Sequence record: MZ956761.1 | DNA from: a phage | Strand: one strand, 5' to 3' | Length of the DNA: 64,000 nucleotides | Shown here: positions 1 through 64,000 of the stretch, in pieces | Numbering within the stretch: the first letter of the stretch is position 1 | Layout: the number at the start of each line of letters is the position of its first letter | Notes under the pieces: generated by a model | Told to the model about the DNA's origin: nothing | The model's input: only the letters and a program-made list of their open reading frames with translations | Database searches by the model: none | Translations under genes and position numbers: made by a program

Positions 1-308
1 AGCATGAAGTGCAAGATAACTACTCATCAAACGATTCTAAATTTTGGATGTATAGTTCAAGTAACATAGATGCATGTAAACTTAATAAAGTGAGTTTTCT
101 TCCTACTGAAAATTCAAATTTTAAACCTGTAGAAAAATGGCACGCTGACGCGATTGAGAAGTCTATCAAGGCAGTAGATGATGAATTAGTTAAAGCAACC
201 AATGAAATGCTAGAAGCTGAAAAGGTGTTAGAACAAGCTCAGTCAAGGGTTCAAAATCTGACAAAGCAACGTTCTAAACTGAACAATGCATTAAATGCAC
301 TGAATTAG
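1..308 (+). CDS. hypothetical protein, 5'-truncated at window edge, coiled-coil C-terminus
   Basis: Frame open to position 1, stop at 306-308; Leu/Ala/Gln-rich heptad-like tail. Confidence 0.4.
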   Translation, partial: HEVQDNYSSNDSKFWMYSSSNIDACKLNKVSFLPTENSNFKPVEKWHADAIEKSIKAVDDELVKATNEMLEAEKVLEQAQSRVQNLTKQRSKLNNALNALN

Positions 309-337
309 TTTACTTTGCCACAAGGATGTGGTATAAT
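308..337 (+). promoter_or_regulatory. T4-type early promoter (-35 GTTTAC, extended -10 TGnTATAAT)
   Basis: GTTTAC 308-313, TATAAT 332-337; near-identical copy at 45318-45347. Confidence 0.6.
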
Positions 338-365
338 GTTCTTACTTTCTACTGAGGAGATTATT

Positions 366-1367
366 ATGACTCGCAACGAATATATCAAATCATTCAATAG
401 CGTTATTGATGATAAAGCTATACCGATGTTTGGCCAAAATAGCGTTCTTTCTATTATCAATCAGTGGCTCAATAGTGTTGATGCAGGTATTGTTTCTTCT
501 GCTAAATTTATTCATGAAATTCGTAAAATTTCTAGCCGTGTAGATAAAGATGTTATCAAGAAAACCTTTAAAGAGTCTCGTCTTCTTTCATATTTGGTTA
601 ATCGGGATATTCTTGGTAATTTTGGGAAAGAAATTAAACGAACCAAAGATGTAGTAGGATATAATTGGTTCGGTGATGTTAATTCTTATCATCTTAATGT
701 CAAAGAAGACCCTGAGAATATTTTTACTCGTCGTTGGATTAGTAATTTCAGACTTTTCAGAGGACAAATTCTAAAATCAGCTTCTAAATTATGTTATGGC
801 GATTATCGTCAAATTCATCCTTTGGCTTCTGATATGATTATCATAAAAGAATATGAACTTGATAAAAATAAAGTATCTATTTTTGTGAATTATGGATTTT
901 TTACACCAGAAACTAACCAAAAGAATATTAATAAATTTTTCTCAATTGCTAGCACTATAACTCGTCAATTAGAGACTGCATTACTTTGTATGGAAACAGT
1001 AGAAAATATTCATACATATCCTTTTAAGAATATATGCGGTTGGGAAGGATATAAAATTGTAGTTAGTCTTCGTGAAGTAAAGTGTGCGTACTCACCGACT
1101 GATAAAGAAATTTACCAACAAAAATGTGATGAAATTGTGAATACTCCTAAAGAAGAAACTACCCTTGAGGAACTAATGGAATGTCTTGACGATTCACCTG
1201 AACCGGTAGAAATTCGTCCAGAAGTTATTGCACTAGAAAAAGCTTATAAAGAAGTTCTAGAAATTTCTAATAAAGCACAGAAAGAATATGAGCAGGCTAA
1301 AAGGATTTGGGAAGAATCTGTTAATCGCTTGGATCGTCTTGAACAAGCTTTACAGTTAATTAAGTAA
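366..1367 (+). CDS. hypothetical protein (333 aa), C-terminal coiled coil
   Basis: ATG 366 with GAGGAG RBS 353-358, downstream of promoter 308-337; earlier in-frame ATGs lie inside the promoter. Confidence 0.6.
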   Translation: MTRNEYIKSFNSVIDDKAIPMFGQNSVLSIINQWLNSVDAGIVSSAKFIHEIRKISSRVDKDVIKKTFKESRLLSYLVNRDILGNFGKEIKRTKDVVGYNWFGDVNSYHLNVKEDPENIFTRRWISNFRLFRGQILKSASKLCYGDYRQIHPLASDMIIIKEYELDKNKVSIFVNYGFFTPETNQKNINKFFSIASTITRQLETALLCMETVENIHTYPFKNICGWEGYKIVVSLREVKCAYSPTDKEIYQQKCDEIVNTPKEETTLEELMECLDDSPEPVEIRPEVIALEKAYKEVLEISNKAQKEYEQAKRIWEESVNRLDRLEQALQLIK

Positions 1368-1419
1368 TTTAAAGCCAAGGATGGCTCGGAGTATAAATCA
1401 TTAACCAAGTGAGAAGAAC

Positions 1420-2349
1420 ATGAAAACTCGTAAACATTATATTGATTATTTTGATAGTCTTATTACTAAACACCGTAATTATCAGATAGGACACAGAGCA
1501 GTAATCAATAATATTCTTCGTGATTTCCTTCAATATGTTGGCCAGGAAAATCATATCTGTAAAGATACTCAGAACGCCTATTCTCATTCATTGGGCAATT
1601 TGCTTGAATGGTTTAAACGTTCTCGCATGTTATCTTCTACTGTAGCTCACGATAACATTAAAAACTTTATGAAGCCAAGCTTCATTAAATCTGCGACATC
1701 TATAACCGATTTGGTTGAATTTACTATTGTTAACGATGTTAAAAAGACCCATTTAGCTGATTGGTTATCTACCATTCCTGAAACTAAATTTGCTGATAAA
1801 TTTGCTTGTCAGTTCAATGACCAAGTGAATATGCTTTTTAAGCATGCTCGCAAACTATTTACCGCAGGCGATGACCGTACAAATACAGTTCATGTTAAGG
1901 ATTGGGTTATTGCTGATGAAGTAACACACAAGCCAGGTGGTTCATCAGTGTTAATTAATATCCAAGTTCCTTATTATTACTCACGTAATCTCGGCACCAT
2001 GAACTCTAGAGAAATTAATAAGCACAACAAAACTATTCGTTCGTTGTCTTATAAACTCCGCATGATGTTAAAAATCATGGACGTAGTAGAAATGTATGAC
2101 GAAATCGAAGATAATGGTTCAATGTTATACAGTTCACGTATTCTAATTAAACTGAAGAATCCTAATACATATAAGACAGTTGTAAAAGAGCCTAAAGTAG
2201 AAAAGATTGATAATATGAGTGAAGAACGCGAATACCTCAAATCTCGACTGGTTGAAGTTGAAGCCCAGATTGCCGAACACACCAAATTGTTAAAAGCTCT
2301 TAATGCAAAAGCAAGTGGTTTACGTAATGCTATTGAGGTATTGAAATGA
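1420..2349 (+). CDS. hypothetical protein (309 aa), C-terminal coiled coil
   Basis: Long ORF, stop overlaps next start (ATGA). Confidence 0.6.
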   Translation: MKTRKHYIDYFDSLITKHRNYQIGHRAVINNILRDFLQYVGQENHICKDTQNAYSHSLGNLLEWFKRSRMLSSTVAHDNIKNFMKPSFIKSATSITDLVEFTIVNDVKKTHLADWLSTIPETKFADKFACQFNDQVNMLFKHARKLFTAGDDRTNTVHVKDWVIADEVTHKPGGSSVLINIQVPYYYSRNLGTMNSREINKHNKTIRSLSYKLRMMLKIMDVVEMYDEIEDNGSMLYSSRILIKLKNPNTYKTVVKEPKVEKIDNMSEEREYLKSRLVEVEAQIAEHTKLLKALNAKASGLRNAIEVLK

Positions 2350-2735
2350 AAAAGCGCTTATTAGAAGATATTGCAGCTTCAAGTAATTCCAGTCTAATTA
2401 AAATTATTATGGCTGGTGAAGAAGACGATCTGGAAATGCGTGGAAAGATTCACGGCTGCGACGATTTAGATTTTAAACCTCCAGCATGGGATGCTATTAT
2501 GGCTATGGTTGAACGACGTGAAAGAGCTTCTAAAAACGTTCCTAATTGCCCTGAATGCGGTACTGAACAGGTTCAATTGATTAACTGGCGTAAACCGGAA
2601 CTTGAATATAAATGCCGTCATTGTAAACACAAATTTAGCAAGCATGCTCCGGAAATGGTTAAATTACCTGACTCTACTGAGTTCTTTAAAGAACTTGCGA
2701 GTGTTCAACCAATGCCTAATAATATTTTGGATTAA
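2346..2735 (+). CDS. hypothetical zinc-ribbon protein (129 aa)
   Basis: CPECG...CRHC cysteine pairs; translationally coupled to upstream ORF. Confidence 0.55.
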
Positions 2736-2737
2736 AA

Positions 2738-2980
2738 ATGACCAAGCGTAAAGAATATATGGAGACTGCTGAAAAGGCAGTCCGTGAATTAGCAATAGCG
2801 TATTATAATGAACATGGTAAATTTCCTGATAGATACAGCGTGCTTAAATCTGCTATAACTCGTTCATATAAAAATATGCTATCAGAAGTAAGTGATATTA
2901 TATACAAACATAAAGAGCAAACGGGCCAAAGTCTTGATTACGATGAGACTTTTAAACAAGTACTAGGAATTAAGGAATAA
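2738..2980 (+). CDS. hypothetical protein (80 aa)
   Basis: ORF packed between neighbours, same strand. Confidence 0.5.
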
Positions 2981-2981
2981 T

Positions 2982-3245
2982 ATGTTTAAAGTATATGGTT
3001 ATGATAGCAACATCCATAAATGTGTGTATTGCGATAATGCAAAACGTCTTTTGACTGTAAAGAAACAGCCGTTTGAATTTATCAACATTATGCCGGAAAA
3101 AGGTGTTTTTGATGATGAGAAAATCGCTGAGCTTCTGACGAAACTAGGTCGTGATACTCAAATTGGTTTGACGATGCCACAAGTATTTGCTCCTGATGGA
3201 AGTCATATTGGTGGATTTGACCAATTGCGGGAATACTTTAAATGA
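2982..3245 (+). CDS. nrdC: phage thioredoxin/glutaredoxin NrdC
   Basis: 87 aa, CVYC redox motif; size and sequence agree with my recollection of T4 NrdC. Confidence 0.85.
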   Translation: MFKVYGYDSNIHKCVYCDNAKRLLTVKKQPFEFINIMPEKGVFDDEKIAELLTKLGRDTQIGLTMPQVFAPDGSHIGGFDQLREYFK

Positions 3246-3457
3246 TGCTCGAAGGAACTGATTATATCCATGACTACCGCGGAAGCGCGGTATATGTAGG
3301 TGATGAAGTCGCAGTTTACTATGGGTATGGAACTTTGATGACAGCCAAGGTTATTCAAATTAAAAATAATCGTGCTAAACTCGAAGTTTATTATTCTAAT
3401 GGTGAAAAGTCTATTTCTAAATGGAAATACGGCGATTGTATGGTCAAAATGGGGTAA
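3242..3457 (+). CDS. hypothetical protein (71 aa)
   Basis: ORF with ATGA overlap to nrdC stop. Confidence 0.5.
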   Translation: MMLEGTDYIHDYRGSAVYVGDEVAVYYGYGTLMTAKVIQIKNNRAKLEVYYSNGEKSISKWKYGDCMVKMG

Positions 3458-3459
3458 AT

Positions 3460-3630
3460 ATGATTTACGATATTAGTGTATCAAGAACTCCGTCAATGGT
3501 TACTATTCCAGCTGAAGAACTAGATCGTCTTCAGAAAATTGAAGAACTTCTTTGGGAAATTGAATCTGATTTGCCATCAGGACTAGAATCCTGGATTGAT
3601 TATGAAGAACTTAATAAATTGCGAAATTAA
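3460..3630 (+). CDS. hypothetical acidic protein (56 aa)
   Basis: First ATG after upstream stop; start choice uncertain. Confidence 0.4.
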   Translation: MIYDISVSRTPSMVTIPAEELDRLQKIEELLWEIESDLPSGLESWIDYEELNKLRN

Positions 3631-3640
3631 TTGGTGAAAA

Positions 3641-3961
3641 ATGACTATTGAAAATAAATTAGATGTTGATGCAATTCTGAGCGAAATCATCGAAGACCAT
3701 GATGCATTTTCAGAAAATTATGATTTCGATTTTTCGGATTATCTTAAACCTGTCGAAATAGAAGATTGGGTACAAGATGGCAAATGCCAATATCGGCAGT
3801 GCGTTTATTTTAGTCCAAAACATAACGTTTATGTGTCTGTAAATGAATCTCGCTCAGGTTCTTACCATTCTGACTGGTATTATGCAGTTCCTACAGTTGA
3901 ACTGGTTGAGCTTCGAGAACGTGTAGTAACTCAGACAGTACGAGAATGGATTACGCTATAA
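3641..3961 (+). CDS. hypothetical protein (106 aa)
   Basis: ORF, same strand. Confidence 0.5.
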   Translation: MTIENKLDVDAILSEIIEDHDAFSENYDFDFSDYLKPVEIEDWVQDGKCQYRQCVYFSPKHNVYVSVNESRSGSYHSDWYYAVPTVELVELRERVVTQTVREWITL

Positions 3962-4084
3962 AACCTTGGTGGGCGGCTAGATGGGAAACTGTAGAGCCAG
4001 AGCCGGAAGAACCGGTTTACACTGATGAAGAAACAGTATATAATGAACCAACGATAAATGACTTAATTGATATGGAGATGGGAC

Positions 4085-4489
4085 ATGATTACAGTAGATA
4101 AGTGGTTTAGAATTAATCGTGCTGATACAGGGCTGTGTAATTACTGGCCGGAACTTAGTGCAGGTGCTGTCTTTAAAGTTCGTGAACTTGCAAAAGAATG
4201 TGAAGATGATATAGAACCTGATACTGGAATTATTGAAATTGAACTTTCTGATGGAAAGATTATTAACATCTACGATAAGCCAATTACGTATTGGTGCTTA
4301 TGGAATACTGAATCAGTAGAAAATGGCGAAATTGAAGAAGTTGTAGAGAGAACTAATCAAGTTGTTCAGAAGCCTAAAGCCGATTTTCAAGGTGAACGCA
4401 TTTCATACGCATTAGCTAAATTAGCTGCACAAGAAAATAACGATGGTTATGAAGGAAATTTAATGCAAGCTTGCCGCAGAGTACATTGA
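4085..4489 (+). CDS. hypothetical protein (134 aa), 49.x/pin-region ORF
   Basis: ATG 4085 preceded by GGAGATGGG; listed ORF begins at TTG 4067. Confidence 0.5.
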   Translation: MITVDKWFRINRADTGLCNYWPELSAGAVFKVRELAKECEDDIEPDTGIIEIELSDGKIINIYDKPITYWCLWNTESVENGEIEEVVERTNQVVQKPKADFQGERISYALAKLAAQENNDGYEGNLMQACRRVH

Positions 4490-4582
4490 ATGGCTTGAAA
4501 CTCAAATTTCTTTTTCTGACCGAATGATTCAGCAATATAAGCGATTGCATCAAATGTTTTACAATACTTGAAAATAATAAAT

Positions 4583-4607
4583 ACCCTTATCTATTTAAGG
4601 TAAGGGT
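4583..4607 (+). promoter_or_regulatory. RNA hairpin sequestering the gene 49 ribosome-binding site
   Basis: ACCCTTA (4583-4589) / TAAGGGT (4601-4607) inverted repeat, right arm contains the RBS 7 nt before ATG 4613; T4 gene 49 is known to be regulated this way. Confidence 0.55.
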
Positions 4608-4612
4608 TTATT

Positions 4613-5086
4613 ATGTTATTGACTGGCAAATTATATAAAGAAGAAAAACAGAAATTTTATGATGCACAAAACGGTAAATGTTTAATTTGCCAACGAGAAC
4701 TAAATCCTGATGTTCAAGCTAATCACCTTGACCATGACCATGAATTAAATGGACCAAAAGCAGGAAAGGTACGTGGATTGCTTTGTAATCTCTGCAATGC
4801 TGCAGAAGGTCAAATGAAGCATAAATTTAATCGTTCTGGCTTAAAGGGACAAGGTGTTGATTATCTTGAATGGTTAGAAAATTTACTCACTTATTTAAAA
4901 TCCGATTACACCCAAAATAATATTCACCCTAACTTTGTTGGAGATAAATCAAAGGAATTTTCTCGTTTAGGAAAAGAGGAAATGATGGCTGAGATGCTTC
5001 AAAGAGGATTTGAATATAATGAATCTGACACTAAAACACAATTAATAGCTTCATTTAAGAAGCAACTTAGAAAGAGTTTAAAATGA
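4613..5086 (+). CDS. 49: recombination endonuclease VII (Holliday-junction resolvase)
   Basis: 157 aa; CLIC...HLDHDHELNG...CNLCN zinc/HNH-like motif; matches recollection of T4 gp49. Confidence 0.9.
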   Translation: MLLTGKLYKEEKQKFYDAQNGKCLICQRELNPDVQANHLDHDHELNGPKAGKVRGLLCNLCNAAEGQMKHKFNRSGLKGQGVDYLEWLENLLTYLKSDYTQNNIHPNFVGDKSKEFSRLGKEEMMAEMLQRGFEYNESDTKTQLIASFKKQLRKSLK

Positions 5087-6900
5087 CAATTGAAAAAGAA
5101 ATTGAAGGATTGATTCATAAAACTAATAAAGACCTTTTGAACGAGAATGCTAATAAAGATTCTCGTGTTTTTCCAACTCAACGGGACCTTATGGCTGGTA
5201 TTGTGTCTAAACACATTGCCAAAAATATGGTCCCGTCTTTTATTATGAAAGCGCATGAAAGCGGAATTATCCATTTCCATGATATTGATTATTCCCCTGC
5301 TCTTCCATTTACTAATTGCTGTTTAGTAGATTTAAAAGGAATGCTTGAAAACGGATTTAAGCTCGGTAATGCGCAGATTGAAACTCCTAAATCAATTGGC
5401 GTTGCTACTGCAATTATGGCACAAATTACTGCGCAGGTTGCTTCCCATCAATATGGCGGAACAACTTTTGCGAATGTAGATAAAGTACTTTCTCCTTATG
5501 TTAAACGCACCTATGCAAAACATATTGAGGATGCAGAAAAATGGCAAATCGCTGATGTGTTGAATTATGCCCAATCTAAAACAGAAAAAGACGTATACGA
5601 TGCATTCCAAGCTTATGAATATGAAGTAAATACTCTCTTTAGTTCAAACGGACAAACGCCTTTTGTAACAATTACATTTGGTACGGGAACTGACTGGACT
5701 GAACGAATGATTCAGAAAGCAATTCTGAAAAATCGTATTAAAGGTCTTGGTCGTGATGGGATAACTCCTATTTTCCCTAAGCTTGTTATGTTCGTTGAAG
5801 AAGGTGTTAATCTTTATAAAGACGATCCGAACTATGATATTAAGCAGCTTGCTCTAGAGTGTGCAAGCAAAAGGATGTATCCTGATATTATTTCAGTTAA
5901 GAACAATAAAGCTATCACTGGTTCATCTGTTCCTGTTTCTCCAATGGGTTGCCGTAGTTTCTTGAGCGTATGGAAAGATTCGACTGGTAATGAAATTCTT
6001 GATGGGCGTAATAATCTTGGTGTTGTAACACTGAATCTTCCTCGTATTGCGTTAGATTCTTATATTGGAACACAGTTTAATGAACAGAAATTTGCCGAAT
6101 TGTTCAATGAACGAATGGATTTGTGTTTTGAAGCTTTGATGTGTAGAATTAGTTCCTTAAAAGGAGTTAAAGCGACTGTTGCTCCTATTCTTTACCAAGA
6201 AGGTGCATTCGGGGTTCGTCTTAAACCTGATGACGACATAATTGAGTTATTTAAAAACGGTAGAAGTTCAGTGTCCTTAGGATACATTGGTATTCACGAA
6301 TTGAATATTCTTGTCGGTCGTGATATTGGACAGGAAATTTTGACTAAAATGAATGCTCGTCTTAAGCAGTGGACTGAAAGAACCGGTTTTGCTTTTAGCT
6401 TGTATTCTACTCCTGCTGAAAACCTGTGCTATCGCTTCTGTAAACTTGATACTGAGAAATATGGAAGTGTAAAGGATGTTACTGATAAAGGCTGGTACAC
6501 TAACAGTTTCCATGTTTCAGTAGAAGAAAATATTACTCCGTTTGAAAAGATTTCTCGCGAAGCCCCATATCATTTCATTGCGACAGGCGGTCACATTTCT
6601 TATGTTGAACTTCCTGATATGAAAAATAACTTAAAAGGTCTTGAGGCTGTATGGGATTATGCTGCACAACATTTAGATTATTTTGGTGTTAACATGCCAG
6701 TAGATAAATGTTTTACATGTGGAAGTACACATGAAATGACTCCTACTGAAAACGGATTTGTTTGTTCTATTTGTGGAGAAACTGATCCTAAAAAGATGAA
6801 CACAATAAGAAGAACTTGTGGTTATTTGGGAAATCCGAACGAACGCGGATTTAATCTCGGCAAAAATAAAGAAATCATGCATAGGGTTAAACACCAATGA
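5083..6900 (+). CDS. nrdD: anaerobic ribonucleotide reductase NrdD
   Basis: 605 aa; C-terminal zinc ribbon CFTCG...CSICG and glycyl-radical motif RRTCGYLG; one uninterrupted ORF. Confidence 0.9.
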   Translation: MTIEKEIEGLIHKTNKDLLNENANKDSRVFPTQRDLMAGIVSKHIAKNMVPSFIMKAHESGIIHFHDIDYSPALPFTNCCLVDLKGMLENGFKLGNAQIETPKSIGVATAIMAQITAQVASHQYGGTTFANVDKVLSPYVKRTYAKHIEDAEKWQIADVLNYAQSKTEKDVYDAFQAYEYEVNTLFSSNGQTPFVTITFGTGTDWTERMIQKAILKNRIKGLGRDGITPIFPKLVMFVEEGVNLYKDDPNYDIKQLALECASKRMYPDIISVKNNKAITGSSVPVSPMGCRSFLSVWKDSTGNEILDGRNNLGVVTLNLPRIALDSYIGTQFNEQKFAELFNERMDLCFEALMCRISSLKGVKATVAPILYQEGAFGVRLKPDDDIIELFKNGRSSVSLGYIGIHELNILVGRDIGQEILTKMNARLKQWTERTGFAFSLYSTPAENLCYRFCKLDTEKYGSVKDVTDKGWYTNSFHVSVEENITPFEKISREAPYHFIATGGHISYVELPDMKNNLKGLEAVWDYAAQHLDYFGVNMPVDKCFTCGSTHEMTPTENGFVCSICGETDPKKMNTIRRTCGYLGNPNERGFNLGKNKEIMHRVKHQ

Positions 6901-7367
6901 ATTATGATAGATTTTATCCTTGCGATTTTGTGAATGGCCCTGGATGCAGGGTCGTTCTTTTCGTTACAGGTTGTTTGCATAAATGCGAAGGGTGTTATAA
7001 TAAATCAACATGGAATGCTAGAAACGGTGTTCCATTCACTGGTGAAACGCTGGAACAATTAATTGAATGTTTGAATAATGATTATATAGAAGGATTAACT
7101 ATAACTGGAGGAGACCCTCTCTATCCTGATAACCGAGATGTTGTTCATTGCATTGTTCAAACAGTAAAAAATCTTTATCCCAATAAAAGCATTTGGTTGT
7201 GGACAGGATATAAGTTTGAAGATATTAAACAACTAGAAATGCTTAAATATGTTGATGTTATTATTGATGGGAAGTATGAGAAAAATCTTCCGACTAAAAA
7301 GCTGTGGCGAGGATCAGATAATCAGCGACTTTGGTCAAATACCGATGGGGTGTGGAAACATGATTAA
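6897..7367 (+). CDS. nrdG: anaerobic RNR activating enzyme NrdG (radical SAM)
   Basis: 156 aa; CLHKCEGC (CxxxCxxC) cluster motif; ATGA overlap with nrdD. Confidence 0.9.
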   Translation: MNYDRFYPCDFVNGPGCRVVLFVTGCLHKCEGCYNKSTWNARNGVPFTGETLEQLIECLNNDYIEGLTITGGDPLYPDNRDVVHCIVQTVKNLYPNKSIWLWTGYKFEDIKQLEMLKYVDVIIDGKYEKNLPTKKLWRGSDNQRLWSNTDGVWKHD

Positions 7368-7482
7368 ATTGAATTATATTATGGACACTATAAATGATAT
7401 GATTTTTCATTTTGGTCCAGAATTTTATTCGCAATATAGTTTAGTGCTTATCAATGCTTGGTTAATCAATTAAGGGTAAAAT

Positions 7483-7695
7483 ATGTATAAATTTCGCAAA
7501 GGTTTAGCTGATTTTCTTACAACTGTAACATTCTTTCTGTTTATGGCAGTTGGAGCTATTTTCCTTATTCCTTTTATTGCTATATTTTTCGTGATTAGTT
7601 TGATTTCTCCAGAAAAAGGACTGTCTTCTAGCGAGTTCAATGAGCGTCTGGATAAAATTACTAATAAGCTGAATGCTGCTCTTAGTAAGGAATAG
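7483..7695 (+). CDS. hypothetical membrane protein (70 aa)
   Basis: Hydrophobic helix FFLFMAVGAIFLIPFIAIFFVISLI. Confidence 0.5.
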   Translation: MYKFRKGLADFLTTVTFFLFMAVGAIFLIPFIAIFFVISLISPEKGLSSSEFNERLDKITNKLNAALSKE

Positions 7696-7697
7696 TT

Positions 7698-8006
7698 GTG
7701 AAACAAAACAAGATTGAAGTCTATGGAATTCCAGATGAAGTAGGTCGTTGTCCTGGATGTCAATCAGTTACAAAACTTCTAAAGGAGCTCAATGCTCCTT
7801 TTACTTTCTATAAAGTTCTTACAAATAATGGTAAGATTGAGTATGATCGTCCACTGATTGTATCTCTTGCTAAACGCGCTGGATTCACATCTCTTAACAT
7901 TCGTTATCCAGTCATTTTCATTAATGATTCTAGACAAAAGAACATTAAACACTTCAAAGAAACTCTCATTTCACTCGGATATGATAGAGATATCATAGAA
8001 GACTAA
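7698..8006 (+). CDS. nrdH: glutaredoxin-like protein NrdH
   Basis: 102 aa, CPGC motif, GTG start; synteny next to nrdG. Confidence 0.7.
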   Translation: MKQNKIEVYGIPDEVGRCPGCQSVTKLLKELNAPFTFYKVLTNNGKIEYDRPLIVSLAKRAGFTSLNIRYPVIFINDSRQKNIKHFKETLISLGYDRDIIED

Positions 8007-8010
8007 GACG

Positions 8011-8030
8011 GGCCCTCTGGGCCTTTCTTT
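8011..8030 (+). terminator. GC hairpin with U-rich tail after nrdH
   Basis: GGCCC-TCT-GGGCC then TTTCTTT. Confidence 0.5.
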
Positions 8031-8104
8031 CTCACATTCTGTATATTACCATTCTAAGCTATCGTTCCCTTCTTATCGTTCCCTAAAATAATTTTCACAA
8101 AGTT

Positions 8105-8134
8105 GTTTACAAGAAGTTCAAACTGTGGTATTAT
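8105..8134 (+). promoter_or_regulatory. T4-type early promoter
   Basis: GTTTAC 8105-8110, TATTAT 8129-8134. Confidence 0.6.
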
Positions 8135-8164
8135 TAACATATGAATTGCCTTTGAGGATTTGAT

Positions 8165-8341
8165 ATGGTTGATAAAGAGATTAAAAGGGATCAGTATTAT
8201 CGTGTTAACGGACATATTGTTATTGTTACAGCAGTAGATGATCTAGATGTTCATTATACTGTACTTAAATGGAATAAACAGATGATTTGCGATCGTGCTG
8301 TATTTAGTTCAGCTGCTAAGGAAATTAAACTCCATGGGTAA
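8165..8341 (+). CDS. hypothetical protein (58 aa)
   Basis: ATG 8165 with GAGGA RBS; not in ORF track (below 60 aa). Confidence 0.4.
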   Translation: MVDKEIKRDQYYRVNGHIVIVTAVDDLDVHYTVLKWNKQMICDRAVFSSAAKEIKLHG

Positions 8342-8627
8342 AACGTATCGTCGTAAAGACTTGAAAGTTCGTGATTATGACTATTTCGGAAAGCGTAAAG
8401 CTCCTGATGGTGTAAGTCATAAAGATATGGTTGAAAACATTTTTCGCTCAGATAAATGGCGTAGAATGAAAGGCATTGATTCAGAAGTTAAAGATGAGCT
8501 AAATCGCCAATTACGTGGTGAAGTAAGAAAGTTGAAAAAATCAGTTTACATTGACGATGATTTTGATTACAATACTTCTCAACGAGTTGCTAAGCGTAAA
8601 TCAAACGAGTGCTATCGTTACAGCTGA
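8334..8627 (+). CDS. hypothetical basic protein (97 aa)
   Basis: ATG 8334 overlapping upstream stop; Lys/Arg-rich. Confidence 0.45.
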   Translation: MGKTYRRKDLKVRDYDYFGKRKAPDGVSHKDMVENIFRSDKWRRMKGIDSEVKDELNRQLRGEVRKLKKSVYIDDDFDYNTSQRVAKRKSNECYRYS

Positions 8628-8634
8628 GGAAAAT

Positions 8635-8766
8635 ATGAATATCAAACGCATGCTTTTTAAACAAGGATTATACACTTTAAATGTTGCTCCAAAAGGCGAT
8701 ACGACTAAGTGGTCAGTAAATGACTGGATTAAATTTATTGATGAAAATGGTAACTGGAAAATTTAA
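8635..8766 (+). CDS. hypothetical protein (43 aa)
   Basis: ATG 8635 after GAGGA; short. Confidence 0.35.
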   Translation: MNIKRMLFKQGLYTLNVAPKGDTTKWSVNDWIKFIDENGNWKI

Positions 8767-8967
8767 ATGAATCCTGAATCTAAATTATCGCAACGAATTG
8801 CTGAAGCTCGTCGTCAGTTCTTTGAAAATATGATAGCCCAAGGTATTGATGACGAAGTTTTTCTAAACTGGTTTTGGAATCACAAATATTCAAGTTGCTC
8901 AGGAGCAATATTAATATCAGCTGCAATGATGTACGAAGGCTGGAAGGGTGCCAAACAGTTTAGCTAA
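8767..8967 (+). CDS. hypothetical protein (66 aa)
   Basis: ORF followed by terminator hairpin. Confidence 0.45.
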   Translation: MNPESKLSQRIAEARRQFFENMIAQGIDDEVFLNWFWNHKYSSCSGAILISAAMMYEGWKGAKQFS

Positions 8968-8984
8968 GGGCTTCGGCCCTTTTT
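8966..8984 (+). terminator. intrinsic terminator-like hairpin (UUCG loop)
   Basis: AAGGGC-TTCG-GCCCTT-TTT. Confidence 0.6.
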
Positions 8985-9019
8985 GGATAATAAAATTTTA
9001 ACGCAATTGAGGATAATGT

Positions 9020-9346
9020 ATGACTATTCAAATTAAAAACGCCATCAATTCTTATGCATATGATAAAGTAGTCTCTTTGCTAGAAAAAGGCAATATTGTA
9101 ACTCCTCAAATTTTGGATAAATGGGAAAAAGAGCTTCATCAGACGATGAAACAGAATGATCAGAAAATTGGGCGCAATACTGTCCGCGAATTGTTAGTTC
9201 AATATATCTTGTCAGAATTTGATGTTAAAGCTTTTGGTGTAGAATCTAAAGCTTATCAAAAGCATGAAATTTCCGATAAAACTATTCGTCGCATGAAAAA
9301 TCAACGCAAGAAAAAATTTGCTGACCTGAAAATTGCTAAGGTATGA
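9020..9346 (+). CDS. hypothetical protein (108 aa)
   Basis: ORF with GAGGA RBS. Confidence 0.5.
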   Translation: MTIQIKNAINSYAYDKVVSLLEKGNIVTPQILDKWEKELHQTMKQNDQKIGRNTVRELLVQYILSEFDVKAFGVESKAYQKHEISDKTIRRMKNQRKKKFADLKIAKV

Positions 9347-9564
9347 ATATGAACGAAGCTCTTATTAACGATTTACGTCTTGCCGGATATGAAGTAAATA
9401 CAAATAGCATTGGTTTAACTCAAATTGAAGGAAATGGATTCATCCTTGAGTATGAATTTAGCCAATGGTGGTTATACGCTAATTATGGCGAATTGATTGA
9501 ATACGTTGACCAGTTTGATTCACTAGATGCAGCTCTTGAAGCGGCTAAGTTGATGAATGCATGA
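9343..9564 (+). CDS. hypothetical acidic protein (73 aa)
   Basis: ATGA-coupled ORF. Confidence 0.5.
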   Translation: MNMNEALINDLRLAGYEVNTNSIGLTQIEGNGFILEYEFSQWWLYANYGELIEYVDQFDSLDAALEAAKLMNA

Positions 9565-9830
9565 AATTTATTAATATTTCTATTACTATTGAAAATTATG
9601 GCATTTTCTATGTTGATCAATACATGAAAATTTCATTTTTCCCAAATAAGACTGGTGTTGGATATTGGGAAAGCCATGTTTCTGAATTAAATGAAAGTGA
9701 ATATGCTAGCACACATGAAAAGTTTTTAGACTTTTTATATCATGCTGATTTAACTAGTCATTATATAGATATTCATGAATTTAAAAAGATGATGGAGAAA
9801 GTGTTCCAAGCATACTGCTTACTTAGATAA
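9561..9830 (+). CDS. hypothetical protein (89 aa)
   Basis: ATGA-coupled ORF. Confidence 0.5.
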   Translation: MKFINISITIENYGIFYVDQYMKISFFPNKTGVGYWESHVSELNESEYASTHEKFLDFLYHADLTSHYIDIHEFKKMMEKVFQAYCLLR

Positions 9831-9908
9831 CTAATATCCTCTATGCTTTAAGATAGATCTTCAAATATTATGATATAATAGATCTATGAATTGAGCTAAG
9901 AGGTGAAA

Positions 9909-10466
9909 ATGTCAGAAACTAAGCCTAAATATAATTACGTAAACAATAAAGAGCTTTTACAAGCTATTATTGATTGGAAAACAGAATTAGCAAATAATAA
10001 AGACCCAAATAAAGTAGTTCGTCAGAATGATACTATCGGATTAGCCATTATGCTTATTGCAGAAGGCTTATCTAAACGTTTCAACTTTTCAGGATACACC
10101 CAATCCTGGAAACAAGAAATGATTGCAGATGGTATAGAAGCTTCTATTAAGGGGCTTCATAATTTTGATGAAACGAAATATAAAAACCCACATGCATATA
10201 TAACTCAAGCTTGTTTTAATGCATTCGTCCAACGTATTAAAAAAGAACGTAAGGAAGTTGCAAAGAAATACAGTTACTTCGTTCACAATGTCTATGACAG
10301 TCGTGACGACGATATGGTTGCGTTAGTAGATGAAACTTTTATTCAAGACATCTACGATAAAATGACGCATTACGAAGAATCAACCTATAGAACACCGGGG
10401 GCTGAAAAGAAAAGTGTTGTAGACGATTCTCCTAGTTTGGATTTTTTATATGAGGCTAACGATTAA
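9909..10466 (+). CDS. 55: late-transcription sigma factor gp55
   Basis: 185 aa from ATG 9909; N-terminus [20 protein letters not shown] matches my recollection of T4 gp55. Confidence 0.9.
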
Positions 10467-10668
10467 CCTCTCCGGATTCTTGGAAGAAATACCTGAAGTT
10501 GAAGCTATTCCCTATTTACTTAAAATGTATCTCAGGGAAGTTTTAGCTCTTGACATTGATATTGATCCAGAAAATCCGTATGATACCGCTTTTAAATCTA
10601 ATGGTGTAGAATTAAACTATCGGTATCATTTAACAGATGATGATTTTTATTTTATATTAGAGAAATAA
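10450..10668 (+). CDS. hypothetical protein (72 aa)
   Basis: ORF overlapping gp55 3' end. Confidence 0.4.
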
Positions 10669-10669
10669 T

Positions 10670-10987
10670 ATGACTGATAAACCCGAAATTAATGATGAAG
10701 TGGAAAAGCTTATTTCTTCTATTGAAGAAAAGAACCGTCTTGAAGCAGAAAGAAAAGCAAATAAGTTATTGTCTAAAAACAAACGCGAACTGAACCGTCT
10801 TTATAAGCACGCTCAGATTGCAGCTGAAAACAATAATTTTGCTCAATACGAATATGCTATCAAGAAAAGTCGGGATATTCTAAAACAGCCATATAACGAT
10901 GAACTCATTAGTATTCTTTGGAAGACTACTAGATCGCAGATTGAGGATATGATTGATGCTTACACATGTAAAATTCAAGCGTCTTAA
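10670..10987 (+). CDS. hypothetical protein (105 aa)
   Basis: ORF. Confidence 0.5.
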   Translation: MTDKPEINDEVEKLISSIEEKNRLEAERKANKLLSKNKRELNRLYKHAQIAAENNNFAQYEYAIKKSRDILKQPYNDELISILWKTTRSQIEDMIDAYTCKIQAS

Positions 10988-11159
10988 AATTAATGCAGGA
11001 TTTACTGAATCTTTGAATGGTCATCTTTGTGTGAAAATTTCTGAAAAAGAATACCATGATAGTTCAATTAAAGAAGTTAATCCTCCTATTGTAAGAGCAG
11101 ACCCTAATATGAAAGTGTGGGTTGATTCTTATCAAGTCAAAAAATGGTGGCAACTGTGA
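10953..11159 (+). CDS. hypothetical protein (68 aa)
   Basis: ORF overlapping upstream 3' end in another frame. Confidence 0.4.
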   Translation: MMLTHVKFKRLKINAGFTESLNGHLCVKISEKEYHDSSIKEVNPPIVRADPNMKVWVDSYQVKKWWQL

Positions 11160-11162
11160 AAG

Positions 11163-11336
11163 ATGAACGCCCAGACTTGTGAAATAGATTATAATAAAAT
11201 TCGTTCCTCTAAAGTAGAAATGATGAGGCGCTTTAAAGAGTCTCATGATAAAGCTAAAGCAGAAGGAACTATAACATATAAGCGCATAAAATTTAGAAGC
11301 TCTAATGAGCCTCTGTATGGTGTATTATGCGGATAG
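11163..11336 (+). CDS. hypothetical protein (57 aa)
   Basis: ATG 11163 just after upstream stop; below ORF-track cutoff. Confidence 0.35.
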   Translation: MNAQTCEIDYNKIRSSKVEMMRRFKESHDKAKAEGTITYKRIKFRSSNEPLYGVLCG

Positions 11337-11350
11337 GAGCTTCGGCTCCT
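11335..11350 (+). terminator. UUCG-loop hairpin (terminator or RNA stability element)
   Basis: AGGAGC-TTCG-GCTCCT, no strong U tract. Confidence 0.4.
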
Positions 11351-11353
11351 ATA

Positions 11354-11378
11354 TTGCTTTATAAATTTTTGGTAAAAT
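11354..11378 (+). promoter_or_regulatory. candidate MotA-dependent middle promoter upstream of a-gt
   Basis: TTGCTTTA box 11354-11361, about 11 nt, TAAAAT 11373-11378. Confidence 0.4.
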
Positions 11379-11402
11379 AAACCAAAACAATGAGGATATT
11401 AA

Positions 11403-12605
11403 ATGAAAGTATGCATTTTTATGGCTCGAGGTCTTGAAGGTTGTGGTGTAACTAAATTTTCTCTTGAGCAACGTGATTGGTTTATTAAAAATGGTCATGA
11501 AGTAACTTTGGTTTATGCTAAAGATAAATCATTTACTCGTAACTGCGCGCACGATTATAAATCATTTTCAATTCCGGTTTTATTGGCAAAAGAATACGAT
11601 AAAACACTTAAGCTGGTAAATGATTGTGATATTCTAATTATCAATTCAGTTCCTGCTACTTCAGTTGAAGAAGACACTATTAATAACTATAAAAAAATTA
11701 TTGATAACATTAAACCTTCGGTTCGTGTTGTAGTTTATCAACATGACCATTCTTCTCTTTCTTTGCGACGAAATTTGGGATTAGAAGAAACTGTTCGTCG
11801 AGCTGATGTTATTTTTAGCCATTCTGATAATGGTGATTTTAATAAAGTTCTGATGAAAGAATGGTATCCAGAAACTGTTTCTCTGTTTGATGATATTGAA
11901 GAAGCGCCGACAGTATATAACTTTCAGCCTCCTATGGATATTGCGAAGGTTCGGTCAACCTACTGGAAAGATGTTTCTGAAATTAACATGAATGTCAACC
12001 GTTGGATTGGTCGTACGACTACATGGAAGGGTTTTTATCAGATGTTTGATTTTCACGAAAAACATCTTAAACCTGCAGGACTAAGTACTATTATGGAAGG
12101 TCTGGAACGTTCTCCAGCATTCATTCCTATTAAAGAAAAAGGAATTCCATACGAGTATTATCGTCTTCATCAAGTAGACCAAATTAAAATTGCTCCTAAT
12201 TTGCCAACGCAAATTCTTGACCGTTATGTAAATAGCGAAATGCTTGAGCGTATGAGTAAATCCGGATTTGGTTATCAGTTGAGTAAGTTGGATAAAAAAT
12301 ATCTACAACGTTCTTTAGAATATACTCATCTCGAGCTTGGTGCATGTGGAACAATTCCGGTATTTTGGAAATCTACTGGCGAAAATTTAAAATTCCGTGT
12401 TGATAATACTCCTTTGACCTCACATGATAGCGGTATCATTTGGTTTGATGAAAATGATATGGAATCAACATTCGAGCGTATTAAAGAACTGTCATCTGAC
12501 CGAGCTCTTTATGACCGTGAGCGAGAAAAAGCGTATGAATTTTTGTATCAGCATCAAGATTCAAGCTTCTGCTTTAAAGAACAGTTTGACATTATTACAA
12601 AATAA
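11403..12605 (+). CDS. a-gt: DNA alpha-glucosyltransferase
   Basis: 400 aa, same size and position (between 55 and 47) as T4 a-gt. Confidence 0.8.
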   Translation: MKVCIFMARGLEGCGVTKFSLEQRDWFIKNGHEVTLVYAKDKSFTRNCAHDYKSFSIPVLLAKEYDKTLKLVNDCDILIINSVPATSVEEDTINNYKKIIDNIKPSVRVVVYQHDHSSLSLRRNLGLEETVRRADVIFSHSDNGDFNKVLMKEWYPETVSLFDDIEEAPTVYNFQPPMDIAKVRSTYWKDVSEINMNVNRWIGRTTTWKGFYQMFDFHEKHLKPAGLSTIMEGLERSPAFIPIKEKGIPYEYYRLHQVDQIKIAPNLPTQILDRYVNSEMLERMSKSGFGYQLSKLDKKYLQRSLEYTHLELGACGTIPVFWKSTGENLKFRVDNTPLTSHDSGIIWFDENDMESTFERIKELSSDRALYDREREKAYEFLYQHQDSSFCFKEQFDIITK

Positions 12606-12620
12606 AGGGCTTCGGCCCTT
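12605..12620 (+). terminator. UUCG-loop hairpin after a-gt
   Basis: AAGGGC-TTCG-GCCCTT. Confidence 0.55.
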
Positions 12621-12644
12621 TAGCTTTATACGGAGTTTGATATA

Positions 12645-12785
12645 ATGATATTTCTTGGATATGTGATACTTTTTCTAGCGTTTTATCTATTCGCCAGAGC
12701 ATGTTGGATTGGGTTCTTTAGCACTCCAGATGGATTTATTTCAATAATTTTATTTTGCATTTCAATGACGGTTCTTGATATATGA
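12645..12785 (+). CDS. hypothetical small membrane protein (46 aa)
   Basis: ATG 12645 with GGAG RBS; hydrophobic; stop overlaps gene 47 start. Confidence 0.4.
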   Translation: MIFLGYVILFLAFYLFARACWIGFFSTPDGFISIILFCISMTVLDI

Positions 12786-13801
12786 AAATTTTAAATTTAG
12801 GTGATTGGCATTTAGGTGTTAAAGCCGATGATGAGTGGGTTCAATCTATTCAGCTGGATGGAATTAAACAAGCAATAGAATATTCTAAGAAAAACGGAAT
12901 TACTACATGGATTCAATACGGCGATATTTTTGATGTGCGAAAAGCAATCACGCATAAAACTATGGAGTTCGCTCGTGAAATAGTTCAAATGCTTGATGAT
13001 GCTGGTATTACCCTACATACTGTTGTAGGAAACCATGATATGCACTTTAAAAATACTTTAACTCCAAATGCTTCTACTGAGCTTTTGGCTAAATATCCTA
13101 ATGTTAAAGTATATGATAAGCCTACTACAGTAGATTTTGACGGATGTTTAATTGATTTAATTCCTTGGATGTGTGAAGAAAATACTGGTGAAATTCTTGA
13201 ACACATCAAAACTTCATCTGCTTCTTTTTGCGTTGGTCACTGGGAACTGAATGGATTTTATTTTTATAAAGGAATGAAATCTCACGGTCTTGAACCTGAT
13301 TTCCTTAAGACTTATAAGGAAGTGTGGTCTGGTCACTTCCATACTATCTCTGAGGCTGCTAACGTCAGATATATTGGGACACCATGGACACTAACTGCAG
13401 GTGACGAGAATGACCCTCGTGGGTTCTGGATGTTTGATACAGAAACAGAACGAATGGAATTTATTCCAAACAACACCACCTGGCATCGTCGAATTCAATA
13501 TCCATTTAAGGGAAAAATTGACTATAAAGATTTTACAAATCTATCAGTACGTGTTATAGTAACTGAGGTAGACAAAAATCTAACGAAGTTCGAATCTGAA
13601 CTAGAAAAAGTTGTGCATTCATTACGAGTTGTGTCAAAGATTGATAACTCTGTCGAGTCAGATGATAGTGAAGAAGTTGAAGTTCAATCTCTTCAGACAT
13701 TGATGGAAGAATACATTAATGCAATTCCAGACATCACTGATTCTGATCGCGAAGCACTTATTCAATATGCAAATCAGTTATATGTAGAGGCAACACAATG
13801 A
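12782..13801 (+). CDS. 47: recombination nuclease subunit gp47 (Mre11-like)
   Basis: 339 aa; GDWHLG and GNHD phosphoesterase motifs. Confidence 0.9.
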   Translation: MKILNLGDWHLGVKADDEWVQSIQLDGIKQAIEYSKKNGITTWIQYGDIFDVRKAITHKTMEFAREIVQMLDDAGITLHTVVGNHDMHFKNTLTPNASTELLAKYPNVKVYDKPTTVDFDGCLIDLIPWMCEENTGEILEHIKTSSASFCVGHWELNGFYFYKGMKSHGLEPDFLKTYKEVWSGHFHTISEAANVRYIGTPWTLTAGDENDPRGFWMFDTETERMEFIPNNTTWHRRIQYPFKGKIDYKDFTNLSVRVIVTEVDKNLTKFESELEKVVHSLRVVSKIDNSVESDDSEEVEVQSLQTLMEEYINAIPDITDSDREALIQYANQLYVEATQ

Positions 13802-14061
13802 CTTTTGATGAATTTAAAAATGTTATGATGAGTCAGCATTTTGAATGCGAAGTAAAAGATGATATTGGGCATAAAGAAATTATTGAATATTGGTTTGAAC
13901 CGCTAGAGGTTGAAGATAATTGTATTAAAAAGGTTACGGTCTGCACTGACTGGGCTGTATCTTTTAACTTCAACATTTTAGATAATGATACACCTAAATC
14001 ATTACAAGATATGGCTGTATCTTGTATTAAGGATGCATACTGTGAAGTTTTCGACATTTGA
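13798..14061 (+). CDS. hypothetical protein (87 aa)
   Basis: ATGA-coupled ORF. Confidence 0.45.
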   Translation: MTFDEFKNVMMSQHFECEVKDDIGHKEIIEYWFEPLEVEDNCIKKVTVCTDWAVSFNFNILDNDTPKSLQDMAVSCIKDAYCEVFDI

Positions 14062-14248
14062 CATTAATGATGAATTCATAGCAAATATTGATTACACCGA
14101 AGAAGATTCTAGATATGTTGGAATAATTTATATCACATCAAAAGCAGCACAAGGCGTTGTTTGCATGGCTGAATTTGATGAATACTTTTTAGATTATGAT
14201 GATATGATAGAATGGTCTAAAAGATACATTAAAAGGAATCTTTTGTGA
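14033..14248 (+). CDS. hypothetical protein (about 71 aa)
   Basis: ATG 14033 in frame of listed ORF 13985-14248; start uncertain. Confidence 0.4.
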   Translation: MHTVKFSTFDINDEFIANIDYTEEDSRYVGIIYITSKAAQGVVCMAEFDEYFLDYDDMIEWSKRYIKRNLL

Positions 14249-15933
14249 AGAATTTTAAACTAAACCGAGTTAGGTATCAAAATATAATGTCAGTAGGTGG
14301 AAATCCTATTGACATTCAACTAGATAAGGTTCAAAAAACTCTTATTACTGGACGAAATGGCGGTGGTAAGTCTACTATGTTAGAAGCCATCACATTTGGG
14401 CTTTTTGGCAAGCCATTTCGTGATGTAAAGAAAGGTCAATTAATAAACAGCACAAATAAGAAAGAACTTTTAGTTGAACTGTGGATGGAATATGATGAGA
14501 AAAAGTACTATATCAAAAGAGGACAAAAACCAAACGTTTTCGAAATCACCGTTAACGGTACACGTCTTAATGAATCTGCCAGCAGTAAAGATTTCCAAGC
14601 AGAATTTGAACAGCTTATCGGAATGTCATATGCCAGTTTCAAGCAGATTGTTGTCCTTGGTACAGCAGGGTATACCCCTTTCATGGGTTTGTCGACCCCT
14701 GCACGAAGAAAGCTTGTGGAAGACCTGCTCGAGGTAGGAACATTAGCTGAAATGGATAAGCTTAATAAAGCACTAATACGTGAATTAAATTCACAAAACC
14801 AAGTGCTTGATGTTAAAAAAGATAGTATTATCCAACAAATTAAAATATATAATGATAACGTTGAACGCCAGAAAAAATTAACTGGTGATAACCTTACTCG
14901 TCTACAGAATATGTATGATGATTTGGCAAAAGAAGCTAGAACGTTAAAATCGGAAATAGAAGAAGCTAATGAAAGATTAGTTAATATTGTTTTGGATGAA
15001 GACCCGACTGATGCATTTAATAAAATCGGTCAAGAAGCATTTTTAATTAAATCAAAAATTGACTCGTATAATAAAGTCATTAATATGTATCACGAAGGTG
15101 GATTATGTCCAACCTGTTTGTCACAATTAAGTTCCGGTGATAAAGTTGTTTCTAAAATTAAAGATAAAGTTTCTGAATGCACGCATTCGTTTGAACAGCT
15201 TTCAACNCNNCNNGNNNNNNNNNNAGTATNTCGTTNNTNANTNNNGNGATNNTNNNAANNNCNANNNGTNNGTTGCTTGCNNNTNNTNTGTNNCNNTNNA
15301 AANCANTNNNTNNNCACGACTGTAGATAAAGCTAAAANAGTTAAAGCAGCTATAGAANAAGCATCATCTGAGTTTATTGNCCATGCTGATNAAATNGCNC
15401 TGCTTNAAGANGAACTTGATAAAATTGTTAAGNCAAANACTAATTTNNTAATGGAAAAATNCCACNGAGGAATTTTGACTGATATGCTCAAAGATTCTGG
15501 TATTAANGGTGCTATTATTAAAAAGTACATTCCATTATTTAATAAGCAGATTAACCATTATCTTAAAATAATGGAAGCGGATTATGTGTTTACATTAGAT
15601 GAAGAATTTAATGAGACAATTAAATCCCGTGGTCGTGAAGATTTTAGTTATGCTTCATTCAGTCAAGGCGAAAAAGCACGAATTGATATTGCTCTTCTAT
15701 TTACTTGGCGTGATATTGCTGAAAAAGTTTCAGGTGTTAAAATAAACACACTAATTCTCGATGAAGTTTTTGATTCAGCAACTGATGTTGAAGGTGTAAA
15801 AGCTATTTCAACTATTTTAGATAGTTTAAAAAATACTAATGTTTTTGTTATTTCACATAGAGACCACGACCCGCAAGCATATGGTCAGCATCTTCAAATG
15901 AAGAAAGTTGGTCGATTTACTGTAATGGTTTAA
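14245..15933 (+). CDS. 46: recombination ATPase gp46 (Rad50/SbcC-like)
   Basis: 562 aa; Walker A GRNGGGKST; central part contains ambiguous bases. Confidence 0.85.
   Translation: MKNFKLNRVRYQNIMSVGGNPIDIQLDKVQKTLITGRNGGGKSTMLEAITFGLFGKPFRDVKKGQLINSTNKKELLVELWMEYDEKKYYIKRGQKPNVFEITVNGTRLNESASSKDFQAEFEQLIGMSYASFKQIVVLGTAGYTPFMGLSTPARRKLVEDLLEVGTLAEMDKLNKALIRELNSQNQVLDVKKDSIIQQIKIYNDNVERQKKLTGDNLTRLQNMYDDLAKEARTLKSEIEEANERLVNIVLDEDPTDAFNKIGQEAFLIKSKIDSYNKVINMYHEGGLCPTCLSQLSSGDKVVSKIKDKVSECTHSFEQLSXXXXXXXVXRXXXXXXXXXXXXXCLXXXCXXXXXXXXTTVDKAKXVKAAIEXASSEFIXHADXXXLLXXELDKIVKXXTNXXMEKXHXGILTDMLKDSGIXGAIIKKYIPLFNKQINHYLKIMEADYVFTLDEEFNETIKSRGREDFSYASFSQGEKARIDIALLFTWRDIAEKVSGVKINTLILDEVFDSATDVEGVKAISTILDSLKNTNVFVISHRDHDPQAYGQHLQMKKVGRFTVMV
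15207..15507. other. run of ambiguous bases (N) inside gene 46
   Basis: Scattered N characters in the sequence. Confidence 0.95.
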
Positions 15934-15939
15934 TTTATA

Positions 15940-15975
15940 AGAGATTATGCTTTAATTTATTAGAGTATAATCTCT
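15940..15975 (+). promoter_or_regulatory. hairpin-embedded -10 element (9-bp inverted repeat)
   Basis: AGAGATTAT 15940-15948 / ATAATCTCT 15967-15975, TATAAT 15966-15971. Confidence 0.4.
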
Positions 15976-15988
15976 ATGGAGGAAAAAC

Positions 15989-16177
15989 ATGGAATATTCA
16001 ACTGGACAGCATCTATTAACTATTCCTGAAATAAAACGATATATTCTGAGAAATAATTTTTCTAATGAAGAGCATATAGTTACTGAATCTATGCTTAAGA
16101 ATGCATTTAAAGCAGAATATACAAAAATAATGTCCAATAGAAATGAAGCTTGGACTGTTACTGATTATTATGACTAA
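15989..16177 (+). CDS. hypothetical protein (62 aa)
   Basis: ORF with GGAGG RBS. Confidence 0.45.
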   Translation: MEYSTGQHLLTIPEIKRYILRNNFSNEEHIVTESMLKNAFKAEYTKIMSNRNEAWTVTDYYD

Positions 16178-16186
16178 AGGTGTATT

Positions 16187-16576
16187 ATGACTAAAATTAC
16201 TGTGAATTATACTGTTGATGTAAAAGATATTCAGCCAAAACACGTGCGTTCTGAATCAAATCCACAAAACCAAAATAAAATTCGTCGAGCATGGGTTTTG
16301 TCTCTTTCTGATAACGCGATGGAAGTTATTCAGAGCAAAATTAAATCTGCACCTGCTCGTCATGCGTATTATGAAGCTATCGATCGTGAAGTAAGTAATA
16401 AATGGATTGAACTAATGCGCAAACATACGACAGAATCTTTAAATGCTGGTGCTAAATTTATTATGACTTCATGCGGTGAACGCCTTGAAGACGATTATTG
16501 TGGTAATGCAGATGAACGCCTAATTGTTGCTGCTCAAATTGTTGCGGAAACAATTGCTGCCGATTTTAATCGTTAA
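16187..16576 (+). CDS. rpbA: RNA polymerase-binding protein RpbA
   Basis: 129 aa, directly upstream of gene 45 as in T4. Confidence 0.65.
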
Positions 16577-16602
16577 TTGCTTTATTAAATTAGTTATAAA
16601 AT
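16577..16602 (+). promoter_or_regulatory. candidate middle promoter for gene 45
   Basis: TTGCTTTA 16577-16584, 12 nt spacer, TAAAAT 16597-16602. Confidence 0.45.
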
Positions 16603-16631
16603 TAAATCTCATTTGAATTGAAGGAAATTAC

Positions 16632-17318
16632 ATGAAACTGTCTAAAGATACTACTGCTCTGCTCAAAAATTTCGCTACTATTAACTCTGGCATTATGCTT
16701 AAATCCGGTCAATTTATTATGACTCGTGCAGTTAATGGTACAACTTACGCGGAAGCAAATATTTCTGACGTTATTGATTTTGATGTAGCAATTTACGATT
16801 TGAACGGTTTTCTCGGTATTCTGTCCCTAGTTAATGACGATGCAGAAATTTCCCAGTCAGAAGATGGAAATATTAAAATTGCTGATGCTCGTTCAACAAT
16901 TTTTTGGCCAGCAGCCGATCCGAGTACAGTAGTTGCTCCTAATAAACCAATTCCATTCCCGGTAGCATCTGTTGTTACTGAAATTAAAGCTGAAGACCTT
17001 CAACAGCTGTTGCGTGTATCTCGCGGTCTGCAGATTGATACAATTGCTATCACAGTAAAAGAAGGTAAAATCATAATTAACGGTTTTAATAAAGTAGAAG
17101 ATTCTGCTTTGACCCGCGTTAAATATTCTTTGACTCTTGGTGATTATGATGGTGAAAATACATTTAATTTCATTATCAATATGGCAAATATGAAAATGCA
17201 ACCAGGAAATTATAAACTTCTGCTCTGGGCAAAAGGTAAACAAGGTGCTGCTAAATTTGAAGGTGAACACGCAAATTATGTAGTAGCTCTTGAAGCTGAT
17301 TCTACCCACGATTTTTAA
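16632..17318 (+). CDS. 45: sliding clamp gp45
   Basis: 228 aa; synteny 45-44-62-regA-43. Confidence 0.9.
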   Translation: MKLSKDTTALLKNFATINSGIMLKSGQFIMTRAVNGTTYAEANISDVIDFDVAIYDLNGFLGILSLVNDDAEISQSEDGNIKIADARSTIFWPAADPSTVVAPNKPIPFPVASVVTEIKAEDLQQLLRVSRGLQIDTIAITVKEGKIIINGFNKVEDSALTRVKYSLTLGDYDGENTFNFIINMANMKMQPGNYKLLLWAKGKQGAAKFEGEHANYVVALEADSTHDF

Positions 17319-17321
17319 TAG

Positions 17322-17337
17322 AGGGCTTCGGCCCTTT
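17322..17337 (+). terminator. UUCG-loop hairpin after gene 45
   Basis: AGGGC-TTCG-GCCCTT. Confidence 0.5.
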
Positions 17338-17369
17338 ATAATTTACACTAAAACTTGAATGAGGAAATT

Positions 17370-18329
17370 ATGATTACCGTAAATGAAAAAGAACACATTC
17401 TTGAACAGAAATATCGTCCATCTACTATCGATGAATGTATTCTTCCCGCCTTTGATAAAGAAACCTTTAAATCTATTACAAGTAAAGGTAAGATTCCACA
17501 TATTATTCTTCATTCTCCTTCTCCAGGAACAGGTAAAACAACTGTAGCAAAAGCATTGTGTCATGATGTAAATGCTGATATGATGTTTGTGAATGGATCA
17601 GATTGTAAAATTGATTTTGTTCGTGGTCCTTTGACTAATTTTGCCAGCGCCGCTTCATTTGATGGTCGTCAAAAAGTAATCGTTATTGATGAATTTGACC
17701 GTTCAGGGCTAGCAGAGTCTCAGCGACATCTTCGTTCCTTTATGGAAGCTTATAGTTCAAACTGTAGTATTATTATTACTGCTAACAATATTGATGGTAT
17801 TATTAAACCGCTTCAGTCGCGCTGTCGAGTTATTACATTCGGTCAACCGACTGATGAAGATAAAATTGAAATGATGAAGCAGATGATTCGTCGATTGACT
17901 GAAATCTGCAAGCATGAAGGAATTGCTATAGCTGATATGAAAGTTGTAGCAGCTTTGGTTAAAAAGAATTTTCCTGATTTTCGTAAAACTATTGGTGAGC
18001 TCGATAGTTATTCATCTAAAGGTGTTTTGGATGCTGGTATTTTATCACTGGTTACTAACGATCGTGGTGCTATTGATGATGTTCTTGAGTCTCTCAAAAA
18101 TAAAGATGTTAAACAGCTCAGAGCTTTAGCGCCAAAATATGCAGCTGATTATTCGTGGTTCGTAGGTAAACTTGCCGAAGAAATTTATACACGCGTAACT
18201 CCGCAAAGTATTATTCGTATGTATGAAATTGTTGGTGAAAATAACCAGTATCATGGAATTGCGGCTAATACGGAATTACATTTAGCATATCTTTTCATTC
18301 AATTAGCATGCGAAATGCAGTGGAAGTGA
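17370..18329 (+). CDS. 44: clamp-loader large subunit gp44 (AAA+)
   Basis: 319 aa from ATG 17370; Walker [11 protein letters not shown]; N-terminus [17 protein letters not shown] as recalled for T4. Confidence 0.9.
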
Positions 18330-18330
18330 T

Positions 18331-18894
18331 ATGAGCTTATTTGAAGATGATATTCAATTAAACGAGCATCAAGTTGCTTGGTATTCAAAAGATTGGACAG
18401 CTGTCCAATCTGCTGCTGATTCTTTTAAGGAAAAAGCTGAAAATGAATTTTTTGAAATAATTGGAGCTATTAATAATAAAACTAAATGCTCTATTGCTCA
18501 AAAAGATTATTCAAAATACATGGTTGAGAATGCATTATCACAATTTCCTGAATGCATGCCAGCTGTATATGCTATGAATTTAATTGGATCAGGTTTAAGC
18601 GATGAAGCACATTTTAATTATCTGATGGCTGCTGTTCCTCGGGGTAAAAGATATGGTAAATGGGCAAAACTGGTCGAAGATTCTACCGAAGTATTGATTA
18701 TTAAGTTACTTGCTAAGCGGTATCAAGTTAATACAAATGATGCAATTAACTATAAATCAATTCTTACTAAAAATGGAAAACTTCCTTTAGTATTAAAAGA
18801 ACTAAAAGGTTTAGTCACGGATGATTTTTTAAAAGAAGTGACTAAGAACGTAAAAGAACAGAAACAACTCAAAAAACTAGCATTGGAATGGTAA
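18331..18894 (+). CDS. 62: clamp-loader small subunit gp62
   Basis: 187 aa, coupled to gene 44. Confidence 0.85.
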
Positions 18895-18895
18895 A

Positions 18896-19264
18896 ATGAT
18901 TGAAATTACTCTTAAAAAACCTGAAGATTTTCTGAAAGTAAAAGAAACTTTGACTCGTATGGGAATTGCTAATAATAAAGATAAAGTTCTGTATCAGTCC
19001 TGCCACATTCTTCAGAAAAAAGGACTATACTATATCGTTCATTTTAAAGAAATGCTTCGTATGGATGGCCGTCAGGTTGAAATGACAGAAGAAGATGAAG
19101 TTCGTCGTGATTCGATTGCGTGGCTGTTAGAAGATTGGGGACTGATTGAAATCGTTCCTGGTCAAAGAACTTTTATGAAAGATTTAACCAATAACTTCCG
19201 AGTTATTTCTTTTAAACAAAAACATGAGTGGAAACTCGTTCCTAAATATACGATTGGTAATTAA
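18896..19264 (+). CDS. regA: translational repressor RegA
   Basis: 122 aa, coupled to gene 62. Confidence 0.85.
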   Translation: MIEITLKKPEDFLKVKETLTRMGIANNKDKVLYQSCHILQKKGLYYIVHFKEMLRMDGRQVEMTEEDEVRRDSIAWLLEDWGLIEIVPGQRTFMKDLTNNFRVISFKQKHEWKLVPKYTIGN

Positions 19265-19265
19265 T

Positions 19266-19487
19266 ATGACTGCTATAACTCCACAAGAATACATGGCGTC
19301 TCTTAAAGAAAAATATAATCTTTCTGCAACAGAAACACTTTTTGATTTACCAGAAAACCTCCAACTAAAATTTCAGGTAGAATTTCAAAAATTAGTTCAC
19401 CCAGAACAAAAACACTTTACCGCAGTGGTTAAGTCAATTAATGCAGATGGATTAACAATTTTTCACCGACAACTGGTATTAATTTAA
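19266..19487 (+). CDS. hypothetical protein (73 aa) between regA and gene 43
   Basis: ATG 19266 two nt after regA stop; followed by terminator hairpin. Confidence 0.5.
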   Translation: MTAITPQEYMASLKEKYNLSATETLFDLPENLQLKFQVEFQKLVHPEQKHFTAVVKSINADGLTIFHRQLVLI

Positions 19488-19489
19488 GC

Positions 19490-19510
19490 AAGGGGCTTCG
19501 GCCCCTTATT
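19490..19510 (+). terminator. intrinsic terminator-like hairpin
   Basis: AAGGGGC-TTCG-GCCCCTT-ATTT. Confidence 0.6.
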
Positions 19511-19527
19511 TGGAGTATAATATATCA

Positions 19528-19568
19528 AGAGCCTAATAACTCGGGCTATAAACTAAGGAATATCTATG
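19528..19568 (+). promoter_or_regulatory. gene 43 translational operator (autoregulatory hairpin plus RBS)
   Basis: AGCC-UAAUAACUC-GGGCU hairpin then AAGGAA RBS and ATG; resembles recalled T4 operator. Confidence 0.5.
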
Positions 19569-22262
19569 AAAGAATTTTATATCTCTATCGAAACAGTCGG
19601 AAATAACATTGTTGAGCGTTATATTGATGAAAATGGAAAGGAACGTACTCGTGAAGTAGAATATCTTCCGACTATGTTTAGGCATTGTAAGGAAGAGTCA
19701 AAATACAAAGACATTTATGGTAAAAACTGTGCTCCTCAAAAATTTCCATCAATGAAAGATGCACGAGACTGGATGAAGCGAATGGAAGACATCGGTCTCG
19801 AAGCTCTCGGTATGAACGATTTTAAACTCGCTTATATCAGTGATACATATGGTTCAGAAATTGTTTATGACCGAAAATTTGTTCGTGTAGCTAACTGTGA
19901 CATTGAGGTTACTGGTGATAAATTTCCTGACCCAATGAAAGCAGAATATGAAATTGATGCTATCACTCATTATGATTCAATTGACGACCGTTTTTACGTC
20001 TTTGATTTGTTGAATTCAATGTACGGTTCAGTATCAAAATGGGACGCAAAGTTAGCTGCTAAGCTTGACTGTGAAGGTGGTGATGAAGTTCCTCAAGAAA
20101 TTCTTGACCGAGTAATTTATATGCCATTTGATAATGAGCGTGATATGCTCATGGAATATATTAATCTCTGGGAACAGAAACGACCTGCTATTTTTACTGG
20201 TTGGAATATTGAGGGATTTGACGTTCCGTATATCATGAATCGCGTTAAAATGGTTCTCGGCGAACGTAGTATGAAACGCTTCTCTCCAATCGGTCGAGTA
20301 AAATCTAAACTAATTCAAAATATGTACGGTAGCAAAGAAATTTATTCTATTGATGGCGTATCTATTCTTGATTATTTAGATTTATACAAGAAGTTTGCAT
20401 TTACTAATTTGCCATCGTTCTCTTTGGAATCAGTTGCTCAACATGAAACCAAAAAAGGTAAATTGCCGTACGATGGTCCTATTAATAAACTTCGTGAGAC
20501 TAATCATCAACGATACATTAGTTATAACATCATTGACGTAGAATCAGTTCAAGCAATTGATAAAATTCGTGGGTTTATCGATCTAGTTTTAAGTATGTCT
20601 TATTACGCTAAAATGCCTTTTTCTGGTGTAATGAGTCCTATTAAAACTTGGGATGCTATTATTTTTAACTCACTGAAAGGTGAACATAAGGTTATTCCTC
20701 AACAAGGTTCGCACGTTAAACAGAGTTTTCCAGGTGCATTTGTGTTTGAACCTAAACCGATTGCTCGTCGATACATTATGAGTTTTGACTTGACGTCTCT
20801 GTATCCTAGCATTATTCGTCAGGTTAACATTAGTCCTGAGACTATTCGCGGGCAGTTTAAAGTTCATCCAATTCATGAATATATCGCAGGAACAGCTCCT
20901 AAGCCAAGTGATGAATATTCTTGCTCTCCGAATGGATGGATGTATGATAAGCACCAAGAAGGTATCATTCCAAAGGAAATCGCTAAAGTATTTTTCCAGC
21001 GTAAAGATTGGAAAAAGAAAATGTTCGCGGAAGAAATGAATGCCGAAGCTATTAAAAAGATTATTATGAAAGGTGCAGGGTCTTGCTCAACTAAACCAGA
21101 AGTTGAACGATATGTTAAGTTCAGTGATGATTTCTTAAACGAATTATCGAATTACACCGAATCTGTTCTTAACAGTCTGATTGAAGAATGTGAAAAAGCG
21201 GCTACACTTGCTAACACAAATCAGCTGAACCGTAAAATTCTTATTAACAGTCTTTATGGTGCTCTTGGTAATATTCATTTCCGCTACTATGATTTGCGAA
21301 ATGCTACTGCTATCACAATTTTCGGTCAAGTTGGTATTCAGTGGATTGCTCGTAAAATTAATGAATATCTGAATAAAGTATGTGGAACTAATGGTGAAGA
21401 TTTCATCGCAGCAGGTGATACTGATTCGGTATATGTTTGTGTAGATAAAGTAATTGAAAAAGTAGGTCTTGACCGCTTTAAAGAACAAAATGATTTAGTT
21501 GAATTCATGAATCAGTTTGGTAAGAAAAAGATGGAACCTATGATTGATGTTGCATATCGTGAGTTATGTGATTATATGAATAACCGCGAGCATCTGATGC
21601 ATATGGACCGTGAAGCTATTTCTTGCCCTCCGCTTGGTTCAAAGGGTGTTGGTGGATTTTGGAAAGCGAAAAAACGTTATGCTCTGAACGTTTATGATAT
21701 GGAAGATAAGCGATTTGCTGAACCGCATCTAAAAATCATGGGTATGGAAACTCAGCAGAGTTCAACACCAAAAGCAGTACAAGAAGCTCTCGAAGAAAGT
21801 ATTCGTCGTATTCTTCAGGAAGGTGAAGAGTCTGTCCAAGAATACTACAAGAACTTTGAGAAAGAATATCGTCAACTTGATTATAAAGTTATTGCTGAAG
21901 TAAAAACTGCGAACGATATAGCGAAATATGATGATAAAGGTTGGCCAGGATTTAAATGTCCGTTCCATATTCGTGGGGTGCTAACTTATCGTCGAGCTGT
22001 TAGTGGTTTAGGTGTAGCTCCAATTTTGGATGGAAATAAAGTAATGGTTCTTCCATTACGTGAAGGAAATCCATTTGGTGACAAGTGCATTGCTTGGCCG
22101 TCGGGCACAGAACTTCCAAAAGAAATTCGTTCTGACGTACTGTCTTGGATTGACTACTCAACTTTGTTCCAAAAATCGTTTGTTAAACCGCTTGCGGGCA
22201 TGTGTGAATCGGCTGGTATGGACTATGAAGAAAAAGCTTCGTTAGACTTCCTGTTTGGCTGA
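19566..22262 (+). CDS. 43: DNA polymerase gp43 (family B)
   Basis: 898 aa; exonuclease and polymerase motifs (KILINSLYGALGN, DTDS). Confidence 0.95.
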   Translation: MKEFYISIETVGNNIVERYIDENGKERTREVEYLPTMFRHCKEESKYKDIYGKNCAPQKFPSMKDARDWMKRMEDIGLEALGMNDFKLAYISDTYGSEIVYDRKFVRVANCDIEVTGDKFPDPMKAEYEIDAITHYDSIDDRFYVFDLLNSMYGSVSKWDAKLAAKLDCEGGDEVPQEILDRVIYMPFDNERDMLMEYINLWEQKRPAIFTGWNIEGFDVPYIMNRVKMVLGERSMKRFSPIGRVKSKLIQNMYGSKEIYSIDGVSILDYLDLYKKFAFTNLPSFSLESVAQHETKKGKLPYDGPINKLRETNHQRYISYNIIDVESVQAIDKIRGFIDLVLSMSYYAKMPFSGVMSPIKTWDAIIFNSLKGEHKVIPQQGSHVKQSFPGAFVFEPKPIARRYIMSFDLTSLYPSIIRQVNISPETIRGQFKVHPIHEYIAGTAPKPSDEYSCSPNGWMYDKHQEGIIPKEIAKVFFQRKDWKKKMFAEEMNAEAIKKIIMKGAGSCSTKPEVERYVKFSDDFLNELSNYTESVLNSLIEECEKAATLANTNQLNRKILINSLYGALGNIHFRYYDLRNATAITIFGQVGIQWIARKINEYLNKVCGTNGEDFIAAGDTDSVYVCVDKVIEKVGLDRFKEQNDLVEFMNQFGKKKMEPMIDVAYRELCDYMNNREHLMHMDREAISCPPLGSKGVGGFWKAKKRYALNVYDMEDKRFAEPHLKIMGMETQQSSTPKAVQEALEESIRRILQEGEESVQEYYKNFEKEYRQLDYKVIAEVKTANDIAKYDDKGWPGFKCPFHIRGVLTYRRAVSGLGVAPILDGNKVMVLPLREGNPFGDKCIAWPSGTELPKEIRSDVLSWIDYSTLFQKSFVKPLAGMCESAGMDYEEKASLDFLFG

Positions 22263-22275
22263 TAGAATAAATCTA

Positions 22276-22297
22276 GGGACCTCCGGGTCCCTTTTTC
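22276..22297 (+). terminator. intrinsic terminator after gene 43
   Basis: AGGGACC-TCCG-GGTCCCT-TTTT. Confidence 0.65.
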
Positions 22298-22378
22298 ATA
22301 CAAGTAATATAAATCTATACTTATGAAAAACAGATGATTCTGGACCTTTAGAATTCCCCAAAAAATTTTCACAAAACT

Positions 22379-22408
22379 GTTTACAAGACTGTTCTTCCAT
22401 GGTACTAT
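22379..22408 (+). promoter_or_regulatory. T4-type early promoter with conserved leader
   Basis: GTTTAC 22379-22384, TACTAT 22403-22408; leader to ATG identical to 49600-49644. Confidence 0.6.
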
Positions 22409-22442
22409 ACAACTATCAACTAATACGGATTTGGAGAATAAA

Positions 22443-22679
22443 ATGAAAATTGTTATGGGATGCTTAGCAGTTTGTTTAGTTGCATTAGCAGCTGTTCCAT
22501 TTATTGATATTGAAAATGATACTCAGAATGTGATTGAATCTAATACTGTTATTCACATGAATGGTAAAGTATCAACAAAAATTGATGATAATCTTCATAT
22601 GAATACTAATGGAACGCTGGGTGTTCAATTAGGTAATACCTGTGTAAGCACTACTGGAGTAATTACTACTTGTATTTGA
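22443..22679 (+). CDS. hypothetical secreted protein (78 aa)
   Basis: ATG 22443 with GGAG RBS; N-terminal signal-like hydrophobic segment. Confidence 0.5.
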   Translation: MKIVMGCLAVCLVALAAVPFIDIENDTQNVIESNTVIHMNGKVSTKIDDNLHMNTNGTLGVQLGNTCVSTTGVITTCI

Positions 22680-22689
22680 GGAAATTATT

Positions 22690-23070
22690 ATGAAAATCGC
22701 TATTTTGGTTATTGCATTAGGTCTTACTGGTTGTGTAGCTCAAGGACCGGTAGTAAATCAGTCTGATGTAGGAAAAATTGTAAACTGTTCAAGCAAATTT
22801 TATAATCCTAATGTCAAGTGTTATAAAGAAGCTCCAAAACAGACAGTAGAACAAATGCAGGCGAATTTTGACGAAGCTATTCGTCCAGATGAATCTGCTC
22901 AAGCATATCGTAATTCGGATGTAATTACACGCGAAGAAAAAATTGAAAACTACTGCGCTGAACTTTGGGCTAATTGGGCTAATAATTACCAATGGCGTAC
23001 TGGTAAAAATGCTCCGATGGAGTATGTAGTGAATTCTTATAATTCATGTGTAAAAAATTTGACTAAGTGA
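22690..23070 (+). CDS. putative lipoprotein (126 aa)
   Basis: Signal peptide with lipobox LTGC. Confidence 0.55.
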   Translation: MKIAILVIALGLTGCVAQGPVVNQSDVGKIVNCSSKFYNPNVKCYKEAPKQTVEQMQANFDEAIRPDESAQAYRNSDVITREEKIENYCAELWANWANNYQWRTGKNAPMEYVVNSYNSCVKNLTK

Positions 23071-23077
23071 GGAAAAC

Positions 23078-23329
23078 ATGGAAACTTTAGTAGCAGGTTC
23101 AATTTTTATGGTTTTAGTTTCAGGTGTGTTGGCTATTATTATATACATGCTTCCATGGTTTATCGCCTTGATGCGTGGGTCAAAATCGACAGTAGGAATC
23201 TTTTTCACATCTTTACTGTTTAACTGGTCAATTATTGGTTGGTTTATTACATTTATTTGGTCAATTGCGGGTGAAACTAAAAAGTCTGCACAACCAAATC
23301 AGGTAATTATCATCAGAGAGAAGGAATGA
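23078..23329 (+). CDS. imm: two-TM membrane protein, candidate Imm (superinfection immunity)
   Basis: 83 aa, two hydrophobic helices; position between 43 and 42 and size match T4 imm; sequence not verified. Confidence 0.5.
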   Translation: METLVAGSIFMVLVSGVLAIIIYMLPWFIALMRGSKSTVGIFFTSLLFNWSIIGWFITFIWSIAGETKKSAQPNQVIIIREKE

Positions 23330-23475
23330 AAAGCAAAATTATAGCAGTGTTGCTTTTAATCTTGATGATTATAATAAGTATATACTATAGTGTAACGGTT
23401 CCTCTTATGATTCCAACTATTATTTTAGGTTGGGGTTTATTACTGTTACAAGTTAAATATGAATGTATCAATTGA
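23326..23475 (+). CDS. hypothetical small membrane protein (49 aa)
   Basis: ATGA-coupled; strongly hydrophobic; below ORF-track cutoff. Confidence 0.35.
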   Translation: MKSKIIAVLLLILMIIISIYYSVTVPLMIPTIILGWGLLLLQVKYECIN

Positions 23476-23482
23476 GGTTTAA

Positions 23483-24223
23483 ATGATTAGTGACTCTATG
23501 ACAGTTGAAGAAATCCGTCTTCATTTGGGGCTTGCATTAAAAGAAAAAGATTTCGTAGTTGATAAAACCGGTGTTAAAACTATTGAAATTATTGGTGCAT
23601 CATTTGTAGCAGATGAACCGTTTATTTTTGGCGCTCTTAATGATGAATACATTCAACGTGAACTTGAATGGTATAAATCTAAAAGTTTGTTTGTTAAAGA
23701 TATTCCGGGTGAAACACCGAAGATTTGGCAGCAGGTAGCATCTTCTAAAGGCGAAATTAACTCGAATTATGGTTGGGCCATCTGGTCAGAAGATAACTAT
23801 GCCCAGTATGATATGTGTTTAGCTGAACTTGGTCAAAATCCTGATTCTCGGCGTGGTATCATGATTTATACTCGTCCATCCATGCAATTTGACTATAATA
23901 AAGATGGTATGTCAGATTTCATGTGCACGAATACAGTACAGTACCTGATTCGTGATAAGAAAGTTAATGCAGTAGTAAGCATGCGTTCAAATGACGTGGT
24001 CTTCGGATTCCGTAATGATTATGCATGGCAAAAATACGTACTAGATAAATTAGTATCTGATTTGAATGCAGGTGATTCAACTCGTCAGTATAAAGCAGGT
24101 TCTATTATATGGAATGTTGGAAGTCTTCATGTATATTCTCGTCATTTTTACTTGGTTGATCATTGGTGGAATACTGGCGAAACTCATATTGTGAAAAAAG
24201 ATTATAAAGGTGAGTGGAAATGA
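23483..24223 (+). CDS. 42: dCMP hydroxymethylase gp42
   Basis: 246 aa, thymidylate-synthase-like fold; synteny. Confidence 0.85.
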   Translation: MISDSMTVEEIRLHLGLALKEKDFVVDKTGVKTIEIIGASFVADEPFIFGALNDEYIQRELEWYKSKSLFVKDIPGETPKIWQQVASSKGEINSNYGWAIWSEDNYAQYDMCLAELGQNPDSRRGIMIYTRPSMQFDYNKDGMSDFMCTNTVQYLIRDKKVNAVVSMRSNDVVFGFRNDYAWQKYVLDKLVSDLNAGDSTRQYKAGSIIWNVGSLHVYSRHFYLVDHWWNTGETHIVKKDYKGEWK

Positions 24224-25062
24224 TTCAATTCGTAATTCCAAGCTATCAACGCGTAGGGGCAGTTTCTGCCCTTGATATGTTTCCGACTGATTATGAACCT
24301 CATATTGTAGTACGTGAACACGAAGAAAAAGCTTATTATGACGCTTACGGGTCTAGAGCTAAAATTATAACTATTCCTGATGATGTTAACGGAATTGCTG
24401 GTACTCGTAAAGCAATTACTGATATGTATGCAGGTCAACGAATTTGGATGATTGATGATGATACTACTATTCGTATGAGTTCAATGCGAAAGAAAGATGA
24501 TCGTCGCTGCGTAGATAAAATTAATCAATTAACTCGTGAACAGTTCTATGAATTGATTCAATACGTTGAAGATGCCATGGATTGCGGGTATTATCATGGT
24601 CATGCTCGTTTACCAATTTTTAAAATTACTTCATCTTGGGGTAATTATCGTGAAAATTCATATGGATTCACGAATACTTGGTATGACCTCGGGAAACTTA
24701 CAACAGAACAAATTGGGTATGGAAAAATTGATTTATGCGAAGATATGTATGCATTTCTCAATTTAATTAATCAAGGTTATCCGCATTTGGCCTTGTTCAA
24801 ATATCTGGTTGTATCTGGAAAAGCACAGGCTCCAGGCGGATGTAGTTCAATTCGTAGTAATTCAAAACATAATAGAGCTCTTGAGCAAATCAATAGAGAG
24901 TTTCCAGAGCAAGCTCGTTGGAAAACATCGAATATCGAAAAGAGAAAATCGTTGGGTGAAGAAGACGAGCCATTAAAAGTTCTTCGCATGTGTGTTTCGC
25001 GCAAAGAAAAATCAGAAGCATTTCATAAGTTTAATGCTATTCATCCAATAGCAGTTGATTAA
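24220..25062 (+). CDS. DNA glucosyltransferase, not T4 beta-gt-like (possibly beta-alpha-gt type)
   Basis: 280 aa from ATG 24220; IWMIDDD motif; occupies the beta-gt slot between 42 and uvsX but is shorter and unlike recalled T4 beta-gt. Confidence 0.55.
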   Translation: MIQFVIPSYQRVGAVSALDMFPTDYEPHIVVREHEEKAYYDAYGSRAKIITIPDDVNGIAGTRKAITDMYAGQRIWMIDDDTTIRMSSMRKKDDRRCVDKINQLTREQFYELIQYVEDAMDCGYYHGHARLPIFKITSSWGNYRENSYGFTNTWYDLGKLTTEQIGYGKIDLCEDMYAFLNLINQGYPHLALFKYLVVSGKAQAPGGCSSIRSNSKHNRALEQINREFPEQARWKTSNIEKRKSLGEEDEPLKVLRMCVSRKEKSEAFHKFNAIHPIAVD

Positions 25063-25139
25063 TGCCTAAATTTATTGTGTTATAATTACTCTATCTTTAA
25101 CCAGTGAGGAAAATATAATGTTGCCTATGGAAAAAATGA

Positions 25140-26321
25140 ATGTCTATTGCAGATTTAAAATCCCGTTTGATTAAAGCTTCCACTTCTAAAATGACTGCTG
25201 AACTGACTACATCTAAATTCTTTAATGAAAAGGATGTAATCCGTACAAAAATCCCAATGCTTAATATCGCTATTTCTGGTGCGATTGATGGTGGTATGCA
25301 GTCTGGTTTAACCATTTTTGCAGGTCCTTCTAAACACTTTAAATCAAATATGTCTTTGACTATGGTTGCAGCGTATTTGAACAAATATCCTGACGCGGTA
25401 TGTCTATTCTATGATAGCGAATTTGGTATTACTCCTGCTTATTTGCGATCCATGGGAGTTGACCCGGAACGAGTAATTCATACGCCAATTCAGTCAGTTG
25501 AACAGCTGAAAATTGATATGGTGAATCAGCTTGAAGCTATTGAGCGTGGTGAAAAAGTTATTGTATTCATCGACTCAATTGGTAATATGGCTTCTAAGAA
25601 AGAAACGGAAGATGCCTTGAATGAAAAATCTGTGGCAGATATGACTCGTGCTAAATCACTGAAGTCATTATTCCGTATTGTTACTCCTTATTTTAGTATT
25701 AAAAACATTCCGTGCGTTGCGGTTAACCATACAATTGAAACAATTGAAATGTTTAGTAAAACCGTGATGACAGGTGGTACAGGCGTAATGTATTCGGCTG
25801 ATACTGTATTCATTATCGGTAAGCGCCAGATTAAAGATGGTTCTGATCTTCAGGGGTATCAATTTGTTCTAAATGTAGAAAAATCTCGTACCGTTAAAGA
25901 AAAAAGTAAATTCTTTATTGATGTTAAATTTGACGGTGGCATCGATCCTTATTCTGGATTGTTAGATATGGCTCTAGAATTAGGATTTGTGGTAAAACCT
26001 AAAAATGGCTGGTATGCTCGTGAATTTCTTGATGAAGAAACCGGCGAGATGATTCGCGAAGAAAAATCTTGGCGTGCAAAAGATACCAACTGTACTACAT
26101 TCTGGGGTCCTTTATTTAAGCATCAACCATTCCGAGATGCTATTAAACGTGCTTATCAGTTAGGTGCTATTGATAGTAATGAAATTGTTGAAGCTGAGGT
26201 TGATGAATTGATTAACTCAAAGGTTGAAAAATTTAAATCTCCAGAAAGTAAAAGTAAATCAGCAGCTGATTTAGAAACTGACCTAGATCAGTTAAGTGAT
26301 ATGGAAGAATTTAATGAATAA
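25140..26321 (+). CDS. uvsX: RecA-like recombinase UvsX
   Basis: 393 aa; Walker A GPSKHFKS; N-terminus DLKSRLIKASTSK as recalled for T4 UvsX. Confidence 0.9.
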   Translation: MSIADLKSRLIKASTSKMTAELTTSKFFNEKDVIRTKIPMLNIAISGAIDGGMQSGLTIFAGPSKHFKSNMSLTMVAAYLNKYPDAVCLFYDSEFGITPAYLRSMGVDPERVIHTPIQSVEQLKIDMVNQLEAIERGEKVIVFIDSIGNMASKKETEDALNEKSVADMTRAKSLKSLFRIVTPYFSIKNIPCVAVNHTIETIEMFSKTVMTGGTGVMYSADTVFIIGKRQIKDGSDLQGYQFVLNVEKSRTVKEKSKFFIDVKFDGGIDPYSGLLDMALELGFVVKPKNGWYAREFLDEETGEMIREEKSWRAKDTNCTTFWGPLFKHQPFRDAIKRAYQLGAIDSNEIVEAEVDELINSKVEKFKSPESKSKSAADLETDLDQLSDMEEFNE

Positions 26322-26658
26322 AGATGATTTAGATTTAGATCTAGAAATTATCGATGAATCCCCCTCTTCGGAGGGGGAAGAAGAAAGAAAAGAACGTCTT
26401 TTTAATGAATCTCTTAAGATAATTAAATCTGCTATGGAAAATGTTATCCAGGAGATTGTCATTAAACTAGAAGACGGTTCTACACACATTGTGTATGTGA
26501 CAAAATTAGATTGGGTTGATGGAAAAGTCGTAATGGACTTTGCTGTTCTTGACCAAGAAAGAAAAGCTGAGTTAGCTCCTCATGTAGAAAAATGTATTAC
26601 AATGCAACTGCAAGATGCATTTAATAAAAGGTCAAAGAAAAAATTTAAATTCTTTTAA
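26314..26658 (+). CDS. 40: head-vertex assembly chaperone gp40 (by position)
   Basis: 114 aa from ATG 26314; lies between uvsX and 41. Confidence 0.5.
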   Translation: MNKDDLDLDLEIIDESPSSEGEEERKERLFNESLKIIKSAMENVIQEIVIKLEDGSTHIVYVTKLDWVDGKVVMDFAVLDQERKAELAPHVEKCITMQLQDAFNKRSKKKFKFF

Positions 26659-26667
26659 GGAGTAAGT

Positions 26668-28095
26668 GTGGTAGAAATTATTCTTTCTCATCTCATATTT
26701 GATCAAGCTTATTTTTCAAAAGTTTGGCCATATATGGATTCAGAATATTTTGAAAGTGGTCCAGCTAAAAATACATTCAAATTAATTAAATCTCATGTTA
26801 ATGAGTACCATAGCGTTCCATCTATTAATGCGTTAAATGTTGCATTAGAAAATAGTTCATTTACTGAAACAGAATATTCTGGTGTAAAAACACTTATTTC
26901 AAAACTAGCTGATTCTCCGGAAGACCACAGTTGGTTAATAAAAGAAACAGAAAAATATGTTCAGCAAAGGGCGATGTTTAATGCTACGTCTAAAATAATC
27001 GAAATTCAAACTAATGCTGAGCTTCCTCCGGAAAAACGAAATAAGAAAATGCCGGACGTTGGTGCTATTCCTGACATCATGCGTCAAGCATTATCTATTT
27101 CATTTGATAGCTACGTTGGTCATGATTGGATGGATGACTACGAAGCACGCTGGCTATCTTATATGAATAAAGCTCGTAAAGTTCCATTTAAACTTCGTAT
27201 TTTGAATAAAATTACAAAAGGCGGAGCTGAAACAGGAACACTGAACGTTTTAATGGCTGGTGTTAACGTTGGTAAGTCATTAGGATTGTGTTCATTAGCA
27301 GCAGATTATTTGCAGCTCGGACATAATGTTCTTTACATTTCCATGGAAATGGCAGAAGAAGTTTGTGCTAAGCGTATTGACGCTAATATGCTTGATGTTT
27401 CTCTTGATGACATTGATGATGGGCATATTTCTTACGCTGAGTATAAAGGAAAAATGGAAAAATGGCGTGAGAAATCTACTCTCGGTCGTTTAATCGTTAA
27501 GCAATATCCCACTGGTGGAGCAGACGCTAATACATTTCGATCGCTTTTAAACGAATTGAAGCTCAAGAAGAATTTTGTTCCAACAATCATTATTGTTGAC
27601 TATCTAGGTATTTGTAAATCTTGCCGCATCAGAGTTTATTCAGAAAATAGTTACACAACTGTTAAAGCTATCGCAGAGGAATTGCGTGCTCTGGCTGTTG
27701 AAACCGAAACTGTTCTTTGGACTGCAGCGCAGGTTGGTAAGCAAGCTTGGGATTCTTCTGATGTTAACATGAGCGATATTGCAGAATCTGCCGGTCTTCC
27801 AGCAACAGCCGATTTTATGCTTGCGGTCATTGAAACCGAGGAGCTAGCAGCTGCTGAACAACAACTCATTAAGCAAATCAAATCACGATATGGTGATAAG
27901 AATAAATGGAATAAGTTTTTGATGGGTGTTCAAAAAGGAAATCAGAAATGGGTAGAAATTGAACAAGATTCTACTCCAACTGAAGTAAGTGAAGTAGCAG
28001 GTTCACAGCAGATTCAGGCTGAACAGAATCGCTATCAAAGAAACGAATCTGCTCGAGCCCAGTTAGATGCTTTAGCGAATGAATTAAAATTTTAG
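26668..28095 (+). CDS. 41: replicative DNA helicase gp41
   Basis: 475 aa; GTG start; Walker A GVNVGKS; N-terminus MVEIILSHLIFDQAYF as recalled for T4. Confidence 0.9.
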   Translation: MVEIILSHLIFDQAYFSKVWPYMDSEYFESGPAKNTFKLIKSHVNEYHSVPSINALNVALENSSFTETEYSGVKTLISKLADSPEDHSWLIKETEKYVQQRAMFNATSKIIEIQTNAELPPEKRNKKMPDVGAIPDIMRQALSISFDSYVGHDWMDDYEARWLSYMNKARKVPFKLRILNKITKGGAETGTLNVLMAGVNVGKSLGLCSLAADYLQLGHNVLYISMEMAEEVCAKRIDANMLDVSLDDIDDGHISYAEYKGKMEKWREKSTLGRLIVKQYPTGGADANTFRSLLNELKLKKNFVPTIIIVDYLGICKSCRIRVYSENSYTTVKAIAEELRALAVETETVLWTAAQVGKQAWDSSDVNMSDIAESAGLPATADFMLAVIETEELAAAEQQLIKQIKSRYGDKNKWNKFLMGVQKGNQKWVEIEQDSTPTEVSEVAGSQQIQAEQNRYQRNESARAQLDALANELKF

Positions 28096-28132
28096 TTTAC
28101 AAGCCGACAAGACTATGGTATAGTAGTCTTGT
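28095..28132 (+). promoter_or_regulatory. early promoter embedded in inverted repeat
   Basis: GTTTAC 28095-28100, TATAGT 28119-28124, arms ACAAGACTA 28107-28115 / TAGTCTTGT 28124-28132. Confidence 0.55.
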
Positions 28133-28153
28133 TGGTTAAATGAGGAGATTGTT

Positions 28154-28336
28154 ATGGAATTGGTAAAGGTAGTTTTTATGGGGTGGTTTAAGAACGAAAG
28201 CATGTTTACTAAAGAAATCACAATGATGAAAGATGACGTTCAATGGGCTACTAATCAATATGCTGAAGTTAATAAAGCACTAGTTAAAGCTTTCATTGAT
28301 GACAAGAAAGTATGCGAAGTGGATTGCCGAGGATAA
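28154..28336 (+). CDS. dmd: Dmd antitoxin (inhibitor of RnlA/LsoA)
   Basis: 60 aa; sequence agrees with my recollection of T4 Dmd; adjacent to gene 41. Confidence 0.8.
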   Translation: MELVKVVFMGWFKNESMFTKEITMMKDDVQWATNQYAEVNKALVKAFIDDKKVCEVDCRG

Positions 28337-28337
28337 T

Positions 28338-28595
28338 ATGCATATCGTTTTATTTAAACCTACTCCGTATAACGTCAGGAAAAATACTCAATTCAAAGCA
28401 CTTATCGCAGATACGTGGGAATTGGTATTAGATATTCCAGCAGAAGAAAGCCCTCCATTTGGTCGAGTGGAATTTATTAAGTTTGCTGTGCGCCCTACAA
28501 AGCGGCAGATTCGCCAATGCAAAAGATACTTTCGTAAAATCGTCAAGTTAGAGAAACAGTTTGTAACATGTGATTATACAGAAGTTTTAAAATAG
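28338..28595 (+). CDS. 61.4-position protein, possibly TifA-like
   Basis: 85 aa, ATG 28338 coupled to dmd stop; name by position only. Confidence 0.45.
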   Translation: MHIVLFKPTPYNVRKNTQFKALIADTWELVLDIPAEESPPFGRVEFIKFAVRPTKRQIRQCKRYFRKIVKLEKQFVTCDYTEVLK

Positions 28596-28597
28596 CT

Positions 28598-28640
28598 GTT
28601 TACAAGCTGATAGAGTTGTGTTATAGTAATTCTATCAGCT
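28598..28640 (+). promoter_or_regulatory. early promoter embedded in 10-bp perfect inverted repeat
   Basis: GTTTAC 28598-28603, TATAGT 28622-28627, arms AGCTGATAGA 28605-28614 / TCTATCAGCT 28631-28640. Confidence 0.6.
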
Positions 28641-28658
28641 AATCGCGGAGAAAAGAAA

Positions 28659-28913
28659 ATGATGCTAGTTAATAGAGAATATCAGTTTAAATCAGAAGAA
28701 GATTTGGAAAAATTCGCGAGTGGTTGTGAACTGAATAGACGCACAGCTAAAGTCATAGGATTAAAACCCTTTACAGTTCTAGATTGTGAAGTTTCTAAAT
28801 TCCGCAGAGGGTGTTCTATTAGCGGTCATGCTCTGGTTGATGGGAACACATTTTTCTTTGTTTTTAGCGTCAGAGAACTTTTATTGATTAACGAACTTGA
28901 GGAAATAAAATAG
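28659..28913 (+). CDS. hypothetical protein (84 aa)
   Basis: ORF with GGAG RBS, own promoter-hairpin upstream. Confidence 0.5.
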   Translation: MMLVNREYQFKSEEDLEKFASGCELNRRTAKVIGLKPFTVLDCEVSKFRRGCSISGHALVDGNTFFFVFSVRELLLINELEEIK

Positions 28914-28958
28914 TTTACTTTTGTTTTAAACATGTTATTATAGACTTATCAAAACAAA
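28913..28958 (+). promoter_or_regulatory. early promoter embedded in 8-bp inverted repeat
   Basis: GTTTAC 28913-28918, TATTAT 28936-28941, arms TTTGTTTT 28920-28927 / AAAACAAA 28951-28958. Confidence 0.55.
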
Positions 28959-28977
28959 CGAGTAAATGGAGAACAAA

Positions 28978-29160
28978 ATGTCTAAAGTATCAGGTTATCA
29001 ATTATTAACACAAGAACAACGTTCAGAGATGGATTCTTTACAAGAACGGTGTCAGCATAGAAATAACGCACTTGATTCATTTTTATTAGTTGAATATGAA
29101 AACTTGTGCTCTAGACTTGAAAAAGAATATGTTCATCAACATGAAGGAGGAGAAGAATGA
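28978..29160 (+). CDS. hypothetical protein (60 aa)
   Basis: ATG 28978 after GGAG RBS. Confidence 0.45.
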   Translation: MSKVSGYQLLTQEQRSEMDSLQERCQHRNNALDSFLLVEYENLCSRLEKEYVHQHEGGEE

Positions 29161-29234
29161 AACTGAAATCACCAATTATTGCAATTTGTCTGTTTGCTTC
29201 TACTAGTGTTTACTTTTGTTGAAAATTGAGATAC

Positions 29235-29242
29235 TATAAATA
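29235..29242 (+). promoter_or_regulatory. T4 late promoter TATAAATA
   Basis: Exact TATAAATA about 22 nt upstream of the sp start. Confidence 0.6.
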
Positions 29243-29263
29243 TAAACTACTGAGGAGATTATC

Positions 29264-29557
29264 ATGAAAAAATTTGTTTTTGCTGCAATTTTTGCTTTGG
29301 CTTCTTGTACTGCTCAGCCTGCTATGGCGGGTTATGATAAAGATTTGTGTGAATGGTCTATGACTGCAGATCAGACTGAGGTTGAAACTCAAATTGAAGC
29401 AGATATTATGAATATCGTTGAGCGTGATCGTCCTGAAATGAAAGCTGAAGTGCAAAAACAGCTTAAGTCTGGTGGTGTAATGCAGTATAATTATGTTCTG
29501 TATTGCGATAAAAACTTTAATAATAAAAATATCATCGCTGAAGTGGTAGGTGAGTAA
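29264..29557 (+). CDS. sp: Spackle (Sp), periplasmic superinfection-exclusion protein
   Basis: 97 aa with signal peptide; sequence agrees with my recollection of T4 Sp. Confidence 0.75.
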   Translation: MKKFVFAAIFALASCTAQPAMAGYDKDLCEWSMTADQTEVETQIEADIMNIVERDRPEMKAEVQKQLKSGGVMQYNYVLYCDKNFNNKNIIAEVVGE

Positions 29558-29569
29558 TTAGAGGTTAGT

Positions 29570-29926
29570 ATGTATAGTTCTGAATTTTCATATTTAAAAA
29601 TGGAAAAAATTTCATACGATTTTATAGATGAAAAGGTTTATTACAGCTTCCATGAACCACGTTTTAATAGTGAGGTTGGGTTTATTGTAGTAAAAGACAA
29701 TTTCATTTTAAAAATATATTCGGCATTAAAGGATTTTCACTACGAAAATATTAACCTAAAATTTGATAAAGAAAACGTTCGTAATTGTGCAGTAACAATT
29801 ACAGGAAATAAAGGTACATGCGTTATGCTATCTGATGAAATTAATGATTTGCTAAATGATGCCGAAAAGGTTGTTGTTCCATCGATTGATGACCAAATTT
29901 TTAATGCTTTTATGAATAGAGGTTAA
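29570..29926 (+). CDS. hypothetical protein (118 aa)
   Basis: ORF. Confidence 0.5.
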   Translation: MYSSEFSYLKMEKISYDFIDEKVYYSFHEPRFNSEVGFIVVKDNFILKIYSALKDFHYENINLKFDKENVRNCAVTITGNKGTCVMLSDEINDLLNDAEKVVVPSIDDQIFNAFMNRG

Positions 29927-29927
29927 T

Positions 29928-30092
29928 ATGAAAACATATAAAGAATTTATTAAAGAAGATATGGTCGCTGGAGATTCAGGTGGTAATCCTGAAAATATCT
30001 CCACTGGAACAACGTCAGGCGCTGTAGTAAATAAAGGTCCTGAACAGATTCCTAAAAAGAAAAAAGAGGAATCTAAAGAAAAAGAAGAGTAA
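29928..30092 (+). CDS. hypothetical Lys/Glu-rich protein (54 aa)
   Basis: ATG 29928 after upstream stop; below ORF-track cutoff. Confidence 0.4.
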   Translation: MKTYKEFIKEDMVAGDSGGNPENISTGTTSGAVVNKGPEQIPKKKKEESKEKEE

Positions 30093-30094
30093 AA

Positions 30095-31123
30095 ATGTCA
30101 TCAATACCTTGGATTGATAATGAGTTTGCATACCGTGCATTAGCTCATTTACCTAAATTCGCACAAGTAAATAATAGTTCAACTTTTAAATTACGGTTTA
30201 GATGTCCTGTTTGTGGAGATTCAAAAACCGATCAAAATAAAGCCCGTGGATGGTATTATGGTGATAATAATGAAGGAAATATTCATTGTTATAACTGTAA
30301 CTATCATGCACCAATCGGAATATATTTAAAGGAGTTTGAACCTGATTTATATCGTGAGTATATCTTTGAAATAAGAAAAGAAAAAGGTAAAAGTCGTCCA
30401 GTAGAAAAACCTAAAGAACTTCCTAAACAACCTGAGAAGAAAATAATTAAATCTCTTCCGTCATGCATTAGATTAGATAAACTGGCGGAAGACCATCCAA
30501 TTATAAAATATGTAAAAGCTCGTTGTATTCCAAAGGATAAATGGAAATATCTTTGGTTTACAACTGAATGGCCTAAATTAGTTAATAGCATAGCACCCGG
30601 AACATATAAAAAGGAAATACCTGAGCCTCGTCTTGTTATTCCAATTTATAATGCTAATGGAAAAGCTGAGTCTTTTCAAGGACGTGCATTAAAGAAAGAT
30701 GCTCCTCAAAAATATATCACCATCAAAGCTTATCCCGAGGCAACAAAAATCTATGGAGTCGAACGAGTCAAAGATGGTGATGTATATGTTCTAGAAGGAC
30801 CTATAGATTCACTTTTTATTGAAAATGGTATAGCTATTACGGGTGGTCAATTAGACCTAGAAGTTGTTCCATTTAAAGATAGACGTGTGTGGGTCTTAGA
30901 TAATGAACCTCGTCACCCTGACACTATTAAACGAATGACTAAATTAGTTGATGCAGGAGAAAGGGTTATGTTTTGGGATAAATCTCCCTGGAAATCAAAA
31001 GATGTTAATGATATGATTAGAAAGGAAGGTGCAACCCCTGAACAAATTATGGAATATATGAAAAATAATATTGCCCAAGGGTTGATGGCTAAAATGCGGC
31101 TATCTAAATATGCTAAGATTTAA
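30095..31123 (+). CDS. 61: DNA primase gp61
   Basis: 342 aa; zinc ribbon CPVCGD...CYNC and TOPRIM-like core. Confidence 0.9.
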   Translation: MSSIPWIDNEFAYRALAHLPKFAQVNNSSTFKLRFRCPVCGDSKTDQNKARGWYYGDNNEGNIHCYNCNYHAPIGIYLKEFEPDLYREYIFEIRKEKGKSRPVEKPKELPKQPEKKIIKSLPSCIRLDKLAEDHPIIKYVKARCIPKDKWKYLWFTTEWPKLVNSIAPGTYKKEIPEPRLVIPIYNANGKAESFQGRALKKDAPQKYITIKAYPEATKIYGVERVKDGDVYVLEGPIDSLFIENGIAITGGQLDLEVVPFKDRRVWVLDNEPRHPDTIKRMTKLVDAGERVMFWDKSPWKSKDVNDMIRKEGATPEQIMEYMKNNIAQGLMAKMRLSKYAKI

Positions 31124-31320
31124 ATTAACCCAACCAAAGCAAATGCTAAATCTACGAATGTATCAAGAGTAATTACTGGAATATTAACACCATGAGCAAT
31201 AGCAATTGGTGATAAAACAAAATTCCAGAGTAAAATTCCTACCGTAGCAGAAATAGTAAAAGCTATACGCTTTTTATTACCTTTGATGGCATTAACAAGT
31301 GCCATTAATTTTTGTACCAT
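31120..31320 (-). CDS. hypothetical small membrane protein on the opposite strand (66 aa)
   Basis: Reverse-strand ORF with strong AAGGAGG RBS 5 nt before ATG; two hydrophobic segments. Confidence 0.5.
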   Translation of the reverse strand: MVQKLMALVNAIKGNKKRIAFTISATVGILLWNFVLSPIAIAHGVNIPVITLDTFVDLAFALVGLI

Positions 31321-31330
31321 ATGTCCTCCT

Positions 31331-31357
31331 TATTGCTTTATATATTTATTGTATAAT
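31331..31357 (+). promoter_or_regulatory. candidate MotA-dependent middle promoter for gene 56
   Basis: TATTGCTTTA box 31331-31340, TATAAT 31352-31357. Confidence 0.45.
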
Positions 31358-31391
31358 TAATCTACTAACCCATGAATTGAAAGGAAAAATA

Positions 31392-31910
31392 ATGGCTCAC
31401 TTTAATGAATGTGCTCATTTGATCGAAGGTGTTGATAAAGCAAATCGTGCATATGCTGAGTATATTATGCACAGTATTGACCCATTGCAGGTTATGCTTG
31501 ACATGCAGCGGCATTTACAGATTCGTTTGGCTAATGATAAACCAGAAACAAATCGTCATCCTGATTCACTTGAAACTGCAGGAGAAGTTCTTGCTTGGTT
31601 GCGAAACCAAGACGATTATATCGCAGACGAAACTCGCGAGCTATATACTTCTCTTGGTGGTATGAGTAATGGTGAAAAAGAAGCTTCTGCTGTATGGAAA
31701 CCTTGGAAGAAACGTTATTCTGAAATGCAATCCAAGAAAATTCAAGATTTATCTCCTGAAGATCAACTTGAAATTAAATTTGAACTAATTGACCAATTTC
31801 ACTTTTTCATGAATAAATTTATTGCTCTTGGAATGTCAGCTGAAGAAATCTTTAAACTTTATTATCTGAAAAATGCTGAAAACTTCGCTCGTCAAGACCG
31901 AGGCTATTAA
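31392..31910 (+). CDS. 56: dCTP pyrophosphatase gp56
   Basis: 172 aa from ATG 31392 with AAGGAAA RBS; N-terminus and size as recalled for T4 gp56. Confidence 0.8.
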   Translation: MAHFNECAHLIEGVDKANRAYAEYIMHSIDPLQVMLDMQRHLQIRLANDKPETNRHPDSLETAGEVLAWLRNQDDYIADETRELYTSLGGMSNGEKEASAVWKPWKKRYSEMQSKKIQDLSPEDQLEIKFELIDQFHFFMNKFIALGMSAEEIFKLYYLKNAENFARQDRGY

Positions 31911-32113
31911 TGGCTCGTTTAAATAAACGTCAGCTTAAGAAAGCCCACAAGAAACGTATTGACCAGCTATTTAAAAATTATGACAAGGAGCTCACATACG
32001 AGCTCTTATCTAATCAGCTCCACAAAGCTTACACAATTAAAACTGGACATATACCATTAGGTAAGTGGGTACATGAAGAAGCCTTAAAATTAATTGTAGA
32101 GCATTCAAAATGA
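31910..32113 (+). CDS. hypothetical basic protein (67 aa)
   Basis: ORF coupled to gene 56. Confidence 0.45.
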   Translation: MARLNKRQLKKAHKKRIDQLFKNYDKELTYELLSNQLHKAYTIKTGHIPLGKWVHEEALKLIVEHSK

Positions 32114-32319
32114 AATTTGATTTTTATGCATGGCAAAAAGCCGGGCGACCGGCTAGTCGAGCATTTGGTTCTGATGGATATAATATTAGAGCCCATTGGA
32201 AGTTTAATGCTCCAGCCGATTATTCTCCGGTAATTATTAACGGTGATGTTGTTATATTAACTAAAATTGGGTATTTTAACGTTCCGCAAGAATTTATTAT
32301 AAATAGTCATGTAATTTAA
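32110..32319 (+). CDS. hypothetical protein (69 aa)
   Basis: ATGA-coupled ORF. Confidence 0.45.
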   Translation: MKFDFYAWQKAGRPASRAFGSDGYNIRAHWKFNAPADYSPVIINGDVVILTKIGYFNVPQEFIINSHVI

Positions 32320-32335
32320 ATAAAAGGAGAATTAC

Positions 32336-32581
32336 ATGGCTAGTACTCGCGGTTATGTTAATATTAAAACATTTGAGCAAAAATTAGATGGAAATAAGAA
32401 AATTGAAGGAAAGGAAATTTCTGTAGCTTTCCCTCTTTATTCTGACGTTCACAAAATTTCTGGTGCTCATTACCAGACATTCCCTTCAGAAAAAGCAGCA
32501 TATTCTACAGTATATGAAGAAAATCAACGTGATGCATGGATTACTGCAAACGAAGATTTGTGGAAAGTAACTGGTGAATAA
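32336..32581 (+). CDS. soc: small outer capsid protein Soc
   Basis: 81 codons; sequence agrees with my recollection of T4 Soc. Confidence 0.85.
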   Translation: MASTRGYVNIKTFEQKLDGNKKIEGKEISVAFPLYSDVHKISGAHYQTFPSEKAAYSTVYEENQRDAWITANEDLWKVTGE

Positions 32582-32585
32582 ATTC

Positions 32586-32612
32586 AAGGACTCCTTTGGG
32601 AGTCCTTTTTTC
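32586..32612 (+). terminator. intrinsic terminator after soc
   Basis: AAGGACTCC-TTTG-GGAGTCCTT-TTTTT. Confidence 0.7.
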
Positions 32613-32677
32613 ATTTTACCGGTTTACTTTCCACAATGAGTATGGTATAATAGAATTATCTTATAGAGGAGATCACT

Positions 32678-32884
32678 ATGTTAAATCGCTGGATTAAACC
32701 AAATGAAGATTTAGATATTATCATTTCACGGCATGTAATGAAAAAATATGAACTACAGCCATGGTCTACAGAAGTTGTTGTGCATTCATTTATGATGTAT
32801 GCAGATGGTTCTGTCGAATTTAATGCAGAGATTCGATATGATTATGGCGAAAAGCAAGTTGAATTCAAAAGAGGCTTTTTGTAA
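32678..32884 (+). CDS. hypothetical protein (68 aa)
   Basis: ORF with GGAG RBS. Confidence 0.45.
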   Translation: MLNRWIKPNEDLDIIISRHVMKKYELQPWSTEVVVHSFMMYADGSVEFNAEIRYDYGEKQVEFKRGFL

Positions 32885-33222
32885 TGTTTATCTTTAATTG
32901 GTTTAAAAGTTTCTTTACGGATTTTTTCTCTACAACTCCTGGGGAAGGTGTAGTTCCTATTTCAAACGATTACCTTCCTTTAACTGTAGTTGAATATGTT
33001 TATATGGGAGATGGAACAGTAGAAGCAGTTACTATGACTTATGAAGAAGCCCAAGAATATTATAAAAATCCTTGGCGCTGGTCAACACCTACATCATCTA
33101 ATACGCAGAATACACAGTCTAGTTCTGATTCATATGATACCAATGTTCCTGTTCATGTATGGACAGGCGATTCATGTGGAAGTTCTTGTGATTCTAGTTG
33201 TTCATCTACATCTTGTGATTGA
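32884..33222 (+). CDS. hypothetical protein with Ser/Cys-rich C-terminal tail (112 aa)
   Basis: Tail [18 protein letters not shown]. Confidence 0.45.
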
Positions 33223-33230
33223 GGAAAATT

Positions 33231-33716
33231 ATGGAAGCGATTTTGTTTGAAATGTATATTAGCAGTAATAGTTTGTCGTTTGCTAAAGACGTTCCAATTA
33301 CCGTAGCGGTAATGATTGATAAGGGTTATTGTGACCCAATGTATCTCGTAGAAAATTTCGTTTCAATGCCAGTTCCAGAAGATGCTGAAATAAAACTTAA
33401 AAAGATTGGTATTATTGAAACTGTACCAAATATTCCATTTAGAGCAATTGAAGCATTTACTAAATCAGAATACATTAATGTTAACACAGAAAAATATAAT
33501 GATGAACCTTTATCTTTTTATTCGTACGATTCAGTATATAGTTGGAAAATAGATAAAGGAAATAAATTTATAATTGTGGACGAAGATGCTTTATCATACT
33601 TTATTTCTTCTGTATGGAATAGTTTACATCCAAATTTGCTAAAAATTCATGAATTTGATGATGCTCCTACTGTTGTTTTAGGTAAAACAAATGAAAGTTC
33701 TGAAGAAAATGCTTGA
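33231..33716 (+). CDS. hypothetical protein (161 aa), possibly Mrh by size and position
   Basis: ATG 33231 with GAGG RBS. Confidence 0.45.
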
Positions 33717-33894
33717 ATGGTTCAGTAGACCAAACTCAATGTACATTGATGATGGTTGGGTTGAACAGGCAAATAAAGAAATGCAGAACGAATCAGAAGA
33801 ATGGATGAAATCAATGATTAGCGTTGAGAAAGAAAAGAAATTAGAACGCTCAGCGCTTAAATTGATGAGAGACATCTATGGTGATAAATCGTGA
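33691..33894 (+). CDS. hypothetical protein (67 aa)
   Basis: ORF overlapping upstream 3' end. Confidence 0.35.
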
Positions 33895-33902
33895 ACAGAG
33901 AT

Positions 33903-34055
33903 ATGACGTTAGAAGAGGCTAAAGCTAAAGCAAATGAAGCAATGGATTTGCTTCTTAAAATTGGCAGTAAAATGATGGAAGAAAATGAGAAATATATCCA
34001 GGAAAACAAAATTCCTGACGGTCCATTAGTAGGCAAAAGGAAATCATATGATTGA
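33903..34055 (+). CDS. hypothetical protein (50 aa)
   Basis: ATG 33903; below ORF-track cutoff. Confidence 0.3.
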
Positions 34056-34518
34056 AGTAGCAAAACATTATTCAATAGAATTTATGTCTAAAGAAGGTAA
34101 ATCAGTAAATACACTTGATAAAAAGTGCTCATTAATTATTCCTTTAGCAGAAAATCCGGATATTTTAATTAAAGATATAAAAGAAAGAAAATATCCAGAA
34201 AATGTTATTCTAATTATAAAGCATACTGAAGATATTTTGCAGAATACTGATTCACCGTTTTCTTCTTCTGAAGCTTTAACTATTAAAGGCTATAAAAGAG
34301 CTCATGAATATGGTCTTTTTGACCTGTTTGAAGACGATAAAGTTAAATTAGCTAGTCAACCTTCTAAAAGTAAAACATTCATTATTGAAGATATTAAAGA
34401 TATAAATGCATTTGTTAAGATGGTCTGGGCTCATTTTGATGTTGGACTACGCTGGAGAATGTCCGAAGAAGAAAGAAAGATTATTGAAACTAATCGTCGG
34501 TTTGGTTTTTATCGCTAG
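34048..34518 (+). CDS. hypothetical protein (156 aa)
   Basis: ORF. Confidence 0.5.
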
Positions 34519-34526
34519 GAATTAAT

Positions 34527-34709
34527 ATGGATTTATTTGAGATGTTAGAAGATAATCATTCTACGAATATCCAGAATGATTCTAGTGATTATAAGAAAGA
34601 GTACCGTATAGTATTACAGAATTATGGAATTGAAGCCCCAGATGCTCTTCTAGAAGAACTAGCTTCATACCATCTTGACCCTCCGCCCTGGGCTCCCTGG
34701 GCAAAATAA
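34527..34709 (+). CDS. hypothetical acidic protein (60 aa)
   Basis: ORF. Confidence 0.4.
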   Translation: MDLFEMLEDNHSTNIQNDSSDYKKEYRIVLQNYGIEAPDALLEELASYHLDPPPWAPWAK

Positions 34710-34720
34710 TTCAAAAAGTT

Positions 34721-34779
34721 GTTTACTTTCCTTCCTAACAATGATATGATAGCTTCTGAAGTATACGGAGGCTATCATG
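34721..34779 (+). promoter_or_regulatory. early promoter plus inverted repeat overlapping the modB start codon
   Basis: GTTTAC 34721-34726, TATGAT 34745-34750; arms ATGATAGC 34748-34755 / GCTATCAT 34771-34778. Confidence 0.45.
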
Positions 34780-35400
34780 ATTATTAATCTTGCAGATGTT
34801 GAACAGTTATCTATAAAAGCTGAAAGCGTCGATTTTCAATATGATATGTATAAAAAGGTCTGTGAAAAATTTACTGACTTTGAACAGTCAGTTCTTTGGC
34901 AATGTATGGAAGCCAAAAAGAATGAAGCTCTTCATCAGCAGTTGAATAAAATCGTTAAAAAGCATTTAACTAAATCACCTTATCAGCTATATCGTGGTAT
35001 ATCAAAATCGACAAAAGAACTCATTAAAGATTTACAAGTCGGAGAAGTGTTTTCAACGAACAGAGTAGATTCATTTACTACTAGTTTGCATACAGCGTGT
35101 TCTTTTTCTTATGCCGAATATTTCACTGACACAATACTTCGCTTAAAAACTGATAAAGCTTTTAATTACTCTGACCATATCAGCGATATTATACTTTCTT
35201 CTCCTAATACTGAGTTTAAGTATACATATGAAGATACTGATGGATTAGATTCAGAACGTACTGATAACTTAATGATGATTGTACGTGAACAAGAATGGAT
35301 GATTCCAATTGGAAAGTATAAAATAACTTTTATTTCAAAAGAAAAATTACACGATTCGTTTGGAACATTTAAAGTGTATGATATTGAGGTAGTTGAATGA
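34777..35400 (+). CDS. modB: ADP-ribosyltransferase ModB
   Basis: 207 aa; R (LYRG), S-T (FSTN), EQE motifs of R-S-E ARTs; size and position as T4 ModB. Confidence 0.75.
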   Translation: MIINLADVEQLSIKAESVDFQYDMYKKVCEKFTDFEQSVLWQCMEAKKNEALHQQLNKIVKKHLTKSPYQLYRGISKSTKELIKDLQVGEVFSTNRVDSFTTSLHTACSFSYAEYFTDTILRLKTDKAFNYSDHISDIILSSPNTEFKYTYEDTDGLDSERTDNLMMIVREQEWMIPIGKYKITFISKEKLHDSFGTFKVYDIEVVE

Positions 35401-35999
35401 AATATTCAGCAATGCAATTAAAAGATTTTAAAATCAAATCAATGGATGCATCTGTGCGTGCTTCTATTCGTGAAGAATTACTTTCTGAAGGATTTAATTT
35501 ATCCGAAATTGAACTTTTAATTCATTGTATTACTAATAAGCCAGACGATCATTCTTGGTTAAATGAAATAATCAAATCTCGTTTGGAACCAAACGATAAA
35601 CCTCTTTGGAGAGGTGTTCCAGTTGAGACTAAACAGGTGTTAAATCAAGGAATTGATATTATTACATTTGATAAAGTAGTATCAGCTTCATATGATAAAA
35701 ATATAGCTCTACATTTTGCTTCTGGATTAGAATACAACACACAAGTTATTTTTGAATTCAAAGCTCCTATGGTATTTAATTTCCAGGAGTATGCTATAAA
35801 AGCTCTACGTTGTAAAGAATACAGCCCGAGTTTTAAATTTCCGGATAGCCATCGCTATCGTAATATGGAATTAGTTTCAGATGAACAAGAAGTAATGATA
35901 CCAGCTGGAAGTGTATTTAGAATTGCAGATAGATATGAGTATAAAAAGTATTCAACATACACTATCTATACTCTTGAATTTGAAGGATTTAATCTATAA
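35397..35999 (+). CDS. modA: ADP-ribosyltransferase ModA
   Basis: 200 aa; LWRG, SAS, EQE motifs; ATGA-coupled to modB. Confidence 0.75.
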   Translation: MKYSAMQLKDFKIKSMDASVRASIREELLSEGFNLSEIELLIHCITNKPDDHSWLNEIIKSRLEPNDKPLWRGVPVETKQVLNQGIDIITFDKVVSASYDKNIALHFASGLEYNTQVIFEFKAPMVFNFQEYAIKALRCKEYSPSFKFPDSHRYRNMELVSDEQEVMIPAGSVFRIADRYEYKKYSTYTIYTLEFEGFNL

Positions 36000-36055
36000 T
36001 GGAAGGACTTAGATTCATTATACCATGAAAGTTTTAAAGCATTTTTCATAAAGTT

Positions 36056-36085
36056 GTTTACAAGCTGAAGTAAAAATGTTATAGT
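36056..36085 (+). promoter_or_regulatory. T4-type early promoter
   Basis: GTTTAC 36056-36061, TATAGT 36080-36085. Confidence 0.55.
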
Positions 36086-36115
36086 ATAAGTAGTTAACCC
36101 GTCCGTGAGAAAAAT

Positions 36116-36862
36116 ATGAAACTGACTAATAATCAAATTCGTAAAATTAAACGTCGTCTAGAGCATACTCAGGCATCTGCTAAAAGACGTTCTAAAGATT
36201 TTAACTTAGACTTCAATTACATTAAGAACATTTTAGATCAGAAAGTTTGCGCTTACTCAGGAGAACCTTTTGATAATCGTATTGAAGGAGAGAAATTATC
36301 ATTAGAACGTTTTGATAATAACGTTGGATACATTAAAGGGAATGTTATTGCAGTAAAGAAAAAGTATAATACATTTCGTTCTGATTATACTTTAGAAGAG
36401 TTGATTGAAAAGCGTGATTTATTTGCTTTGCGAATTGGTCGTTCATCTGCGAAAAAAGTTCATAAACTAAATTTAGATGAAAAGAAATGGGCTAAAATCA
36501 AAAAGATTTATAATCAAATTAAAGCTATACAGAAAAAACGTGAAAACCGAATTGAACACATTTCTCAGCTTTCTAAATCAAAACAAACCTCTGATATTAA
36601 GCTAACGATTGTAGCACTCAAAGCTCGTATTGATGGTTCTCGCATAGCTGAAGGCGCTGAAGTTGTTAAATTGAACGTTCTTCTTAAAGGCTCGGATTGG
36701 AAAACTGTGAAAAAGTTGTCAGAAGCAGAAATGCAATATGATATGTGTGATAAAATTATTCAAGGTGTAGAGCGGTATCAAAACTTGTCTTTTATTGATA
36801 AACTTAAACTGAAAAGAGGATATCCGCTAAATTGTTCAATTTTTAAACTTATCCGAGGATAA
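36116..36862 (+). CDS. hypothetical protein (248 aa) in the srd position
   Basis: Lies between modA and dda.1 as srd does in T4; degenerate HNH-like DNN-GY-KGN segment. Confidence 0.5.
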   Translation: MKLTNNQIRKIKRRLEHTQASAKRRSKDFNLDFNYIKNILDQKVCAYSGEPFDNRIEGEKLSLERFDNNVGYIKGNVIAVKKKYNTFRSDYTLEELIEKRDLFALRIGRSSAKKVHKLNLDEKKWAKIKKIYNQIKAIQKKRENRIEHISQLSKSKQTSDIKLTIVALKARIDGSRIAEGAEVVKLNVLLKGSDWKTVKKLSEAEMQYDMCDKIIQGVERYQNLSFIDKLKLKRGYPLNCSIFKLIRG

Positions 36863-36863
36863 T

Positions 36864-37175
36864 ATGGTTTATGTATATGCGATAGTTTACCGAGACAAAG
36901 ACGGATTTACGGCGCCAGTTCCGCTTGATGAACATCGTCCTGCTGTATTTTTTGAATGGAAGATTGCTGATAAAGTATTTACCACTCTTAAAGAGCAGTA
37001 TCAACTAGCTTTAGGTAAGGGAATTCCAAGATTAGTTGAGACTCCACGCAAGTTTTGGTTTAATAAAATAGAAGTTAAACATGTTAAGCCTGACGTAGAC
37101 ACGCAAAGATTATATCAGCGAATTTTAGATACTGGGCGTATTGTTAGTATACCAATTGCAGGGAATTTACGATGA
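36864..37175 (+). CDS. hypothetical protein (103 aa)
   Basis: ORF coupled to dda. Confidence 0.5.
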   Translation: MVYVYAIVYRDKDGFTAPVPLDEHRPAVFFEWKIADKVFTTLKEQYQLALGKGIPRLVETPRKFWFNKIEVKHVKPDVDTQRLYQRILDTGRIVSIPIAGNLR

Positions 37176-38491
37176 CATTTGATGATTTGACCGAAGGCCA
37201 GAAAAATGCCTTTAACATTGTTATGAAGGCTATTAAAGAAAAGAAACACCATGTAACTATTAATGGACCTGCCGGTACCGGTAAGACTACTCTTACTAAG
37301 TTCATCATTGAAGCCTTAATATCTACGGGCGAAACTGGCATTATTTTAGCAGCTCCTACTCATGCAGCTAAAAAGATTCTTTCAAAACTGTCAGGGAAAG
37401 AAGCGAGTACTATTCACAGTATTCTCAAAATTAACCCGGTAACATATGAAGAAAACGTTCTTTTTGAACAAAAAGAAGTACCGGATTTAGCTAAATGCAG
37501 AGTATTAATCTGCGACGAAGTGTCAATGTATGATAGAAAGCTATTCAAAATTCTGCTTTCAACTATCCCGCCGTGGTGTACTATAATTGGAATAGGCGAT
37601 AATAAGCAAATTAGACCTGTTGACCCAGGAGAAAACACCGCTTATATCAGTCCGTTCTTTACACATAAAGATTTTTATCAGTGTGAACTCACTGAAGTTA
37701 AACGCAGTAATGCTCCTATTATTGATGTAGCTACTGATGTTCGCAACGGTAAGTGGATTTATGATAAAGTTGTTGACGGGCATGGAGTACGTGGATTTAC
37801 TGGTGATACCGCTTTACGCGATTTTATGGTAAATTATTTTTCAATTGTAAAATCACTAGATGATTTGTTTGAAAATCGCGTAATGGCATTTACGAATAAA
37901 TCTGTCGACAAGTTAAATAGCATTATTCGCAAAAAGATTTTTGAAACTGATAAAGATTTTATCGTTGGCGAAATTATTGTAATGCAGGAACCATTAATTA
38001 AAACATATAAAATTGACGGAAAGCCTGTGTCAGAAATTATTTTTAATAACGGACAATTAGTTCGTATTATAGAAGCAGAGTATACATCAACATTTGTTAA
38101 AGCTCGCGGTGTTTCTGGAGAATATCTAATTCGTCATTGGGATTTAACAGTAGAAACTTACGGCGATGATGAATATTATCGTGAAAAGATTAAAATAATT
38201 TCATCTGATGAAGAGCTGTATAAGTTTAACTTATTTTTAGGTAAAACAGCAGAAACTTATAAAAATTGGAATAAAGGTGGAAAAGCTCCGTGGAGTGATT
38301 TTTGGGATGCTAAATCACAGTTTAGTAAAGTGAAAGCACTTCCTGCATCAACATTCCACAAAGCTCAGGGCATGTCTGTAGACCGTGCTTTCATCTATAC
38401 GCCTTGTATTCATTATGCAGACGCTGAATTGGCTCAGCAGCTTCTTTATGTTGGTGTCACTCGTGGTCGTTATGATGTGTTTTATGTGTGA
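37172..38491 (+). CDS. dda: DNA helicase Dda (SF1B)
   Basis: 439 aa; Walker A GPAGTGKTT. Confidence 0.9.
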   Translation: MTFDDLTEGQKNAFNIVMKAIKEKKHHVTINGPAGTGKTTLTKFIIEALISTGETGIILAAPTHAAKKILSKLSGKEASTIHSILKINPVTYEENVLFEQKEVPDLAKCRVLICDEVSMYDRKLFKILLSTIPPWCTIIGIGDNKQIRPVDPGENTAYISPFFTHKDFYQCELTEVKRSNAPIIDVATDVRNGKWIYDKVVDGHGVRGFTGDTALRDFMVNYFSIVKSLDDLFENRVMAFTNKSVDKLNSIIRKKIFETDKDFIVGEIIVMQEPLIKTYKIDGKPVSEIIFNNGQLVRIIEAEYTSTFVKARGVSGEYLIRHWDLTVETYGDDEYYREKIKIISSDEELYKFNLFLGKTAETYKNWNKGGKAPWSDFWDAKSQFSKVKALPASTFHKAQGMSVDRAFIYTPCIHYADAELAQQLLYVGVTRGRYDVFYV

Positions 38492-38497
38492 GGATAT

Positions 38498-38758
38498 ATG
38501 ATTAACATCAATTCAAAATATTTAAATCGTCTAATAGATGGTATAAAGAAGCATACTAATAAGCAAGATAACCTCAGTGTTATGGTAACAGGAGCTGAGC
38601 TCCTTTATAAGCTTAATCTTATAAGTGATACTATACTAGCAATTAAACGAATTGAAAAACAATCATATCACAGTAATACAGATACGGTAATTACATTAGA
38701 TGAAAGTGTCTGTAAGCTGCTGATTAAATTTGAGGAAGCTATTCGTGGAAATAACTAA
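38498..38758 (+). CDS. hypothetical protein (86 aa)
   Basis: ORF. Confidence 0.45.
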   Translation: MININSKYLNRLIDGIKKHTNKQDNLSVMVTGAELLYKLNLISDTILAIKRIEKQSYHSNTDTVITLDESVCKLLIKFEEAIRGNN

Positions 38759-38990
38759 AGACCAGTTTTATCTGCTTCAAGATAAAGTGAGCGAAATTTA
38801 TGAAATAGCTTATAGTAAAAATCGCAAAAACGTGAAAATTGAATCAGGCAAGTTAATGCTTCAATTGGAAGAAATTGAACGAGATTTGATTGCATTAGAA
38901 TTCTTTTGCGGCGAAGTGAAAACTGTTACAATCAGTGATTATGTTTTAGGTGAAATTAGCCATCTTTATAAGGCGGTTATTAATGATTGA
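38730..38990 (+). CDS. hypothetical protein (about 80-86 aa), start uncertain
   Basis: Non-ATG start (TTG 38730 or GTG 38745); paralogous to the next ORF. Confidence 0.4.
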   Translation: MRKLFVEITKDQFYLLQDKVSEIYEIAYSKNRKNVKIESGKLMLQLEEIERDLIALEFFCGEVKTVTISDYVLGEISHLYKAVIND

Positions 38991-39225
38991 ATTAAGTTTG
39001 CATCAGTTTAAATCTCTTATGACAAATGTTAAAGCTGTCATTCAAGAAAATCCAGGACCTGATAATGTTACTATTCGTGAAAAAGCTTTAAAGATAGTAT
39101 ACAGTCTTGAAGAGATGCAAAAAGATATTGAATCTATGGCAAAATTTATTGATGAGCCCATTAATAAAGTTTATATCCAAGATTATACTGTAGGTCAAAT
39201 TCGCGATTTAGCGAGGAAAGTTTAA
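38983..39225 (+). CDS. hypothetical protein (80 aa)
   Basis: ATG 38983; C-terminus resembles the preceding ORF. Confidence 0.45.
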   Translation: MIELSLHQFKSLMTNVKAVIQENPGPDNVTIREKALKIVYSLEEMQKDIESMAKFIDEPINKVYIQDYTVGQIRDLARKV

Positions 39226-39908
39226 TGTTTGATTTTATTATAGATTTTGAAACAATGGGAAGCGGTGAAAAGGCAGCTGTTATTGATTTGGCTGTTATTG
39301 CCTTTGACCCTAATCCAGAAGTAGTTGAAACATTTGATGAATTAGTTTCACGTGGCATTAAAATCAAGTTTGATTTAAAAAGCCAAAAAGGACATCGTCT
39401 TTTTACTAAAAGCACTATCGAATGGTGGAAAAATCAATCTCCTGAAGCTCGAAAAAATATTGCACCATCAGATGAAGATGTAAGCACTATCGATGGTATT
39501 GCAAAATTTAATGATTACATCAATGCGCATAATATCGATCCTTGGAAATCTCAAGGCTGGTGCCGTGGAATGTCGTTTGATTTTCCAATTTTAGTCGATC
39601 TCATTCGCGATATTCAACGTCTTAACGGCGTTTCCGAGAATGAGCTTGATACATTTAAGTTAGAACCTTGTAAATTTTGGAATCAGCGCGATATTCGTAC
39701 CAGAATTGAAGCACTTCTGCTTGTTCGTGATATGACCACATGCCCTCTTCCAAAAGGAACCTTAGATGGATTTGTTGCGCATGATTCTATTCATGACTGT
39801 GCGAAAGACATCCTGATGATGAAGTATGCTTTGCGATATGCTATGGGTCTTGAAGATGCTCCGTCAGAGGAAGAATGCGATCCTCTATCTCTTCCAACAA
39901 AACGATAA
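39225..39908 (+). CDS. dexA: exonuclease A (DexA)
   Basis: 227 aa; DEDD-like N-terminus; size and position as T4 DexA. Confidence 0.8.
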   Translation: MFDFIIDFETMGSGEKAAVIDLAVIAFDPNPEVVETFDELVSRGIKIKFDLKSQKGHRLFTKSTIEWWKNQSPEARKNIAPSDEDVSTIDGIAKFNDYINAHNIDPWKSQGWCRGMSFDFPILVDLIRDIQRLNGVSENELDTFKLEPCKFWNQRDIRTRIEALLLVRDMTTCPLPKGTLDGFVAHDSIHDCAKDILMMKYALRYAMGLEDAPSEEECDPLSLPTKR

Positions 39909-39914
39909 AAAGTT

Positions 39915-39944
39915 GTTTACTTCCTCGGTTAGTTGTGGTATTAT
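39915..39944 (+). promoter_or_regulatory. T4-type early promoter
   Basis: GTTTAC 39915-39920, TATTAT 39939-39944. Confidence 0.55.
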
Positions 39945-39971
39945 AACACCATAGCTACTGAGGATAATAAA

Positions 39972-40475
39972 ATGAAAATTTATCGTGTTGAATCATCGTT
40001 TAGTATTCTTAATTGTGAAGATGCTATAACAATACGTCGAAATCTTTGTGTTCAAATAACGCCATACAGGAGTATAATAGATTCATGGAGCGAAGAGTGG
40101 TTATTACACGTAGGTTATGATAGACCTAATTTTATGCATCATAGTAATGATAACAAAAGAATTCCTCTTCCGCGCGAAGACAAATTATTAGTTAAAAATG
40201 CTAATATAGCAATTAATACTAACTTTGAGAAAGAAGAATATGTAGGCGTAGATCATTATATTCCCGGATGGTTTATAGCTATTTATCATTTTGCTTTCGC
40301 TAGTGAATATGATATGATGAGATGGTTCACACGAGAAGAGCGTGAAGAATTATCTTCTAAAGGATTTTATCTTGCTGTATACGAAGTGCCAGATGACCAA
40401 GTTATCATTGGCGGACACCAAGTAATGTTCCGCAAATCGCATGCTGAACTCGTAGATTTTATTGAAATGAGATAA
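39972..40475 (+). CDS. hypothetical protein (167 aa)
   Basis: ATG 39972 with GAGGA RBS. Confidence 0.5.
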   Translation: MKIYRVESSFSILNCEDAITIRRNLCVQITPYRSIIDSWSEEWLLHVGYDRPNFMHHSNDNKRIPLPREDKLLVKNANIAINTNFEKEEYVGVDHYIPGWFIAIYHFAFASEYDMMRWFTREEREELSSKGFYLAVYEVPDDQVIIGGHQVMFRKSHAELVDFIEMR

Positions 40476-40477
40476 TT

Positions 40478-41017
40478 ATGAAATTTAATTATAATCCTGA
40501 GTACATACCAAATCCGGTAGCTAAACTGATTGATTTTGATGTTGTAAGCACTTATGTATGCCCTGTTAAACCACTGGAAATTAAGGAAACTACTATGACT
40601 ACCGCTATTGAAATCGGCAAAACCTACAAACTGGTTGAAACTGAAATTAAAACTACTGAACTAGATTTGGGTTATAAAGCATTGACCAGTGTTTTTGGTG
40701 AAGGCGAGTTTGTGGTTAAAAGTTTTTCAAAAAGTAATTGGTATGATAAGAATAAAGCTTACGTGATTCGAGCACATCGCTTAGATAATGATGAAGTAAT
40801 TAAAACTATGGCCTTTGAAGCAGAGCTTATCCTCTTCAAAGAAGTTGATCCTACTGACCTTTTGACTCATGCAGTAGCTATTAAGACCCCATTTATTTCG
40901 GTCTGTGGTTGGGTAACAGACCAATGGATTGAAGATGGTGTTGAACTTCTGAACGTTGTTCATGCAGGTGATTTTAGCGTAGTACCTCGTAGTGCAGTGG
41001 TAGCTATTTTGAATTAA
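40478..41017 (+). CDS. hypothetical protein (179 aa)
   Basis: ORF; C-terminus paralogous to the next ORF. Confidence 0.5.
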   Translation: MKFNYNPEYIPNPVAKLIDFDVVSTYVCPVKPLEIKETTMTTAIEIGKTYKLVETEIKTTELDLGYKALTSVFGEGEFVVKSFSKSNWYDKNKAYVIRAHRLDNDEVIKTMAFEAELILFKEVDPTDLLTHAVAIKTPFISVCGWVTDQWIEDGVELLNVVHAGDFSVVPRSAVVAILN

Positions 41018-41046
41018 TAGTTTACAAACTCTTGGGACCAGAGTAT
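41011..41046 (+). promoter_or_regulatory. early promoter with -10 in hairpin loop
   Basis: GTTTAC 41011-41016, TATAAT 41035-41040, arms GGGACC 41025-41030 / GGTCCC 41041-41046. Confidence 0.55.
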
Positions 41047-41093
41047 AATGGTCCCGTGGAGTATAAAATCTTTTTAACAAGTGAGAGATAACT

Positions 41094-41591
41094 ATGATTA
41101 TTAATATTGGTGAATTAGCTCGTGTATCTGATAAATCCCGCTCTAAAGCAGCAGGAAAATTGGTCGAAATTGTAAGCATTCAGCTTAAACACGGCGTTAA
41201 AGATGAAGATTCTGAAGTAAAAGTGCGTATCATTCCTAAAGATGGAAAGTCTAAACCTCAGTTTGGTTATGTTCGCGCGAAATTTCTTGAATCTGCATTT
41301 TTGAAAGCTGTTCCCGCTAAAGGAATTGAAACGATTGATACTTCGCATGTAGGTGTAGACTTTAAGTGGAAACTCGGTCAAGCTATCAAGTTCGTTGCTC
41401 CTTATGAATTCGAATTTACTGAAGATGAGGAAGGGGTTGTTCAAAAACACCGTACTCGCGCTATGTGTGCATACATTACTGATCAATGGGTAGAAGATGG
41501 CGTTAAGTTATACAACGCGGTATTTTTAGGAACATACAAAGTCATTCCTGAAAGTTGGATTAAACACTACAGCAAAGCTCGCTATGCATAA
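41094..41591 (+). CDS. hypothetical protein (165 aa) in the motB position
   Basis: ORF; shares (W/Y)(V/I)TDQW(I/V)EDGV(E/K)L motif with the preceding ORF. Confidence 0.5.
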   Translation: MIINIGELARVSDKSRSKAAGKLVEIVSIQLKHGVKDEDSEVKVRIIPKDGKSKPQFGYVRAKFLESAFLKAVPAKGIETIDTSHVGVDFKWKLGQAIKFVAPYEFEFTEDEEGVVQKHRTRAMCAYITDQWVEDGVKLYNAVFLGTYKVIPESWIKHYSKARYA

Positions 41592-41621
41592 AGTTTAAAA
41601 TTTTTCATAAAACTATATACA

Positions 41622-41663
41622 TCAGTAGTTGATTATGGTACTATATCAATATCAACTACTGAT
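41622..41663 (+). repeat. 13-bp perfect inverted repeat around a promoter-like loop
   Basis: ATCAGTAGTTGAT 41622-41634 / ATCAACTACTGAT 41651-41663. Confidence 0.6.
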
Positions 41664-41687
41664 ACAGAAAATAACTTGGAGAATAAA

Positions 41688-41957
41688 ATGGAAAACTTAA
41701 TTATCATCGAGCAATCTTTCAATGATTATGGTATGGCTTATGGTTATCGTGCGATAATGGAAGATTCTCGTGGATGTGTTATCGATATTGCTGAATGTAA
41801 AGATTTACTGCAGCTTTTGAAGATTGTTCGTAAAAATTGGGATTGTGAAAACATTAAAGCTCGTGTTGTAACGGAAGAAGAAACTGTTTTTCATGATGTA
41901 AAATTCGCTAAAGGTGCTGCTACTCTTCTGAAACGTATCGCTCCACTGTTTAATTAA
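41688..41957 (+). CDS. hypothetical protein (89 aa)
   Basis: ATG 41688 with GGAG RBS. Confidence 0.45.
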   Translation: MENLIIIEQSFNDYGMAYGYRAIMEDSRGCVIDIAECKDLLQLLKIVRKNWDCENIKARVVTEEETVFHDVKFAKGAATLLKRIAPLFN

Positions 41958-41970
41958 TGAGGAAATTGTA

Positions 41971-42186
41971 ATGAAACGTAAAATTGTTCAGAATTGCACT
42001 AATGACGAATTTGAAGATGTATTATTTGATCCAGATTTGGTAGTGGTTCAAAAGGAACATACCGTTAAGTTTACTCACTTGACTTCGGTTTATGTGTATG
42101 AAAAGATTGGTGATAAACAACCGATTTATGGTGTATTCCGTGAAATCACTGAAGACGGTACAACTTACTGGAAGGAAATTTATTAA
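41971..42186 (+). CDS. hypothetical protein (71 aa), cef-position
   Basis: ORF; size fits T4 cef. Confidence 0.45.
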
Positions 42187-42611
42187 TGGCTATTAAATTT
42201 GAAGTTAATAAATGGTATCAATTTAAAAATAAACAAGCTCAAGAAAATTTTATTAAAGACCATACTGATAACGGAATCTATGCACGTCGTTTAGGTATGC
42301 ATCCTTTTAAAATTTTAGATGTTGACCATCTTGGTCGTCCTACTAAAATTGTGACATCTGCTGGCACAGTTGGATATGCAACACATGGTGATATCCTTGA
42401 CGAAAACTTTATCTGGCTTTCTACTAACGAAGCTGGGTTCTTTGATGAAGTGGAAAATCCATATCAGGCAGCTGAAGAGCAAGAGCAGGAAGAGAAAGAG
42501 CAAGAACAAATAGAAGATTTCACAGAATTCCCGGTCATGAAAGTTACTATTGAAAATAATGAACAGGCATGGTCCTTGTATCAGATGTTGAAAGCTCACT
42601 TTAAGGAATAA
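42186..42611 (+). CDS. hypothetical protein with acidic [11 protein letters not shown] segment (141 aa), goF-position
   Basis: ORF. Confidence 0.5.
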
Positions 42612-42613
42612 TT

Positions 42614-42790
42614 ATGCCAATGTATGATTATAAATGCCAATCCGAAGATTGCGGGCATGAATATGAAAAAATTAAAAAGATTTCTGAACGAGAAAATGAT
42701 GTTTGCCCTAAATGTCATCGTCTGTCTACTCGTCGGCCTTCTGCTCCTAAGCATGTGAATGGTGGATTTTACGACTTACTTAAAGGGTAA
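42614..42790 (+). CDS. FmdB-like zinc-ribbon protein (58 aa)
   Basis: YDYKCQSEDCGHEYE...CPKCH; below ORF-track cutoff. Confidence 0.45.
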   Translation: MPMYDYKCQSEDCGHEYEKIKKISERENDVCPKCHRLSTRRPSAPKHVNGGFYDLLKG

Positions 42791-42792
42791 TT

Positions 42793-43164
42793 ATGTTTAA
42801 AATCGGTAAAAAATATCGCATTCGTGAAGGTGAAGAACAGAAATATCTACTTTCTGCTAGTAATAGGAATAGTTCTATTAATGCTGTAATATTGACTAGT
42901 GAATTTATCGTTGAAGATATGAAAGGTCATAATGTTACAATGATTAGTACAGCATCTGGAAATGATGGAAAAATTCTTCATAGTTGTCAGAGTAATGTTC
43001 TAATTTATGATGAAGAATTTGACTTCTTCAAAGAAGTTTCCGAAGATTTTGATTTTGAATGTACTATTACTATGAAATCTGGTGACCCTCTTTCTTTTAC
43101 AGTTAAAGATGAAAGAAGTCGCTTGAGAATTATTAGTCTTCTTCAAGCCATTAAATTTAAGTGA
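42793..43164 (+). CDS. hypothetical protein (123 aa)
   Basis: ORF. Confidence 0.5.
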   Translation: MFKIGKKYRIREGEEQKYLLSASNRNSSINAVILTSEFIVEDMKGHNVTMISTASGNDGKILHSCQSNVLIYDEEFDFFKEVSEDFDFECTITMKSGDPLSFTVKDERSRLRIISLLQAIKFK

Positions 43165-43430
43165 AAATTATGAAATATATTAATCGTTCTATCGCAGCAT
43201 TAGTATTAGCAGTGTCTTTAGCAGGATGTACTGATGCTGATAATGCAACCAAAGTTTTGTCTTCAAGTGGTTTTACTAATATTGAAATCACTGGATACAA
43301 TTGGTTTGGTTGCTCTGAAAATGATTTCCAACACACTGGATTTCGTGCTATTGGACCTACCGGGCAGAAAGTAGAAGGAACAGTATGTTCTGGTCTATTC
43401 TTCAAGGATTCGACTATCCGTTTTAAATAA
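43161..43430 (+). CDS. putative lipoprotein (89 aa)
   Basis: Signal peptide with lipobox LAGC. Confidence 0.5.
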   Translation: MKIMKYINRSIAALVLAVSLAGCTDADNATKVLSSSGFTNIEITGYNWFGCSENDFQHTGFRAIGPTGQKVEGTVCSGLFFKDSTIRFK

Positions 43431-43447
43431 AAGGCCTTCGGGCCTTT
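43431..43447 (+). terminator. UUCG-loop hairpin
   Basis: AAGGCC-TTCG-GGCCTT. Confidence 0.5.
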
Positions 43448-43499
43448 AGCTTTATGATTATTGGAGTATAATATTCCCGAAACCAAACGAGGATAAGTG

Positions 43500-45317
43500 A
43501 TGATTAAGAATGAAATTAAAATTCTGAGCGATATTGAACATATCAAAAAGCGTAGTGGCATGTACATTGGCTCTTCAGCTAATGAAATGCATGAGCGCTT
43601 TCTGTTTGGTAAATGGGAAAGTGTTCAGTATGTACCTGGTCTTGTTAAGCTTATTGATGAAATTATCGATAACTCAGTAGATGAAGGTATTCGTACTAAG
43701 TTTAAATTCGCAAATAAAATTAATGTTACTATTAAAAACAATCAAGTAACAGTTGAAGATAACGGTCGCGGTATTCCACAAGCGATGGTTAAAACACCTA
43801 CCGGTGAAGAAATTCCTGGTCCAGTTGCTGCTTGGACTATTCCAAAAGCGGGTGGTAACTTTGGTGATGATAAAGAACGTGTCACCGGTGGTATGAATGG
43901 TGTTGGTTCTAGTTTAACTAACATTTTTTCTGTGATGTTTGTCGGTGAAACTGGCGATGGTCAAAATAATATTGTAGTTCGTTGTTCAAATGGCATGGAA
44001 AATAAATCCTGGGAAACTATTCCTGGAAAATGGAAAGGAACTCGTGTTACTTTCATTCCAGATTTTATGTCATTTGAAACTAATGAGCTGTCCCAAGTTT
44101 ATCTTGACATTACACTAGATCGTCTCCAGACACTTGCTGTTGTTTATCCCGATATTCAATTTACCTTTAATGGTAAAAAGGTTCAAGGCAATTTTAAGAA
44201 ATATGCACGCCAATATGATGAGCATGCTATTGTTCAAGAACAAGAAAACTGTTCTATTGCAGTTGGTCGTTCACCGGATGGTTTTCGTCAATTAACTTAT
44301 GTGAATAACATTCACACTAAGAATGGTGGCCATCACATTGACTGTGTTATGGATGATATTTGTGAAGACTTTATTCCACAAATCAAACGTAAGTTCAAAA
44401 TTGATGTAACTAAAGCACGTGTTAAAGAATGTTTGACTATCGTTATGTTTGTTCGTGATATGAAAAACATGCGATTTGATTCTCAAACTAAAGAGCGTTT
44501 GACTTCTCCATTTGGTGAAATCCGTAGTCATATTCAGCTTGATGCTAAAAAGATTTCACGCGCTATTCTAAATAATGAAGCAATTCTAATGCCGATTATC
44601 GAAGCTGCTTTGGCTCGTAAATTGGCGGCAGAAAAAGCAGCAGAAACTAAAGCAGCTAAAAAGGCTTCTAAAGCTAAGGTTCATAAACATATCAAAGCGA
44701 ATCTTTGTGGTAAAGATGCTGACACTACTCTTTTCTTGACTGAGGGTGATTCTGCTATCGGATATCTTATTGATGTTCGTGATAAAGAACTTCATGGTGG
44801 TTATCCATTACGTGGTAAAGTTCTCAACAGTTGGGGTATGTCTTATGCAGATATGCTTAAAAACAAAGAACTATTTGATATTTGCGCAATCACTGGTCTA
44901 GTTCTCGGTGAAAAAGCTGAAAACTTGAATTATCATAATATTGCTATTATGACCGATGCTGACCACGATGGTCTAGGAAGCATTTATCCTTCTCTGCTCG
45001 GATTTTTTAGTAATTGGCCAGAACTGTTTGAACAAGGAAGAATTCGCTTTGTCAAAACTCCTGTAATCATCGCTCAGGTCGGTAAAAAACAAGAATGGTT
45101 TTATACAGTCGCTGAATATGAGAGTGCCAAAGATGCTCTACCTAAACATAGCATCCGTTATATTAAGGGACTTGGCTCTTTGGAAAAATCTGAATATCGT
45201 GAGATGATTCAAAACCCAGTATATGATGTTGTTAAACTTCCTGAGAACTGGAAAGAGCTTTTTGAAATGCTCATGGGAGATAACGCTGACCTTCGTAAAG
45301 AATGGATGAGCCAGTAG
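43500..45317 (+). CDS. 39: topoisomerase II large subunit gp39 (GyrB-like, fused 39+60 type)
   Basis: 605 aa from ATG 43500; GHKL ATPase motifs; single uninterrupted ORF. Confidence 0.9.
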   Translation: MIKNEIKILSDIEHIKKRSGMYIGSSANEMHERFLFGKWESVQYVPGLVKLIDEIIDNSVDEGIRTKFKFANKINVTIKNNQVTVEDNGRGIPQAMVKTPTGEEIPGPVAAWTIPKAGGNFGDDKERVTGGMNGVGSSLTNIFSVMFVGETGDGQNNIVVRCSNGMENKSWETIPGKWKGTRVTFIPDFMSFETNELSQVYLDITLDRLQTLAVVYPDIQFTFNGKKVQGNFKKYARQYDEHAIVQEQENCSIAVGRSPDGFRQLTYVNNIHTKNGGHHIDCVMDDICEDFIPQIKRKFKIDVTKARVKECLTIVMFVRDMKNMRFDSQTKERLTSPFGEIRSHIQLDAKKISRAILNNEAILMPIIEAALARKLAAEKAAETKAAKKASKAKVHKHIKANLCGKDADTTLFLTEGDSAIGYLIDVRDKELHGGYPLRGKVLNSWGMSYADMLKNKELFDICAITGLVLGEKAENLNYHNIAIMTDADHDGLGSIYPSLLGFFSNWPELFEQGRIRFVKTPVIIAQVGKKQEWFYTVAEYESAKDALPKHSIRYIKGLGSLEKSEYREMIQNPVYDVVKLPENWKELFEMLMGDNADLRKEWMSQ

Positions 45318-45347
45318 TTTACTTTACCACAAGGATGTGGTATAATT
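45318..45347 (+). promoter_or_regulatory. T4-type early promoter (duplicate of 308-337)
   Basis: GTTTAC 45318-45323, TATAAT 45342-45347. Confidence 0.6.
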
Positions 45348-45371
45348 AATTGGGCAAATGAGGATATTGAA

Positions 45372-45575
45372 ATGAAATCATATAAAGTAAATTTAGAGCT
45401 TTTTGATAAAGCAGTTCATCGAGAATATAGAATCATTCAGCGCTTTTTCGATATGGGAGAAGCCGAAGAATTTAAAAACCGCTTTAAAGATATTAGAGAT
45501 AAAATTCAATCCGACACCGCAACTAAAGATGAACTACTAGAAGTTGCTGAAGTTATTAAGCGTAATATGAATTAA
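45372..45575 (+). CDS. hypothetical protein (67 aa)
   Basis: ORF with GAGGA RBS. Confidence 0.45.
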
Positions 45576-45585
45576 TGAGGAAATT

Positions 45586-47763
45586 ATGATTATCACCACT
45601 GAAAAAGAAACAATTCTTGGTAATGGTTCTAAATCAAAAGCATTTAGCATCGCAGCAAATCCTAAAGTATTTAAAATTCTATCATCTGATTTGTATACAA
45701 ACAAGATTCGCGCAGTAGTCCGTGAATTGATTACTAACATGATTGATGCCCATGCACTTAATGGAAATCCTGAAAAATTTATCATACAAGTTCCTGGACG
45801 TTTAGACCCACGATTTGTTTGTCGAGATTTTGGTCCGGGTATGAGTGATTTTGATATTCAGGGTGATGATAATTCTCCTGGACTGTATAATTCATACTTC
45901 AGTTCATCTAAGGCTGAATCTAACGATTTCATTGGCGGATTTGGTTTAGGTTCTAAATCTCCATTTAGTTATACTGATACGTTTAGTATTACTTCGTATC
46001 ATAAAGGTGAAATTCGTGGTTATGTAGCTTACATGGATGGTGATGGCCCACAGATTAAACCTACATTCGTAAAAGAAATGGGTCCAGATGATAAAACTGG
46101 TATTGAAATCGTAGTTCCAGTTGAAGAAAAAGACTTTAGAAACTTTGCTTATGAAGTTTCTTATATCATGCGACCGTTCAAAGATTTGGCTATCATTAAT
46201 GGTCTTGACCGCGAAATTGATTATTTTCCGGATTTTGATGATTATTATGGCGTAAATCCAGAAAGATACTGGCCAGATCGTGGTGGATTATATGCTATCT
46301 ATGGCGGTATTGTTTATCCTATCGATGGTGTTATTAGAGACCGTAACTGGTTAAGCATTCGCAATGAAGTGAATTACATTAAGTTTCCAATGGGTTCACT
46401 TGATATTGCTCCATCTCGCGAGGCTCTTTCACTGGATGATCGTACTCGTAAAAATATTATTGAGCGTGTTAAAGAGCTTAGTGAGAAGGCATTCAATGAA
46501 GATGTAAAACGATTTAAAGAATCCACATCTCCCCGTCATACATATCGTGAATTGATGAAGATGGGATATTCTGCTCGAGATTATATGATTAGTAATTCAG
46601 TCAAATTTACGACTAAAAATCTGTCATATAAGAAGATGCAAAGCATGTTTGAACCTGATAGTAAGTTATGTAATGCAGGAGTTGTGTATGAAGTAAATCT
46701 TGACCCTCGACTGAAGCGCATTAAGCAAAGTCATGAAACTTCAGCCGTTGCATCAAGTTATCGTCTGTTTGGTATTAATGCAACAAAGATTAATATCGTT
46801 ATTGATAATATTAAAAATCGTGTTAATATTGTCCGTGGATTAGCACATGCGTTAGATGATAGTGAATTTAATAACACTTTGAATATTCATCACAACGAAC
46901 GCCTTCTGTTTATTAATCCAGAAGTAGAATCGCAGATTGATTTGCTTCCTGATATTATGGCGATGTTTGAAAGTGATGAAGTTAACATTCATTATTTGTC
47001 AGAAATTGAAGCTTTAGTTAAAAGCTATATTCCAAAGGTAGTTAAAAGTAAAGCTCCTCGTCCTAAAGCTGCTACAGCATTTAAGTTTGAAATTAAAGAC
47101 GGGCGCTGGGAAAAAGAGGAATTATTTACGCTCACATCAGAAGCAGATGAAATTACTGGGTATGTAGCGTATATGCATCGTTCTGATATTTTCTCTATGG
47201 ATGGTACTACATCTCTTTGTCATCCATCTATGAATATTTTGATTCGTATGGCTAATCTTATTGGCATTAATGAATTTTATGTTATTCGTCCGCTTTTGCA
47301 GAAAAAGGTAAAAGAACTCGGTCAGTGCCAATGTATTTTTGAAACTCTGCGTGATTTATATGTAGATGCTTTTGATGATGTAGATTATGATAAGTATGTA
47401 GGTTATTCAAGTTCAGCTCAACGATATATTGATAAAATTATCAAGTATCCTGAACTAGATTTTATGATGAAGTACTTCAGTACAGATGAAGTTTCTGAAG
47501 AATATACACGACTCGCTAATATAGTTAGTTCATTGCGCGGCGTATATTTTAATGGTGGAAAAGATACCATCGGTCATGACATCTGGACAGTAACTAATCT
47601 TTTTGATGTATTATCAAATAATGCTTCAAAAAACAGTGATAAAATGGTTGCTGAGTTTACCAAGAAATTCCGTATTGTTTCCGACTTCATCGGATATCGC
47701 AACTCTTTAAGCGATGATGAAGTTTCCCAAATCGCTAAAACTATGAAGGCCCTTGCGGCCTAA
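45586..47763 (+). CDS. rIIA: rIIA protein (GHKL-ATPase-like N-terminus)
   Basis: 725 aa, identical in length to T4 rIIA; directly followed by a 312-aa ORF. Confidence 0.85.
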
Positions 47764-47774
47764 TAAGGAAAATT

Positions 47775-48713
47775 ATGTACAATATTAAATGCCTGACCAA
47801 AAACGAACAAGCTGAAATTGTTAAACTGTATTCAAGTGGTAATTACACCCAACAGGAATTGGCTTATTGGAAGGATGTATCGGTTGATACAATCCGTCGT
47901 GTTTTGAAAAATGCTGAAGAAGCTAAACGCCCTAAAGTTACTATTAGCGGTGATATTACAGTTAAAGTTAATAGCGATGCAGTTATTGCTCCAGTTGCTA
48001 AATCTGACATTATTTGGAATGCATCTAAAAAATTCATTTCAATTACTGTTGACGGTGTAACTTATAACGCAACTCCTAATACTCATTCAAACTTCCAGGA
48101 AATTCTTAATCTGCTTGTAGCAGATAAGTTGGAAGAAGCGGCACAAAAAATTAATGTTCGTCGCGCTGTTGAAAAATATATTTCCGGCGATGTTCGAATT
48201 GAAGGCGGAAGCTTGTTCTATCAAAATATCGAATTACGGTCTGGTTTAGTTGATCGTATTCTCGATTCGATGGAAAAAGGTGAAAACTTTGAATTTTATT
48301 TTCCGTTCTTGGAAAATCTGCTGGAAAACCCAAGCCAGAAAGCGGTATCTCGACTCTTTGATTTCTTGGTAGCAAACGATATTGAAATTACAGAAGATGG
48401 TTACTTCTATGCTTGGAAAGTAGTTCGTGACAACTACTTTGACTGTCACTCAAACACCTTTGATAACAGTCCTGGTAAAGTAGTTAAAATGCCGCGTACT
48501 CGTGTGAATGACGATGATACACAAACTTGTTCTCGTGGTCTGCATGTGTGTTCTAAATCTTATATTCGTCACTTTGGCAGTTCAACCAGCCGAGTTGTAA
48601 AAGTTAAAGTACATCCACGTGATGTAGTATCAATTCCGATTGATTACAACGATGCTAAAATGCGTACCTGCCAATACGAAGTAGTTGAAGACGTTACTGA
48701 ACAATTTAAATAA
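47775..48713 (+). CDS. rIIB: rIIB protein
   Basis: 312 aa, same as T4 rIIB; synteny. Confidence 0.85.
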   Translation: MYNIKCLTKNEQAEIVKLYSSGNYTQQELAYWKDVSVDTIRRVLKNAEEAKRPKVTISGDITVKVNSDAVIAPVAKSDIIWNASKKFISITVDGVTYNATPNTHSNFQEILNLLVADKLEEAAQKINVRRAVEKYISGDVRIEGGSLFYQNIELRSGLVDRILDSMEKGENFEFYFPFLENLLENPSQKAVSRLFDFLVANDIEITEDGYFYAWKVVRDNYFDCHSNTFDNSPGKVVKMPRTRVNDDDTQTCSRGLHVCSKSYIRHFGSSTSRVVKVKVHPRDVVSIPIDYNDAKMRTCQYEVVEDVTEQFK

Positions 48714-48726
48714 GGGCTTCGGCCCT
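48711..48726 (+). terminator. UUCG-loop hairpin after rIIB
   Basis: AAGGGC-TTCG-GCCCTT. Confidence 0.55.
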
Positions 48727-48745
48727 TATCATATTAAGGAAAATT

Positions 48746-48940
48746 ATGTTAGGTTATCAAGCACGAGTAAAAGAAGAATACGATCAATTAATGCTCAAAA
48801 TTAATGCACTGAGCAAATTTTTAGAAAGCACAAAGTTTCTAACGGTTAGTGCAGTTGAGCAAGAACTGCTGCTTTCACAGTTCATCTCAATGAAATCTTA
48901 TGCTGAGTGTCTAGAGAAAAGAATCGCACAATTCAAATAA
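48746..48940 (+). CDS. hypothetical protein (64 aa)
   Basis: ORF bracketed by two near-identical hairpins. Confidence 0.45.
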   Translation: MLGYQARVKEEYDQLMLKINALSKFLESTKFLTVSAVEQELLLSQFISMKSYAECLEKRIAQFK

Positions 48941-48944
48941 AATA

Positions 48945-48967
48945 AGGGCTTCGGCCCTTTTGTTTTA
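48945..48967 (+). terminator. intrinsic terminator
   Basis: AAGGGC-TTCG-GCCCTT-TTGTTTT. Confidence 0.6.
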
Positions 48968-49003
48968 AGAGAAATTATGATTCCGACATAAAGGAAAGTT
49001 TAA

Positions 49004-49561
49004 ATGCAGAAAACGAATCCGGGTTTGCAGAGACTATTTCAGATTCCGTCATTTACCCTATCGAACAGTGACTTGACTAGTGAAATGAAGGCCAAAATTG
49101 CTGATACTGCAAGATATTCTTTAAAGCAAAATCCAAATCAGGATAAGGCAGAAGTTATCGAAAGATGCCGTATCGCTGTGTACGCAGAGTTTTTTGTGGC
49201 AGATTGGCTGAGCGGATATGTCAATAAAGGCCAAGAAGATGTCGATGATCCGTACACATATGCATGGGATGTTTTAGCACATCCAAAATACTGCGGGCTT
49301 CGTGTAGAAGTTAAGACACATCAAACTGACTCACGTTGGATTTCGGTGACAACAGGATGCAGCGGAGAGTATCCATATGGTTCTGGAATAAATCTAGGGC
49401 CCATTCTAAATCATCAAGTCGCTGACTGTATAATTATATTCAACACTAAAGAAATTCATCCAGGTGTCATCCAGTACACTCCGAAGTTCATCGGTGACAG
49501 AGAAGACCTTCGTAAAGTTGTAAGAAAAAGCAACTACAACGGATGGTATCTTTCCATTTAA
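49004..49561 (+). CDS. denB: endonuclease IV (DenB) by size and position
   Basis: 185 aa, adjacent to rIIB as in T4. Confidence 0.6.
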   Translation: MQKTNPGLQRLFQIPSFTLSNSDLTSEMKAKIADTARYSLKQNPNQDKAEVIERCRIAVYAEFFVADWLSGYVNKGQEDVDDPYTYAWDVLAHPKYCGLRVEVKTHQTDSRWISVTTGCSGEYPYGSGINLGPILNHQVADCIIIFNTKEIHPGVIQYTPKFIGDREDLRKVVRKSNYNGWYLSI

Positions 49562-49577
49562 AAAATTTCACAAAATG

Positions 49578-49608
49578 GTTTACATACCACAAGGACCGTG
49601 GTACTATA
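49578..49608 (+). promoter_or_regulatory. T4-type early promoter with conserved leader
   Basis: GTTTAC 49578-49583, TACTAT 49603-49608; leader identical to 22401-22445. Confidence 0.6.
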
Positions 49609-49641
49609 CAACTATCAACTAATACGGATTTGGAGAATAAA

Positions 49642-49848
49642 ATGTTTACTACAGCTGAATTAAAACGAGCAAAAGCTAAGAAAGGGCAAGGGAAATATAA
49701 AGCTGAACTAGTTAAAGAACTTCAATTTGCTGAGGCTGAGTTGAATTCGATGATTATTCAAAATGCTCCAGAAACTGAAATTGCTCTTAAACGTATTGCG
49801 AATAAGTGTCTTCGTGATGCAATCGTTGATCTTTTAGCGGATTATTGA
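49642..49848 (+). CDS. hypothetical protein (68 aa)
   Basis: ATG 49642 with GGAG RBS. Confidence 0.45.
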   Translation: MFTTAELKRAKAKKGQGKYKAELVKELQFAEAELNSMIIQNAPETEIALKRIANKCLRDAIVDLLADY

Positions 49849-50117
49849 GTAAAATGAAATTTAAATTTTATTATGCTAAGCATAAAATAACTGATGAGTT
49901 TGTGTCAGTTGAATATTCTAGCGATGATGAAGGTATGATTTATACTCGCTTAGGATTATCGCATTGGGAGTCTGATCAGCCTTATTTTTCAACTCCTGAA
50001 GAAATTACACGCTTAGTTAATGGTCATATGAATGATCACTGGAATGTAATTCTTTCAGATAGTCTTAAAGCGGCTATTAATAGTAATGAAATGAAAATCG
50101 CTGAGATTGAACTATGA
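49845..50117 (+). CDS. hypothetical protein (90 aa)
   Basis: ATGA-coupled ORF. Confidence 0.45.
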   Translation: MSKMKFKFYYAKHKITDEFVSVEYSSDDEGMIYTRLGLSHWESDQPYFSTPEEITRLVNGHMNDHWNVILSDSLKAAINSNEMKIAEIEL

Positions 50118-50200
50118 GTTCATTATGGTGGTGTTTTGTTTGGTTAATTAGTATTCCATTAATTTGTTTAACATTTACTTTTGTAATGAGGTTATTATGA
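50114..50200 (+). CDS. candidate hydrophobic micro-protein (28 aa)
   Basis: ATGA-coupled; single TM-like segment; speculative. Confidence 0.25.
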   Translation: MSSLWWCFVWLISIPLICLTFTFVMRLL

Positions 50201-50295
50201 AAATTTTGAATTCTGTGCTTATTGCTTGTGCGTGGTGGGTTGCGCAAGTTTCAGCGGTAGTAGTTGGTATTCACATTTATTACGAATATTTTTAA
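50197..50295 (+). CDS. candidate hydrophobic micro-protein (32 aa)
   Basis: ATGA-coupled; TM-like; speculative. Confidence 0.25.
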   Translation: MKILNSVLIACAWWVAQVSAVVVGIHIYYEYF

Positions 50296-50302
50296 AAAAG
50301 TT

Positions 50303-50332
50303 GTTTACAAGACTGTTCCTCTGTGGTATTAT
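50303..50332 (+). promoter_or_regulatory. T4-type early promoter
   Basis: GTTTAC 50303-50308, TATTAT 50327-50332; first 16 nt identical to promoter 22379. Confidence 0.55.
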
Positions 50333-50360
50333 TACCCTATCAACTACGGAGGAACAGAAA

Positions 50361-50474
50361 ATGAAAAAGATTGTTAAAGCTATATGGAATGTAGTTATAA
50401 TACTAGTAGTTTTGAGTATATTCCCAATCGTTTTAATGATTGATGTATTAAACGCTTACTTTGGATTTATGTGA
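50361..50474 (+). CDS. candidate hydrophobic micro-protein (37 aa)
   Basis: ATG with GGAGG RBS; TM-like. Confidence 0.3.
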   Translation: MKKIVKAIWNVVIILVVLSIFPIVLMIDVLNAYFGFM

Positions 50475-50481
50475 GGAAAAT

Positions 50482-50679
50482 ATGAAGCGTAAACGCGGTG
50501 CTTTTACATTTATTGAATGGTTTTTCGATAATATTTTTCCAGCTTTATTCATTTTCATGCTGATTTTCGCCTTAGGTTCAGTTGTAGTTGGAATCTATTT
50601 GATGGCAGTTGTCGGAATGGACATTCATCAAAATGGCTTAAAATCTGTAGTTGAAACAATTTGGAATGGTGTAAAATGA
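50482..50679 (+). CDS. hypothetical membrane protein (65 aa)
   Basis: ATG 50482 with GAGGA RBS; two hydrophobic segments. Confidence 0.4.
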   Translation: MKRKRGAFTFIEWFFDNIFPALFIFMLIFALGSVVVGIYLMAVVGMDIHQNGLKSVVETIWNGVK

Positions 50680-50786
50680 TGAATTTGCTGAGTGGTTGGT
50701 TTTATATTCTCATGTTTTACATTGGTGCAAATTTCCCATATTGGATGGGATGGTCAACAACTGCATTCGGATTTTATACTCCTTGA
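50676..50786 (+). CDS. candidate hydrophobic micro-protein (36 aa)
   Basis: ATGA-coupled; speculative. Confidence 0.25.
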   Translation: MMNLLSGWFYILMFYIGANFPYWMGWSTTAFGFYTP

Positions 50787-50794
50787 GGTGAATT

Positions 50795-51010
50795 ATGAAA
50801 ATCTTTAAAGATGTAAAAGTTGGTGAAATTTTCTGTTTAGATAACGGTGATCAGTTAATTCGTATTTCACCTCTTAAGAGCACTAGCGAGAAACCGACAG
50901 TTAATGCTACTTTAGCAAATAACAGTAATGAACGTTTCTGTATTGAAAATGATACTGAAACTTATACCGTAGAAGAGTTTTGGAAATTGAGCGTCGACTG
51001 CGACGATTAA
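50795..51010 (+). CDS. hypothetical protein (71 aa)
   Basis: ORF with GAGG RBS. Confidence 0.45.
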   Translation: MKIFKDVKVGEIFCLDNGDQLIRISPLKSTSEKPTVNATLANNSNERFCIENDTETYTVEEFWKLSVDCDD

Positions 51011-51070
51011 TTTATCGGCCGTGTGTATTCATGCGGCCTTGGAGTAGAAAATAATTTAGAGGAAATTAAT

Positions 51071-51529
51071 ATGAAATATATGACTGTTACTGATCTGAAT
51101 GATGCAGGTGCTACTGTTATTGGTACAATCAAGGGTGGTGAGTGGTTTTTGGGAACTCCGCACAAAGACATTTTGTCTAAACCTGGATTTTACTTTTTAG
51201 TAAGTAAATTAGATGGTCGTCCATTTAGTAATCCATGTGTGTCTGCACGATTTTATGTAGGTAATCAGCGTTCTAAGCAAGGATTCAGTGCAGTTCTAAG
51301 TCATATTCGTCAACGTCGGTCTCAGCTTGCACGTACTATTGCAAATAACAATATGGTATACACGGTGTTTTATCTGCCTGCTTCTAAGATGAAACCTCTG
51401 ACGACGGGATTTGGAAAAGGTCAGTTAGCTTTGGCGTTTACTCGTAATCATCATTCTGAGTATCAAACACTTGAAGAAATGAACCGTATGTTGGCTGATA
51501 ACTTTAAATTTGTTTTGCAGGCATATTAA
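51071..51529 (+). CDS. ndd: nucleoid disruption protein Ndd (by size and position)
   Basis: 152 aa from ATG 51071; immediately upstream of stp. Confidence 0.55.
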
Positions 51530-51609
51530 TGAGTAATTTCCATAACGAACATGTGATGCAGTTCTATCGTAACAATCTTAAAACCAAAGGCGTCTTCGGA
51601 CGCCAGTGA
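51529..51609 (+). CDS. stp: Stp peptide (activator of host PrrC anticodon nuclease)
   Basis: 26-aa [29 protein letters not shown], as I recall T4 Stp. Confidence 0.75.
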
Positions 51610-51616
51610 GGAAAAT

Positions 51617-51772
51617 ATGAAATTTGTTCACGGTATAGCCTTTTTCTGTTGGTTCTTTTTATGCATCGGAACAGTAATAACTGGAGAAACTTCAGTATTT
51701 TTGCAAGCATCAGCTCAGGGCGTATTAGCGATTTTATCATTATTCGCGTACATTGGTTCTAAAAATAGTTGA
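51617..51772 (+). CDS. ac: small membrane protein Ac (by size and position)
   Basis: 51 aa, hydrophobic, GAGGA RBS. Confidence 0.5.
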   Translation: MKFVHGIAFFCWFFLCIGTVITGETSVFLQASAQGVLAILSLFAYIGSKNS

Positions 51773-51782
51773 GGAGAATATT

Positions 51783-51941
51783 ATGAATATCGCAAAATTA
51801 TTAGGAGTTATTTCATTTATTTGTTGGATAGTAGCATGTGTTTTAACTATCTGTATCGATGCTAGCAGTGTGTTTTCACAAGCTTTAGCNCAGGGTATGT
51901 GTNNATATTTNANNTTTGTGTTGTTATCTNCTAATGNTTAA
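51783..51941 (+). CDS. hypothetical membrane protein, 3' end obscured by N run
   Basis: ATG 51783 with GAGGAG RBS; stop position uncertain. Confidence 0.25.
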   Translation: MNIAKLLGVISFICWIVACVLTICIDASSVFSQALXQGMCXYXXFVLLSXNX

Positions 51942-52041
51942 GAAAATCTTNGGCTANTCANTANCCCNTGCTACTTTANTGGTAGCACTANANTANGGAG
52001 TAANGNTCNGANTAANTCAAGTCGTGCNTTTCATTTCNGAN
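51890..52041. other. run of ambiguous bases (N) upstream of gene 52
   Basis: Scattered N characters. Confidence 0.95.
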
Positions 52042-52078
52042 GTTATTATGGCACTACATTCACTAGTATGGTAAATTT

Positions 52079-53407
52079 ATGCAACTGAATAATCGCGATT
52101 TAAAAAGTATCATTGATAATGAAGCATTGGCTTATGCTATGTACACGGTTGAAAATCGTGCTATTCCAAATATGATTGATGGATTTAAGCCAGTTCAACG
52201 ATTTGTTATTGCTCGAGCTCTTGATTTGGCACGAGGAAATAAAGATAAGTTTCACAAACTCGCTTCTATCGCAGGTGGTGTAGCGGACCTTGGATATCAC
52301 CATGGCGAAAACTCTGCACAAGACGCAGGTGCTTTGATGGCTAACACTTGGAATAATAACTTTCCTCTGTTAGATGGTCAAGGAAACTTTGGTTCTCGTA
52401 CCGTTCAAAAAGCAGCAGCAAGTCGTTATATTTTTGCTCGTGTAAGTAAAAATTTCTATAACGTATATAAAGATACTGAATATGCTCCGGTACATCAAGA
52501 TAAAGAACACATTCCGCCTGCTTTTTATTTGCCTATTATTCCTACTGTTCTTCTTAATGGTGTTTCCGGTATTGCAACTGGTTATGCAACTTACATTCTT
52601 CCTCATAGTGTTTCTTCTGTCAAGAAAGCTGTACTGCAAGCTCTTCAAGGAAAGAAAGTAACTAAACCGAAGGTAGAATTCCCAGAATTTCGTGGTGAAG
52701 TCGTTGAAATTGATGGGCAGTATGAAATTCGTGGAACATATAAGTTTACTTCACGAACTCAAATGCATATCACTGAGATTCCATATAAGTATGATCGTGA
52801 AACTTATGTGAGTAAAATCTTAGACCCACTTGAAGATAAAGGCTTCATTACATGGGATGATGCTTGCGGTGAGCACGGTTTTGGATTCAAAGTTAAATTC
52901 CGTAAAGAATATTCTTTGAGCGATAATGAAGAAGAACGCCATGCAAAAATTATGAAAGACTTCGGGTTGATTGAGCGTCGTTCTCAGAATATTACCGTCA
53001 TTAATGAGAAAGGAAAGCTGCAAGTTTACGATAACGTAGTTGATTTAATTAAAGACTTCGTTGAAGTTCGTAAAACTTATGTCCAAAAACGAATTGATAA
53101 CAAAATTAAAGAAACTGAGTCAGCCTTTCGTTTAGCCTTTGCCAAGGCACATTTCATTAAGAAAGTAATTTCAGGTGAAATTGTTGTACAGGGTAAAACT
53201 CGTAAAGAACTGACCGAAGAACTTTCGAAAATCGATATGTATTCTTCTTATGTTGATAAACTAGTTGGAATGAATATTTTTCATATGACTTCCGACGAAG
53301 CAAAGAAACTTGCTGAAGAAGCTAAAGCTAAAAAAGAAGAAAACGAATATTGGAAAACTACTGATGTAGTTACCGAATACACCAAAGATTTAGAGGAAAT
53401 CAAATGA
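52079..53407 (+). CDS. 52: topoisomerase II medium subunit gp52 (GyrA-like)
   Basis: 442 aa; GyrA-type N-terminal region. Confidence 0.9.
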   Translation: MQLNNRDLKSIIDNEALAYAMYTVENRAIPNMIDGFKPVQRFVIARALDLARGNKDKFHKLASIAGGVADLGYHHGENSAQDAGALMANTWNNNFPLLDGQGNFGSRTVQKAAASRYIFARVSKNFYNVYKDTEYAPVHQDKEHIPPAFYLPIIPTVLLNGVSGIATGYATYILPHSVSSVKKAVLQALQGKKVTKPKVEFPEFRGEVVEIDGQYEIRGTYKFTSRTQMHITEIPYKYDRETYVSKILDPLEDKGFITWDDACGEHGFGFKVKFRKEYSLSDNEEERHAKIMKDFGLIERRSQNITVINEKGKLQVYDNVVDLIKDFVEVRKTYVQKRIDNKIKETESAFRLAFAKAHFIKKVISGEIVVQGKTRKELTEELSKIDMYSSYVDKLVGMNIFHMTSDEAKKLAEEAKAKKEENEYWKTTDVVTEYTKDLEEIK

Positions 53408-53553
53408 GTCCATTCATTGGTATTACAAGCGCCGCATTAGTATCCGGTGGCATTTTACTGGCGGGTTTAGGTGTTGTTCCTGCCGTAGCAGGAGGTCTTC
53501 TTGCATTCGGAATTCAACGTGTTATCATGACAGTTATCACAGTCATGCAGTAA
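53404..53553 (+). CDS. hypothetical small membrane protein (49 aa)
   Basis: ATGA-coupled to gene 52; Gly/Ala-rich hydrophobic. Confidence 0.35.
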   Translation: MSPFIGITSAALVSGGILLAGLGVVPAVAGGLLAFGIQRVIMTVITVMQ

Positions 53554-53557
53554 TTTT

Positions 53558-53590
53558 AGGGAGAGCCTCGGCTCTCCCTTTTTTATTTCA
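53558..53590 (+). terminator. intrinsic terminator
   Basis: GGGAGAGCC-TCG-GCTCTCCC-TTTTTTATTT. Confidence 0.7.
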
Positions 53591-53609
53591 AAAATTTTTT
53601 CACAAAACG

Positions 53610-53639
53610 GTTTACAACCAAAGCATACTGTGGTACTAT
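53610..53639 (+). promoter_or_regulatory. T4-type early promoter for motA
   Basis: GTTTAC 53610-53615, TACTAT 53634-53639. Confidence 0.6.
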
Positions 53640-53680
53640 ACAACTATCAACTACTGATACAGAATTACGGAGATTAGAAA

Positions 53681-54316
53681 ATGTCTAAAGTAACTTACAT
53701 CATCAAAGCTTCTAACGATGTTCTGAATGAAAAAACTGCTGCGATTTTAATTACCATTGCTAAGAAAGATTTCATTACAGCTGCAGAAGTTCGTGAGGTG
53801 CATCCAGATTTAGGTAACGCAGTAGTTAATAGTAATATTGGGGTATTGATTAAAAAAGGCCTGGTGGAGAAATCTGGTGATGGATTAATCATTACAGGCG
53901 AAGCTCAGGATATTATTTCAAATGCAGCAACTTTATATGCGCAGGAAAATGCTCCTGAACTACTGAAAAAACGAGCAACTCGTAAAGCTCGTGAGATTAC
54001 TTCCGATATGGAAGAAGATAAAGACTTCATGTTAAAACTTTTAGATGAAAATGGATTTGTTCTTAAAAAGGTTGAAACTTACCGCAGTAACTATCTTGCT
54101 ATTTTAGAAAAACGCACTCACGGAATTCGTAATTTTGAAATTAACAACAATGGAAATATGCGAATTTTTGGATACAAAATGATGGAACATCATATTCAGA
54201 AATTTACTGACATCGGAATGTCATGTAAAATCGCTAAAAACGGTAATGTGTATCTTGACATTAAACGCTCGGCAGAAAACATTGAAGCAGTAATCACCGT
54301 AGCATCTGAACTGTGA
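53681..54316 (+). CDS. motA: middle-transcription activator MotA
   Basis: 211 aa; N-terminus MSKVTYIIKASNDVLNEKTAAIL as recalled for T4 MotA. Confidence 0.85.
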   Translation: MSKVTYIIKASNDVLNEKTAAILITIAKKDFITAAEVREVHPDLGNAVVNSNIGVLIKKGLVEKSGDGLIITGEAQDIISNAATLYAQENAPELLKKRATRKAREITSDMEEDKDFMLKLLDENGFVLKKVETYRSNYLAILEKRTHGIRNFEINNNGNMRIFGYKMMEHHIQKFTDIGMSCKIAKNGNVYLDIKRSAENIEAVITVASEL

Positions 54317-54326
54317 GGAATAAATA

Positions 54327-54656
54327 ATGAACAAGTTAGAAATTGTTAATGAACTTCGTCGTTGCGCAGAACCTACTCAAGAGGGTTGGGATATTTGGTA
54401 CCATGGAGCTTATCTTGGAACTATTGTAAAGATTAAGACTGGTAAATACATGATTATTCGTGAAAGTAAAGATGCTCCAGTAGGTATTCGTAATAATTTT
54501 ATGGCAGCGATAAGTTCATTTACTGATGCAGCTTACGAAATTTACCTTGCCGATTATAAAGAATTCCAGGAATCTCAACCAGTTATTCGTTCAATTGGTG
54601 TTAACAAAGCTCAACAGAAAACTTTGTGGCAACGTATTAAAGGATGGTTTAAATGA
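54327..54656 (+). CDS. hypothetical protein (109 aa)
   Basis: ORF. Confidence 0.5.
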
Positions 54657-55114
54657 ACCCATTTATCAATCGTTTAAAAATGTTGAATGTTCCTTTATCT
54701 CGTGAAACTCCAGAAAGTCTTGTTGAAAAATTTAAAGCACATGGTTATAAATGCACAGAAGAAGATATTCTGAAAGAAGTTCCTGAAATCTGTTGGCAGA
54801 CTGCGTATTGGGATGAAAACCAAAAGTATCAACGACGAATTGTCTGTGCGGCCAACCGTTTTAAATTAAAAGATGGACGAACTCTTATTATTCCAGGTGC
54901 TCGTCATTATTCTAAAGATATGGCAGAAGTTTTAGATGTAGTTAAACCTCAATTAGTTACTCAACAAGTTTGTGATGATGACCAAGGGTTTATTGACCAA
55001 TATAGTAATTATTGGACACGTGAAGAAGCAATGATTATTGCAACTTACGCTGGGCAAGTACGTATTGAACGTGGTGGTAATGAAAAAGAACTTTACTCTG
55101 AGGACCTTTACTAA
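54653..55114 (+). CDS. hypothetical protein (153 aa)
   Basis: ATGA-coupled ORF. Confidence 0.5.
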
Positions 55115-55410
55115 TGAATATTAAAAAGTTTCAAATTGATGGAATTATGAATCAAATCCAGGCACTGGAATATGCTAATAAAATGATGTCAACTAATTGG
55201 GGAATTTATACCAATGAGCCGGGATTTAAGTTCTGTGATATGGAATTCGCCAAAAAGCTTGTAGGAAAAGATTATGTATGTCCATTTAGTTCTCCGGTAA
55301 ATGGAATGCTAAAACCTGCTTTACGTGATCTTTATATTGCGATGAACGAAGAGATGATAAAAGAGCTAAAACGTCAACTGAAGGTGATTCAATTTGGCCA
55401 GGGAAATTAA
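55114..55410 (+). CDS. hypothetical protein (98 aa)
   Basis: ORF. Confidence 0.5.
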   Translation: MNIKKFQIDGIMNQIQALEYANKMMSTNWGIYTNEPGFKFCDMEFAKKLVGKDYVCPFSSPVNGMLKPALRDLYIAMNEEMIKELKRQLKVIQFGQGN

Positions 55411-55612
55411 TTCAAAATCTGATTATTTTAATTCTCTTAATGATAAAGATAAAAATCTAATACGGCATTTTATCGTTGAGATGGGATATACTGATACACG
55501 TGATTTAAGAGAACACATATTTGAATGTGGTGTAGCTAAAAAGTTTTCATTCACATGCAAATGCTTGAGAGAGGTAATTCAGCACTATGAACAATTTAGT
55601 CGCAAAGCATAA
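55394..55612 (+). CDS. hypothetical protein (72 aa)
   Basis: ORF overlapping upstream 3' end. Confidence 0.4.
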   Translation: MAREINSKSDYFNSLNDKDKNLIRHFIVEMGYTDTRDLREHIFECGVAKKFSFTCKCLREVIQHYEQFSRKA

Positions 55613-55695
55613 TTTTAATAAAGCTTCTGTTCATAAGGATAAGAAGAAAGCGTTTAAAGAATCTAATCGCAAACAGAAACATAAGGGGAAGGTCT

Positions 55696-55974
55696 ATGAT
55701 TATTGATTCTCAGTCTGTGGTTCAATACACAATCAAAATTGATATTCTAGAAAAGCTATATAAGTTTCTACCAAATTTATACCACTCAATTGTTAATGAA
55801 TTAGTTGAAGAACTACATCTCGAGAATAATGATTTCTTGGTTGGAACTTATAAAGACCTCTCAAAAGCAGGATATTTTTACGTAATTCCAGCTCCAGGAA
55901 AAAGTATTGATGATGTATTAAAAACTATAATGATTTATGTCCATGATTATGAAATTGAAGATTATTTCGAATGA
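55696..55974 (+). CDS. arn: acidic protein, candidate Arn (anti-restriction, McrBC inhibitor)
   Basis: 92 aa, acidic; size and position (between motA and asiA) as T4 Arn. Confidence 0.5.
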   Translation: MIIDSQSVVQYTIKIDILEKLYKFLPNLYHSIVNELVEELHLENNDFLVGTYKDLSKAGYFYVIPAPGKSIDDVLKTIMIYVHDYEIEDYFE

Positions 55975-56123
55975 GTCATAATCTTGAAAAGGTAATCGAG
56001 CATAATGTAGCTCAGGAACGTAAGTCGTTCAAGGAATTCGTAGAAAAAATTTTTGAAGAAAATAACACAGACCAGTTTACAAATCACGCGTCTGATGATA
56101 TTATAACAAAGTCAACTAATTGA
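55971..56123 (+). CDS. hypothetical protein (50 aa)
   Basis: ATGA-coupled; below ORF-track cutoff. Confidence 0.3.
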   Translation: MSHNLEKVIEHNVAQERKSFKEFVEKIFEENNTDQFTNHASDDIITKSTN

Positions 56124-56135
56124 GTGGTATAGTTA

Positions 56136-56408
56136 ATGAATAAAAACATTGATACAGTTCGTGAAATTATTACTATTGCATCTATTTTGATTAAATTTTC
56201 CAGAGAAGATATTGTTGAAAATCGTGCTAATTTTATTGCATTTCTGAATGAGATTGGAGTAACGCATGAAGGTAGAAAATTAAATCAGAATTCATTCCGT
56301 AAAATTGTTTCTGAATTAACTCAAGAAGATAAGAAAACCCTCATCGACGAATTCAACGAGGGTTTTGAGGGTGTATATCGATATCTAGAGATGTATACGA
56401 ACAAATAA
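56136..56408 (+). CDS. asiA: anti-sigma70 factor AsiA
   Basis: 90 aa; sequence agrees with my recollection of T4 AsiA. Confidence 0.85.
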   Translation: MNKNIDTVREIITIASILIKFSREDIVENRANFIAFLNEIGVTHEGRKLNQNSFRKIVSELTQEDKKTLIDEFNEGFEGVYRYLEMYTNK

Positions 56409-57065
56409 TTATTTAGCCCTTCCTAATATTCTGGCCGCCTGAGCACATATTGATTCAAGGCGGTCATTACTTATATGATCATTTCTATACCAGTACATGG
56501 TTATCGTTCCAGCATAGATATTATCCAAATTAAAATATGGACAACTGTACATGTAGTTTATTTCGGGAGTAGGCTTTTTAGTTGGTAAAAAAGCAAATTT
56601 TGAGTCAGAATAATAATGACGTCCATTTAAATGAACTGTATATTCATCCATAGTTTTATCAACAGGATATCCTCCAAGTGATTTTTCAGTTATTGTTGAA
56701 GGTAATCTTCCTTCGTATGCTATAATATCAACAAAATAGTTTAAGTTTTTAGGGCGGAAAGAATACACCGCACTAAAGTCTGCCTCAGATGATATATGAA
56801 CTATCTGGAGTTGTTCCAGGGCGACAGATTCAAAGCGTGCATTTCTTTCCTTTTCAATAATTTCACTGTATGTTTCATACTTTGATTGCTTATAGTACTC
56901 AAAGAAACTATCTCCCCTATACCAAACAATCGCCATCATAAATAAAAGAATTACGACAGCTACCCGGGAAGCAAGAACATTCCCGGTAGCGTTATCTTTG
57001 AACAAGCGATCTAGAACACCAAACAGAATATCAGAGGGCGAAAATGATATTCTAGGTGCTGCCAT
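56409..57065 (-). CDS. t: holin T
   Basis: 218 aa; N-terminal TM segment then large periplasmic domain; follows gene 38 on the - strand. Confidence 0.85.
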   Translation of the reverse strand: MAAPRISFSPSDILFGVLDRLFKDNATGNVLASRVAVVILLFMMAIVWYRGDSFFEYYKQSKYETYSEIIEKERNARFESVALEQLQIVHISSEADFSAVYSFRPKNLNYFVDIIAYEGRLPSTITEKSLGGYPVDKTMDEYTVHLNGRHYYSDSKFAFLPTKKPTPEINYMYSCPYFNLDNIYAGTITMYWYRNDHISNDRLESICAQAARILGRAK

Positions 57066-57095
57066 AGACCCTCCTTTTAAGGATATTTATTCAAA

Positions 57096-57887
57096 TTATA
57101 CTCTTGCACCATATATTGTACCAACTTTAGTCCAAGTTGGAGCATTACCAGTAACAGCTTTACCTGCTGCGCCACCCGAGTGAACAGTTCCTCCAGTACC
57201 ACCTTGAATATATGAAGATTTGCCCGCAGCCCCCAAATCTCCACCATCTCCTCCATGGTGAACCCCAGAAACAGTACCTTTACCAGGAGCAGAAATTGTA
57301 GCGGCAGATGCTGCCGCTGCGCCGCCGCCTGCTGCACCCGCTGCACCAAATGGACGACCTCCGCCGCCACCAAATATCATATCCATCTGGGGGAAAGGAT
57401 GATATCTAGCACCAGCGCCACCACCACCTCCACCACCGATAATACCATTATTGTTTATTCTTAAACGAGTTCCAATTCCGTTATTTATTGCAGTTCCTCC
57501 TGCTCCACCAGCAGAGTTACTTCCGCCATTTCCTCCTCGACCCAATACATGAACACCACTATTAATATTTAAGGTAACATATGCATTAGTTAATGAGCTA
57601 GGAAAATCTAAGCATGGTTGACCTGTCGATGAAGAAACGATATTGCCTGTAATAGTAATAACAACAGGAGTACTTCCTTGGGCTTTTATCCAATTTATTA
57701 GTGTGTCTTTATTATAAGAATTGCTAGCACCAATGCTGTAATATACTTCTTTAGATTGTCCGGCCATTGAGCTCATCCAACCAGGAACTGAAACACGAAC
57801 TGCTCTCATCGCAGCATCCATCCAGCGTTGTCCAGTTTCATTCACGGCAGATTCACCAATCCAGCCAGGAACACCTACAATTGCCAT
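57096..57887 (-). CDS. 38: tail-fibre adhesin gp38 (T2-type, glycine-rich motifs)
   Basis: 263 aa; poly-Gly/Ala blocks (GGGGGGGAGA, GGGGRPFGAAGAAGGGAAA) separated by variable segments. Confidence 0.8.
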   Translation of the reverse strand: MAIVGVPGWIGESAVNETGQRWMDAAMRAVRVSVPGWMSSMAGQSKEVYYSIGASNSYNKDTLINWIKAQGSTPVVITITGNIVSSSTGQPCLDFPSSLTNAYVTLNINSGVHVLGRGGNGGSNSAGGAGGTAINNGIGTRLRINNNGIIGGGGGGGAGARYHPFPQMDMIFGGGGGRPFGAAGAAGGGAAAASAATISAPGKGTVSGVHHGGDGGDLGAAGKSSYIQGGTGGTVHSGGAAGKAVTGNAPTWTKVGTIYGARV

Positions 57888-57898
57888 TAAAAATCCTT

Positions 57899-57916
57899 AG
57901 AGGGCCGAAGCCCTCT
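57899..57916 (-). promoter_or_regulatory. UUCG-loop hairpin between genes 37 and 38
   Basis: On - strand AGAGGGC-TTCG-GCCCTCT directly before the gp38 RBS; no U tract. Confidence 0.45.
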
Positions 57917-57917
57917 T

Positions 57918-60900
57918 TTACATAAGTTTAGATTCGAGTTCTTTTACACGAGAAGAAAGTGTTTTCACAGCTTCAACCAGAAGAGCAATCTGGGCTTGAG
58001 AAGAAACAGTGAGTATTTTATTACCCTTGCTATCTTCTGTTTCATGGACGGCTTCTGGTAAAACGTCTTGCAACGTTTGAGCTATAATACCCGCTTCGGT
58101 TTGAACAGGTTCACCGCCTATATATTCAGCTTTGTCATAGATTAAACCATCAAGTTGCTCAACCCTTTCGAGCGCATTTTTAATAGGTTTAAAATTAGAT
58201 TTCAAGCGAACATCAGAACGAATATAAACGTTAGGAGCATTGACGTTTTTCTCGGAATAAACTTCACTTGAGGTGAATCTAACAACTTTAACGTTGTTCG
58301 CCCACGCTTCTAAAAGCCCATCGCCTACTTGTCTAAAACCAGTATCACTATCACCAATTGCAATGGAGTTACCACCCCAACCGTTGGAGGTATTTACACC
58401 AAATGCTCTCGCAGATCCGCATGATAGTATAGGAGCATAAAATGTTCCGTCCATATCAAAAGTCCAACGAGCCTGTTGCCCCGATGGGTTGTCGCCACGC
58501 ATGCGAATAATACCTTGACGCCAAGTACCAGAAACACCTAACCATCCAAATTCAAATGATTGACGATAGCCCGCGTCAGTTAAAAAACTGTATCCAGAAA
58601 ATAGCGGGTAATAAGCTTGACTTGTCTTGGAAATGCCACCCGTATTCGCTAAGAATGCAGAATTGTCGCGAGTCACATCTGAAATAGCAGAAAAGCTAAC
58701 ACTCCATTGTCCGGCAGCTTTAACTCGTGAATTAATGTTTCCATTAATAGTAATATCTTTATCAAAAGAAGTATTTTCGCCAAGACGAACAGTACCAGCA
58801 GTCATATCGATTGAAAACGGTCGTTTTCCATTCCAATCGCCTTCAGTTGCTTTATTATCGCCGTCTGAAGAGTTTTTGTCAGTCAGTAAAATATAGAAGT
58901 TTCCACCGTCATTTCGAAATAAAACGGAATTAGAACCTGATCTATCAGAATTACTCGTAATACGAATACCGGTTTGGTTATTAATAGCAATTTCCGACTC
59001 TGCTACATAACGCTTAGAACCATTAGGCGTTTTTTGCAAGTTGTTAAGAACACTAGCAACCTGTCCTTGAATAGCCGTCTCAGGAAGTTCAACCGCAGTT
59101 TCTGTTGCACCCGGTTGGTCCGTTGCAAATACCTGGTTAATGGTAGCATTAGGAGTAGCATAATAAGAAACTGCTAGCGCTTGAGCATAAGTACCAACGT
59201 TTACATAGATGTCATAAACATCGCCTGATGTATTAACCGTTGCAACATTCTTAATACCCTGATCGGTATCCATCGACCAAACAACAGCGTTAATACCTTT
59301 CGGGTTATTGTTCGAAGTTCTTAAAACAATTTTCGAAGTAACGCATTGGTGTGGGGTGTTGACATTATAGCCATTACCACCAGCAATTTCGAATGTGACG
59401 GTTGAAGTGGATTGTGGCATTGTCACCGTTGCTAATTTGTACCAACCGCCAGTACCTGAATAAGAAACCATTCGGGTATTGACTTTACGATCTAATGTCG
59501 AGTTCAAGTTAGCAAAGTTAGGTAATGAACCACCCGTGATATTACCATCAGTACCAATACGAACATTACCAGCACCTAATTTACCAGGAGAGTAAAAATC
59601 ACCATTTTTATTAAATTCCCAACCTAAATCCTTTATAATTGCGCCAGTAGAACCGCCATCGCCACCTTCGTGATAATGAACTCTAAAGTTACCACCATTA
59701 ATTAAAGTACCAATAGAATAGCAACTATTATTTTGAACGTATCTTTGTTTCACAATAGGAACATAAGTGCTTGTATCGGTTCTATCTATATTCATGTAGA
59801 ACGGAGCACGAACGTTTTCATTATTTTGTGAAGCAAATGAACCTGCACCGGCTGGGCGAACAGCATCAGTACATTCTGCATCAATGTATGCCGACTGACC
59901 TATCTGCATACGGTAATTAGGAGAAATACGACTATGACTAGTAACAACAACAAGTTTGTTATCATTGTCTACAGTAATCATATTGCCGCCTCTGCCATCA
60001 TCGCCTAATGTGACAGAATGACGCATGGTGACTTTACCATCACTTAATGCAATATAGAACGGGCGTAAATTAGAAATACCACCTGATTCACCAACATTCT
60101 GTGGAGTTGGAATAATATAAAGCTTATCTTCAGAACGTCGGAAAATAGCACCGTATTCAGCATTCCAAATTCTTAATGCATCAGCCGTTCCACCAAATTT
60201 AGCTTGTCCGTTTACAGATAATCCATTATTAACATTTAAAGAAGATTCAGTTGTAATAGAACCAGAAGCAACAATACTACCTGAAGTTAATAAACCACCA
60301 TTAACTCGAAATTGAATAGGTCCGACAGTAGAACCTGATCCGGGAGCAACTCGCTGAGAATAAAAATGGTAACCTTGCCCATCTGATACTTCAAAAACTG
60401 TTTCACGGGAACGATCTCCAGATGTGTTAAATGAATTACCCCACGCTTTAACAGTTACATAGCTTTTATTCTGCCCAGCACGCTTACCACCTTCCCACAA
60501 AATTTGCTTAGTGCCGTCAATTGTAGTAGTTGGAGCGAATGTTAGCCCAGCAGTAGAATTATTAGCTGCTAAATATATGCCGTTATATATTGAAAGCTGC
60601 TTAACAGATGTAATACCGCCATCAGCATAAAACATTACATTATTAGAGCCAGTTACTAGTTTAAGAATACCAGGGTTAACTTCCATGCCTTCTTGGGTAT
60701 TAATATTAGTTTTGCCTTTACCACGGAAATAGTGGTTCATTTTTCCGCCTGAGTTATAGCCAATATGTGTCTGACCGTCTCCAGCAGTGTTTTCATCAGC
60801 TTGTGTTTGAACTGATAAAAATGCAGCGTTCGTTCCAGGCATAATCCATGTTGTACCTTGGTCTTCTGAGCGTCCAAATATTGCTTTGCGAGTACTACGG

Positions 60901-61901
60901 AAACTATCAGGTGTAATAGATGCCAAAGATAAACCAGAACCAACAAAATCAAATACGCCGGTTTTTCTATAAACTAGACCAGTTCCATTATCACCTAAAG
61001 CAAGAAATATATTTCCTAGTGCCCCAACATTTCCATAATCGCTTGACGGAAACCCTTGCGTCACAGTACCAATGGCCAAGCTATTGCGAATAATCATTCT
61101 ACCGTCGTTACGAATACCATATAGTTTAAATAACGGTATATTACCAGTCCACCAAGAAACTTCATCAGCCAGGCCTGTTTGGGCAGTAACAATTTCATGA
61201 TAAATTGTACCACCGGACTTAGCGCGAACTTTACGAAGATAGTTTACGCCATTTGTTTCACCGGTTCCAGGATAAACATAGTTAACCAAAGATTGTGAAT
61301 CGTATTGTCCAAATGATTTAGAATCATGATTAATTAAATTAACACTAATAGTTGGTGTACTAATAGAAGTTAAAGCAGTTAATTTGCGTGCCTGGAAGAT
61401 ACCACCATCGGTAGAAATGAAATGAAATTCTGAATTTTGAGCTCCCGCAGCGGTTCCTTGACGAACACGCATTGTAATTACGCCTTCATTTTCAGACTGC
61501 GGTTTTGAATATAAAACGCCACGTTCTGAGCCATTTGTATTTTCAAACCAAAGATGGGCATTTGCAGTATCGTTTGTTGCTCTTGCATAAAATGAACCCT
61601 GTGTAGATCTGAAAACTTTTGCAGTTACGCCATCAGTAGAACCAATAGGTCCATTTATAGTCATTCCACCTGTTTGTACATAATCGCCGTTTAACCTCAA
61701 AAGACCATTGATAGTTACATTTCCATCAATTTGACCGCCTTTAGCAATACCTAGATCAATGATATTTCCTGAATCATCTTTAGTAAAAATTGTTCTATCT
61801 TTTAAGTTTATAGCCAATTCACCTTCGGCTAATACTGAAGCAGCAGGACGTGCACCTGCGGTTTTGCTTCTTTTAAATTGTATTTGTTTTAAAGTAGCCA
61901 T
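57918..61901 (-). CDS. 37: long tail fibre distal subunit gp37
   Basis: 1327 aa, Gly/Ser/Thr/Asn-rich fibre; C-terminal chaperone-like domain. Confidence 0.9.
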
Positions 61902-61909
61902 AAGTCCTC

Positions 61910-62575
61910 TTAATAATAGCCGAAATCTTGAACAGAATCCTTAATTACGATTTGATCAAATCGTGGAACGTGTGAGGGTTGAGATGCGGGATTCTGTGAG
62001 AAAAAGTTTGGCGCTGTTAAATTACCTATCATAGTGTCGCCAGAACGCAACACTCTAGAGTTCGCATTTGCCGTAACAGTATTTATTGCTCCATCAACAT
62101 AGTCCTTTCTAGTAAGGTCATTCGCTGCTATAGGAGCAGCCGCATCACTTCTTACTTGACCAGCTGCCGATACAACACCTTTTGTGTTAATATCACCATT
62201 ACGTGCATTAATTACAACAGTTCGAGCTGCTGAACCTTGCGATGATTTAAAACCAATACCATTCCACGAAACAATATCGATATTTGCTACAGCAAAAGTA
62301 GCATTATCACCGTTACCTGGATAAATACCGCATGGGTTTGTGTTGTTTACAGCATATGGGACTTGGACGCCGCCGTTAAATGTTACCTTTGATGCATAAG
62401 TACCACCATTAGCTTTAGAAACGAAATCGTTATCAGCAGCTTGTGGTTTATTATATTCTGAATATATTTTAAATGATTTATAGAGTACATCGTCACCGGC
62501 TGGATTCAATGGAAAATTTCCTTGATGCCAAATGACAGAGCCTCCAGTTGTTGAACCTACTTTTAAATCAGCCAT
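61910..62575 (-). CDS. 36: long tail fibre subunit gp36
   Basis: 221 aa as in T4; synteny 35-36-37. Confidence 0.85.
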
Positions 62576-62598
62576 TGTATGCCCCTTTATTTTAATAG

Positions 62599-62606
62599 TA
62601 TTTATA
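62599..62606 (-). promoter_or_regulatory. T4 late promoter TATAAATA for gene 36
   Basis: TATTTATA on + strand equals TATAAATA on - strand, about 24 nt upstream of the gp36 ATG. Confidence 0.6.
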
Positions 62607-62610
62607 AAGA

Positions 62611-62632
62611 AAAAGGGAGCCCGAAGGCTCCC
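62611..62632 (-). terminator. intrinsic terminator after gene 35
   Basis: On - strand GGGAGCC-TTCG-GGCTCCC-TTTTTCTTT. Confidence 0.65.
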
Positions 62633-62637
62633 TCAAT

Positions 62638-63753
62638 TTATACTTCTCTAAATTCTTGCCCAAACACTTTACCAGTTTTAGACGATGCTTGTGTAGGAAG
62701 TACCATTATATCCGGAGGTGAAGCAGATTCACAGATATAATTAACTCGAATACCGTTGACGCCAAATTCAGCGGGTTTTGAAATGCCGCCATTTCTTGAT
62801 ACTTCAGAAAAGCTTAAATTTCTCATGCCACCTTGGCCAGCTTGTGCAGTTCTCTGTGCGTATATCGTAAATCCTACTGCGTTTTCTGGAACAACTACAT
62901 AATCTTCCTTTAATTCCCATGACCCAGCTTGCCCAGTAAATTCAGCTTGTGTCGAGGAAATATATCCATTTGATGCATTATAAAATCGAATGGATATATT
63001 CGTAGTTCCAAGAGCAAGTAAATCGGCATCAGCATATAACTGAGCTTTAAGATAAAGAACATCACCAGGAATTAAATTATAATCAGATAATTTACTTATA
63101 GCAGCTGAAGTTGGTAGACGCGCAATTTCGTTATTAGTTCCACCAACAGCTGACATAAATTGCTCAACGCTTTCATACGTTCTTCTTGGAAACCCGGTAG
63201 CTCCGACATCTTCTAAACTGTCAAATACTACATCTAAAATAGTTTGATAATCATCTGTGCTTTTTCTATTACTCAGTTTAACATGCTCTAATGCAATAGC
63301 TCTTTTAGAAGAAGTATAAAAAGCAGCATATGATACGTCGAATCTTGACAATATAGAGTCAGATGGAAAAGCAGACGTTCCGGCGGTTCTTAACCAAGAT
63401 ACTACTTCAGGAGGAAAATTAACCTTTCCGTTAGTTAATATAGCAACAATTCGATTATTCGTCAAAGAATTCATGAAACTAACAAAAGCAGCTGATGTAG
63501 TATCATTTGAAGTAGAAAAAGCATATGACTTACTATCAACTAATGCTCCTGTGGAAGGGTCAAAAACTCTTAAATGAAGACCTGTGCTAAATGTTTGACT
63601 TCCTACAGGATTATCTTGAAATTTAACGTATGGCCCTGCAGTAGAAAGCGGGCAAGAACCCGCTATGCTTATTTTATATCTTACTGAATTGCTTTCCGAT
63701 AAAAACGGCGTTTGGACATATCCTTGTCCAAACTCTGCCATAAATTTTTCCAT
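62638..63753 (-). CDS. 35: long tail fibre hinge subunit gp35
   Basis: 371 aa; synteny. Confidence 0.85.
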   Translation of the reverse strand: MEKFMAEFGQGYVQTPFLSESNSVRYKISIAGSCPLSTAGPYVKFQDNPVGSQTFSTGLHLRVFDPSTGALVDSKSYAFSTSNDTTSAAFVSFMNSLTNNRIVAILTNGKVNFPPEVVSWLRTAGTSAFPSDSILSRFDVSYAAFYTSSKRAIALEHVKLSNRKSTDDYQTILDVVFDSLEDVGATGFPRRTYESVEQFMSAVGGTNNEIARLPTSAAISKLSDYNLIPGDVLYLKAQLYADADLLALGTTNISIRFYNASNGYISSTQAEFTGQAGSWELKEDYVVVPENAVGFTIYAQRTAQAGQGGMRNLSFSEVSRNGGISKPAEFGVNGIRVNYICESASPPDIMVLPTQASSKTGKVFGQEFREV

Positions 63754-63762
63754 AATACCTCT

Positions 63763-64000
63763 TATTCAACCCATTCAAATTTAACCGTTTTATTCACTGG
63801 GTCAGGAACAATGCGAACATTACCAATTCGCAAGAAATCACGAATAGTAAGATTCCCCATTGTAGCATTATCAGATGGTAAAGCACCGATATCAGATGGT
63901 TGAGGAGGGTTACCTCCGTCAAATACCTGAACAAAACTTGACCAAGAGTTTTTGGTTTTCTGCCATGTACGTGTCCAGCGAGTGGTACGCGCTTCTGGCG
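63763..64000 (-). CDS. 34: long tail fibre proximal subunit gp34, C-terminal fragment
   Basis: Open frame on - strand ending ...KFEWVE, stop at 63763-63765, continues beyond window. Confidence 0.7.

Follow-up and report, generated by a model that had tools for sequence, protein, structure and literature searches.

T4 is the best-studied phage, though most genes in its region upstream of nrdC still lack a functional assignment. Expression of T4 NrdC.5 restores infection of cells that carry the Dsr1 sirtuin defense (Srikant, Guegler & Laub, eLife 2022, PMC9391042), and the TPR sensor of Dsr1 recognizes the late-made capsid protein (PMC12803255). The NrdC.5 paper (PMC9391042) gives no mechanism and notes neither a kinship with NrdC.3 and NrdC.4 nor a coiled tail. 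Further inhibitors have been described: NrdC.1 is reported to inhibit Septu and NrdC.8 inhibits Druantia III (as bas37_0203, which a cluster look-up equates with NrdC.8; bioRxiv 10.1101/2025.11.20.689424), and an inhibition of OLD has been reported for T6 Gp49.2 (PMC13096335). Phage deleted for nrdC.1-6 remains viable on laboratory hosts (PMC9825161). How do the genes next to nrdC.5 compare with it?

The window, that is, the whole stretch of 64,000 nucleotides that was analyzed (sequence record MZ956761.1), comes from Escherichia phage ADUt, a Tequatrovirus. Of the three ORFs just upstream of nrdC, the first is the 3' end of nrdC.5, and the other two are nrdC.4 and nrdC.3 in full. An earlier note made from the letters alone had delimited these ORFs correctly, frame 3 of 1-308 having no stop codon between the window edge and the one at 306-308, and had rightly placed them in the variable region upstream of nrdC. 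The features of the locus are as follows.

3 to 308, forward strand: nrdC.5, 3' end, comprising its final 101 codons and a stop codon at 306-308 (translation)
129 to 305, forward strand: C-terminal heptad helix of NrdC.5, residues 276-334 (AF2 and heptad periodicity)
309 to 337, forward strand: predicted T4 early-type sigma-70 promoter of putative function, TTTACT-17 nt-(TG)TATAAT, in the nrdC.5/nrdC.4 spacer
354 to 359, forward strand: Shine-Dalgarno sequence GAGGAG of nrdC.4, separated from its ATG at 366 by 6 nt
366 to 1367, forward strand: nrdC.4, 333 aa; Pfam Phage_T4_Y04OP (PF26897); phrog_1435, E = 1e-167
366 to 1142, forward strand: alpha/beta body of NrdC.4, residues 1-259 (AF2)
1143 to 1217, forward strand: low-confidence linker of NrdC.4, residues 260-284 (AF2)
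1218 to 1364, forward strand: C-terminal heptad helix of NrdC.4, residues 285-333 (AF2 and heptad periodicity)
1420 to 2349, forward strand: nrdC.3, 309 aa; Pfam Phage_T4_Y04OP (PF26897); phrog_1435, E = 1.5e-115
2221 to 2346, forward strand: C-terminal heptad helix of NrdC.3, residues 268-309 (heptad periodicity)
2346 to 2735, forward strand: nrdC.2, 129 aa, zinc-ribbon (ORF list)
2738 to 2980, forward strand: nrdC.1, 80 aa, 98.8% identity with T4 NrdC.1
2982 to 3245, forward strand: nrdC, glutaredoxin-type thioredoxin, the anchor gene of the locus
3641 to 3961, forward strand: gp49.2 orthologue, 106 aa, 95% identity with T4

The whole ADUt nrdC.5 encodes 334 aa and starts 697 nt to the left of the window (L001 7304-8308). 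Both its fragment in the window (E = 1.6e-28, 100.5 bits) and the full protein (E = 1.1e-111, 373.6 bits) score above the 30-bit gathering score of Pfam DUF7235 (PF23882), and NrdC.5 also matches phrog_2351. The full protein is 90.9% identical to T4 NrdC.5 (Y05A), of which it is the orthologue by its like position and tail, differing by the absence of 6 to 8 linker residues. NrdC.4 is 97% identical to its T4 counterpart; ADUt nrdC.3 is a divergent allele, with just 60% identity to T4 NrdC.3. The nrdC.2 ATG overlaps the nrdC.3 stop codon (ATGA), and the Zn_ribbon_8 match of nrdC.2 (E = 1.5e-5) lies under the curated Pfam cutoff. Within positions 1-3300, the site at 309-337 is the top promoter match (10/12, extended -10). 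Many database entries start nrdC.4 at an alternative ATG at 336 (343 aa). The -10 hexamer at 332-337 overlaps that ATG, which together with the Shine-Dalgarno sequence argues against this start. In the family alignments, NrdC.3, NrdC.4, and NrdC.5 all begin M(K)TR. One GenBank record (OQ466432) carries a thioredoxin/glutaredoxin label, which we rejected: no such match was found in Pfam, NCBIfam, or the PDB, and the predicted fold differs. The label was propagated from the gene names nrdC.x.

The N-terminal bodies had been described as unrelated, which proved wrong. NrdC.4 and NrdC.3 match each other by BLASTP (E = 1e-7), both match phrog_1435 over their full length, and hhalign of the two families gave probabilities of 98.2 to 98.3% (about E = 4e-14 to 1e-14) over residues 2-237 and 3-247. 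PF26897 is carried by cluster representatives 94 to 99% identical to the NrdC.3 and NrdC.4 of the window. By these comparisons of sequence, NrdC.3 and NrdC.4 are full-length paralogues.

The link to NrdC.5 relies on profiles enriched with divergent orthologues from other genera and on a bridging sequence. Pairwise BLASTP of NrdC.5 against NrdC.4, NrdC.3, and NrdC.6 returned weak tail matches only (E = 0.2 to 1) and is too insensitive to decide, and direct hhalign of the shallow first alignments of NrdC.5 with NrdC.4 and NrdC.3 was non-significant (6.6% and 2.5%). An enriched DUF7235 profile (23 sequences) matched the combined NrdC.3 and NrdC.4 profile at 94.5% (E = 8e-8) over body columns only. 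With the bridging protein P0164 added, the match stood at 97.1% (E = 8e-11) and reached the C-terminus. In an exhaustive HMM search, the NrdC.3 and NrdC.4 profile matched P0164 full length (E = 1.4e-4); P0164 matches the NrdC.5 profile too. A near-identical copy of P0164 (NIH6_315) is encoded upstream of nrdC in the complete genome of Klebsiella phage PhiKpNIH-6 and aligned with both profiles, that of NrdC.3 and NrdC.4 and that of NrdC.5, the two values being 97.4% (E = 1e-11) and 96.5% (E = 9e-10). Negative controls for hhalign stayed at or below 1.3%. The exhaustive search found only 11 representatives, and the sequence family is therefore very narrow.

The AF2 models agree with this picture. 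The mean pLDDT is 81.3 for NrdC.4 and 56.6 for NrdC.5; because the latter model is poor, the structural agreement rests on the order of secondary-structure elements, which is the same in both, and on shared Foldseek targets: BFVD proteins of phages Cronus, IME523, and PS2 were matched by both models. On the evidence of profiles and models, we conclude that NrdC.5 is a remote paralogue of NrdC.3 and NrdC.4, with Y04OP and DUF7235 forming one superfamily. A NrdC.5/NrdC.3 chimera (P0097) was also considered as a product of in-register recombination between paralogues. This was rejected; the two parts meet at a short microhomology and out of register, which makes the chimera uninformative on homology.

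The predicted common plan would consist of an alpha/beta body of ∼220 to 260 residues, a linker of 20 to 50 residues that varies and is probably disordered, and a single C-terminal amphipathic heptad helix of 42 to 58 residues. The tails (here the last 42 to 56 residues of NrdC.3, NrdC.4, and NrdC.5) are 70 to 74% L/A/E/K/Q/R/N with at most one Pro/Gly. Each was compared with 5,000 composition-preserving shuffles, at least 4 heptads being taken as the coiled-coil criterion, and hydrophobic a/d heptad periodicity exceeded the shuffles in NrdC.5 (P < 0.0002), NrdC.4 (P = 0.0006), and NrdC.3 (P = 0.0012). The tails hold 6 to 8 heptads without a stutter (8 uninterrupted in NrdC.5), and, counted from the C-terminus, their registers coincide. 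AF2 models the tails of NrdC.4 (residues 285-332, pLDDT of about 74 to 83) and NrdC.5 (residues 276-333, pLDDT of 78 to 91) as a single uninterrupted helix after a low-confidence linker. Among 50 non-overlapping ORFs of at least 120 aa in the window, a tail of this kind was confined to NrdC.4 and NrdC.3. Thus the earlier note was right to see coiled-coil-like C-termini in all three proteins. Searches of PDB sequences with the tails returned only non-significant matches, to the Myc zipper, keratin, and tropomyosin (E = 0.09 to 0.9).

The tail is the most conserved portion of the protein in each orthologue group, solvent-facing positions included, and its sequence is group specific. Between divergent orthologues, identity is 68% in the tail versus 41% in the body for NrdC.4 and 84% versus 56% for NrdC.3, whose tail is almost invariant across the family alignment. 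By orthologue group, dN/dS was 0.15 to 0.19 for tails and 0.27 to 0.41 for bodies (0.15 versus 0.41 in NrdC.4), with dS close to saturation for distant pairs. The body values show relaxed constraint and do not demonstrate positive selection.

NrdC.6, encoded just outside the window and assigned to Pfam PF26899 (Phage_T4_Y05B), is probably a fourth member of the family. It carries a heptad tail too, and Foldseek matched the NrdC.4 model to JS10 nrdC.6 (E = 2e-5, TM 0.39 to 0.45). Its best hhalign value, 39.8% (E = 3e-4) over the same collinear motifs, is below usual thresholds, with other comparisons at 0.3 to 18% and controls at or below 0.7%. Other T4-like genera have a single-copy relative at the same position (Acj61 p120/p121 and four others), which indicates that Tequatrovirus expanded the family to three or four members. 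As relatives, hhalign gave no support to NrdC.8 (175 aa) or to the ∼260-aa ORFs adjoining a family member in other genera (0.1 to 2.8% for both together). NrdC.8 ends in a heptad helix as well.

What might these proteins do? Since the NrdC.5 copy is already known to disarm Dsr1, nrdC.3 and nrdC.4 are likely to act in counter-defense too, and an expanding family of counter-defense proteins is the likeliest reading. We think it somewhat more probable than its competitors combined that nrdC.5, nrdC.4, and nrdC.3 are early, dispensable accessory genes within a counter-defense island, a tandem array of diverged paralogues encoding early inhibitors or decoys with a conserved, self-associating tail. 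Each paralogue, made early, would inhibit or decoy a different host immune sensor, which for NrdC.5 would be Dsr1. Target specificity would lie with the faster-evolving body. The conserved tail, to judge from its heptad pattern and conservation, may form a paralogue-specific, self-associating coiled coil that would lend avidity for oligomeric defense proteins.

The tail might instead be the part that touches the target, for example, by inserting into a Dsr1-like TPR/alpha-solenoid sensor, with the body as a scaffold or second contact. Helical or extended peptides are commonly bound by TPR domains. The Dsr1 sensor is such a domain (PMC12803255), and the conservation of solvent-facing tail positions would suit a binding surface, as would a stand-alone, tail-only ORF of 83 aa in one phage (L019), which is intact and keeps the motif. 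However, an arms-race interface usually evolves fastest and here the tail is slowest, and a regular a/d pattern over 6 to 8 heptads is more typical of helix-helix self-association. We regard this alternative as unlikely.

To much the same degree, we doubt that the paralogues besides NrdC.5 lie outside counter-defense, whether in another early host-takeover or regulatory role or as slowly decaying duplicates that no longer have a function. For nrdC.3, nrdC.4, and nrdC.6, there is no reported phenotype; the region is dispensable on laboratory strains (PMC9825161); and losses, fusions, and truncations occur, as in the P0097 chimera, in the remnant of L019, and in the frameshifted nrdC.6 of the T4 reference. 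Against this, the genes are intact in hundreds of genomes with dN/dS well under 1 in bodies and tails alike, their neighbors include four experimentally supported counter-defense genes, and NrdC.3 has the divergent alleles expected of host-range genes.

A bolder proposal, which we hold to be quite improbable, makes the C-terminal helix either an active plug for the TPR/alpha-solenoid sensors of Dsr1/Avs7-type proteins or the platform of a multi-headed NrdC.3/.4/.5/.6 hetero-oligomer that would neutralize several defenses at once. If so, duplication of one ancestral gene, which other T4-like genera also have, would have given Tequatrovirus an anti-immunity hub that is modular and can be enlarged.

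Still less probable is that three unrelated bodies each gained the same C-terminal docking helix, pointing to a common partner or a hetero-oligomer, as the earlier note had suggested. The tails are alike in composition, in heptad register, and, loosely, in the residues L-x-x-A-[IL]-x-x-L-K near the end; a tail can occur by itself, as in L019; and against plain composition shuffles the NrdC.5 tail scores above chance with the NrdC.4 and NrdC.3 tails (z = 3.9 and 3.4). In C-terminus-anchored alignments, however, the similarity shows no excess over shuffles that keep the heptad register (P = 0.09 to 0.9), and NrdC.4 versus NrdC.3 gives z = -0.3. We therefore rejected a tail sequence common to the paralogues. 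The tails have the heptad pattern in common and not the sequence; they resemble one another no more than any heptad helices of that composition would, which leaves the proposed docking helix unsupported. That each orthologue group has its own, highly conserved tail fits paralogue-specific self-association or target binding, not one shared docking partner, and the other members persist in phages without NrdC.3 and in those from which NrdC.5 has been lost. The earlier note was right about a family with a C-terminal heptad helix; its reasoning fails on the homologous bodies, which make separate acquisition of a tail unnecessary. Homology runs the length of the bodies, so the tail simply came along when the entire gene was duplicated.

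A role as virion neck or tail proteins, drawn from a likeness of the core to tail-terminator or tail-completion (gpU-like) proteins, is almost certainly wrong, given that structural Z is always <8 at 3 to 11% identity, that nitroreductases and designed proteins score equally and so mark the core as a generic two-layer alpha/beta sandwich, that the genes are dispensable and belong to an early transcription unit whose promoter is of the early type, and that T4 already possesses its own neck and terminator proteins.

On the favored reading, that of a counter-defense family, remote homology to NrdC.5 makes NrdC.3, NrdC.4, and probably NrdC.6 candidate inhibitors of other host defenses, perhaps with other members of the Dsr1/Avs7 sensor family as targets. 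The body, linker, and conserved heptad helix give them a common architecture that is open to simple truncations. In practice the gain is modest; the remote-homology link is of use but does not uncover a new type of system.

Part of the grouping was already in the databases. Pfam and PHROGs unite T4 NrdC.3 and NrdC.4 in PF26897 and phrog_1435, to which the proteins of the window belong, and Pfam holds PF26897 apart from DUF7235 (NrdC.5) and Phage_T4_Y05B (NrdC.6). The present analysis adds the profile-based link of DUF7235 to the PF26897 family, at hhalign probabilities of 94.5 to 97%, and, tentatively, that of Y05B. For the action of NrdC.5, DSAD1 of an SPbeta-group phage might serve as a working analogy. 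DSAD1, a phage protein, is reported to block the SIR2 NADase DSR2 by sitting on its sensor region, either ahead of the structural protein that activates it or in its place. It differs from NrdC.5 in target (DSR2), host clade, and architecture and is not reported to have a C-terminal heptad helix, and PDB searches found no sequence or fold relationship between DSAD1 and the NrdC proteins. The dmd-tifA-adfA "anti-TA island," NrdC.1, NrdC.8, and gp49.2 are likewise early and dispensable, of small or medium size, grouped in variable regions, and each directed at one host system. Those genes are mutually unrelated, whereas three to four adjacent genes here are paralogues. The locus is a family expansion in place, not an accretion of unrelated genes, and would offer a clean case of such an expansion among counter-defense genes.

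Over its first 3.3 kb, the window matches Escherichia phage ADUt (OQ466432, Tequatrovirus) at 100% identity and numerous relatives at 96%. The gene names were set from the annotated T4 genome and from protein identities. The ORF coordinates and the position relative to nrdC in the earlier note were right. Downstream (3') of nrdC, the gene order is 49.x, pin, gene 49, nrdD. The features are as follows (L001 is the ADUt locus sequence reaching left of the window).

L001 5410-5937: nrdC.8, 175 aa, ~2.1 kb left of the window
L001 6408-7295: nrdC.6, ~300 aa, directly upstream of nrdC.5, with a C-terminal heptad helix
3-308: nrdC.5 3' end (full gene, 334 aa, at L001 7304-8308)
309-337: strong early-type promoter, TTTACT-17-TGgTATAAT, upstream of ATG 366
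366-1367: nrdC.4, 333 aa, preceded by the Shine-Dalgarno sequence GAGGAG
1420-2349: nrdC.3, 309 aa
2982-3245: nrdC, preceded by nrdC.2 and nrdC.1, which follow nrdC.3

Are the N-terminal bodies of the three proteins unrelated, as had been proposed? BLASTP aligns ~150 residues of the NrdC.4 and NrdC.3 bodies (E 1e-7), each protein matches phrog_1435 along its full length, and their database relatives share Pfam PF26897 (Phage_T4_Y04OP). Comparison of the two family profiles gave 98.2% probability (E 4e-14, residues 2-237 and 3-247). With the first, shallow profiles, NrdC.5 had no significant match to NrdC.4 or NrdC.3, yet it carried matching motifs in matching order. When the NrdC.5 profile was deepened with divergent orthologues from loci of other T4-like genera, its body columns alone matched the combined NrdC.3+4 profile at 94.5% (E 8e-8), compared to ≤1.3% for control families, unrelated, from the same loci. 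The NrdC.3+4 profile, run exhaustively as an HMM against 1.84 billion representatives, returned just 11 proteins, among them P0164, a 315-aa database protein that matches this profile over its full length and the NrdC.5 profile at 65% (E 6e-5; tail BLASTP E 1e-5). Klebsiella phage PhiKpNIH-6 has a near-identical copy of P0164 immediately upstream of its nrdC, and this copy scored strongly with both profiles (97.4%, E 1e-11, and 96.5%, E 9e-10). AlphaFold2 models built on the NrdC.4 and NrdC.5 family alignments have a common order of elements (helix-strand-strand-helix-strand-strand-linker-long helix), and in BFVD both match the same uncharacterised proteins of the T4-like phages Cronus, IME523 and PS2. 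These data together identify NrdC.5 as remotely paralogous to NrdC.3 and NrdC.4, in body and tail, and the proposal of unrelated bodies was wrong. NrdC.5 itself belongs to Pfam DUF7235. An exact-sequence look-up puts ADUt NrdC.4 in a cluster of 1462 members represented by P0132, a protein of the NrdC.5 type. As NrdC.4 and NrdC.5-type proteins are far below 90% identity, the grouping is probably an artefact of clustering.

NrdC.6 is probably a fourth, distant paralogue: in Foldseek, the NrdC.4 model matches JS10 nrdC.6 (E 2e-5), and hhalign recovered the same motifs at 39.8% (E 3e-4), below the usual thresholds. In the T4 reference, nrdC.6 encodes 275 aa with a frameshifted C-terminus and the tail lost; the T4T and ADUt proteins have 295-296 aa. 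NrdC.8 had no detectable homology to NrdC.3-6 despite its terminal heptad helix.

The heptad-like C-terminal tails are real. In all three proteins, L/A/E/K/Q/R/N make up 70-74% of the last 42-56 residues, and Pro/Gly occurs at most once. A simple a/d heptad score, set against 5000 composition-preserving shuffles of each tail, was significant for NrdC.5 (p <0.0002), NrdC.4 (p 0.0006) and NrdC.3 (p 0.0012), and the register at the C-terminus is identical in the three. AlphaFold2 predicted one unbroken helix at residues 285-332 of NrdC.4 (model pLDDT 81.3) and 276-333 of NrdC.5, each joined to the body by a low-confidence linker. Such a tail is not a genome-wide trait, since only NrdC.4 and NrdC.3 carry one among 50 non-overlapping window ORFs of ≥120 aa. 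Upstream of these genes, the heptad helices at the ends of NrdC.6 (p 0.0002) and NrdC.8 (p 0.002) are likewise significant.

We then compared the tails between paralogues. In alignments anchored at the C-terminus, that of NrdC.5 scored above composition shuffles against NrdC.4 and NrdC.3 (z 3.9 and 3.4) but showed no excess over shuffles that keep heptad positions (p 0.09-0.2), and NrdC.4 and NrdC.3, clear paralogues, have tails that did not align at all (z -0.3). Thus, what the paralogues have in common is the type of helix, its register and a loose L-x-x-A-[IL]-x-x-L-K pattern at the end; the shared tail of the earlier note does not extend to a common sequence. In every orthologue group, conservation is highest in the tail, with tail versus body identities in divergent pairs of 68% versus 41% (NrdC.4), 84% versus 56% (NrdC.3), 39% versus 30% (NrdC.5) and 63% versus 41% (NrdC.6). 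The dN/dS ratios were 0.15-0.19 for tails and 0.27-0.41 for bodies, with dS close to saturation in distant pairs. Strong conservation of the helix per lineage, with differences from one paralogue to another, speaks against a single docking partner for all; the pattern fits self-association, or binding to a paralogue-specific partner. A family with a functional tail survives from the earlier reading, whereas different bodies on a common docking helix do not, because the bodies are homologous and the tails paralogue-specific.

The sequence family is limited to T4-like phages, as revealed by the exhaustive HMM search. Moonvirus, Marfavirus, Kagamiyamavirus and a Klebsiella phage have one member upstream of nrdC (315-354 aa, with heptad tail). 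Acinetobacter phage Acj61 has two adjoining members (p120 and p121), both also Foldseek matches, with p120 matching the combined profile at 87% (E 4e-6). Mosigvirus- and Dhakavirus-like loci carry NrdC.8-.6-.5-.4 without NrdC.3, and the largest array is that of Tequatrovirus. There are also signs of gene flux, among them the two NrdC.3 allele types described below. The database protein P0097, found in three contigs (the longest 167 kb), is a chimera in which nrdC.4 is deleted and NrdC.5 residues ~145-260 are fused to NrdC.3 from residue 137, out of register, at a short FN..VN microhomology. At 7456-7924 of a 173-kb T4-like metagenome contig (L019), the place of nrdC.5 is taken by a 71-aa membrane-protein ORF and an intact 83-aa ORF; the latter consists of the NrdC.5 linker and heptad tail only and would be an independent tail module or else a remnant.

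In many database entries, nrdC.4 begins at an upstream ATG (336) and encodes 343 aa. The promoter -10 hexamer (332-337) overlaps this ATG, and transcription from the promoter would thus begin downstream of that codon. Together with GAGGAG before ATG 366 and the M(K)TR start of all family members, this makes the 333-aa form likely the correct one. The 52-nt nrdC.4/nrdC.3 spacer contains a T4 late-promoter-like TATAAAT (1393-1399).

ADUt and T4 NrdC.3 are just 60% identical, with flanking genes at 91-99%; two such allele types circulate in Tequatrovirus and give a local mosaic. ADUt nrdC.2 (2346-2735), whose start overlaps the nrdC.3 stop (ATGA), encodes a CxxC...CxxC zinc-ribbon protein of 129 aa. 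Its T4 counterpart has 104 aa, and the two are 80% identical across their first 100 residues. T4 gene 49.3 (102 aa) has no ADUt counterpart at 3242-3630, where two unrelated small ORFs (71 and 69 aa) adjoin the gp49.2 orthologue (3641-3961). T4 has both the I-TevII group I intron and the homing endonuclease gene mobC; ADUt has neither (5083-7370), nrdD being one unbroken 605-aa ORF directly followed by nrdG. The OQ466432 product names over 1-4500 contain systematic errors: the label thioredoxin on all of nrdC.1-nrdC.11 is a name-propagation error, as no thioredoxin signature or fold was found in the nrdC.x proteins.

The body-linker-heptad-helix architecture common to the NrdC.3, NrdC.4 and NrdC.5 family is new; its helix may zip copies together, bind the target or join paralogues. 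As an accessory phage gene family expanded in tandem, it is an ordinary yet useful case. On laboratory hosts, nrdC.1-6 are dispensable to T4 (PMC9825161). A T4 clone carrying genome deletions does not plate on cells with ECOR17 dsr1, and expression of nrdC.5 alone brings back plating (Srikant, Guegler, Laub; PMC9391042). NrdC.1 is reported to inhibit Septu, and bas37_0203 of phage KarlGJung, which shares a 90% cluster with ADUt NrdC.8, to inhibit Druantia type III (bioRxiv 10.1101/2025.11.20.689424); T6 Gp49.2, the homologue of gp49.2, is reported to inhibit OLD (PMC13096335). As the window orthologues share 91-99% identity with the T4 proteins that were tested, these activities place the three ORFs inside a counter-defence island with one validated member. 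Our results newly link that member, the anti-Dsr1 protein NrdC.5, to the uncharacterised NrdC.3/NrdC.4 family and probably to NrdC.6.

Follow-up and report, generated by a model that had tools for sequence, protein, structure and literature searches.

The regA-43 junction and its intervening gene

The window that was analysed, i.e. the complete stretch of 64,000 nucleotides taken from phage sequence record MZ956761.1, is a segment of a Tequatrovirus genome. Between 19100 and 19700 its sequence agrees with that of Escherichia phage ADUt at 100% of the positions, and ime09, RB18, RB32 and RB33 are among the phages that reach 97-99%. The genes for the translational repressor RegA and for the DNA polymerase are separated in this region by a gap of 301 nt that holds, on the same strand as both neighbours, an additional gene, namely orf43.1, which closes the 45-44-62-regA replication-accessory cluster as its final cistron. 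A reading made from the sequence alone had placed the end of regA at 19264 and the start of gene 43 at 19566, with a gap of roughly 300 nt in between that contains a 73-aa open reading frame (19266-19487), a strong hairpin behind that frame, and an operator-like hairpin plus ribosome-binding site in front of gene 43. All of these elements are indeed present, and the refined layout is as follows.

18896-19264, + strand: regA, translational repressor; protein 100% identical to T4 RegA
19265-19487, + strand: 223-bp segment missing in T4, T2 and T6; edges GGTAATTAA and GGTATTAATTTAA
19266-19487, + strand: orf43.1; 73 aa, 8.45 kDa, pI 6.3; PF25760 and PHROG 3826
19490-19507, + strand: C(UUCG)G hairpin right after the orf43.1 stop; 7-bp stem, -12.1 kcal/mol
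19512-19521, + strand: GGAGTATAAT, with GGAG at 19512-19515 and a TATAAT -10-like hexamer at 19516-19521
19530-19547, + strand: gene 43 translational operator hairpin of 18 nt, with a 5-bp stem (arms 19530-19534 and 19543-19547) and the 8-nt loop AAUAACUC; identical to T4
19555-19559, + strand: Shine-Dalgarno sequence AAGGA of gene 43
19566-22262, + strand: gene 43, DNA polymerase (898 aa)

The 73 codons of orf43.1 run from the ATG at 19266 to the stop codon at 19485-19487, and the boundary of the 223-bp segment is ambiguous by the TTAA that is common to both edges.

The encoded protein is already known, that is, orf43.1 is a catalogued accessory gene of T4-like phages and not a new one. Residues 5-73 align with profile positions 1-69 of 69 of the Pfam family PF25760 'Phage RB18 ORF43.1 protein' (Phage_RB18_ORF43; E = 2.4e-29, 101.5 bits against a cutoff of 27), and the complete protein (positions 1-73 of 73) matches PHROG 3826 (E = 2.4e-37), the function class of which is given as unknown. 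The gene is annotated as 'gp43.1, uncharacterized protein ORF43.1, in regA3' region' in ime09 and as 'RB32ORF047c' in RB14. Miller and Jozwik reportedly described orf43.1 in the Journal of Bacteriology in 1990, under the title 'Sequence analysis of conserved regA and variable orf43.1 genes in T4-like bacteriophages'; a full-text literature search returned nothing relevant, and the name orf43.1 is the one in use in Pfam and GenBank. The genes called orf43.1 in RB18, RB51, RB32 and ime09 encode the same protein at the same length (the RB18 and ime09 copies are 96-99% identical to that of the window), and are found at the same position between regA and 43 with the same hairpin and operator downstream; nothing substantive differs beyond a few substitutions. 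A paralogue of orf43.1 was not found elsewhere in the 64-kb window.

With respect to the start codon, the program-made list of open reading frames gives a longer form of 87 aa, the in-frame ATG of which lies within regA at 19224, and the same start is used in the GenBank record of ADUt. We take 19266 to be the conserved start, because in other genera the homologous frames open immediately at the regA stop and because the Pfam model spans residues 5-73. The annotated start differs by record: the 73-aa form is given in ime09 and RB14, and the 87-aa form, which begins at an ATG inside regA in a different frame (19224-19487; 3125-3388 in L014, another of the records compared), is given in ADUt and several others. 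In one record (P0002) a protein of 127 aa is called, the frame of which does not end at the orf43.1 stop but continues through the spacer into the first part of gene 43.

Thirteen residues, including an FDL(P/S)E motif, are invariant between the window protein and six homologues with 32-49% identity to it, and the dN/dS values obtained for orf43.1 range from 0.11 to 0.46, where dS is a rough estimate from only some 70 codons. The AlphaFold2 model of the protein (mean pLDDT 86) consists of a helix at residues 6-16, a second helix at 30-44 and a beta-hairpin at 50-58/64-72. A Foldseek search against BFVD returned members of the family only, together with a protein from a T4-like phage of Edwardsiella (22% identity, TM-score 0.78). 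The dN/dS values below 1, the preservation of the frame in diverged homologues and the confident structure prediction together argue that orf43.1 is a genuine protein-coding gene.

Translation of orf43.1 and the control elements of gene 43

The junction between regA and orf43.1 has the form UAA-U-AUG, with the AUG one base past the regA stop. The same form is found at the 44/62 (UGA-U-AUG) and 62/regA (UAA-A-AUG) junctions, and other genera keep the regA/orf43.1 junction as UAAUAUG, UGAUAUG or an overlapping UAAUG. The AUG of orf43.1 has no more than a weak Shine-Dalgarno sequence, GGU, in front of it. Since the TAA-N-ATG arrangement matches the junctions of 44/62 and 62/regA, a translational coupling to regA is suggested, and termination-reinitiation would most likely account for the translation of orf43.1, which would form the final cistron on the prereplicative 45/44-62-regA mRNAs. 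The sites recognized by RegA are described as unstructured and A+U-rich, overlapping or lying just 5' of the AUG, and often having a UAA stop upstream (PMC3014915). The start region of orf43.1, GGUAAUUAAUAUGAC, fits this loose description, and the start codon is unpaired in the minimum free energy fold of 19240-19300; repression of orf43.1 by RegA may thus be considered a possibility.

The hairpin behind the orf43.1 stop has the sequence AAGGGGC-UUCG-GCCCCUU and is followed by AUUUGG. It was not called in a simple terminator scan, as the U-tract is interrupted (the tail being UUAUUUGG or AUUUGG), and the same hairpin sequence is annotated in phage SA20RB as a rho-independent terminator (TransTermHP/WebGeSTer). 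To label the element a terminator seems plausible, and judged from its sequence and position it probably constitutes the 3'-end, either as terminator or as stabiliser, of the 45-44-62-regA(-43.1) transcripts. Within the window, the core of the C(UUCG)G hairpin (GSCTTCGGSC) occurs nine times, against 0.06 occurrences expected by chance: at 8969, 12608, 17324, 19494, 43434, 48715 and 48947 on the + strand and at 57903 and 62619 on the - strand. The core at 17324 directly follows the stop of gene 45 in the same way as the core at 19494 follows that of orf43.1, and the hairpin would seem to punctuate T4-type transcripts throughout the genome.

Both the C(UUCG)G hairpin and the operator hairpin keep their pairing via compensatory changes, at 7 of the 12 pairs in a comparison of seven phages from several genera. 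The 91-nt region as a whole folds little better than shuffled sequence (z = -1.6), and a search of Rfam gave just a sub-threshold chance match, which fell on the hairpin. Between the two hairpins, none of the seven phages compared departs from TATAAT, and six of them have GGAG, with GGATGA in CkP1. GGAG is the motif that RegB cleaves; a promoter role for TATAAT and a RegB role for GGAG are inferred. A candidate MotA box for a gene 43 middle promoter, located inside the hairpin (GGCTTCG, 15 nt before TATAAT), was set aside because its spacing is outside the 11-13 nt at which MotA boxes are placed.

In the case of the gene 43 operator, the local hairpin matches the published 18-base hairpin-loop (PMC3014915). 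An operator was considered to be of the T4 type when an 18-nt hairpin, with a 5-bp stem and an 8-nt UAAC-containing loop, lies upstream of an adjoining Shine-Dalgarno sequence (PMC3014915), and the element in the window is of this type by its T4-identical sequence, its predicted fold and its covariation across genera. In fact, all elements of the T4 regA-43 region are shared with the window, i.e. the C(UUCG)G hairpin, GGAGTATAAT, the 18-nt operator with its UAAC-containing loop and the Shine-Dalgarno sequence, and from the hairpin through the AUG of gene 43 (the last 78 nt before that AUG) every base equals that of T4. The difference is that in T4 the hairpin directly follows the regA stop, whereas here 223 bp with orf43.1 intervene. 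Because hairpin, TATAAT, operator and ribosome-binding site are those of T4, the additional gene is not expected to alter the autoregulation of gene 43 by gp43. The sequence-only reading had proposed an insertion into a tightly regulated operon; the extra frame does lie in that operon, but the regulatory elements of gene 43 are left as in T4 and their function would not be disturbed by it.

Three states of the locus and their evolution

The spacer between regA and 43 in T4 (NC_000866) measures 78 nt, which bears out the statement of the sequence-only reading that it is much shorter than the one found here. Alignment with T4 reveals a single clean difference, namely the absence from T4 of the 223 bp at 19265-19487 that comprise the frame and its stop codon. 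At its upstream edge, GGTAATTAA is followed by the TATG with which the segment begins, and at its downstream edge the segment ends in GGTATTAATTTAA and is followed by GCAAGGGG, so that the edges carry short imperfect direct repeats; a deletion between these repeats yields the T4 junction, GGTAATTAAGCAAGGGG, exactly. The ORF is likewise missing from RB69 (Mosigvirus), in which the gap is 81 nt and the junction is similar to the T4 type.

Of the 505 records with a match of high DNA identity to the region, 501 fall into three states. The T4-type junction without the ORF was found in 254 records (including T2, T4, T6 and RB27), an ORF encoding a protein at least 80% identical to that of the window (allele A) in 178, and an ORF encoding a protein at least 90% identical to that of ECML-134 (allele B) in 69. 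In the records inspected, both alleles lie between regA and 43. The Tequatrovirus locus is thus polymorphic, with no ORF, allele A or allele B, and about half of the close relatives of T4 carry orf43.1. The sequence-only reading would have been refuted by the same ORF at this place in T4 and its close relatives; T4 itself lacks it, but many of those relatives carry it.

The distribution extends beyond the genus. The ORF lies between regA and 43 in ime09 and ECML-134 as well as in JS98 (Dhakavirus), IME523 (Kanagawavirus) and CkP1 (Karamvirus), and the order 45-44-62-regA-ORF-43 is found in three metagenomic contigs, the third of which ends just after the ORF so that only the regA side is visible. 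In SP18 (Gaprivervirus) a homologue is present at the matching map position, its placement being by map position alone. The allele B proteins (of ECML-134, RB68, teqdroes and others) and the homologues of JS98, IME523, CkP1 and SP18 belong to the same family as the window protein and have the 13 invariant residues in common, but are only 32-49% identical to it. In ECML-134, JS98, IME523 and CkP1 the gene starts at or near the regA stop in the same slot; in ECML-134, however, a 10-nt spacer that contains an AAGG of its own takes the place of TAA-N-ATG. In the ECML-134 record (L003) a direct repeat brackets allele B, with TAAGGCAAA upstream and TAAAGCAAAGGGG downstream (1443-1452 and 1687-1700). 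When 1.84 billion representative proteins were searched exhaustively with HMMER, only seven clusters were recovered, from which we conclude that the family is confined to T4-like phages of enterobacteria; a scan of IMG/VR yielded five loci only and nothing new.

The conservation of the flanks differs strongly from that of the gene in between. Among the window, T4 and ECML-134, no amino-acid difference is seen in RegA or in residues 1-400 of gp43 (100% identity; dS 0.1-0.2), and yet alleles A and B are only 45% identical, with saturated dS, despite these identical flanking proteins. The opposite pattern is found in two metagenomic contigs whose genomes are otherwise far more diverged from that of the window (gp43 identity 60% for L015 and 82% for L016), and whose orf43.1 copies (2501-2722 in L015 and 2501-2716 in L016) display a lower synonymous divergence than the flanking genes. 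For L015, the ORF product is 75% identical to that of the window with a dS of 0.83, compared to 2.5 for regA and 2.8 for gene 43; for L016, the identity is 73% and the dS values are 0.41, 1.15 and 2.0, respectively. The lower values for the ORF suggest that it was transferred laterally, as a cassette, between genera. In addition, the identities of RegA and gp43 to their window counterparts are discordant in several phages (86% and 63% in IME523, 75% and 82% in CkP1, 76% and 60% in L015). Taken together, the discordant identities, the divergence of the alleles and the dS patterns imply that the regA-43 spacer is a recombination or module boundary with an exchangeable cassette. This cassette is bracketed by the conserved 3' end of regA (AAATAYACRATWGGT...TAA) on one side and by the conserved hairpin plus GGAGTATAAT on the other, between which orf43.1 would have been swapped.

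As for the short form of the junction, T4, T2 and T6 most likely lost orf43.1 through a 223-bp deletion between the short repeats. Because the ORF occupies the same slot in several genera, we somewhat favor its ancestral presence, followed by loss in the T4/T2/T6 group and in RB69, as the more parsimonious reading. A gain by cassette transfer in some of the lineages is also possible, and the short form of RB69 and the lateral movement of the cassette point in that direction. Overall, the comparison argues that orf43.1 is an old, exchangeable and already named accessory cistron at a polymorphic locus, the presence of which would leave the regulation of gp43 unchanged (a reading to which we assign a probability of about 0.85).

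Alternative explanations and a possible role

One could argue that the frame is a chance one in a non-coding spacer in which only the RNA elements matter, considering that it is short (73 codons), belongs to an A+T-rich genome and has no known function. We regard this as highly improbable, since the frame is kept free of stops in more than 300 records and down to 32% identity, dN/dS is well below 1, related proteins have the same fold as the model (pLDDT 86) and curated families exist in both Pfam and PHROG. The sequence-only reading had put forward an insertion, and a strict form of this view is that mobile or foreign DNA was recently inserted into a T4-like short spacer in the lineage of the present phage. 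The short form of T4, T2, T6 and RB69, the signs of lateral exchange of the cassette (dS lower than that of the flanks in the comparisons with L015 and L016) and the short imperfect direct repeats at its edges are in line with such an event. Homologues that are 32-54% identical nevertheless fill the same slot in Tequatrovirus, Dhakavirus, Kanagawavirus, Karamvirus and three metagenomic contigs, and Gaprivervirus SP18 has one at the matching map position, which implies that the gene is old at the regA-43 site. Moreover, the family is absent outside the T4-like phages (seven clusters among 1.84 billion proteins), and the apparent translational coupling with regA is conserved across genera. Hallmarks of a mobile element were not detected either: Pfam shows no homing-endonuclease or transposase domain in the protein, and the edges carry only the short imperfect repeat GGTAATTAA / GGTATTAATTTAA. 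A recent insertion is consequently unlikely in our opinion; of the original proposal the absence of the ORF from T4 stands, while the gene itself turns out to be old, widespread and named, and to reside in the same slot in several genera.

The position of orf43.1 might indicate that it encodes a dedicated partner or modulator of RegA or gp43, i.e. a factor in the control of replication or translation. The strict synteny in every lineage examined and the apparent translational coupling to regA would be explained in that way. However, 100% identical RegA proteins and gp43 N-terminal halves occur alongside no ORF, allele A or allele B, and since they are identical in phages of all three states, RegA and gp43 neither need the ORF nor co-vary with it. 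Operator and ribosome-binding site are unchanged as well, and the fixed position may merely reflect vertical inheritance in a core cluster that is rarely rearranged, so that we consider a dedicated partnership improbable. The protein, predicted to consist of two helices followed by a beta-hairpin, is dispensable for the replication machinery itself, and our best guess is that it acts as a host- or defence-specific modulator. More specifically, it could be a host-range or counter-defence factor that is made early and is kept or lost depending on the hosts that are met. This idea, which we advance tentatively, agrees with the presence/absence polymorphism among near-identical genomes, the extreme divergence of the alleles between invariant flanks, the lateral exchange of the cassette between genera, the placement in an early/middle operon, and the fact that the protein is small, restricted to phages and without cellular homologues. 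On the other hand, comparison with known anti-phage defence and anti-defence proteins and with other named families gave no similarity in sequence or fold, and the overall dN/dS is below 1 with no sign of positive selection at such resolution. The complete proposition, in which orf43.1 is hypervariable, moves laterally and serves, from its place at the 3' end of the replication-accessory operon, in counter-defence or host specificity, is more doubtful; if true, it would explain why no copy, allele A or the 45%-identical allele B can be found beside identical RegA and polymerase.

A possible motif for the binding of gp45 or of the beta clamp, in the conserved FDLPE / Q-h-x-h-Q stretch, was rejected on inspection by eye, as the residues come in another order than in the C-terminal LDFLF of gp43 and as the segment is helical in the model.

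The annotation of the genome is little affected by the above, as orf43.1, its location and the RNA elements next to it had already been catalogued, and what remains of interest is the unusual variability of orf43.1. The hundreds of near-isogenic Tequatrovirus genomes that differ at this one slot, in three ways, represent a natural experiment, in which a role of orf43.1 in host range or anti-defence could readily be tested, and the regA-43 junction provides a well-defined module boundary for studies of recombination in T4-like phages. Two of the records have names that suggest related derivatives and differ at the locus: LR597660.1 (T4_ev151) carries the ORF and LR597657.1 (T4_ev240) has the T4-type junction.

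What the first reader, a model, noticed from the sequence alone, without database searches (positions are those of the whole stretch)
22379..23475. Secreted protein, lipoprotein and membrane-peptide cluster between gene 43 and gene 42
Four consecutive small ORFs all carry export or membrane signals: 22443-22679 (signal-like N-terminus), 22690-23070 (lipobox LTGC), 23078-23329 (two TM helices, Imm-sized) and 23326-23475 (49-aa hydrophobic peptide). T4, as I recall, has only imm and imm.1 here, so this envelope-targeted cluster appears expanded. Envelope-directed early proteins in T-even phages typically mediate superinfection exclusion or defence against incoming DNA.
Basis: partly seen in the sequence, partly recalled or inferred. 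Interest (0 to 1): 0.5.

Follow-up and report, generated by a model that had tools for sequence, protein, structure and literature searches.

The report
Standard T-even imm locus, one extra cassette
This is the ordinary superinfection-immunity (imm) locus of a T4-like phage: three of the four small envelope genes are also in T4, and the fourth is a common swappable cassette that T4 lacks.

Summary
The window is Escherichia phage ADUt (Tequatrovirus), a 100% match. All four ORFs exist at the stated coordinates, and each has an N-terminal hydrophobic or membrane segment.

- **23078-23329** is Imm itself (PF14373; 82/83 aa identical to T4 Imm).
- **22690-23070** is imm.1 (DUF5481), with a canonical lipobox (Cys15).
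- **23326-23475** is the 49-aa ORF called "42.1" in RB32. It is intact in T4 (47/49 aa) but missing from the T4 RefSeq annotation.

The only real difference from T4 is a 247-bp start-codon-to-start-codon indel carrying the 78-aa ORF (22443-22679). That ORF is present in 326 phage records, so T4 is the minority state. T2 has an unrelated hydrophilic ORF in the same slot, and a Dhakavirus carries the 78-aa ORF at another locus.

Comparative genomics adds one modest point. An imm.1-type lipoprotein sits beside, or one gene away from, imm in every imm-carrying lineage I examined. The 42.1 microprotein is start/stop-overlapped with imm in three genera, but stays downstream of gene 43 where imm has moved away.

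Verdict: a known locus. The "expansion" is mostly an annotation artefact plus one known accessory cassette. Functions of imm.1, 42.1 and the 78-aa ORF remain untested.

The parts
22275..22292 (+). G+C-rich stem-loop followed by a T run: the terminator after gene 43
   Evidence: Terminator scan. The same element is annotated as a terminator in Yersinia phage fPS-90 and is conserved in T4, T2 and RB32.
22380..22408 (+). Early-promoter-like site, TTTACA-N17-TACTAT with an upstream TG
   Evidence: Promoter scan. Annotated as a predicted early promoter in fPS-90. It fits the T4/PST PeSL promoter consensus TTTACW-N17-TAYWAT (PMC4122927). It is nearly invariant in ADUt, T4, T2 and RB32.
22443..22679 (+). 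ORF A, 78 aa (phrog_4189). N-terminal signal or anchor helix, a linker, then a periplasmic part of about 45 aa with 8-residue periodicity (beta-meander). This is the variable cassette that T4 lacks.
   Evidence: There is no Pfam, NCBIfam or PDB match.
22690..23070 (+). imm.1, 126 aa, DUF5481. Predicted lipoprotein: lipobox LTGC, Cys15, Val at +2. The C-terminal helical hairpin carries invariant Cys89 and Cys120.
   Evidence: Pfam E = 5e-72. Lipobox rule. 99.2% identical to T4 imm.1. Family alignment. AlphaFold2 model.
23078..23329 (+). imm, 83 aa: the superinfection immunity inner-membrane protein
   Evidence: PF14373 at 58.2 bits against a cutoff of 27.9. phrog_1039, "immunity to superinfection". 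98.8% identical to T4 Imm. dN/dS 0.04.
23326..23475 (+). ORF D, equivalent to "42.1": a 49-aa two-segment membrane microprotein whose start overlaps the imm stop codon (ATGA)
   Evidence: phrog_3610. Present but unannotated in T4. Source names. Invariant PxMIPT..W..LQxK[YF]EC[IF]N across the homologues in which that motif was used to find it; the Dhakavirus AnYang copy ends KYNCFN instead.

Best explanation
**What it is.** This is the normal imm locus of a Tequatrovirus (phage ADUt). After the gene 43 terminator, a T4-type early promoter is placed to drive a tightly packed string: ORF A, imm.1, imm, 42.1, then gene 42.

**Shown**
- The 83-aa protein is Imm.
- The 126-aa protein is imm.1 (DUF5481), with a canonical lipobox.
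- The 49-aa ORF is the conserved microprotein called 42.1 in RB32, which T4 also encodes.
- ORF A is the only content absent from T4. It is a start-codon-to-start-codon cassette occupying a slot that is empty in T4 and RB32, holds an unrelated hydrophilic ORF in T2 and RB51, and holds a third unrelated ORF in a metagenomic relative.

**From the literature**
- Imm sits in the inner membrane and blocks genome entry of superinfecting T-even phage by binding the tape-measure protein gp29 (bioRxiv 10.64898/2026.03.06.709160).

**Inferred**
- imm.1 is lipidated at Cys15. Because no family member has Asp at +2, it is probably sorted to the inner face of the outer membrane, exposing a disulfide-locked helical domain in the periplasm.
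- imm.1 and 42.1 are probably accessory partners of Imm, because they stay next to it across genera.
- ORF A is a dispensable, fast-evolving periplasmic beta-strand protein of unknown target. It is not part of the core module.
For: **Identity of the locus**
- 100% match to ADUt, with the same CDS set.
- Family hits from Pfam and PHROGs.
- The alignment with T4 shows that only a 247-bp indel differs. The T4 49-aa ORF is intact, and sources already name it.

**States of the cassette slot**
- ORF A: 326 records.
- T2-type 83-aa ORF: 31 Tequatrovirus-type records.
- Empty: T4 and RB32.
- FRD3-like ORF: metagenomic locus L025.
- The ORF A copy in Dhakavirus dhaeg lies near e.1/e, with the same leader TTGGAGAATAAA-ATG and the same TGAGGAAA-ATG 3' junction.

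**Selection (Nei-Gojobori dN/dS)**
- imm.1 0.05, imm 0.04, ORF A 0.38, 42.1 0.43.

**Linkage to imm**
- A DUF5481 gene is immediately followed by an Imm_superinfect gene in 5 of 5 divergent lineages. These are Tequatrovirus, Mosigvirus MM02 and ST0 (where the pair sits directly upstream of spackle), and metagenomic loci L022/L023, L024 and L025.
- In Gaprivervirus VR20 and Dhakavirus AnYang the order is imm, 42.1, then a lipoprotein of 166-167 aa. That lipoprotein is remotely related to imm.1: hhalign probability 90%, E = 2e-6 on mature sequences.

**Export features conserved in the families**.
Against: - No SignalP, LipoP or TMHMM run was possible, and no experiment exists for imm.1, 42.1 or ORF A.
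- Imm alone gives exclusion from a plasmid (preprint), so the partners are not strictly required.
- 42.1 stays downstream of gene 43, coupled to an arabinose-5-phosphate isomerase gene, in Mosigvirus, Winklervirus and Kanagawavirus. In Mosigvirus imm lies elsewhere; I did not locate imm in the other two. Its linkage to imm may therefore be positional rather than functional.
- The remote homology of the Gaprivervirus and Dhakavirus lipoproteins to imm.1 is probable, not certain (probability 90%).
- The structure models are of low to moderate confidence (pLDDT 67 and 64) and have no fold match.
Confidence: 0.85

Rival explanations
1. One reading: all four ORFs form one dedicated, expanded superinfection-exclusion system in which each envelope protein blocks a step of entry, and this phage has more of it than T4.
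For: - All four are predicted envelope proteins in one tightly spaced early-promoter string.
- Imm is a real exclusion protein.
- imm.1 and 42.1 are linked to imm in several genera.
- In Mosigvirus the imm.1-imm pair abuts spackle.
Against: - Only ORF A is additional to T4.
- ORF A is absent from T4 and RB32, replaced by a hydrophilic ORF in T2, truncated in phage Shinka, and located far from imm in Dhakavirus.
- It evolves under relaxed constraint (dN/dS 0.38).
- None of the divergent imm.1-imm lineages carries it.
Confidence: 0.12
2. imm.1 and/or 42.1 have nothing to do with superinfection immunity. They merely share a permissive early-gene site downstream of gene 43. For example, 42.1 could serve the adjacent DNA-modification or nucleotide genes, and imm.1 could have an unrelated outer-membrane or lysis-related role.
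For: - 42.1 homologues are start/stop-overlapped with an arabinose-5-phosphate isomerase gene inside the DNA-hypermodification cluster of Mosigvirus and Winklervirus, and the 42.1 match in Kanagawavirus falls just after the same gene. In Mosigvirus imm is elsewhere.
- L024 has imm.1 and imm but no 42.1.
- Imm works alone from a plasmid.
- In Winklervirus and Kanagawavirus the related lipoprotein follows gene 43 with no imm gene in the stretch fetched.
Against: - The imm.1-imm adjacency survives relocation to a different genomic site in Mosigvirus, and about 65% sequence divergence.
- The ATGA overlap of imm and 42.1 is kept in Tequatrovirus, Gaprivervirus, Dhakavirus and L022. VR20 has no gene 42 next to it. 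In L025 the two genes overlap by 11 nt rather than ATGA.
Confidence: 0.3
3. ORF A and/or the 49-aa ORF are not real genes. They are chance ORFs in AT-rich intergenic DNA.
For: - Both are short, with relaxed dN/dS (0.38 and 0.43).
- They have no Pfam family.
- The 49-aa ORF is not annotated in T4 RefSeq or in many other records.
- ORF A is truncated in Shinka.
Against: - ORF A is open in about 300 records. A 62%-identical homologue in Dhakavirus, in a different context, keeps the same architecture and the same leader.
- The 49-aa ORF has an invariant motif, PxMIPT..W..LQxK[YF]EC[IF]N, across the homologues retrieved with that motif (the AnYang copy ends KYNCFN), with 46-60% identity over residues 20-49 across genera. 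Its length (45-49 aa) and its overlap or tight coupling with the upstream gene are also preserved.
- Both have Shine-Dalgarno motifs.
Confidence: 0.05

Closest known systems
T4 imm locus (gene 43, imm.1, imm, gene 42) and the T4 Imm protein
   Same: Same gene order, promoter and terminator. Imm is 98.8% identical, imm.1 99.2% and the 49-aa ORF 95.9% to the T4 sequences. Imm has a Pfam PF14373 hit.
   Different: ADUt has 247 bp more, which is ORF A. A 1-bp indel at the imm.1 3' end makes imm.1 126 aa rather than 125 aa. It also removes the upstream in-frame ATG that gives the 94-aa Imm variant in T4.
T4 Spackle (gp61.3): a periplasmic inhibitor of gp5 lysozyme and the second known T4 exclusion protein
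   Same: ORF A is also a small early protein with an N-terminal export signal and C-terminal cysteines. In Mosigvirus, spackle lies directly after imm.1-imm.
   Different: ORF A has no PF25676 hit, and it is predicted to be all-beta with an 8-residue periodicity. The true spackle gene of this phage is at 29264-29557.
Phage lipoproteins that mediate superinfection exclusion (T5 Llp, phi80/N15 Cor, Streptococcus phage Ltp)
   Same: imm.1 is a small phage-encoded lipoprotein made early, next to a known exclusion gene. The analogy rests on my own knowledge plus PMC9586334 and PMC3952083, which were listed but which I did not read.
   Different: There is no sequence or fold similarity, and no receptor-blocking activity is known for imm.1. 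Whether it works the same way is untested.
PeSL (promoter-early stem-loop) cassettes that shuffle small early genes in T4-type phages (PMC2839356, PMC4122927)
   Same: A terminator stem-loop and a TTTACW-N17-TAYWAT promoter lie immediately upstream of a slot where unrelated small ORFs replace one another between close relatives.
   Different: There is no second PeSL downstream of ORF A. The indel boundaries lie in the ribosome-binding-site and start-codon regions (TTGGAGAATAAA-ATGAAA and TGAGGAAATTATT-ATGAAAAT), which also flank the Dhakavirus copy. The exchange therefore looks driven by short leader homology rather than by paired PeSLs.

Membership tests
Imm_superinfect (PF14373) / T4 Imm | Pfam model hit above the gathering score | tested here: met
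   58.2 bits against a cutoff of 27.9, E = 7.7e-16. phrog_1039, "immunity to superinfection".
Imm_superinfect (PF14373) / T4 Imm | Orthology to T4 Imm: near-identity and the same position after imm.1 and before gene 42 | tested here: met
   82/83 identical to T4 Imm, with identical synteny.
Imm_superinfect (PF14373) / T4 Imm | Blocks DNA entry of superinfecting T-even phage | not testable with these tools
   Shown for T4 Imm in the literature (bioRxiv 10.64898/2026.03.06.709160), but not for this allele.
DUF5481 / T4 imm.1 | Pfam model hit above the gathering score | tested here: met
   239 bits against a cutoff of 27, E = 5e-72. 99.2% identical to T4 imm.1.
Bacterial lipoprotein (signal peptidase II substrate), for imm.1 | Lipobox [LVI][ASTVI][GAS]C with Cys at 15-35, preceded by an uncharged hydrophobic region and a basic n-region | tested here: met
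   MKIAILVIALGLTGC matches a PS51257-style rule. A lipobox is kept in 5 of 6 sequences in the family alignment, and the sixth has an AHA|S signal peptidase I site. The dedicated Pfam LPAM_1 model scores only 11.5 bits, below its cutoff.
Bacterial lipoprotein (signal peptidase II substrate), for imm.1 | Actual lipidation and Lol sorting (Asp at +2 means inner-membrane retention) | not testable with these tools
   The +2 residue is Val. No family member has Asp at +2, so outer-membrane sorting is inferred from the E. coli +2 rule only.
Sec signal peptide (signal peptidase I substrate), for ORF A | Basic n-region, a hydrophobic h-region of 10 or more residues, and small residues at -3 and -1 | tested here: inconclusive
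   K2, h-region I3-V13, and A14-L15-A16|A17 are conserved in all homologues, including Dhakavirus. However, the 19-residue hydrophobic stretch, and the alleles carrying 7-residue duplications, could equally act as an uncleaved anchor. No SignalP was available.
Lipoprotein, for ORF A | Conserved lipobox cysteine | tested here: not met
   Cys7 and Cys11 lack a proper lipobox and are Ser or Val in the Dhakavirus homologues. Only the duplication allele P0003 creates an LAAC motif.
T4 Spackle (PF25676), for ORF A | Pfam model hit | tested here: not met
   ORF A has no Pfam hit. The model does detect true spackle.
phrog_3610 / "42.1" microprotein, for the 49-aa ORF | Family profile hit and conserved motif | tested here: met
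   phrog_3610 at E = 5.7e-26. PxMIPT..W..LQxK[YF]EC[IF]N is invariant in the 20 sequences from several genera in which that motif was used to locate the ORF. The AnYang homologue ends KYNCFN.
PeSL-flanked mobile cassette, for ORF A | Promoter-early plus stem-loop elements on both sides of the variable ORF | tested here: not met
   An upstream element is present. There is none between ORF A and imm.1, where the gap is only 10 nt.

The most novel reading that the evidence does not exclude
The imm.1-type lipoprotein and the 42.1 microprotein are working partners of Imm. Together they would form an envelope-spanning superinfection-immunity module: an outer-membrane-tethered periplasmic helical protein, plus two inner-membrane proteins. 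This module is conserved across Tevenvirinae genera. The slot upstream of it would hold interchangeable cassettes, such as the periplasmic beta-meander ORF A, that tune which competitors are excluded.
Probability: 0.25. Interest if true: 0.55.

Novelty: already known. Interest (0 to 1): 0.22.

Why it matters
The case shows that the apparent expansion of envelope genes is mostly a gap in the T4 reference annotation, plus a common presence/absence polymorphism. It should not be carried forward as a new system.

One useful lead does come out of it. T4 Imm has only recently been given a mechanism (binding of the tape-measure protein), yet its two conserved neighbours have never been tested. These are imm.1, a predicted outer-membrane lipoprotein, and the 42.1 microprotein. 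Their persistent linkage to imm across genera, and the adjacency of imm.1-imm to spackle in Mosigvirus, make them cheap and well-defined candidates for the missing periplasmic and membrane components of T-even superinfection exclusion.

Tried and rejected
- **Fold searches.** Foldseek against the PDB found nothing at E <= 0.001 for the ORF A model (pLDDT 67) or the imm.1 model (pLDDT 64).
- **Sequence search of PDB chains.** Nothing significant for Imm, imm.1 or ORF A.
- **ORF A as a spike mimic.** ORF A gave a weak hit to a baseplate central-spike beta-helix (E = 0.38). I followed it up with a profile comparison against T4 gp5, which gave probability 0.3%. The "spike mimic" idea is rejected as unsupported. 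Only the 8-residue G/N/D periodicity survives (shuffle P about 0.002).
- **NCBIfam.** Nothing above cutoff.
- **"Iduronate sulfatase" label.** This RefSeq name for T4 imm.1 has no support from any model.
- **Word-indexed homologue search for imm.1.** It returned only near-identical sequences. The exhaustive HMMER search was needed, and it found only 6 clusters.
- **ORF A as a lipoprotein.** Rejected, because the cysteines are not conserved.
- **Direction of the indel.** I first read the T4 state as a derived deletion, because T4 imm.1 uses ORF A's leader. A distant relative without ORF A (L022) has the same TTGGAGAAT leader at imm.1, and the Dhakavirus copy carries it too. Insertion versus deletion therefore cannot be polarised.
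- **Strict PeSL-pair excision model.** Rejected for lack of a downstream PeSL.
- **Miller et al. 2003 T4 genome review.** It could not be read.
Full report
**1. What the sequence is**

The region 22263-23482 is 100% identical to Escherichia phage ADUt (OQ466432.1, Tequatrovirus). It is 96-98% identical to hundreds of other T4-like coliphages.

They lie between gene 43 (DNA polymerase, 19566-22262) and gene 42 (dCMP hydroxymethylase, 23483-24223).

Upstream elements:
- A terminator stem-loop at 22275-22292.
- A promoter-like site at 22380-22408, TTTACA-N17-TACTAT preceded by TG.
- The fPS-90 record annotates the same two elements as a terminator and a predicted early promoter.
- The hexamers fit the T4/PST early-promoter consensus TTTACW-N17-TAYWAT given in PMC4122927.

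The ORFs are packed 10 nt, 7 nt and -4 nt (an ATGA overlap) apart, and gene 42 starts 7 nt after the last one. Each ORF has a Shine-Dalgarno-like motif. This layout suggests a single early polycistronic unit, although I did not test transcription.

**2. Checking the observation**

| ORF | Coordinates | Length | Export or membrane feature |
|---|---|---|---|
| ORF A | 22443-22679 | 78 aa | MK, then a 19-residue hydrophobic stretch containing A14-L15-A16 |
| imm.1 | 22690-23070 | 126 aa | MKIAILVIALGLTGC, which satisfies a PROSITE-style lipobox rule; Cys15 |
| imm | 23078-23329 | 83 aa | two hydrophobic segments |
| ORF D | 23326-23475 | 49 aa | two short hydrophobic segments separated by SVTVP |

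- In a crude ORF call over the whole window, 12 of 96 ORFs have such a segment. A run of four or more has a permutation probability of about 0.013. That call scored only three of the four ORFs, because it missed the 49-aa ORF.
- I could not run SignalP, LipoP or TMHMM. The export calls rest on motif rules and on conservation of those motifs in homologues.

**3. What each ORF is**

- **23078-23329** is Imm: PF14373 Imm_superinfect at 58 bits, and phrog_1039 "immunity to superinfection". It is 82/83 identical to T4 Imm.
- **22690-23070** is imm.1: PF17578 DUF5481, E = 5e-72. It is 99.2% identical to T4 imm.1, which UniProt lists as [quoted passage not shown].
- **23326-23475** matches phrog_3610. 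RB32 annotates it as "42.1".
- **22443-22679** matches only phrog_4189, of unknown function. It has no Pfam, NCBIfam or PDB relative.

**4. Comparison with T4: the "expansion"**

The T4 RefSeq table lists only imm.1 and imm between genes 43 and 42.

The T4 DNA, however, contains the same 49-aa ORF, intact and 47/49 identical. UniProt already lists it as [quoted passage not shown]. That part of the "expansion" is an annotation gap.

The alignment of ADUt with T4 is otherwise colinear, apart from one 247-bp block. That block runs from the ATG of ORF A to the ATG of imm.1, and both ends carry ATGAAAAT.

Record counts:
- ORF A is found in 326 phage records.
- imm.1 at 95% identity or more is found in 502 records.
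- About two thirds of sequenced Tequatrovirus-type phages therefore carry ORF A, and T4 is in the minority.

**5. ORF A occupies a cassette slot**

A four-way alignment shows identical terminator and promoter sequences, followed by different content:
- ORF A in ADUt.
- Nothing in T4 and RB32.
- An unrelated, hydrophilic 83-aa ORF in T2. That ORF is in 31 Tequatrovirus-type records, including RB51 and RB27.
- A fourth state in metagenomic relative L025: a 70-aa FRD3-like ORF.

Further evidence that ORF A moves independently:
- A 62%-identical ORF A homologue in Dhakavirus dhaeg lies near the nudix (e.1) and lysozyme genes, far from imm.
- That copy has the same 5' leader (TTGGAGAATAAA-ATG). It also has the same kind of 3' junction, where the stop codon overlaps the next gene's Shine-Dalgarno motif (TGAGGAAA...ATG).

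T4's imm.1 uses the ORF A-type leader. A distant lineage without ORF A (L022) does too. I therefore cannot say whether T4 lost the cassette or ADUt-type phages gained it.

The setting resembles the PeSL-associated shuffling of small early genes described for T4-type phages (PMC2839356, PMC4122927). Only one PeSL-like element is present, though, and the breakpoints lie in the translation-initiation regions.

**6. Nature of ORF A**

The family is small: 16 clusters, confined to Tequatrovirus and Dhakavirus.

Conserved and variable sequence features:
- MK, the hydrophobic helix and the LVALAA motif are conserved in all members.
- The N-terminal cysteines are not conserved, so ORF A is not a lipoprotein.
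- Some alleles carry 7-residue duplications inside the hydrophobic region.

The AlphaFold2 model (pLDDT 67) gives helix 3-16, a disordered stretch at 18-31, and six short strands over 35-77 with pLDDT about 80.

The exported part shows an 8-residue periodicity of G/N/D turn-formers, stacking as xNGxxxxx octads. The shuffle probability is about 0.002 at lags 8 and 16. This fits a beta-meander.

No fold or sequence match is significant, and comparison with T4 gp5 is negative.

Constraint and dispensability:
- ORF A is 82-100% identical among Tequatrovirus alleles, while its neighbours are 98-100% identical.
- There are two allele classes.
- dN/dS is 0.38, against 0.04-0.05 for imm and imm.1.
- It is truncated in phage Shinka.

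ORF A is thus a real but dispensable, fast-evolving, exported accessory gene.

**7. imm.1 and 42.1 are linked to imm across genera**

An exhaustive HMMER search finds only six 50%-identity clusters of DUF5481. In every lineage where I could see context, the DUF5481 gene is directly followed by an Imm_superinfect gene:
- Tequatrovirus.
- Mosigvirus MM02 and ST0. Here the pair has moved to the 41-61 region and sits immediately upstream of spackle (PF25676).
- Metagenomic loci L022/L023, L024 and L025.

Imm homologues occur in 1002 phage records, while imm.1 is detectable in 657. In two of the "imm.1-less" genera the order is gene 43, imm, 42.1, then a lipoprotein of 166-167 aa (Gaprivervirus VR20 and Dhakavirus AnYang).

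With signal peptides removed, that lipoprotein family aligns to the imm.1 family at hhalign probability 90%, E = 2e-6, over 77 columns. Related lipoproteins also follow gene 43 in Winklervirus and Kanagawavirus.

Family features:
- None of these proteins has Asp at +2.
- Within the DUF5481 (imm.1) family, two cysteines (C89 and C120 in ADUt) are invariant. They lie in a confidently predicted helical hairpin (pLDDT about 90).
- Both points are consistent with an oxidised periplasmic domain tethered to the outer membrane. This last step is inference from the E. coli +2 sorting rule.

**8. The 42.1 microprotein**

Homologues of 45-49 aa share the motif PxMIPT..W..LQxK[YF]EC[IF]N. It is invariant in the 20 sequences in which I located the ORF by its C-terminal motif. 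The AnYang copy departs by one residue (KYNCFN).

Context varies:
- The start overlaps the imm stop codon (ATGA) in Tequatrovirus, Gaprivervirus, Dhakavirus and L022. In L025 the two genes overlap by 11 nt.
- In Mosigvirus and Winklervirus, 42.1 instead overlaps the end of an arabinose-5-phosphate isomerase gene in the DNA-modification cluster downstream of gene 43. In Kanagawavirus the unannotated match falls just after the same gene. In Mosigvirus imm is elsewhere.
- L024 lacks it.

Its association with imm could therefore be functional or merely positional. dN/dS is 0.43, which is usual for a tiny membrane peptide.

**9. How it most likely works**

- **Shown or published.** Imm is an inner-membrane protein that blocks genome translocation. 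A 2026 preprint reports that it binds the tape-measure protein gp29 and interferes with pore formation, and that Imm alone lowers T4 plating efficiency (bioRxiv 10.64898/2026.03.06.709160). Spackle, the second known exclusion factor (PMC7677548), is at 29264-29557 in this window.
- **Inferred.** imm.1 is an outer-membrane lipoprotein whose periplasmic helical domain assists or complements Imm. 42.1 is a hairpin inner-membrane peptide co-translated with Imm. ORF A is an independent periplasmic accessory protein.
- **Probabilities.** I put about 25% on imm.1 and 42.1 being true functional partners of Imm. I put about 30% on their being unrelated neighbours.

**10. Verdict**

- The claimed expansion reduces to one common accessory cassette plus an unannotated T4 ORF.
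- The locus is already known and annotated in hundreds of genomes, so novelty is low.
- The residual value is the comparative evidence that the imm.1-type lipoprotein, and perhaps 42.1, belong with Imm. That is directly testable.

Noticed in passing
window 19224-19487: An 87-aa ORF overlaps the end of regA and matches PF25760 (Phage RB18 ORF43.1 protein, E = 4e-29). T4 has only a 78-bp gap between regA and gene 43, so this is another small ORF that T4 lacks.
   Followed up: partly
window 24214-25062: The gene after gene 42 is a 282-aa ORF (ADUt annotates 5'-shifted start at 24211, 280 aa) of the beta-glucosyl-HMC-alpha-glucosyltransferase type found in T2, T6 and RB32. It is not T4's 351-aa beta-glucosyltransferase, and the T4 homing endonuclease segA is absent before uvsX.
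   Followed up: partly
window 29264-29557: The spackle (sp, gp61.3) homologue is 97 aa, with the signal peptide MKKFVFAAIFALASCTAQPAMA. In Mosigvirus the imm.1-imm pair sits immediately upstream of this gene instead of next to gene 43.
   Followed up: yes
L012 701-952 (phage T2) and 31 Tequatrovirus-type records: An unrelated hydrophilic 83-aa ORF (MKNIQTNFIQNLKVV...) occupies the ORF A slot in T2, RB51, RB27 and others. It has no Pfam hit. Homologues with 54% identity lie elsewhere in Dhakavirus genomes.
   Followed up: partly
L010 1818-4320; L020 and L021 (Mosigvirus, Winklervirus, Kanagawavirus): Downstream of gene 43 these genera carry an arabinose-5-phosphate isomerase (SIS domain), then the 42.1-like microprotein, then a protein of about 560 aa (annotated as an NTP-transferase-domain protein in the Winklervirus record). 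A tiny conserved membrane peptide embedded in a cytoplasmic DNA-hypermodification operon is unexplained.
   Followed up: partly
window 23040-23080 versus T4 (L002 around 3625-3660): A 1-bp indel at the imm.1 3' end has two effects. ADUt imm.1 ends in NLTK (126 aa), while T4 imm.1 ends in NLT (125 aa). Only T4 has the in-frame upstream ATG that gives the 94-aa Imm used for cryo-EM in the 2026 preprint. ADUt has a TGA in that frame.
   Followed up: yes
T4 RefSeq NC_000866 imm.1 (T4p046) and many derived records: The product name "iduronate sulfatase" is propagated for imm.1 in RefSeq, GenBank and even E. coli assemblies. Its only family match here is DUF5481, and no sulfatase model hits it.
   Followed up: yes
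window 22466-22493 (inside ORF A): The direct repeat TTAGCAG...TTAGCAG, 21 bp apart, coincides with 7-residue duplications of the hydrophobic region in some ORF A alleles (P0003, P0009, P0011). One of these creates an LAAC lipobox-like motif, and UniRef names that allele "Lipoprotein".
   Followed up: partly
window 15207-15507 and 51890-52041: There are 98 scattered N bases in two patches of the record (73 and 25). They put X residues into at least one small ORF (51783-41941 region, specifically 51783-51941).
   Followed up: no
window 50482-50679, 51617-51772, 51783-51941: This is a second run of three small hydrophobic ORFs (65, 51 and 52 aa). The last two look paralogous to each other.
   Followed up: no
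window 22296-22412 (minus strand); proteins P0002, P0007, P0008: A 34-38-aa minus-strand ORF annotated in ADUt overlaps the promoter region. N-terminally extended 97-115-aa versions of ORF A in metagenome gene calls read through the promoter. Both look like gene-caller artefacts.
   Followed up: no

Follow-up and report, generated by a model that had tools for sequence, protein, structure and literature searches.

A duplicated T4-type early promoter-leader module with a RegB/S1-type Shine-Dalgarno sequence at the edge of variable gene cassettes in a Tequatrovirus

Two loci sharing a promoter-leader block

We analysed a 64,000-nt stretch of phage DNA (hereafter the window) that belongs to a Tequatrovirus. 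The two regions of interest, 21000-24000 and 48400-51400, match Escherichia phage ADUt at 100% identity and hundreds of T4-like genomes at 93-98%. At the first locus (site A) the order is gene 43 (DNA polymerase), copy A of the repeat described below, an ORF of 78-79 aa (ORF79), imm.1, imm and gene 42. At the second (site B) it is denB, copy B, an ORF of 68 aa (ORF68) and one of 87 aa (ORF87), which form the head of the ndd cluster (table 1). Early transcription runs along the + strand, and all early genes flanking both copies lie on that strand. Window position 1 corresponds to ADUt 13990 and position 21000 to ADUt 34983, an offset shift of 6 nt that implies a small difference in length between the window and ADUt somewhere in 1-21000. 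The window also holds a single N at 15338 (AGATAAAGCTAAAANAGTT).

The 45-mer GGTACTATACAACTATCAACTAATACGGATTTGGAGAATAAAATG is found exactly, on the + strand, at both loci. No further match was detected in the 64-kb window when up to three mismatches were allowed, and 100 dinucleotide-preserving shuffles produced 0 matches, which gives 0 expected by chance. The ATG at the 3' end of each copy opens a different ORF. The identity between the loci runs from the TG of the extended -10, which starts 2 nt 5' of the 45-mer, to this ATG. Further upstream, the UP elements and the -35 GTTTAC are alike, while the 16 nt between GTTTAC and TGG are wholly different, as are the coding sequences behind the copies. 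The original prediction had described an identical block in two copies 27 kb apart, each with the -10, leader, RBS and start codon of a different small ORF, and both the exact repeat and this anatomy are confirmed here.

The early-promoter consensus of phages PST and T4 is TTTACW-N17-TAYWAT (Comeau 2014, PMC4122927). The sequence TTTACA-N17-TACTAT at 22380-22408 and 49579-49607 fits it at the -35, the spacer and the -10. T4 early promoters combine UP, -35, TGn and -10 elements with additional conserved positions (Hinton 2010, PMC2988021); here, a TG precedes the -10 in both copies and AAAAAATTT(T)CACAAAA lies upstream of both. Of the matches to this consensus across the window, 16 lie on the + strand and one on the - strand, in line with the direction of early genes. 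Given the fit to the consensus and the TGn, the 45-mer comprises the G of TGn, the -10, the initial transcribed region, a leader of about 28 nt, the Shine-Dalgarno sequence (SD) and the ATG. By its sequence, each copy therefore represents the downstream half of an early promoter of T4 type, from which transcription would start near 22415 (copy A) and 49614 (copy B), judging by the position of the -10.

The resemblance to the early sigma-70 promoters of T4 covers the A/T-rich UP element, the -35 GTTTAC, the 17-nt spacer, the TGn, the -10 TAYWAT and the early-gene orientation, and T4 itself carries the same sequences at the same two loci. Lists of T4 early promoters were reportedly given by Liebig and Ruger in 1989. 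Nothing essential differs from these promoters, except that the 45-mer spans the -10-to-ATG half alone, and that the subfamily of copies A and B (and of a third copy, C, described below) shares its entire leader, which most T4 early promoters do not. The ADUt record places a 105-nt minus-strand 'hypothetical protein' at 22296-22400, over the UP element, -35 and spacer of copy A, which is probably spurious. In the annotation of phage Kelasse, ORF68 has an N-terminal extension that overlaps denB.

Table 1. Coordinates of the features discussed in the text (positions in the window).
Feature	Position	Strand	Remarks
Terminator-like intrinsic stem-loop AGGGACCTCCGGGTCCCT with T-run	22275-22292	+	After gene 43; 87 nt 5' of the copy-A -35
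Copy-A promoter, upstream half: A/T-rich UP element AAAAAATTTTCACAAAACT and -35 GTTTAC (22379-22384)	22360-22384	+	Matches published consensus
Copy A of the 45-mer: G of TGn, -10 TACTAT (22403-22408), leader, SD, ATG (22443-22445)	22401-22445	+	
ORF79, cargo gene, 78-79 aa, signal-peptide-like N-terminus	22443-22679	+	phrog_4189 (PHROG annotation without function)
imm.1 homologue, start ATGAAAATCGCT	22690-23070	+	The ORF79 indel has its right-hand junction at this start, in an 8-14-nt microhomology, ATGAAAAT
Related early promoter-leader block, -35 ATATAC, GGTACTATATCAATATCAACTACTGATACAG...TTGGAGAATAAAATG	41615-41690	+	Holds the third exact RegB/S1 site of the window
Copy-B promoter, upstream half: UP element from the denB stop codon (49559-49561), -35 GTTTAC (49578-49583)	49560-49583	+	
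Copy B of the 45-mer: -10 TACTAT (49602-49607), leader, RegB/S1-type SD (49632-49642), ATG (49642-49644)	49600-49644	+	
ORF68, cargo gene, 68 aa	49642-49848	+	phrog_4535 (PHROG annotation without function)
ORF87, 87 aa	49854-50117	+	phrog_2390 (PHROG annotation without function)
Relic AATGAAATGAAAATCGCT inside the 3' end of ORF87	50085-50102	+	Equals T4-type leader-end/imm.1-start junction; right junction of the 440-bp indel relative to T4
Site-D early promoter, type-2 leader CAACTACGGAGGAACAGAAAATG	50303-50363	+	
motA early promoter-leader block (MSKVTYIIKASN...)	53610-53683	+	Shares GGTACTATACAACTATCAACTA

The leader, its RegB/S1 site and its relatives

The leader is unstructured, with fold z-scores of -0.11, -0.11 and +0.56. 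Its 31-nt form has a minimum free energy of -0.3 kcal/mol and an unpaired centroid, and the GGAG is also unpaired in the centroid of the 61-nt context of copy A, as would suit a RegB/S1 target. In Durand 2006 (PMC1702504), the RegB/S1 site is a single-stranded element of 11 nt needed for efficient cleavage by T4 RegB with ribosomal protein S1. The same study gives the consensus GGAGRAYARAA, i.e. GGA(G) followed by a 7-nt A-rich tract, with GGAGAAUAAAA as the optimum, and counts 26 RegB-cleaved sites in T4. The SD of both copies, GGAGAATAAAA (22433-22443 in copy A), is exactly this optimum. The 64 kb contain this exact sequence three times, with 0.10 expected: the sites are in copies A and B and, within a related block, at 41678, and all three are the SD of a gene that comes first after an early promoter. 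These sites resemble the SD-located sites of the motA and regB mRNAs, which RegB inactivates (Hinton 2010, PMC2988021). By analogy, the genes behind them would undergo an early burst followed by inactivation through the predicted cleavage. The T4 imm.1 variant, GGAGAAUGAAA, deviates from the RegB/S1 site at conserved position 8. That the conserved 3' end is an optimal site offers a functional reason for part of the identity between A and B; the original prediction had rightly read an RBS here but had left its RegB/S1 identity unnoticed.

The same duplication is present in T4 at the same two loci, as the imm.1 leader after gene 43 and as the leader after denB. These two leaders read GGTACTATACAACTATCAACTACTGATACGGATTTGGAGAAT[G/A]AAATGAAAATCGCT and are one base apart; the T4 pair agrees at 47/48 positions from the -10 to the ATG, and the 12 nt past the ATG are also identical. 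ADUt has a third copy (site C) at ADUt 9924-9968, about 4 kb upstream of the window, which matches at 44/45 positions (G at position 22), has its own spacer and precedes a gene starting MKTVTINKG... in the nrdC-side region. The site-C copy was also found in phage G8 and in four metagenome or IMG/VR contigs. In the ADUt record, a 1137-bp 'thioredoxin' CDS begins 5' of the site-C promoter, probably owing to a mis-called start. Beyond the genus, the Gelderlandvirus Salmonella phage STML-198 (NC_027344.1 89265-89310) carries a near-identical block from -10 to SD, TACTATACAACTATCAACTGATACGGATTCGGAGAATAAAAT, downstream of a modA/B-like gene; its upstream sequence is different and lacks the GTTTAC -35, and an unrelated 59-aa ORF lies behind it. 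Our scans of IMG/VR and metagenomes recovered few T4-like contigs. Two metagenome matches (L016 and L021) were rejected as copies of the block, as they have a 21-nt pattern only in common with it and are unrelated. The other early promoters of the window have leaders unrelated to those of A and B. Together with the leader middle shared by the copies, this argues for common descent and not for convergence on a consensus. Spacers between -35 and -10 are site-specific. From this distribution, we take it that the repeat is old and widespread.

Related versions had been predicted at 50303-50363 and, before motA, at 53610-53683, and both are real promoter-leader blocks; the block at 41615-41690 is an additional one that had been missed. 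Similar partial repeats occur elsewhere in the window. The promoters at 306-337 and 45315-45346 are identical at 31/32 positions (TAGTTTACTTT[G/A]CCACAAGGATGTGGTATAAT) and lie 45 kb apart; their identity runs from -35 to -10 and their leaders are unrelated, the mirror image of the A/B pair. The leader/RBS sequence CTACTGAGGAGATTAT[T/C]ATGA is found at 349-369 and 29247-29267 (20/21), behind promoters 309 and 29209, whose bodies differ. The segments 17358-17403 and 45574-45619 are 83% identical over the RBS, the start codon and the first ~10 codons (AATGAGGAAATTATGATTA...GAAAAAGAA), and may belong to paralogous small genes. A family of UUCG-tetraloop terminators (GGGCTTCGGCCC and variants) is scattered across the early region, at about 8966, 12609, 17322, 19488, 43435, 48712 and 48944.

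Cargo genes and breakpoints at the blocks

The first gene at site A differs among relatives, being imm.1, ORF79 or another gene. In T4, pSs-1, DCP2 and BCH953P4 the 233 bp of the ORF79 indel (22457-22689; breakpoints 22456/22690) are missing, and the block directly drives imm.1, with junctions that share ATGAAAAT. RB27 has the same promoter at this site, followed by a 'type-2' leader and a different gene. ORF79 is faithful to its site, with 326 places in 326 records.

Site B is found in four arrangements, all of which keep the same site-specific spacer. The type-1 leader is followed by ORF68 and ORF87 in ADUt, T2, RB27 and others, leads straight onto ORF87 in four IMG/VR contigs, and precedes an 8-codon mini-ORF in T4, where 440 bp are missing. 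In the remaining arrangement (teqdroes, pSs-1, G8, DCP2 and BCH953P4), a type-2 leader precedes ORF87. About 118 Tequatrovirus records, T2 and RB27 among them, carry ORF68 at this site; T4, teqdroes, pSs-1, G8, DCP2 and BCH953P4 lack it. The ORF is as site-faithful as ORF79 (129 places in 129 records). The replacement of the copy-B leader and ORF68 spans 225 bp (49621/49847), and position 49621 is inside the block. The 440-bp indel relative to T4 spans 49644/50085, and position 49644 is the last base of copy B.

Comparable events affect the related blocks. An indel of 197-200 bp relative to pSs-1, DCP2 and BCH953P4 begins 6-9 nt past the ATG of the block at 41615 (breakpoint 41695). At motA (breakpoints 53631/53653), an extra ORF is inserted in DCP2 and in OBRH01000009; in DCP2 it is flanked by direct repeats of ~30 nt, made of the end of the -10 and the leader, and followed by a second promoter. 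Two indels, of 603 bp (28603/29207) and 282 bp (28925/29208), join the -35 of the promoter at 28599 or 28914 to that of the promoter at 29209. The site-D spacer equals the site-A spacer in pSs-1, JK23 and G50, and sites D and B exchange segments of the -10 and initial transcribed sequence (ITS) in other genomes. Chimeric blocks of this kind occur: BCH953P4 combines the site-B spacer with a site-D-type -10/ITS, and OBRH01000009 combines the site-D spacer with an A/B-type -10/ITS.

We then surveyed the whole window against five relatives (T4, pSs-1, teqdroes, DCP2 and BCH953P4) for indels of at least 40 bp, with a 40-nt de-duplication. This revealed 26 distinct indels, 23 of which break between -45 and +20 relative to a start codon. 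Six fall in promoter blocks, or seven if two site-B events that were merged by the de-duplication are counted separately. Promoter blocks are enriched among breakpoints when compared with random positions (P = 8e-4). However, when the 6 out of 23 boundary events are compared with the 11.9% of starts that bear a promoter, the result depends on whether two boundaries (P = 0.41) or one (P = 0.047) are considered. The blocks thus exceed random positions and do not clearly exceed other gene starts, which reduces the claim that they are special indel hot spots. The 148-bp indel at 51621/51770 (relative to T4, teqdroes and DCP2) exemplifies the commoner breakpoints at promoter-less gene starts: its junctions are an RBS-start microhomology, GAGGA(A/G)AATAT..ATGAA, after the terminator GGCGTCTTCGGACGCC. 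The survey also showed ~1.4 kb of extra DNA at 31331-31352 in DCP2 and BCH953P4, possibly a mobile or homing-endonuclease gene. At 57090-61749, a hypervariable region downstream of motA/arn, BCH953P4 and DCP2 have 3.2-3.6 kb of sequence that does not align in place of 4.4-4.6 kb.

The original prediction regarded the repeats as recombination substrates that can shuffle downstream cargo, an idea that would suffer if their boundaries never coincided with synteny breakpoints. Breakpoints do lie at or inside both copies in the comparisons with the five relatives, and these, with the chimeras, speak for the idea, which is supported in part. But the A/B pair was never itself the recombining pair among the events observed. 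The right-hand junctions at A and B are RBS/ATG microhomologies of 8-14 nt and not a second block. Recombination of A with B would cost the genome 27 kb, including genes 42, 41, 56 and 39, which T4 genetics has established as essential. Movement of cargo between the two sites was likewise discarded, since ORF79 and ORF68 each occupy one place per record, at their own site.

Origin of the identity and its meaning

We consider it probable, at roughly three chances in four, that the 45-mers are paralogues, each the downstream half of an immediate-early promoter-leader module of T4 type, and that this module has been spread and patched among sites, with PeSL-type shuffling of what lies behind. Shuffling of this type has been described for T4-type phages, and the RB49 crossovers and T4/PST swaps cited below support the reading. 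In such a module, the host sigma-70 RNA polymerase would bind an 'uber' promoter (UP, -35 GTTTAC, 17-nt spacer, TGn, -10 TACTAT) and initiate about 7 nt past the -10. The unstructured leader would then display GGAGAAUAAAA 6 nt upstream of the AUG. As this sequence would serve at once as SD and as exact optimal target of T4 RegB/S1, the first gene behind each copy would have a burst of expression immediately upon infection, ended by RegB cleavage. One ancestral module would have been spread and patched among at least 3 to 5 sites per genome, namely A, B and C plus the relatives at motA and 41615, while selection on the promoter and on the RegB/S1-SD would keep its ends constant. Because the module heads clusters of small non-essential genes, its -35, -10/ITS and leader/ATG segments could act as short homologies at which whole-ORF cassettes are inserted, deleted or swapped between co-infecting relatives. 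The stability of the site-specific spacers across genomes suggests that A, B and C are old paralogues under selection rather than sequences frequently homogenised.

The 45/45 identity might nevertheless have a more recent source, a gene-conversion patch from copy A to copy B on top of shared ancestry, which we regard as a tentative possibility. Site B reads CTGATA[C/T]GG in 10 of 12 genomes; ADUt (G to A) and T4 (an ACT insertion) depart from this, and both recreate their own site-A variant. Yet ADUt requires just one G to A change, the T4 indel lies in a slippage-prone ACTACT repeat, the spacers 20 nt upstream are not homogenised, and the reasoning was made after the fact. A and B looked perfectly concerted in their evolution in the first three genomes, a signal that weakened as pairs were added. 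Permutation tests of within-genome matching gave p = 0.107 with 8 pairs; with 12 pairs, the count of identical A/B leaders (4 of 12 genomes) gave p = 0.053 and the sum of distances p = 0.16, the latter statistic ranging over 0.11-0.16. Gene conversion between A and B is accordingly suggestive and unproven.

These non-significant tests fit a scheme of pure functional constraint. Here A, B and C would be promoters that arose as paralogues long ago, and selection would have fixed their -10, initial transcribed sequence and RegB/S1-SD; recombination would have no part in the identity, and indels would simply occur at gene starts everywhere. The stable spacers agree with this scheme, as do the persistence of a near-identical copy in another genus and the indel survey, where breakpoints fall at gene starts with or without a promoter. 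The RegB/S1 consensus and the ATG account for the 3' 13 nt of the block. They do not account for the leader middle, CAACTAATACGGATTT, which has no known function and is common to A, B and C and not to other early promoters. Constraint also leaves aside the swaps of leader type at one site between close relatives (types 1 and 2 at site B; RB27 at site A), the B/D chimeras, the indels that join one -35 box to another, and the repeat-flanked cassette at motA. We thus find it rather improbable as the whole explanation. The opposite extreme seems just as doubtful to us: the -10-to-ATG block would be an actively propagated 'expression adaptor' of ~45 nt, which short-patch gene conversion would carry between sites, at least 3-5 of them in each genome, and across genera (from Tequatrovirus to Gelderlandvirus). 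It would give new ORFs immediate-early expression with RegB-timed shut-off, and site B would recently have been overwritten from A in ADUt and T4.

A further explanation, which we judge unlikely, is that both copies are full PeSL mobile cassettes and that the downstream ORFs were integrated as PeSL mini-circles. Circles have been shown for phage RB49, where experiments placed the crossovers in the interval from the -10 to the ATG or SD (Arbiol 2010, PMC2839356). They were also proposed for ndd.4/.5, whose PeSL-linked swaps distinguish T4 and PST in the ndd region (Comeau 2014, PMC4122927). Both copies here resemble PeSLs in that a strong early promoter is followed, at the 3' extremity, by SD and start codon, and in their position in hyperplastic regions, before ORFs without assigned function that vary between close relatives (ORF79, ORF68 and ORF87). 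Indel or replacement breakpoints also fall inside the elements (22456, 49621, 49644, 28603/29207, 28925/29208, 41695 and 53631/53653), with an excess over gene starts that is not demonstrated. Short direct repeats flank the insertions, AAT[A/G]AAATG at 49636-49644 and 50085-50093 and ATGAAAAT at 22443-22450 and 22690-22697, as expected of the product of single-crossover circle integration. However, these repeats are merely 8-9 nt long, and simple deletion between microhomologies explains the same junctions, which do not involve a second PeSL on the right-hand side. Mini-circles have not been demonstrated in Tequatrovirus. Copy B has no stem-loop: the denB stop abuts its UP element, and the nearest terminator (48944-48959) is ~620 nt upstream. 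The terminator of copy A, at 87 nt, is neither adjacent nor overlapping and is a loose match at best. The predicted likeness to PeSLs therefore extends to the early promoter, SD and ATG, the variable ORFs and the internal breakpoints, but stops at the stem-loop, which makes these elements early promoter-leader modules and not full PeSLs. The exchange of whole small genes with junctions in conserved flanking regulatory sequence also recalls the T-even internal-protein locus, a different locus (Repoila 1994, as cited in Comeau 2014, PMC4122927).

We give virtually no chance to a structured leader RNA with a cis-regulatory role, such as a riboswitch, attenuator or sRNA target, or to a repeat produced by chance or by assembly. 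Nothing beyond the sequence conservation itself favours these ideas. Fold z-scores are near 0, no Rfam family matches anywhere in the 64-kb window, 0 matches are expected by chance, and hundreds of independently sequenced genomes, T4 included, conserve both loci.

The 45-mer pair is real and belongs to a known class of element, the T4 early promoter-leader module, here with an SD of the RegB/S1 type, two copies at conserved loci and variable cassettes at its edge. Early promoters, PeSL-type shuffling and the RegB/S1 site have all been published, and the pair adds no new principle. It has value for annotation, as the ADUt record lacks promoters and RegB sites and has spurious CDSs over them, and the locus is suited to testing gene conversion from block to block. 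The pair provides a base-level example of the gain and loss of accessory genes at conserved regulatory sequence. It would also explain how small accessory genes of T4-like phages, such as superinfection-immunity genes and ORFs without assigned function, come to be expressed strongly, briefly and immediately early in infection.
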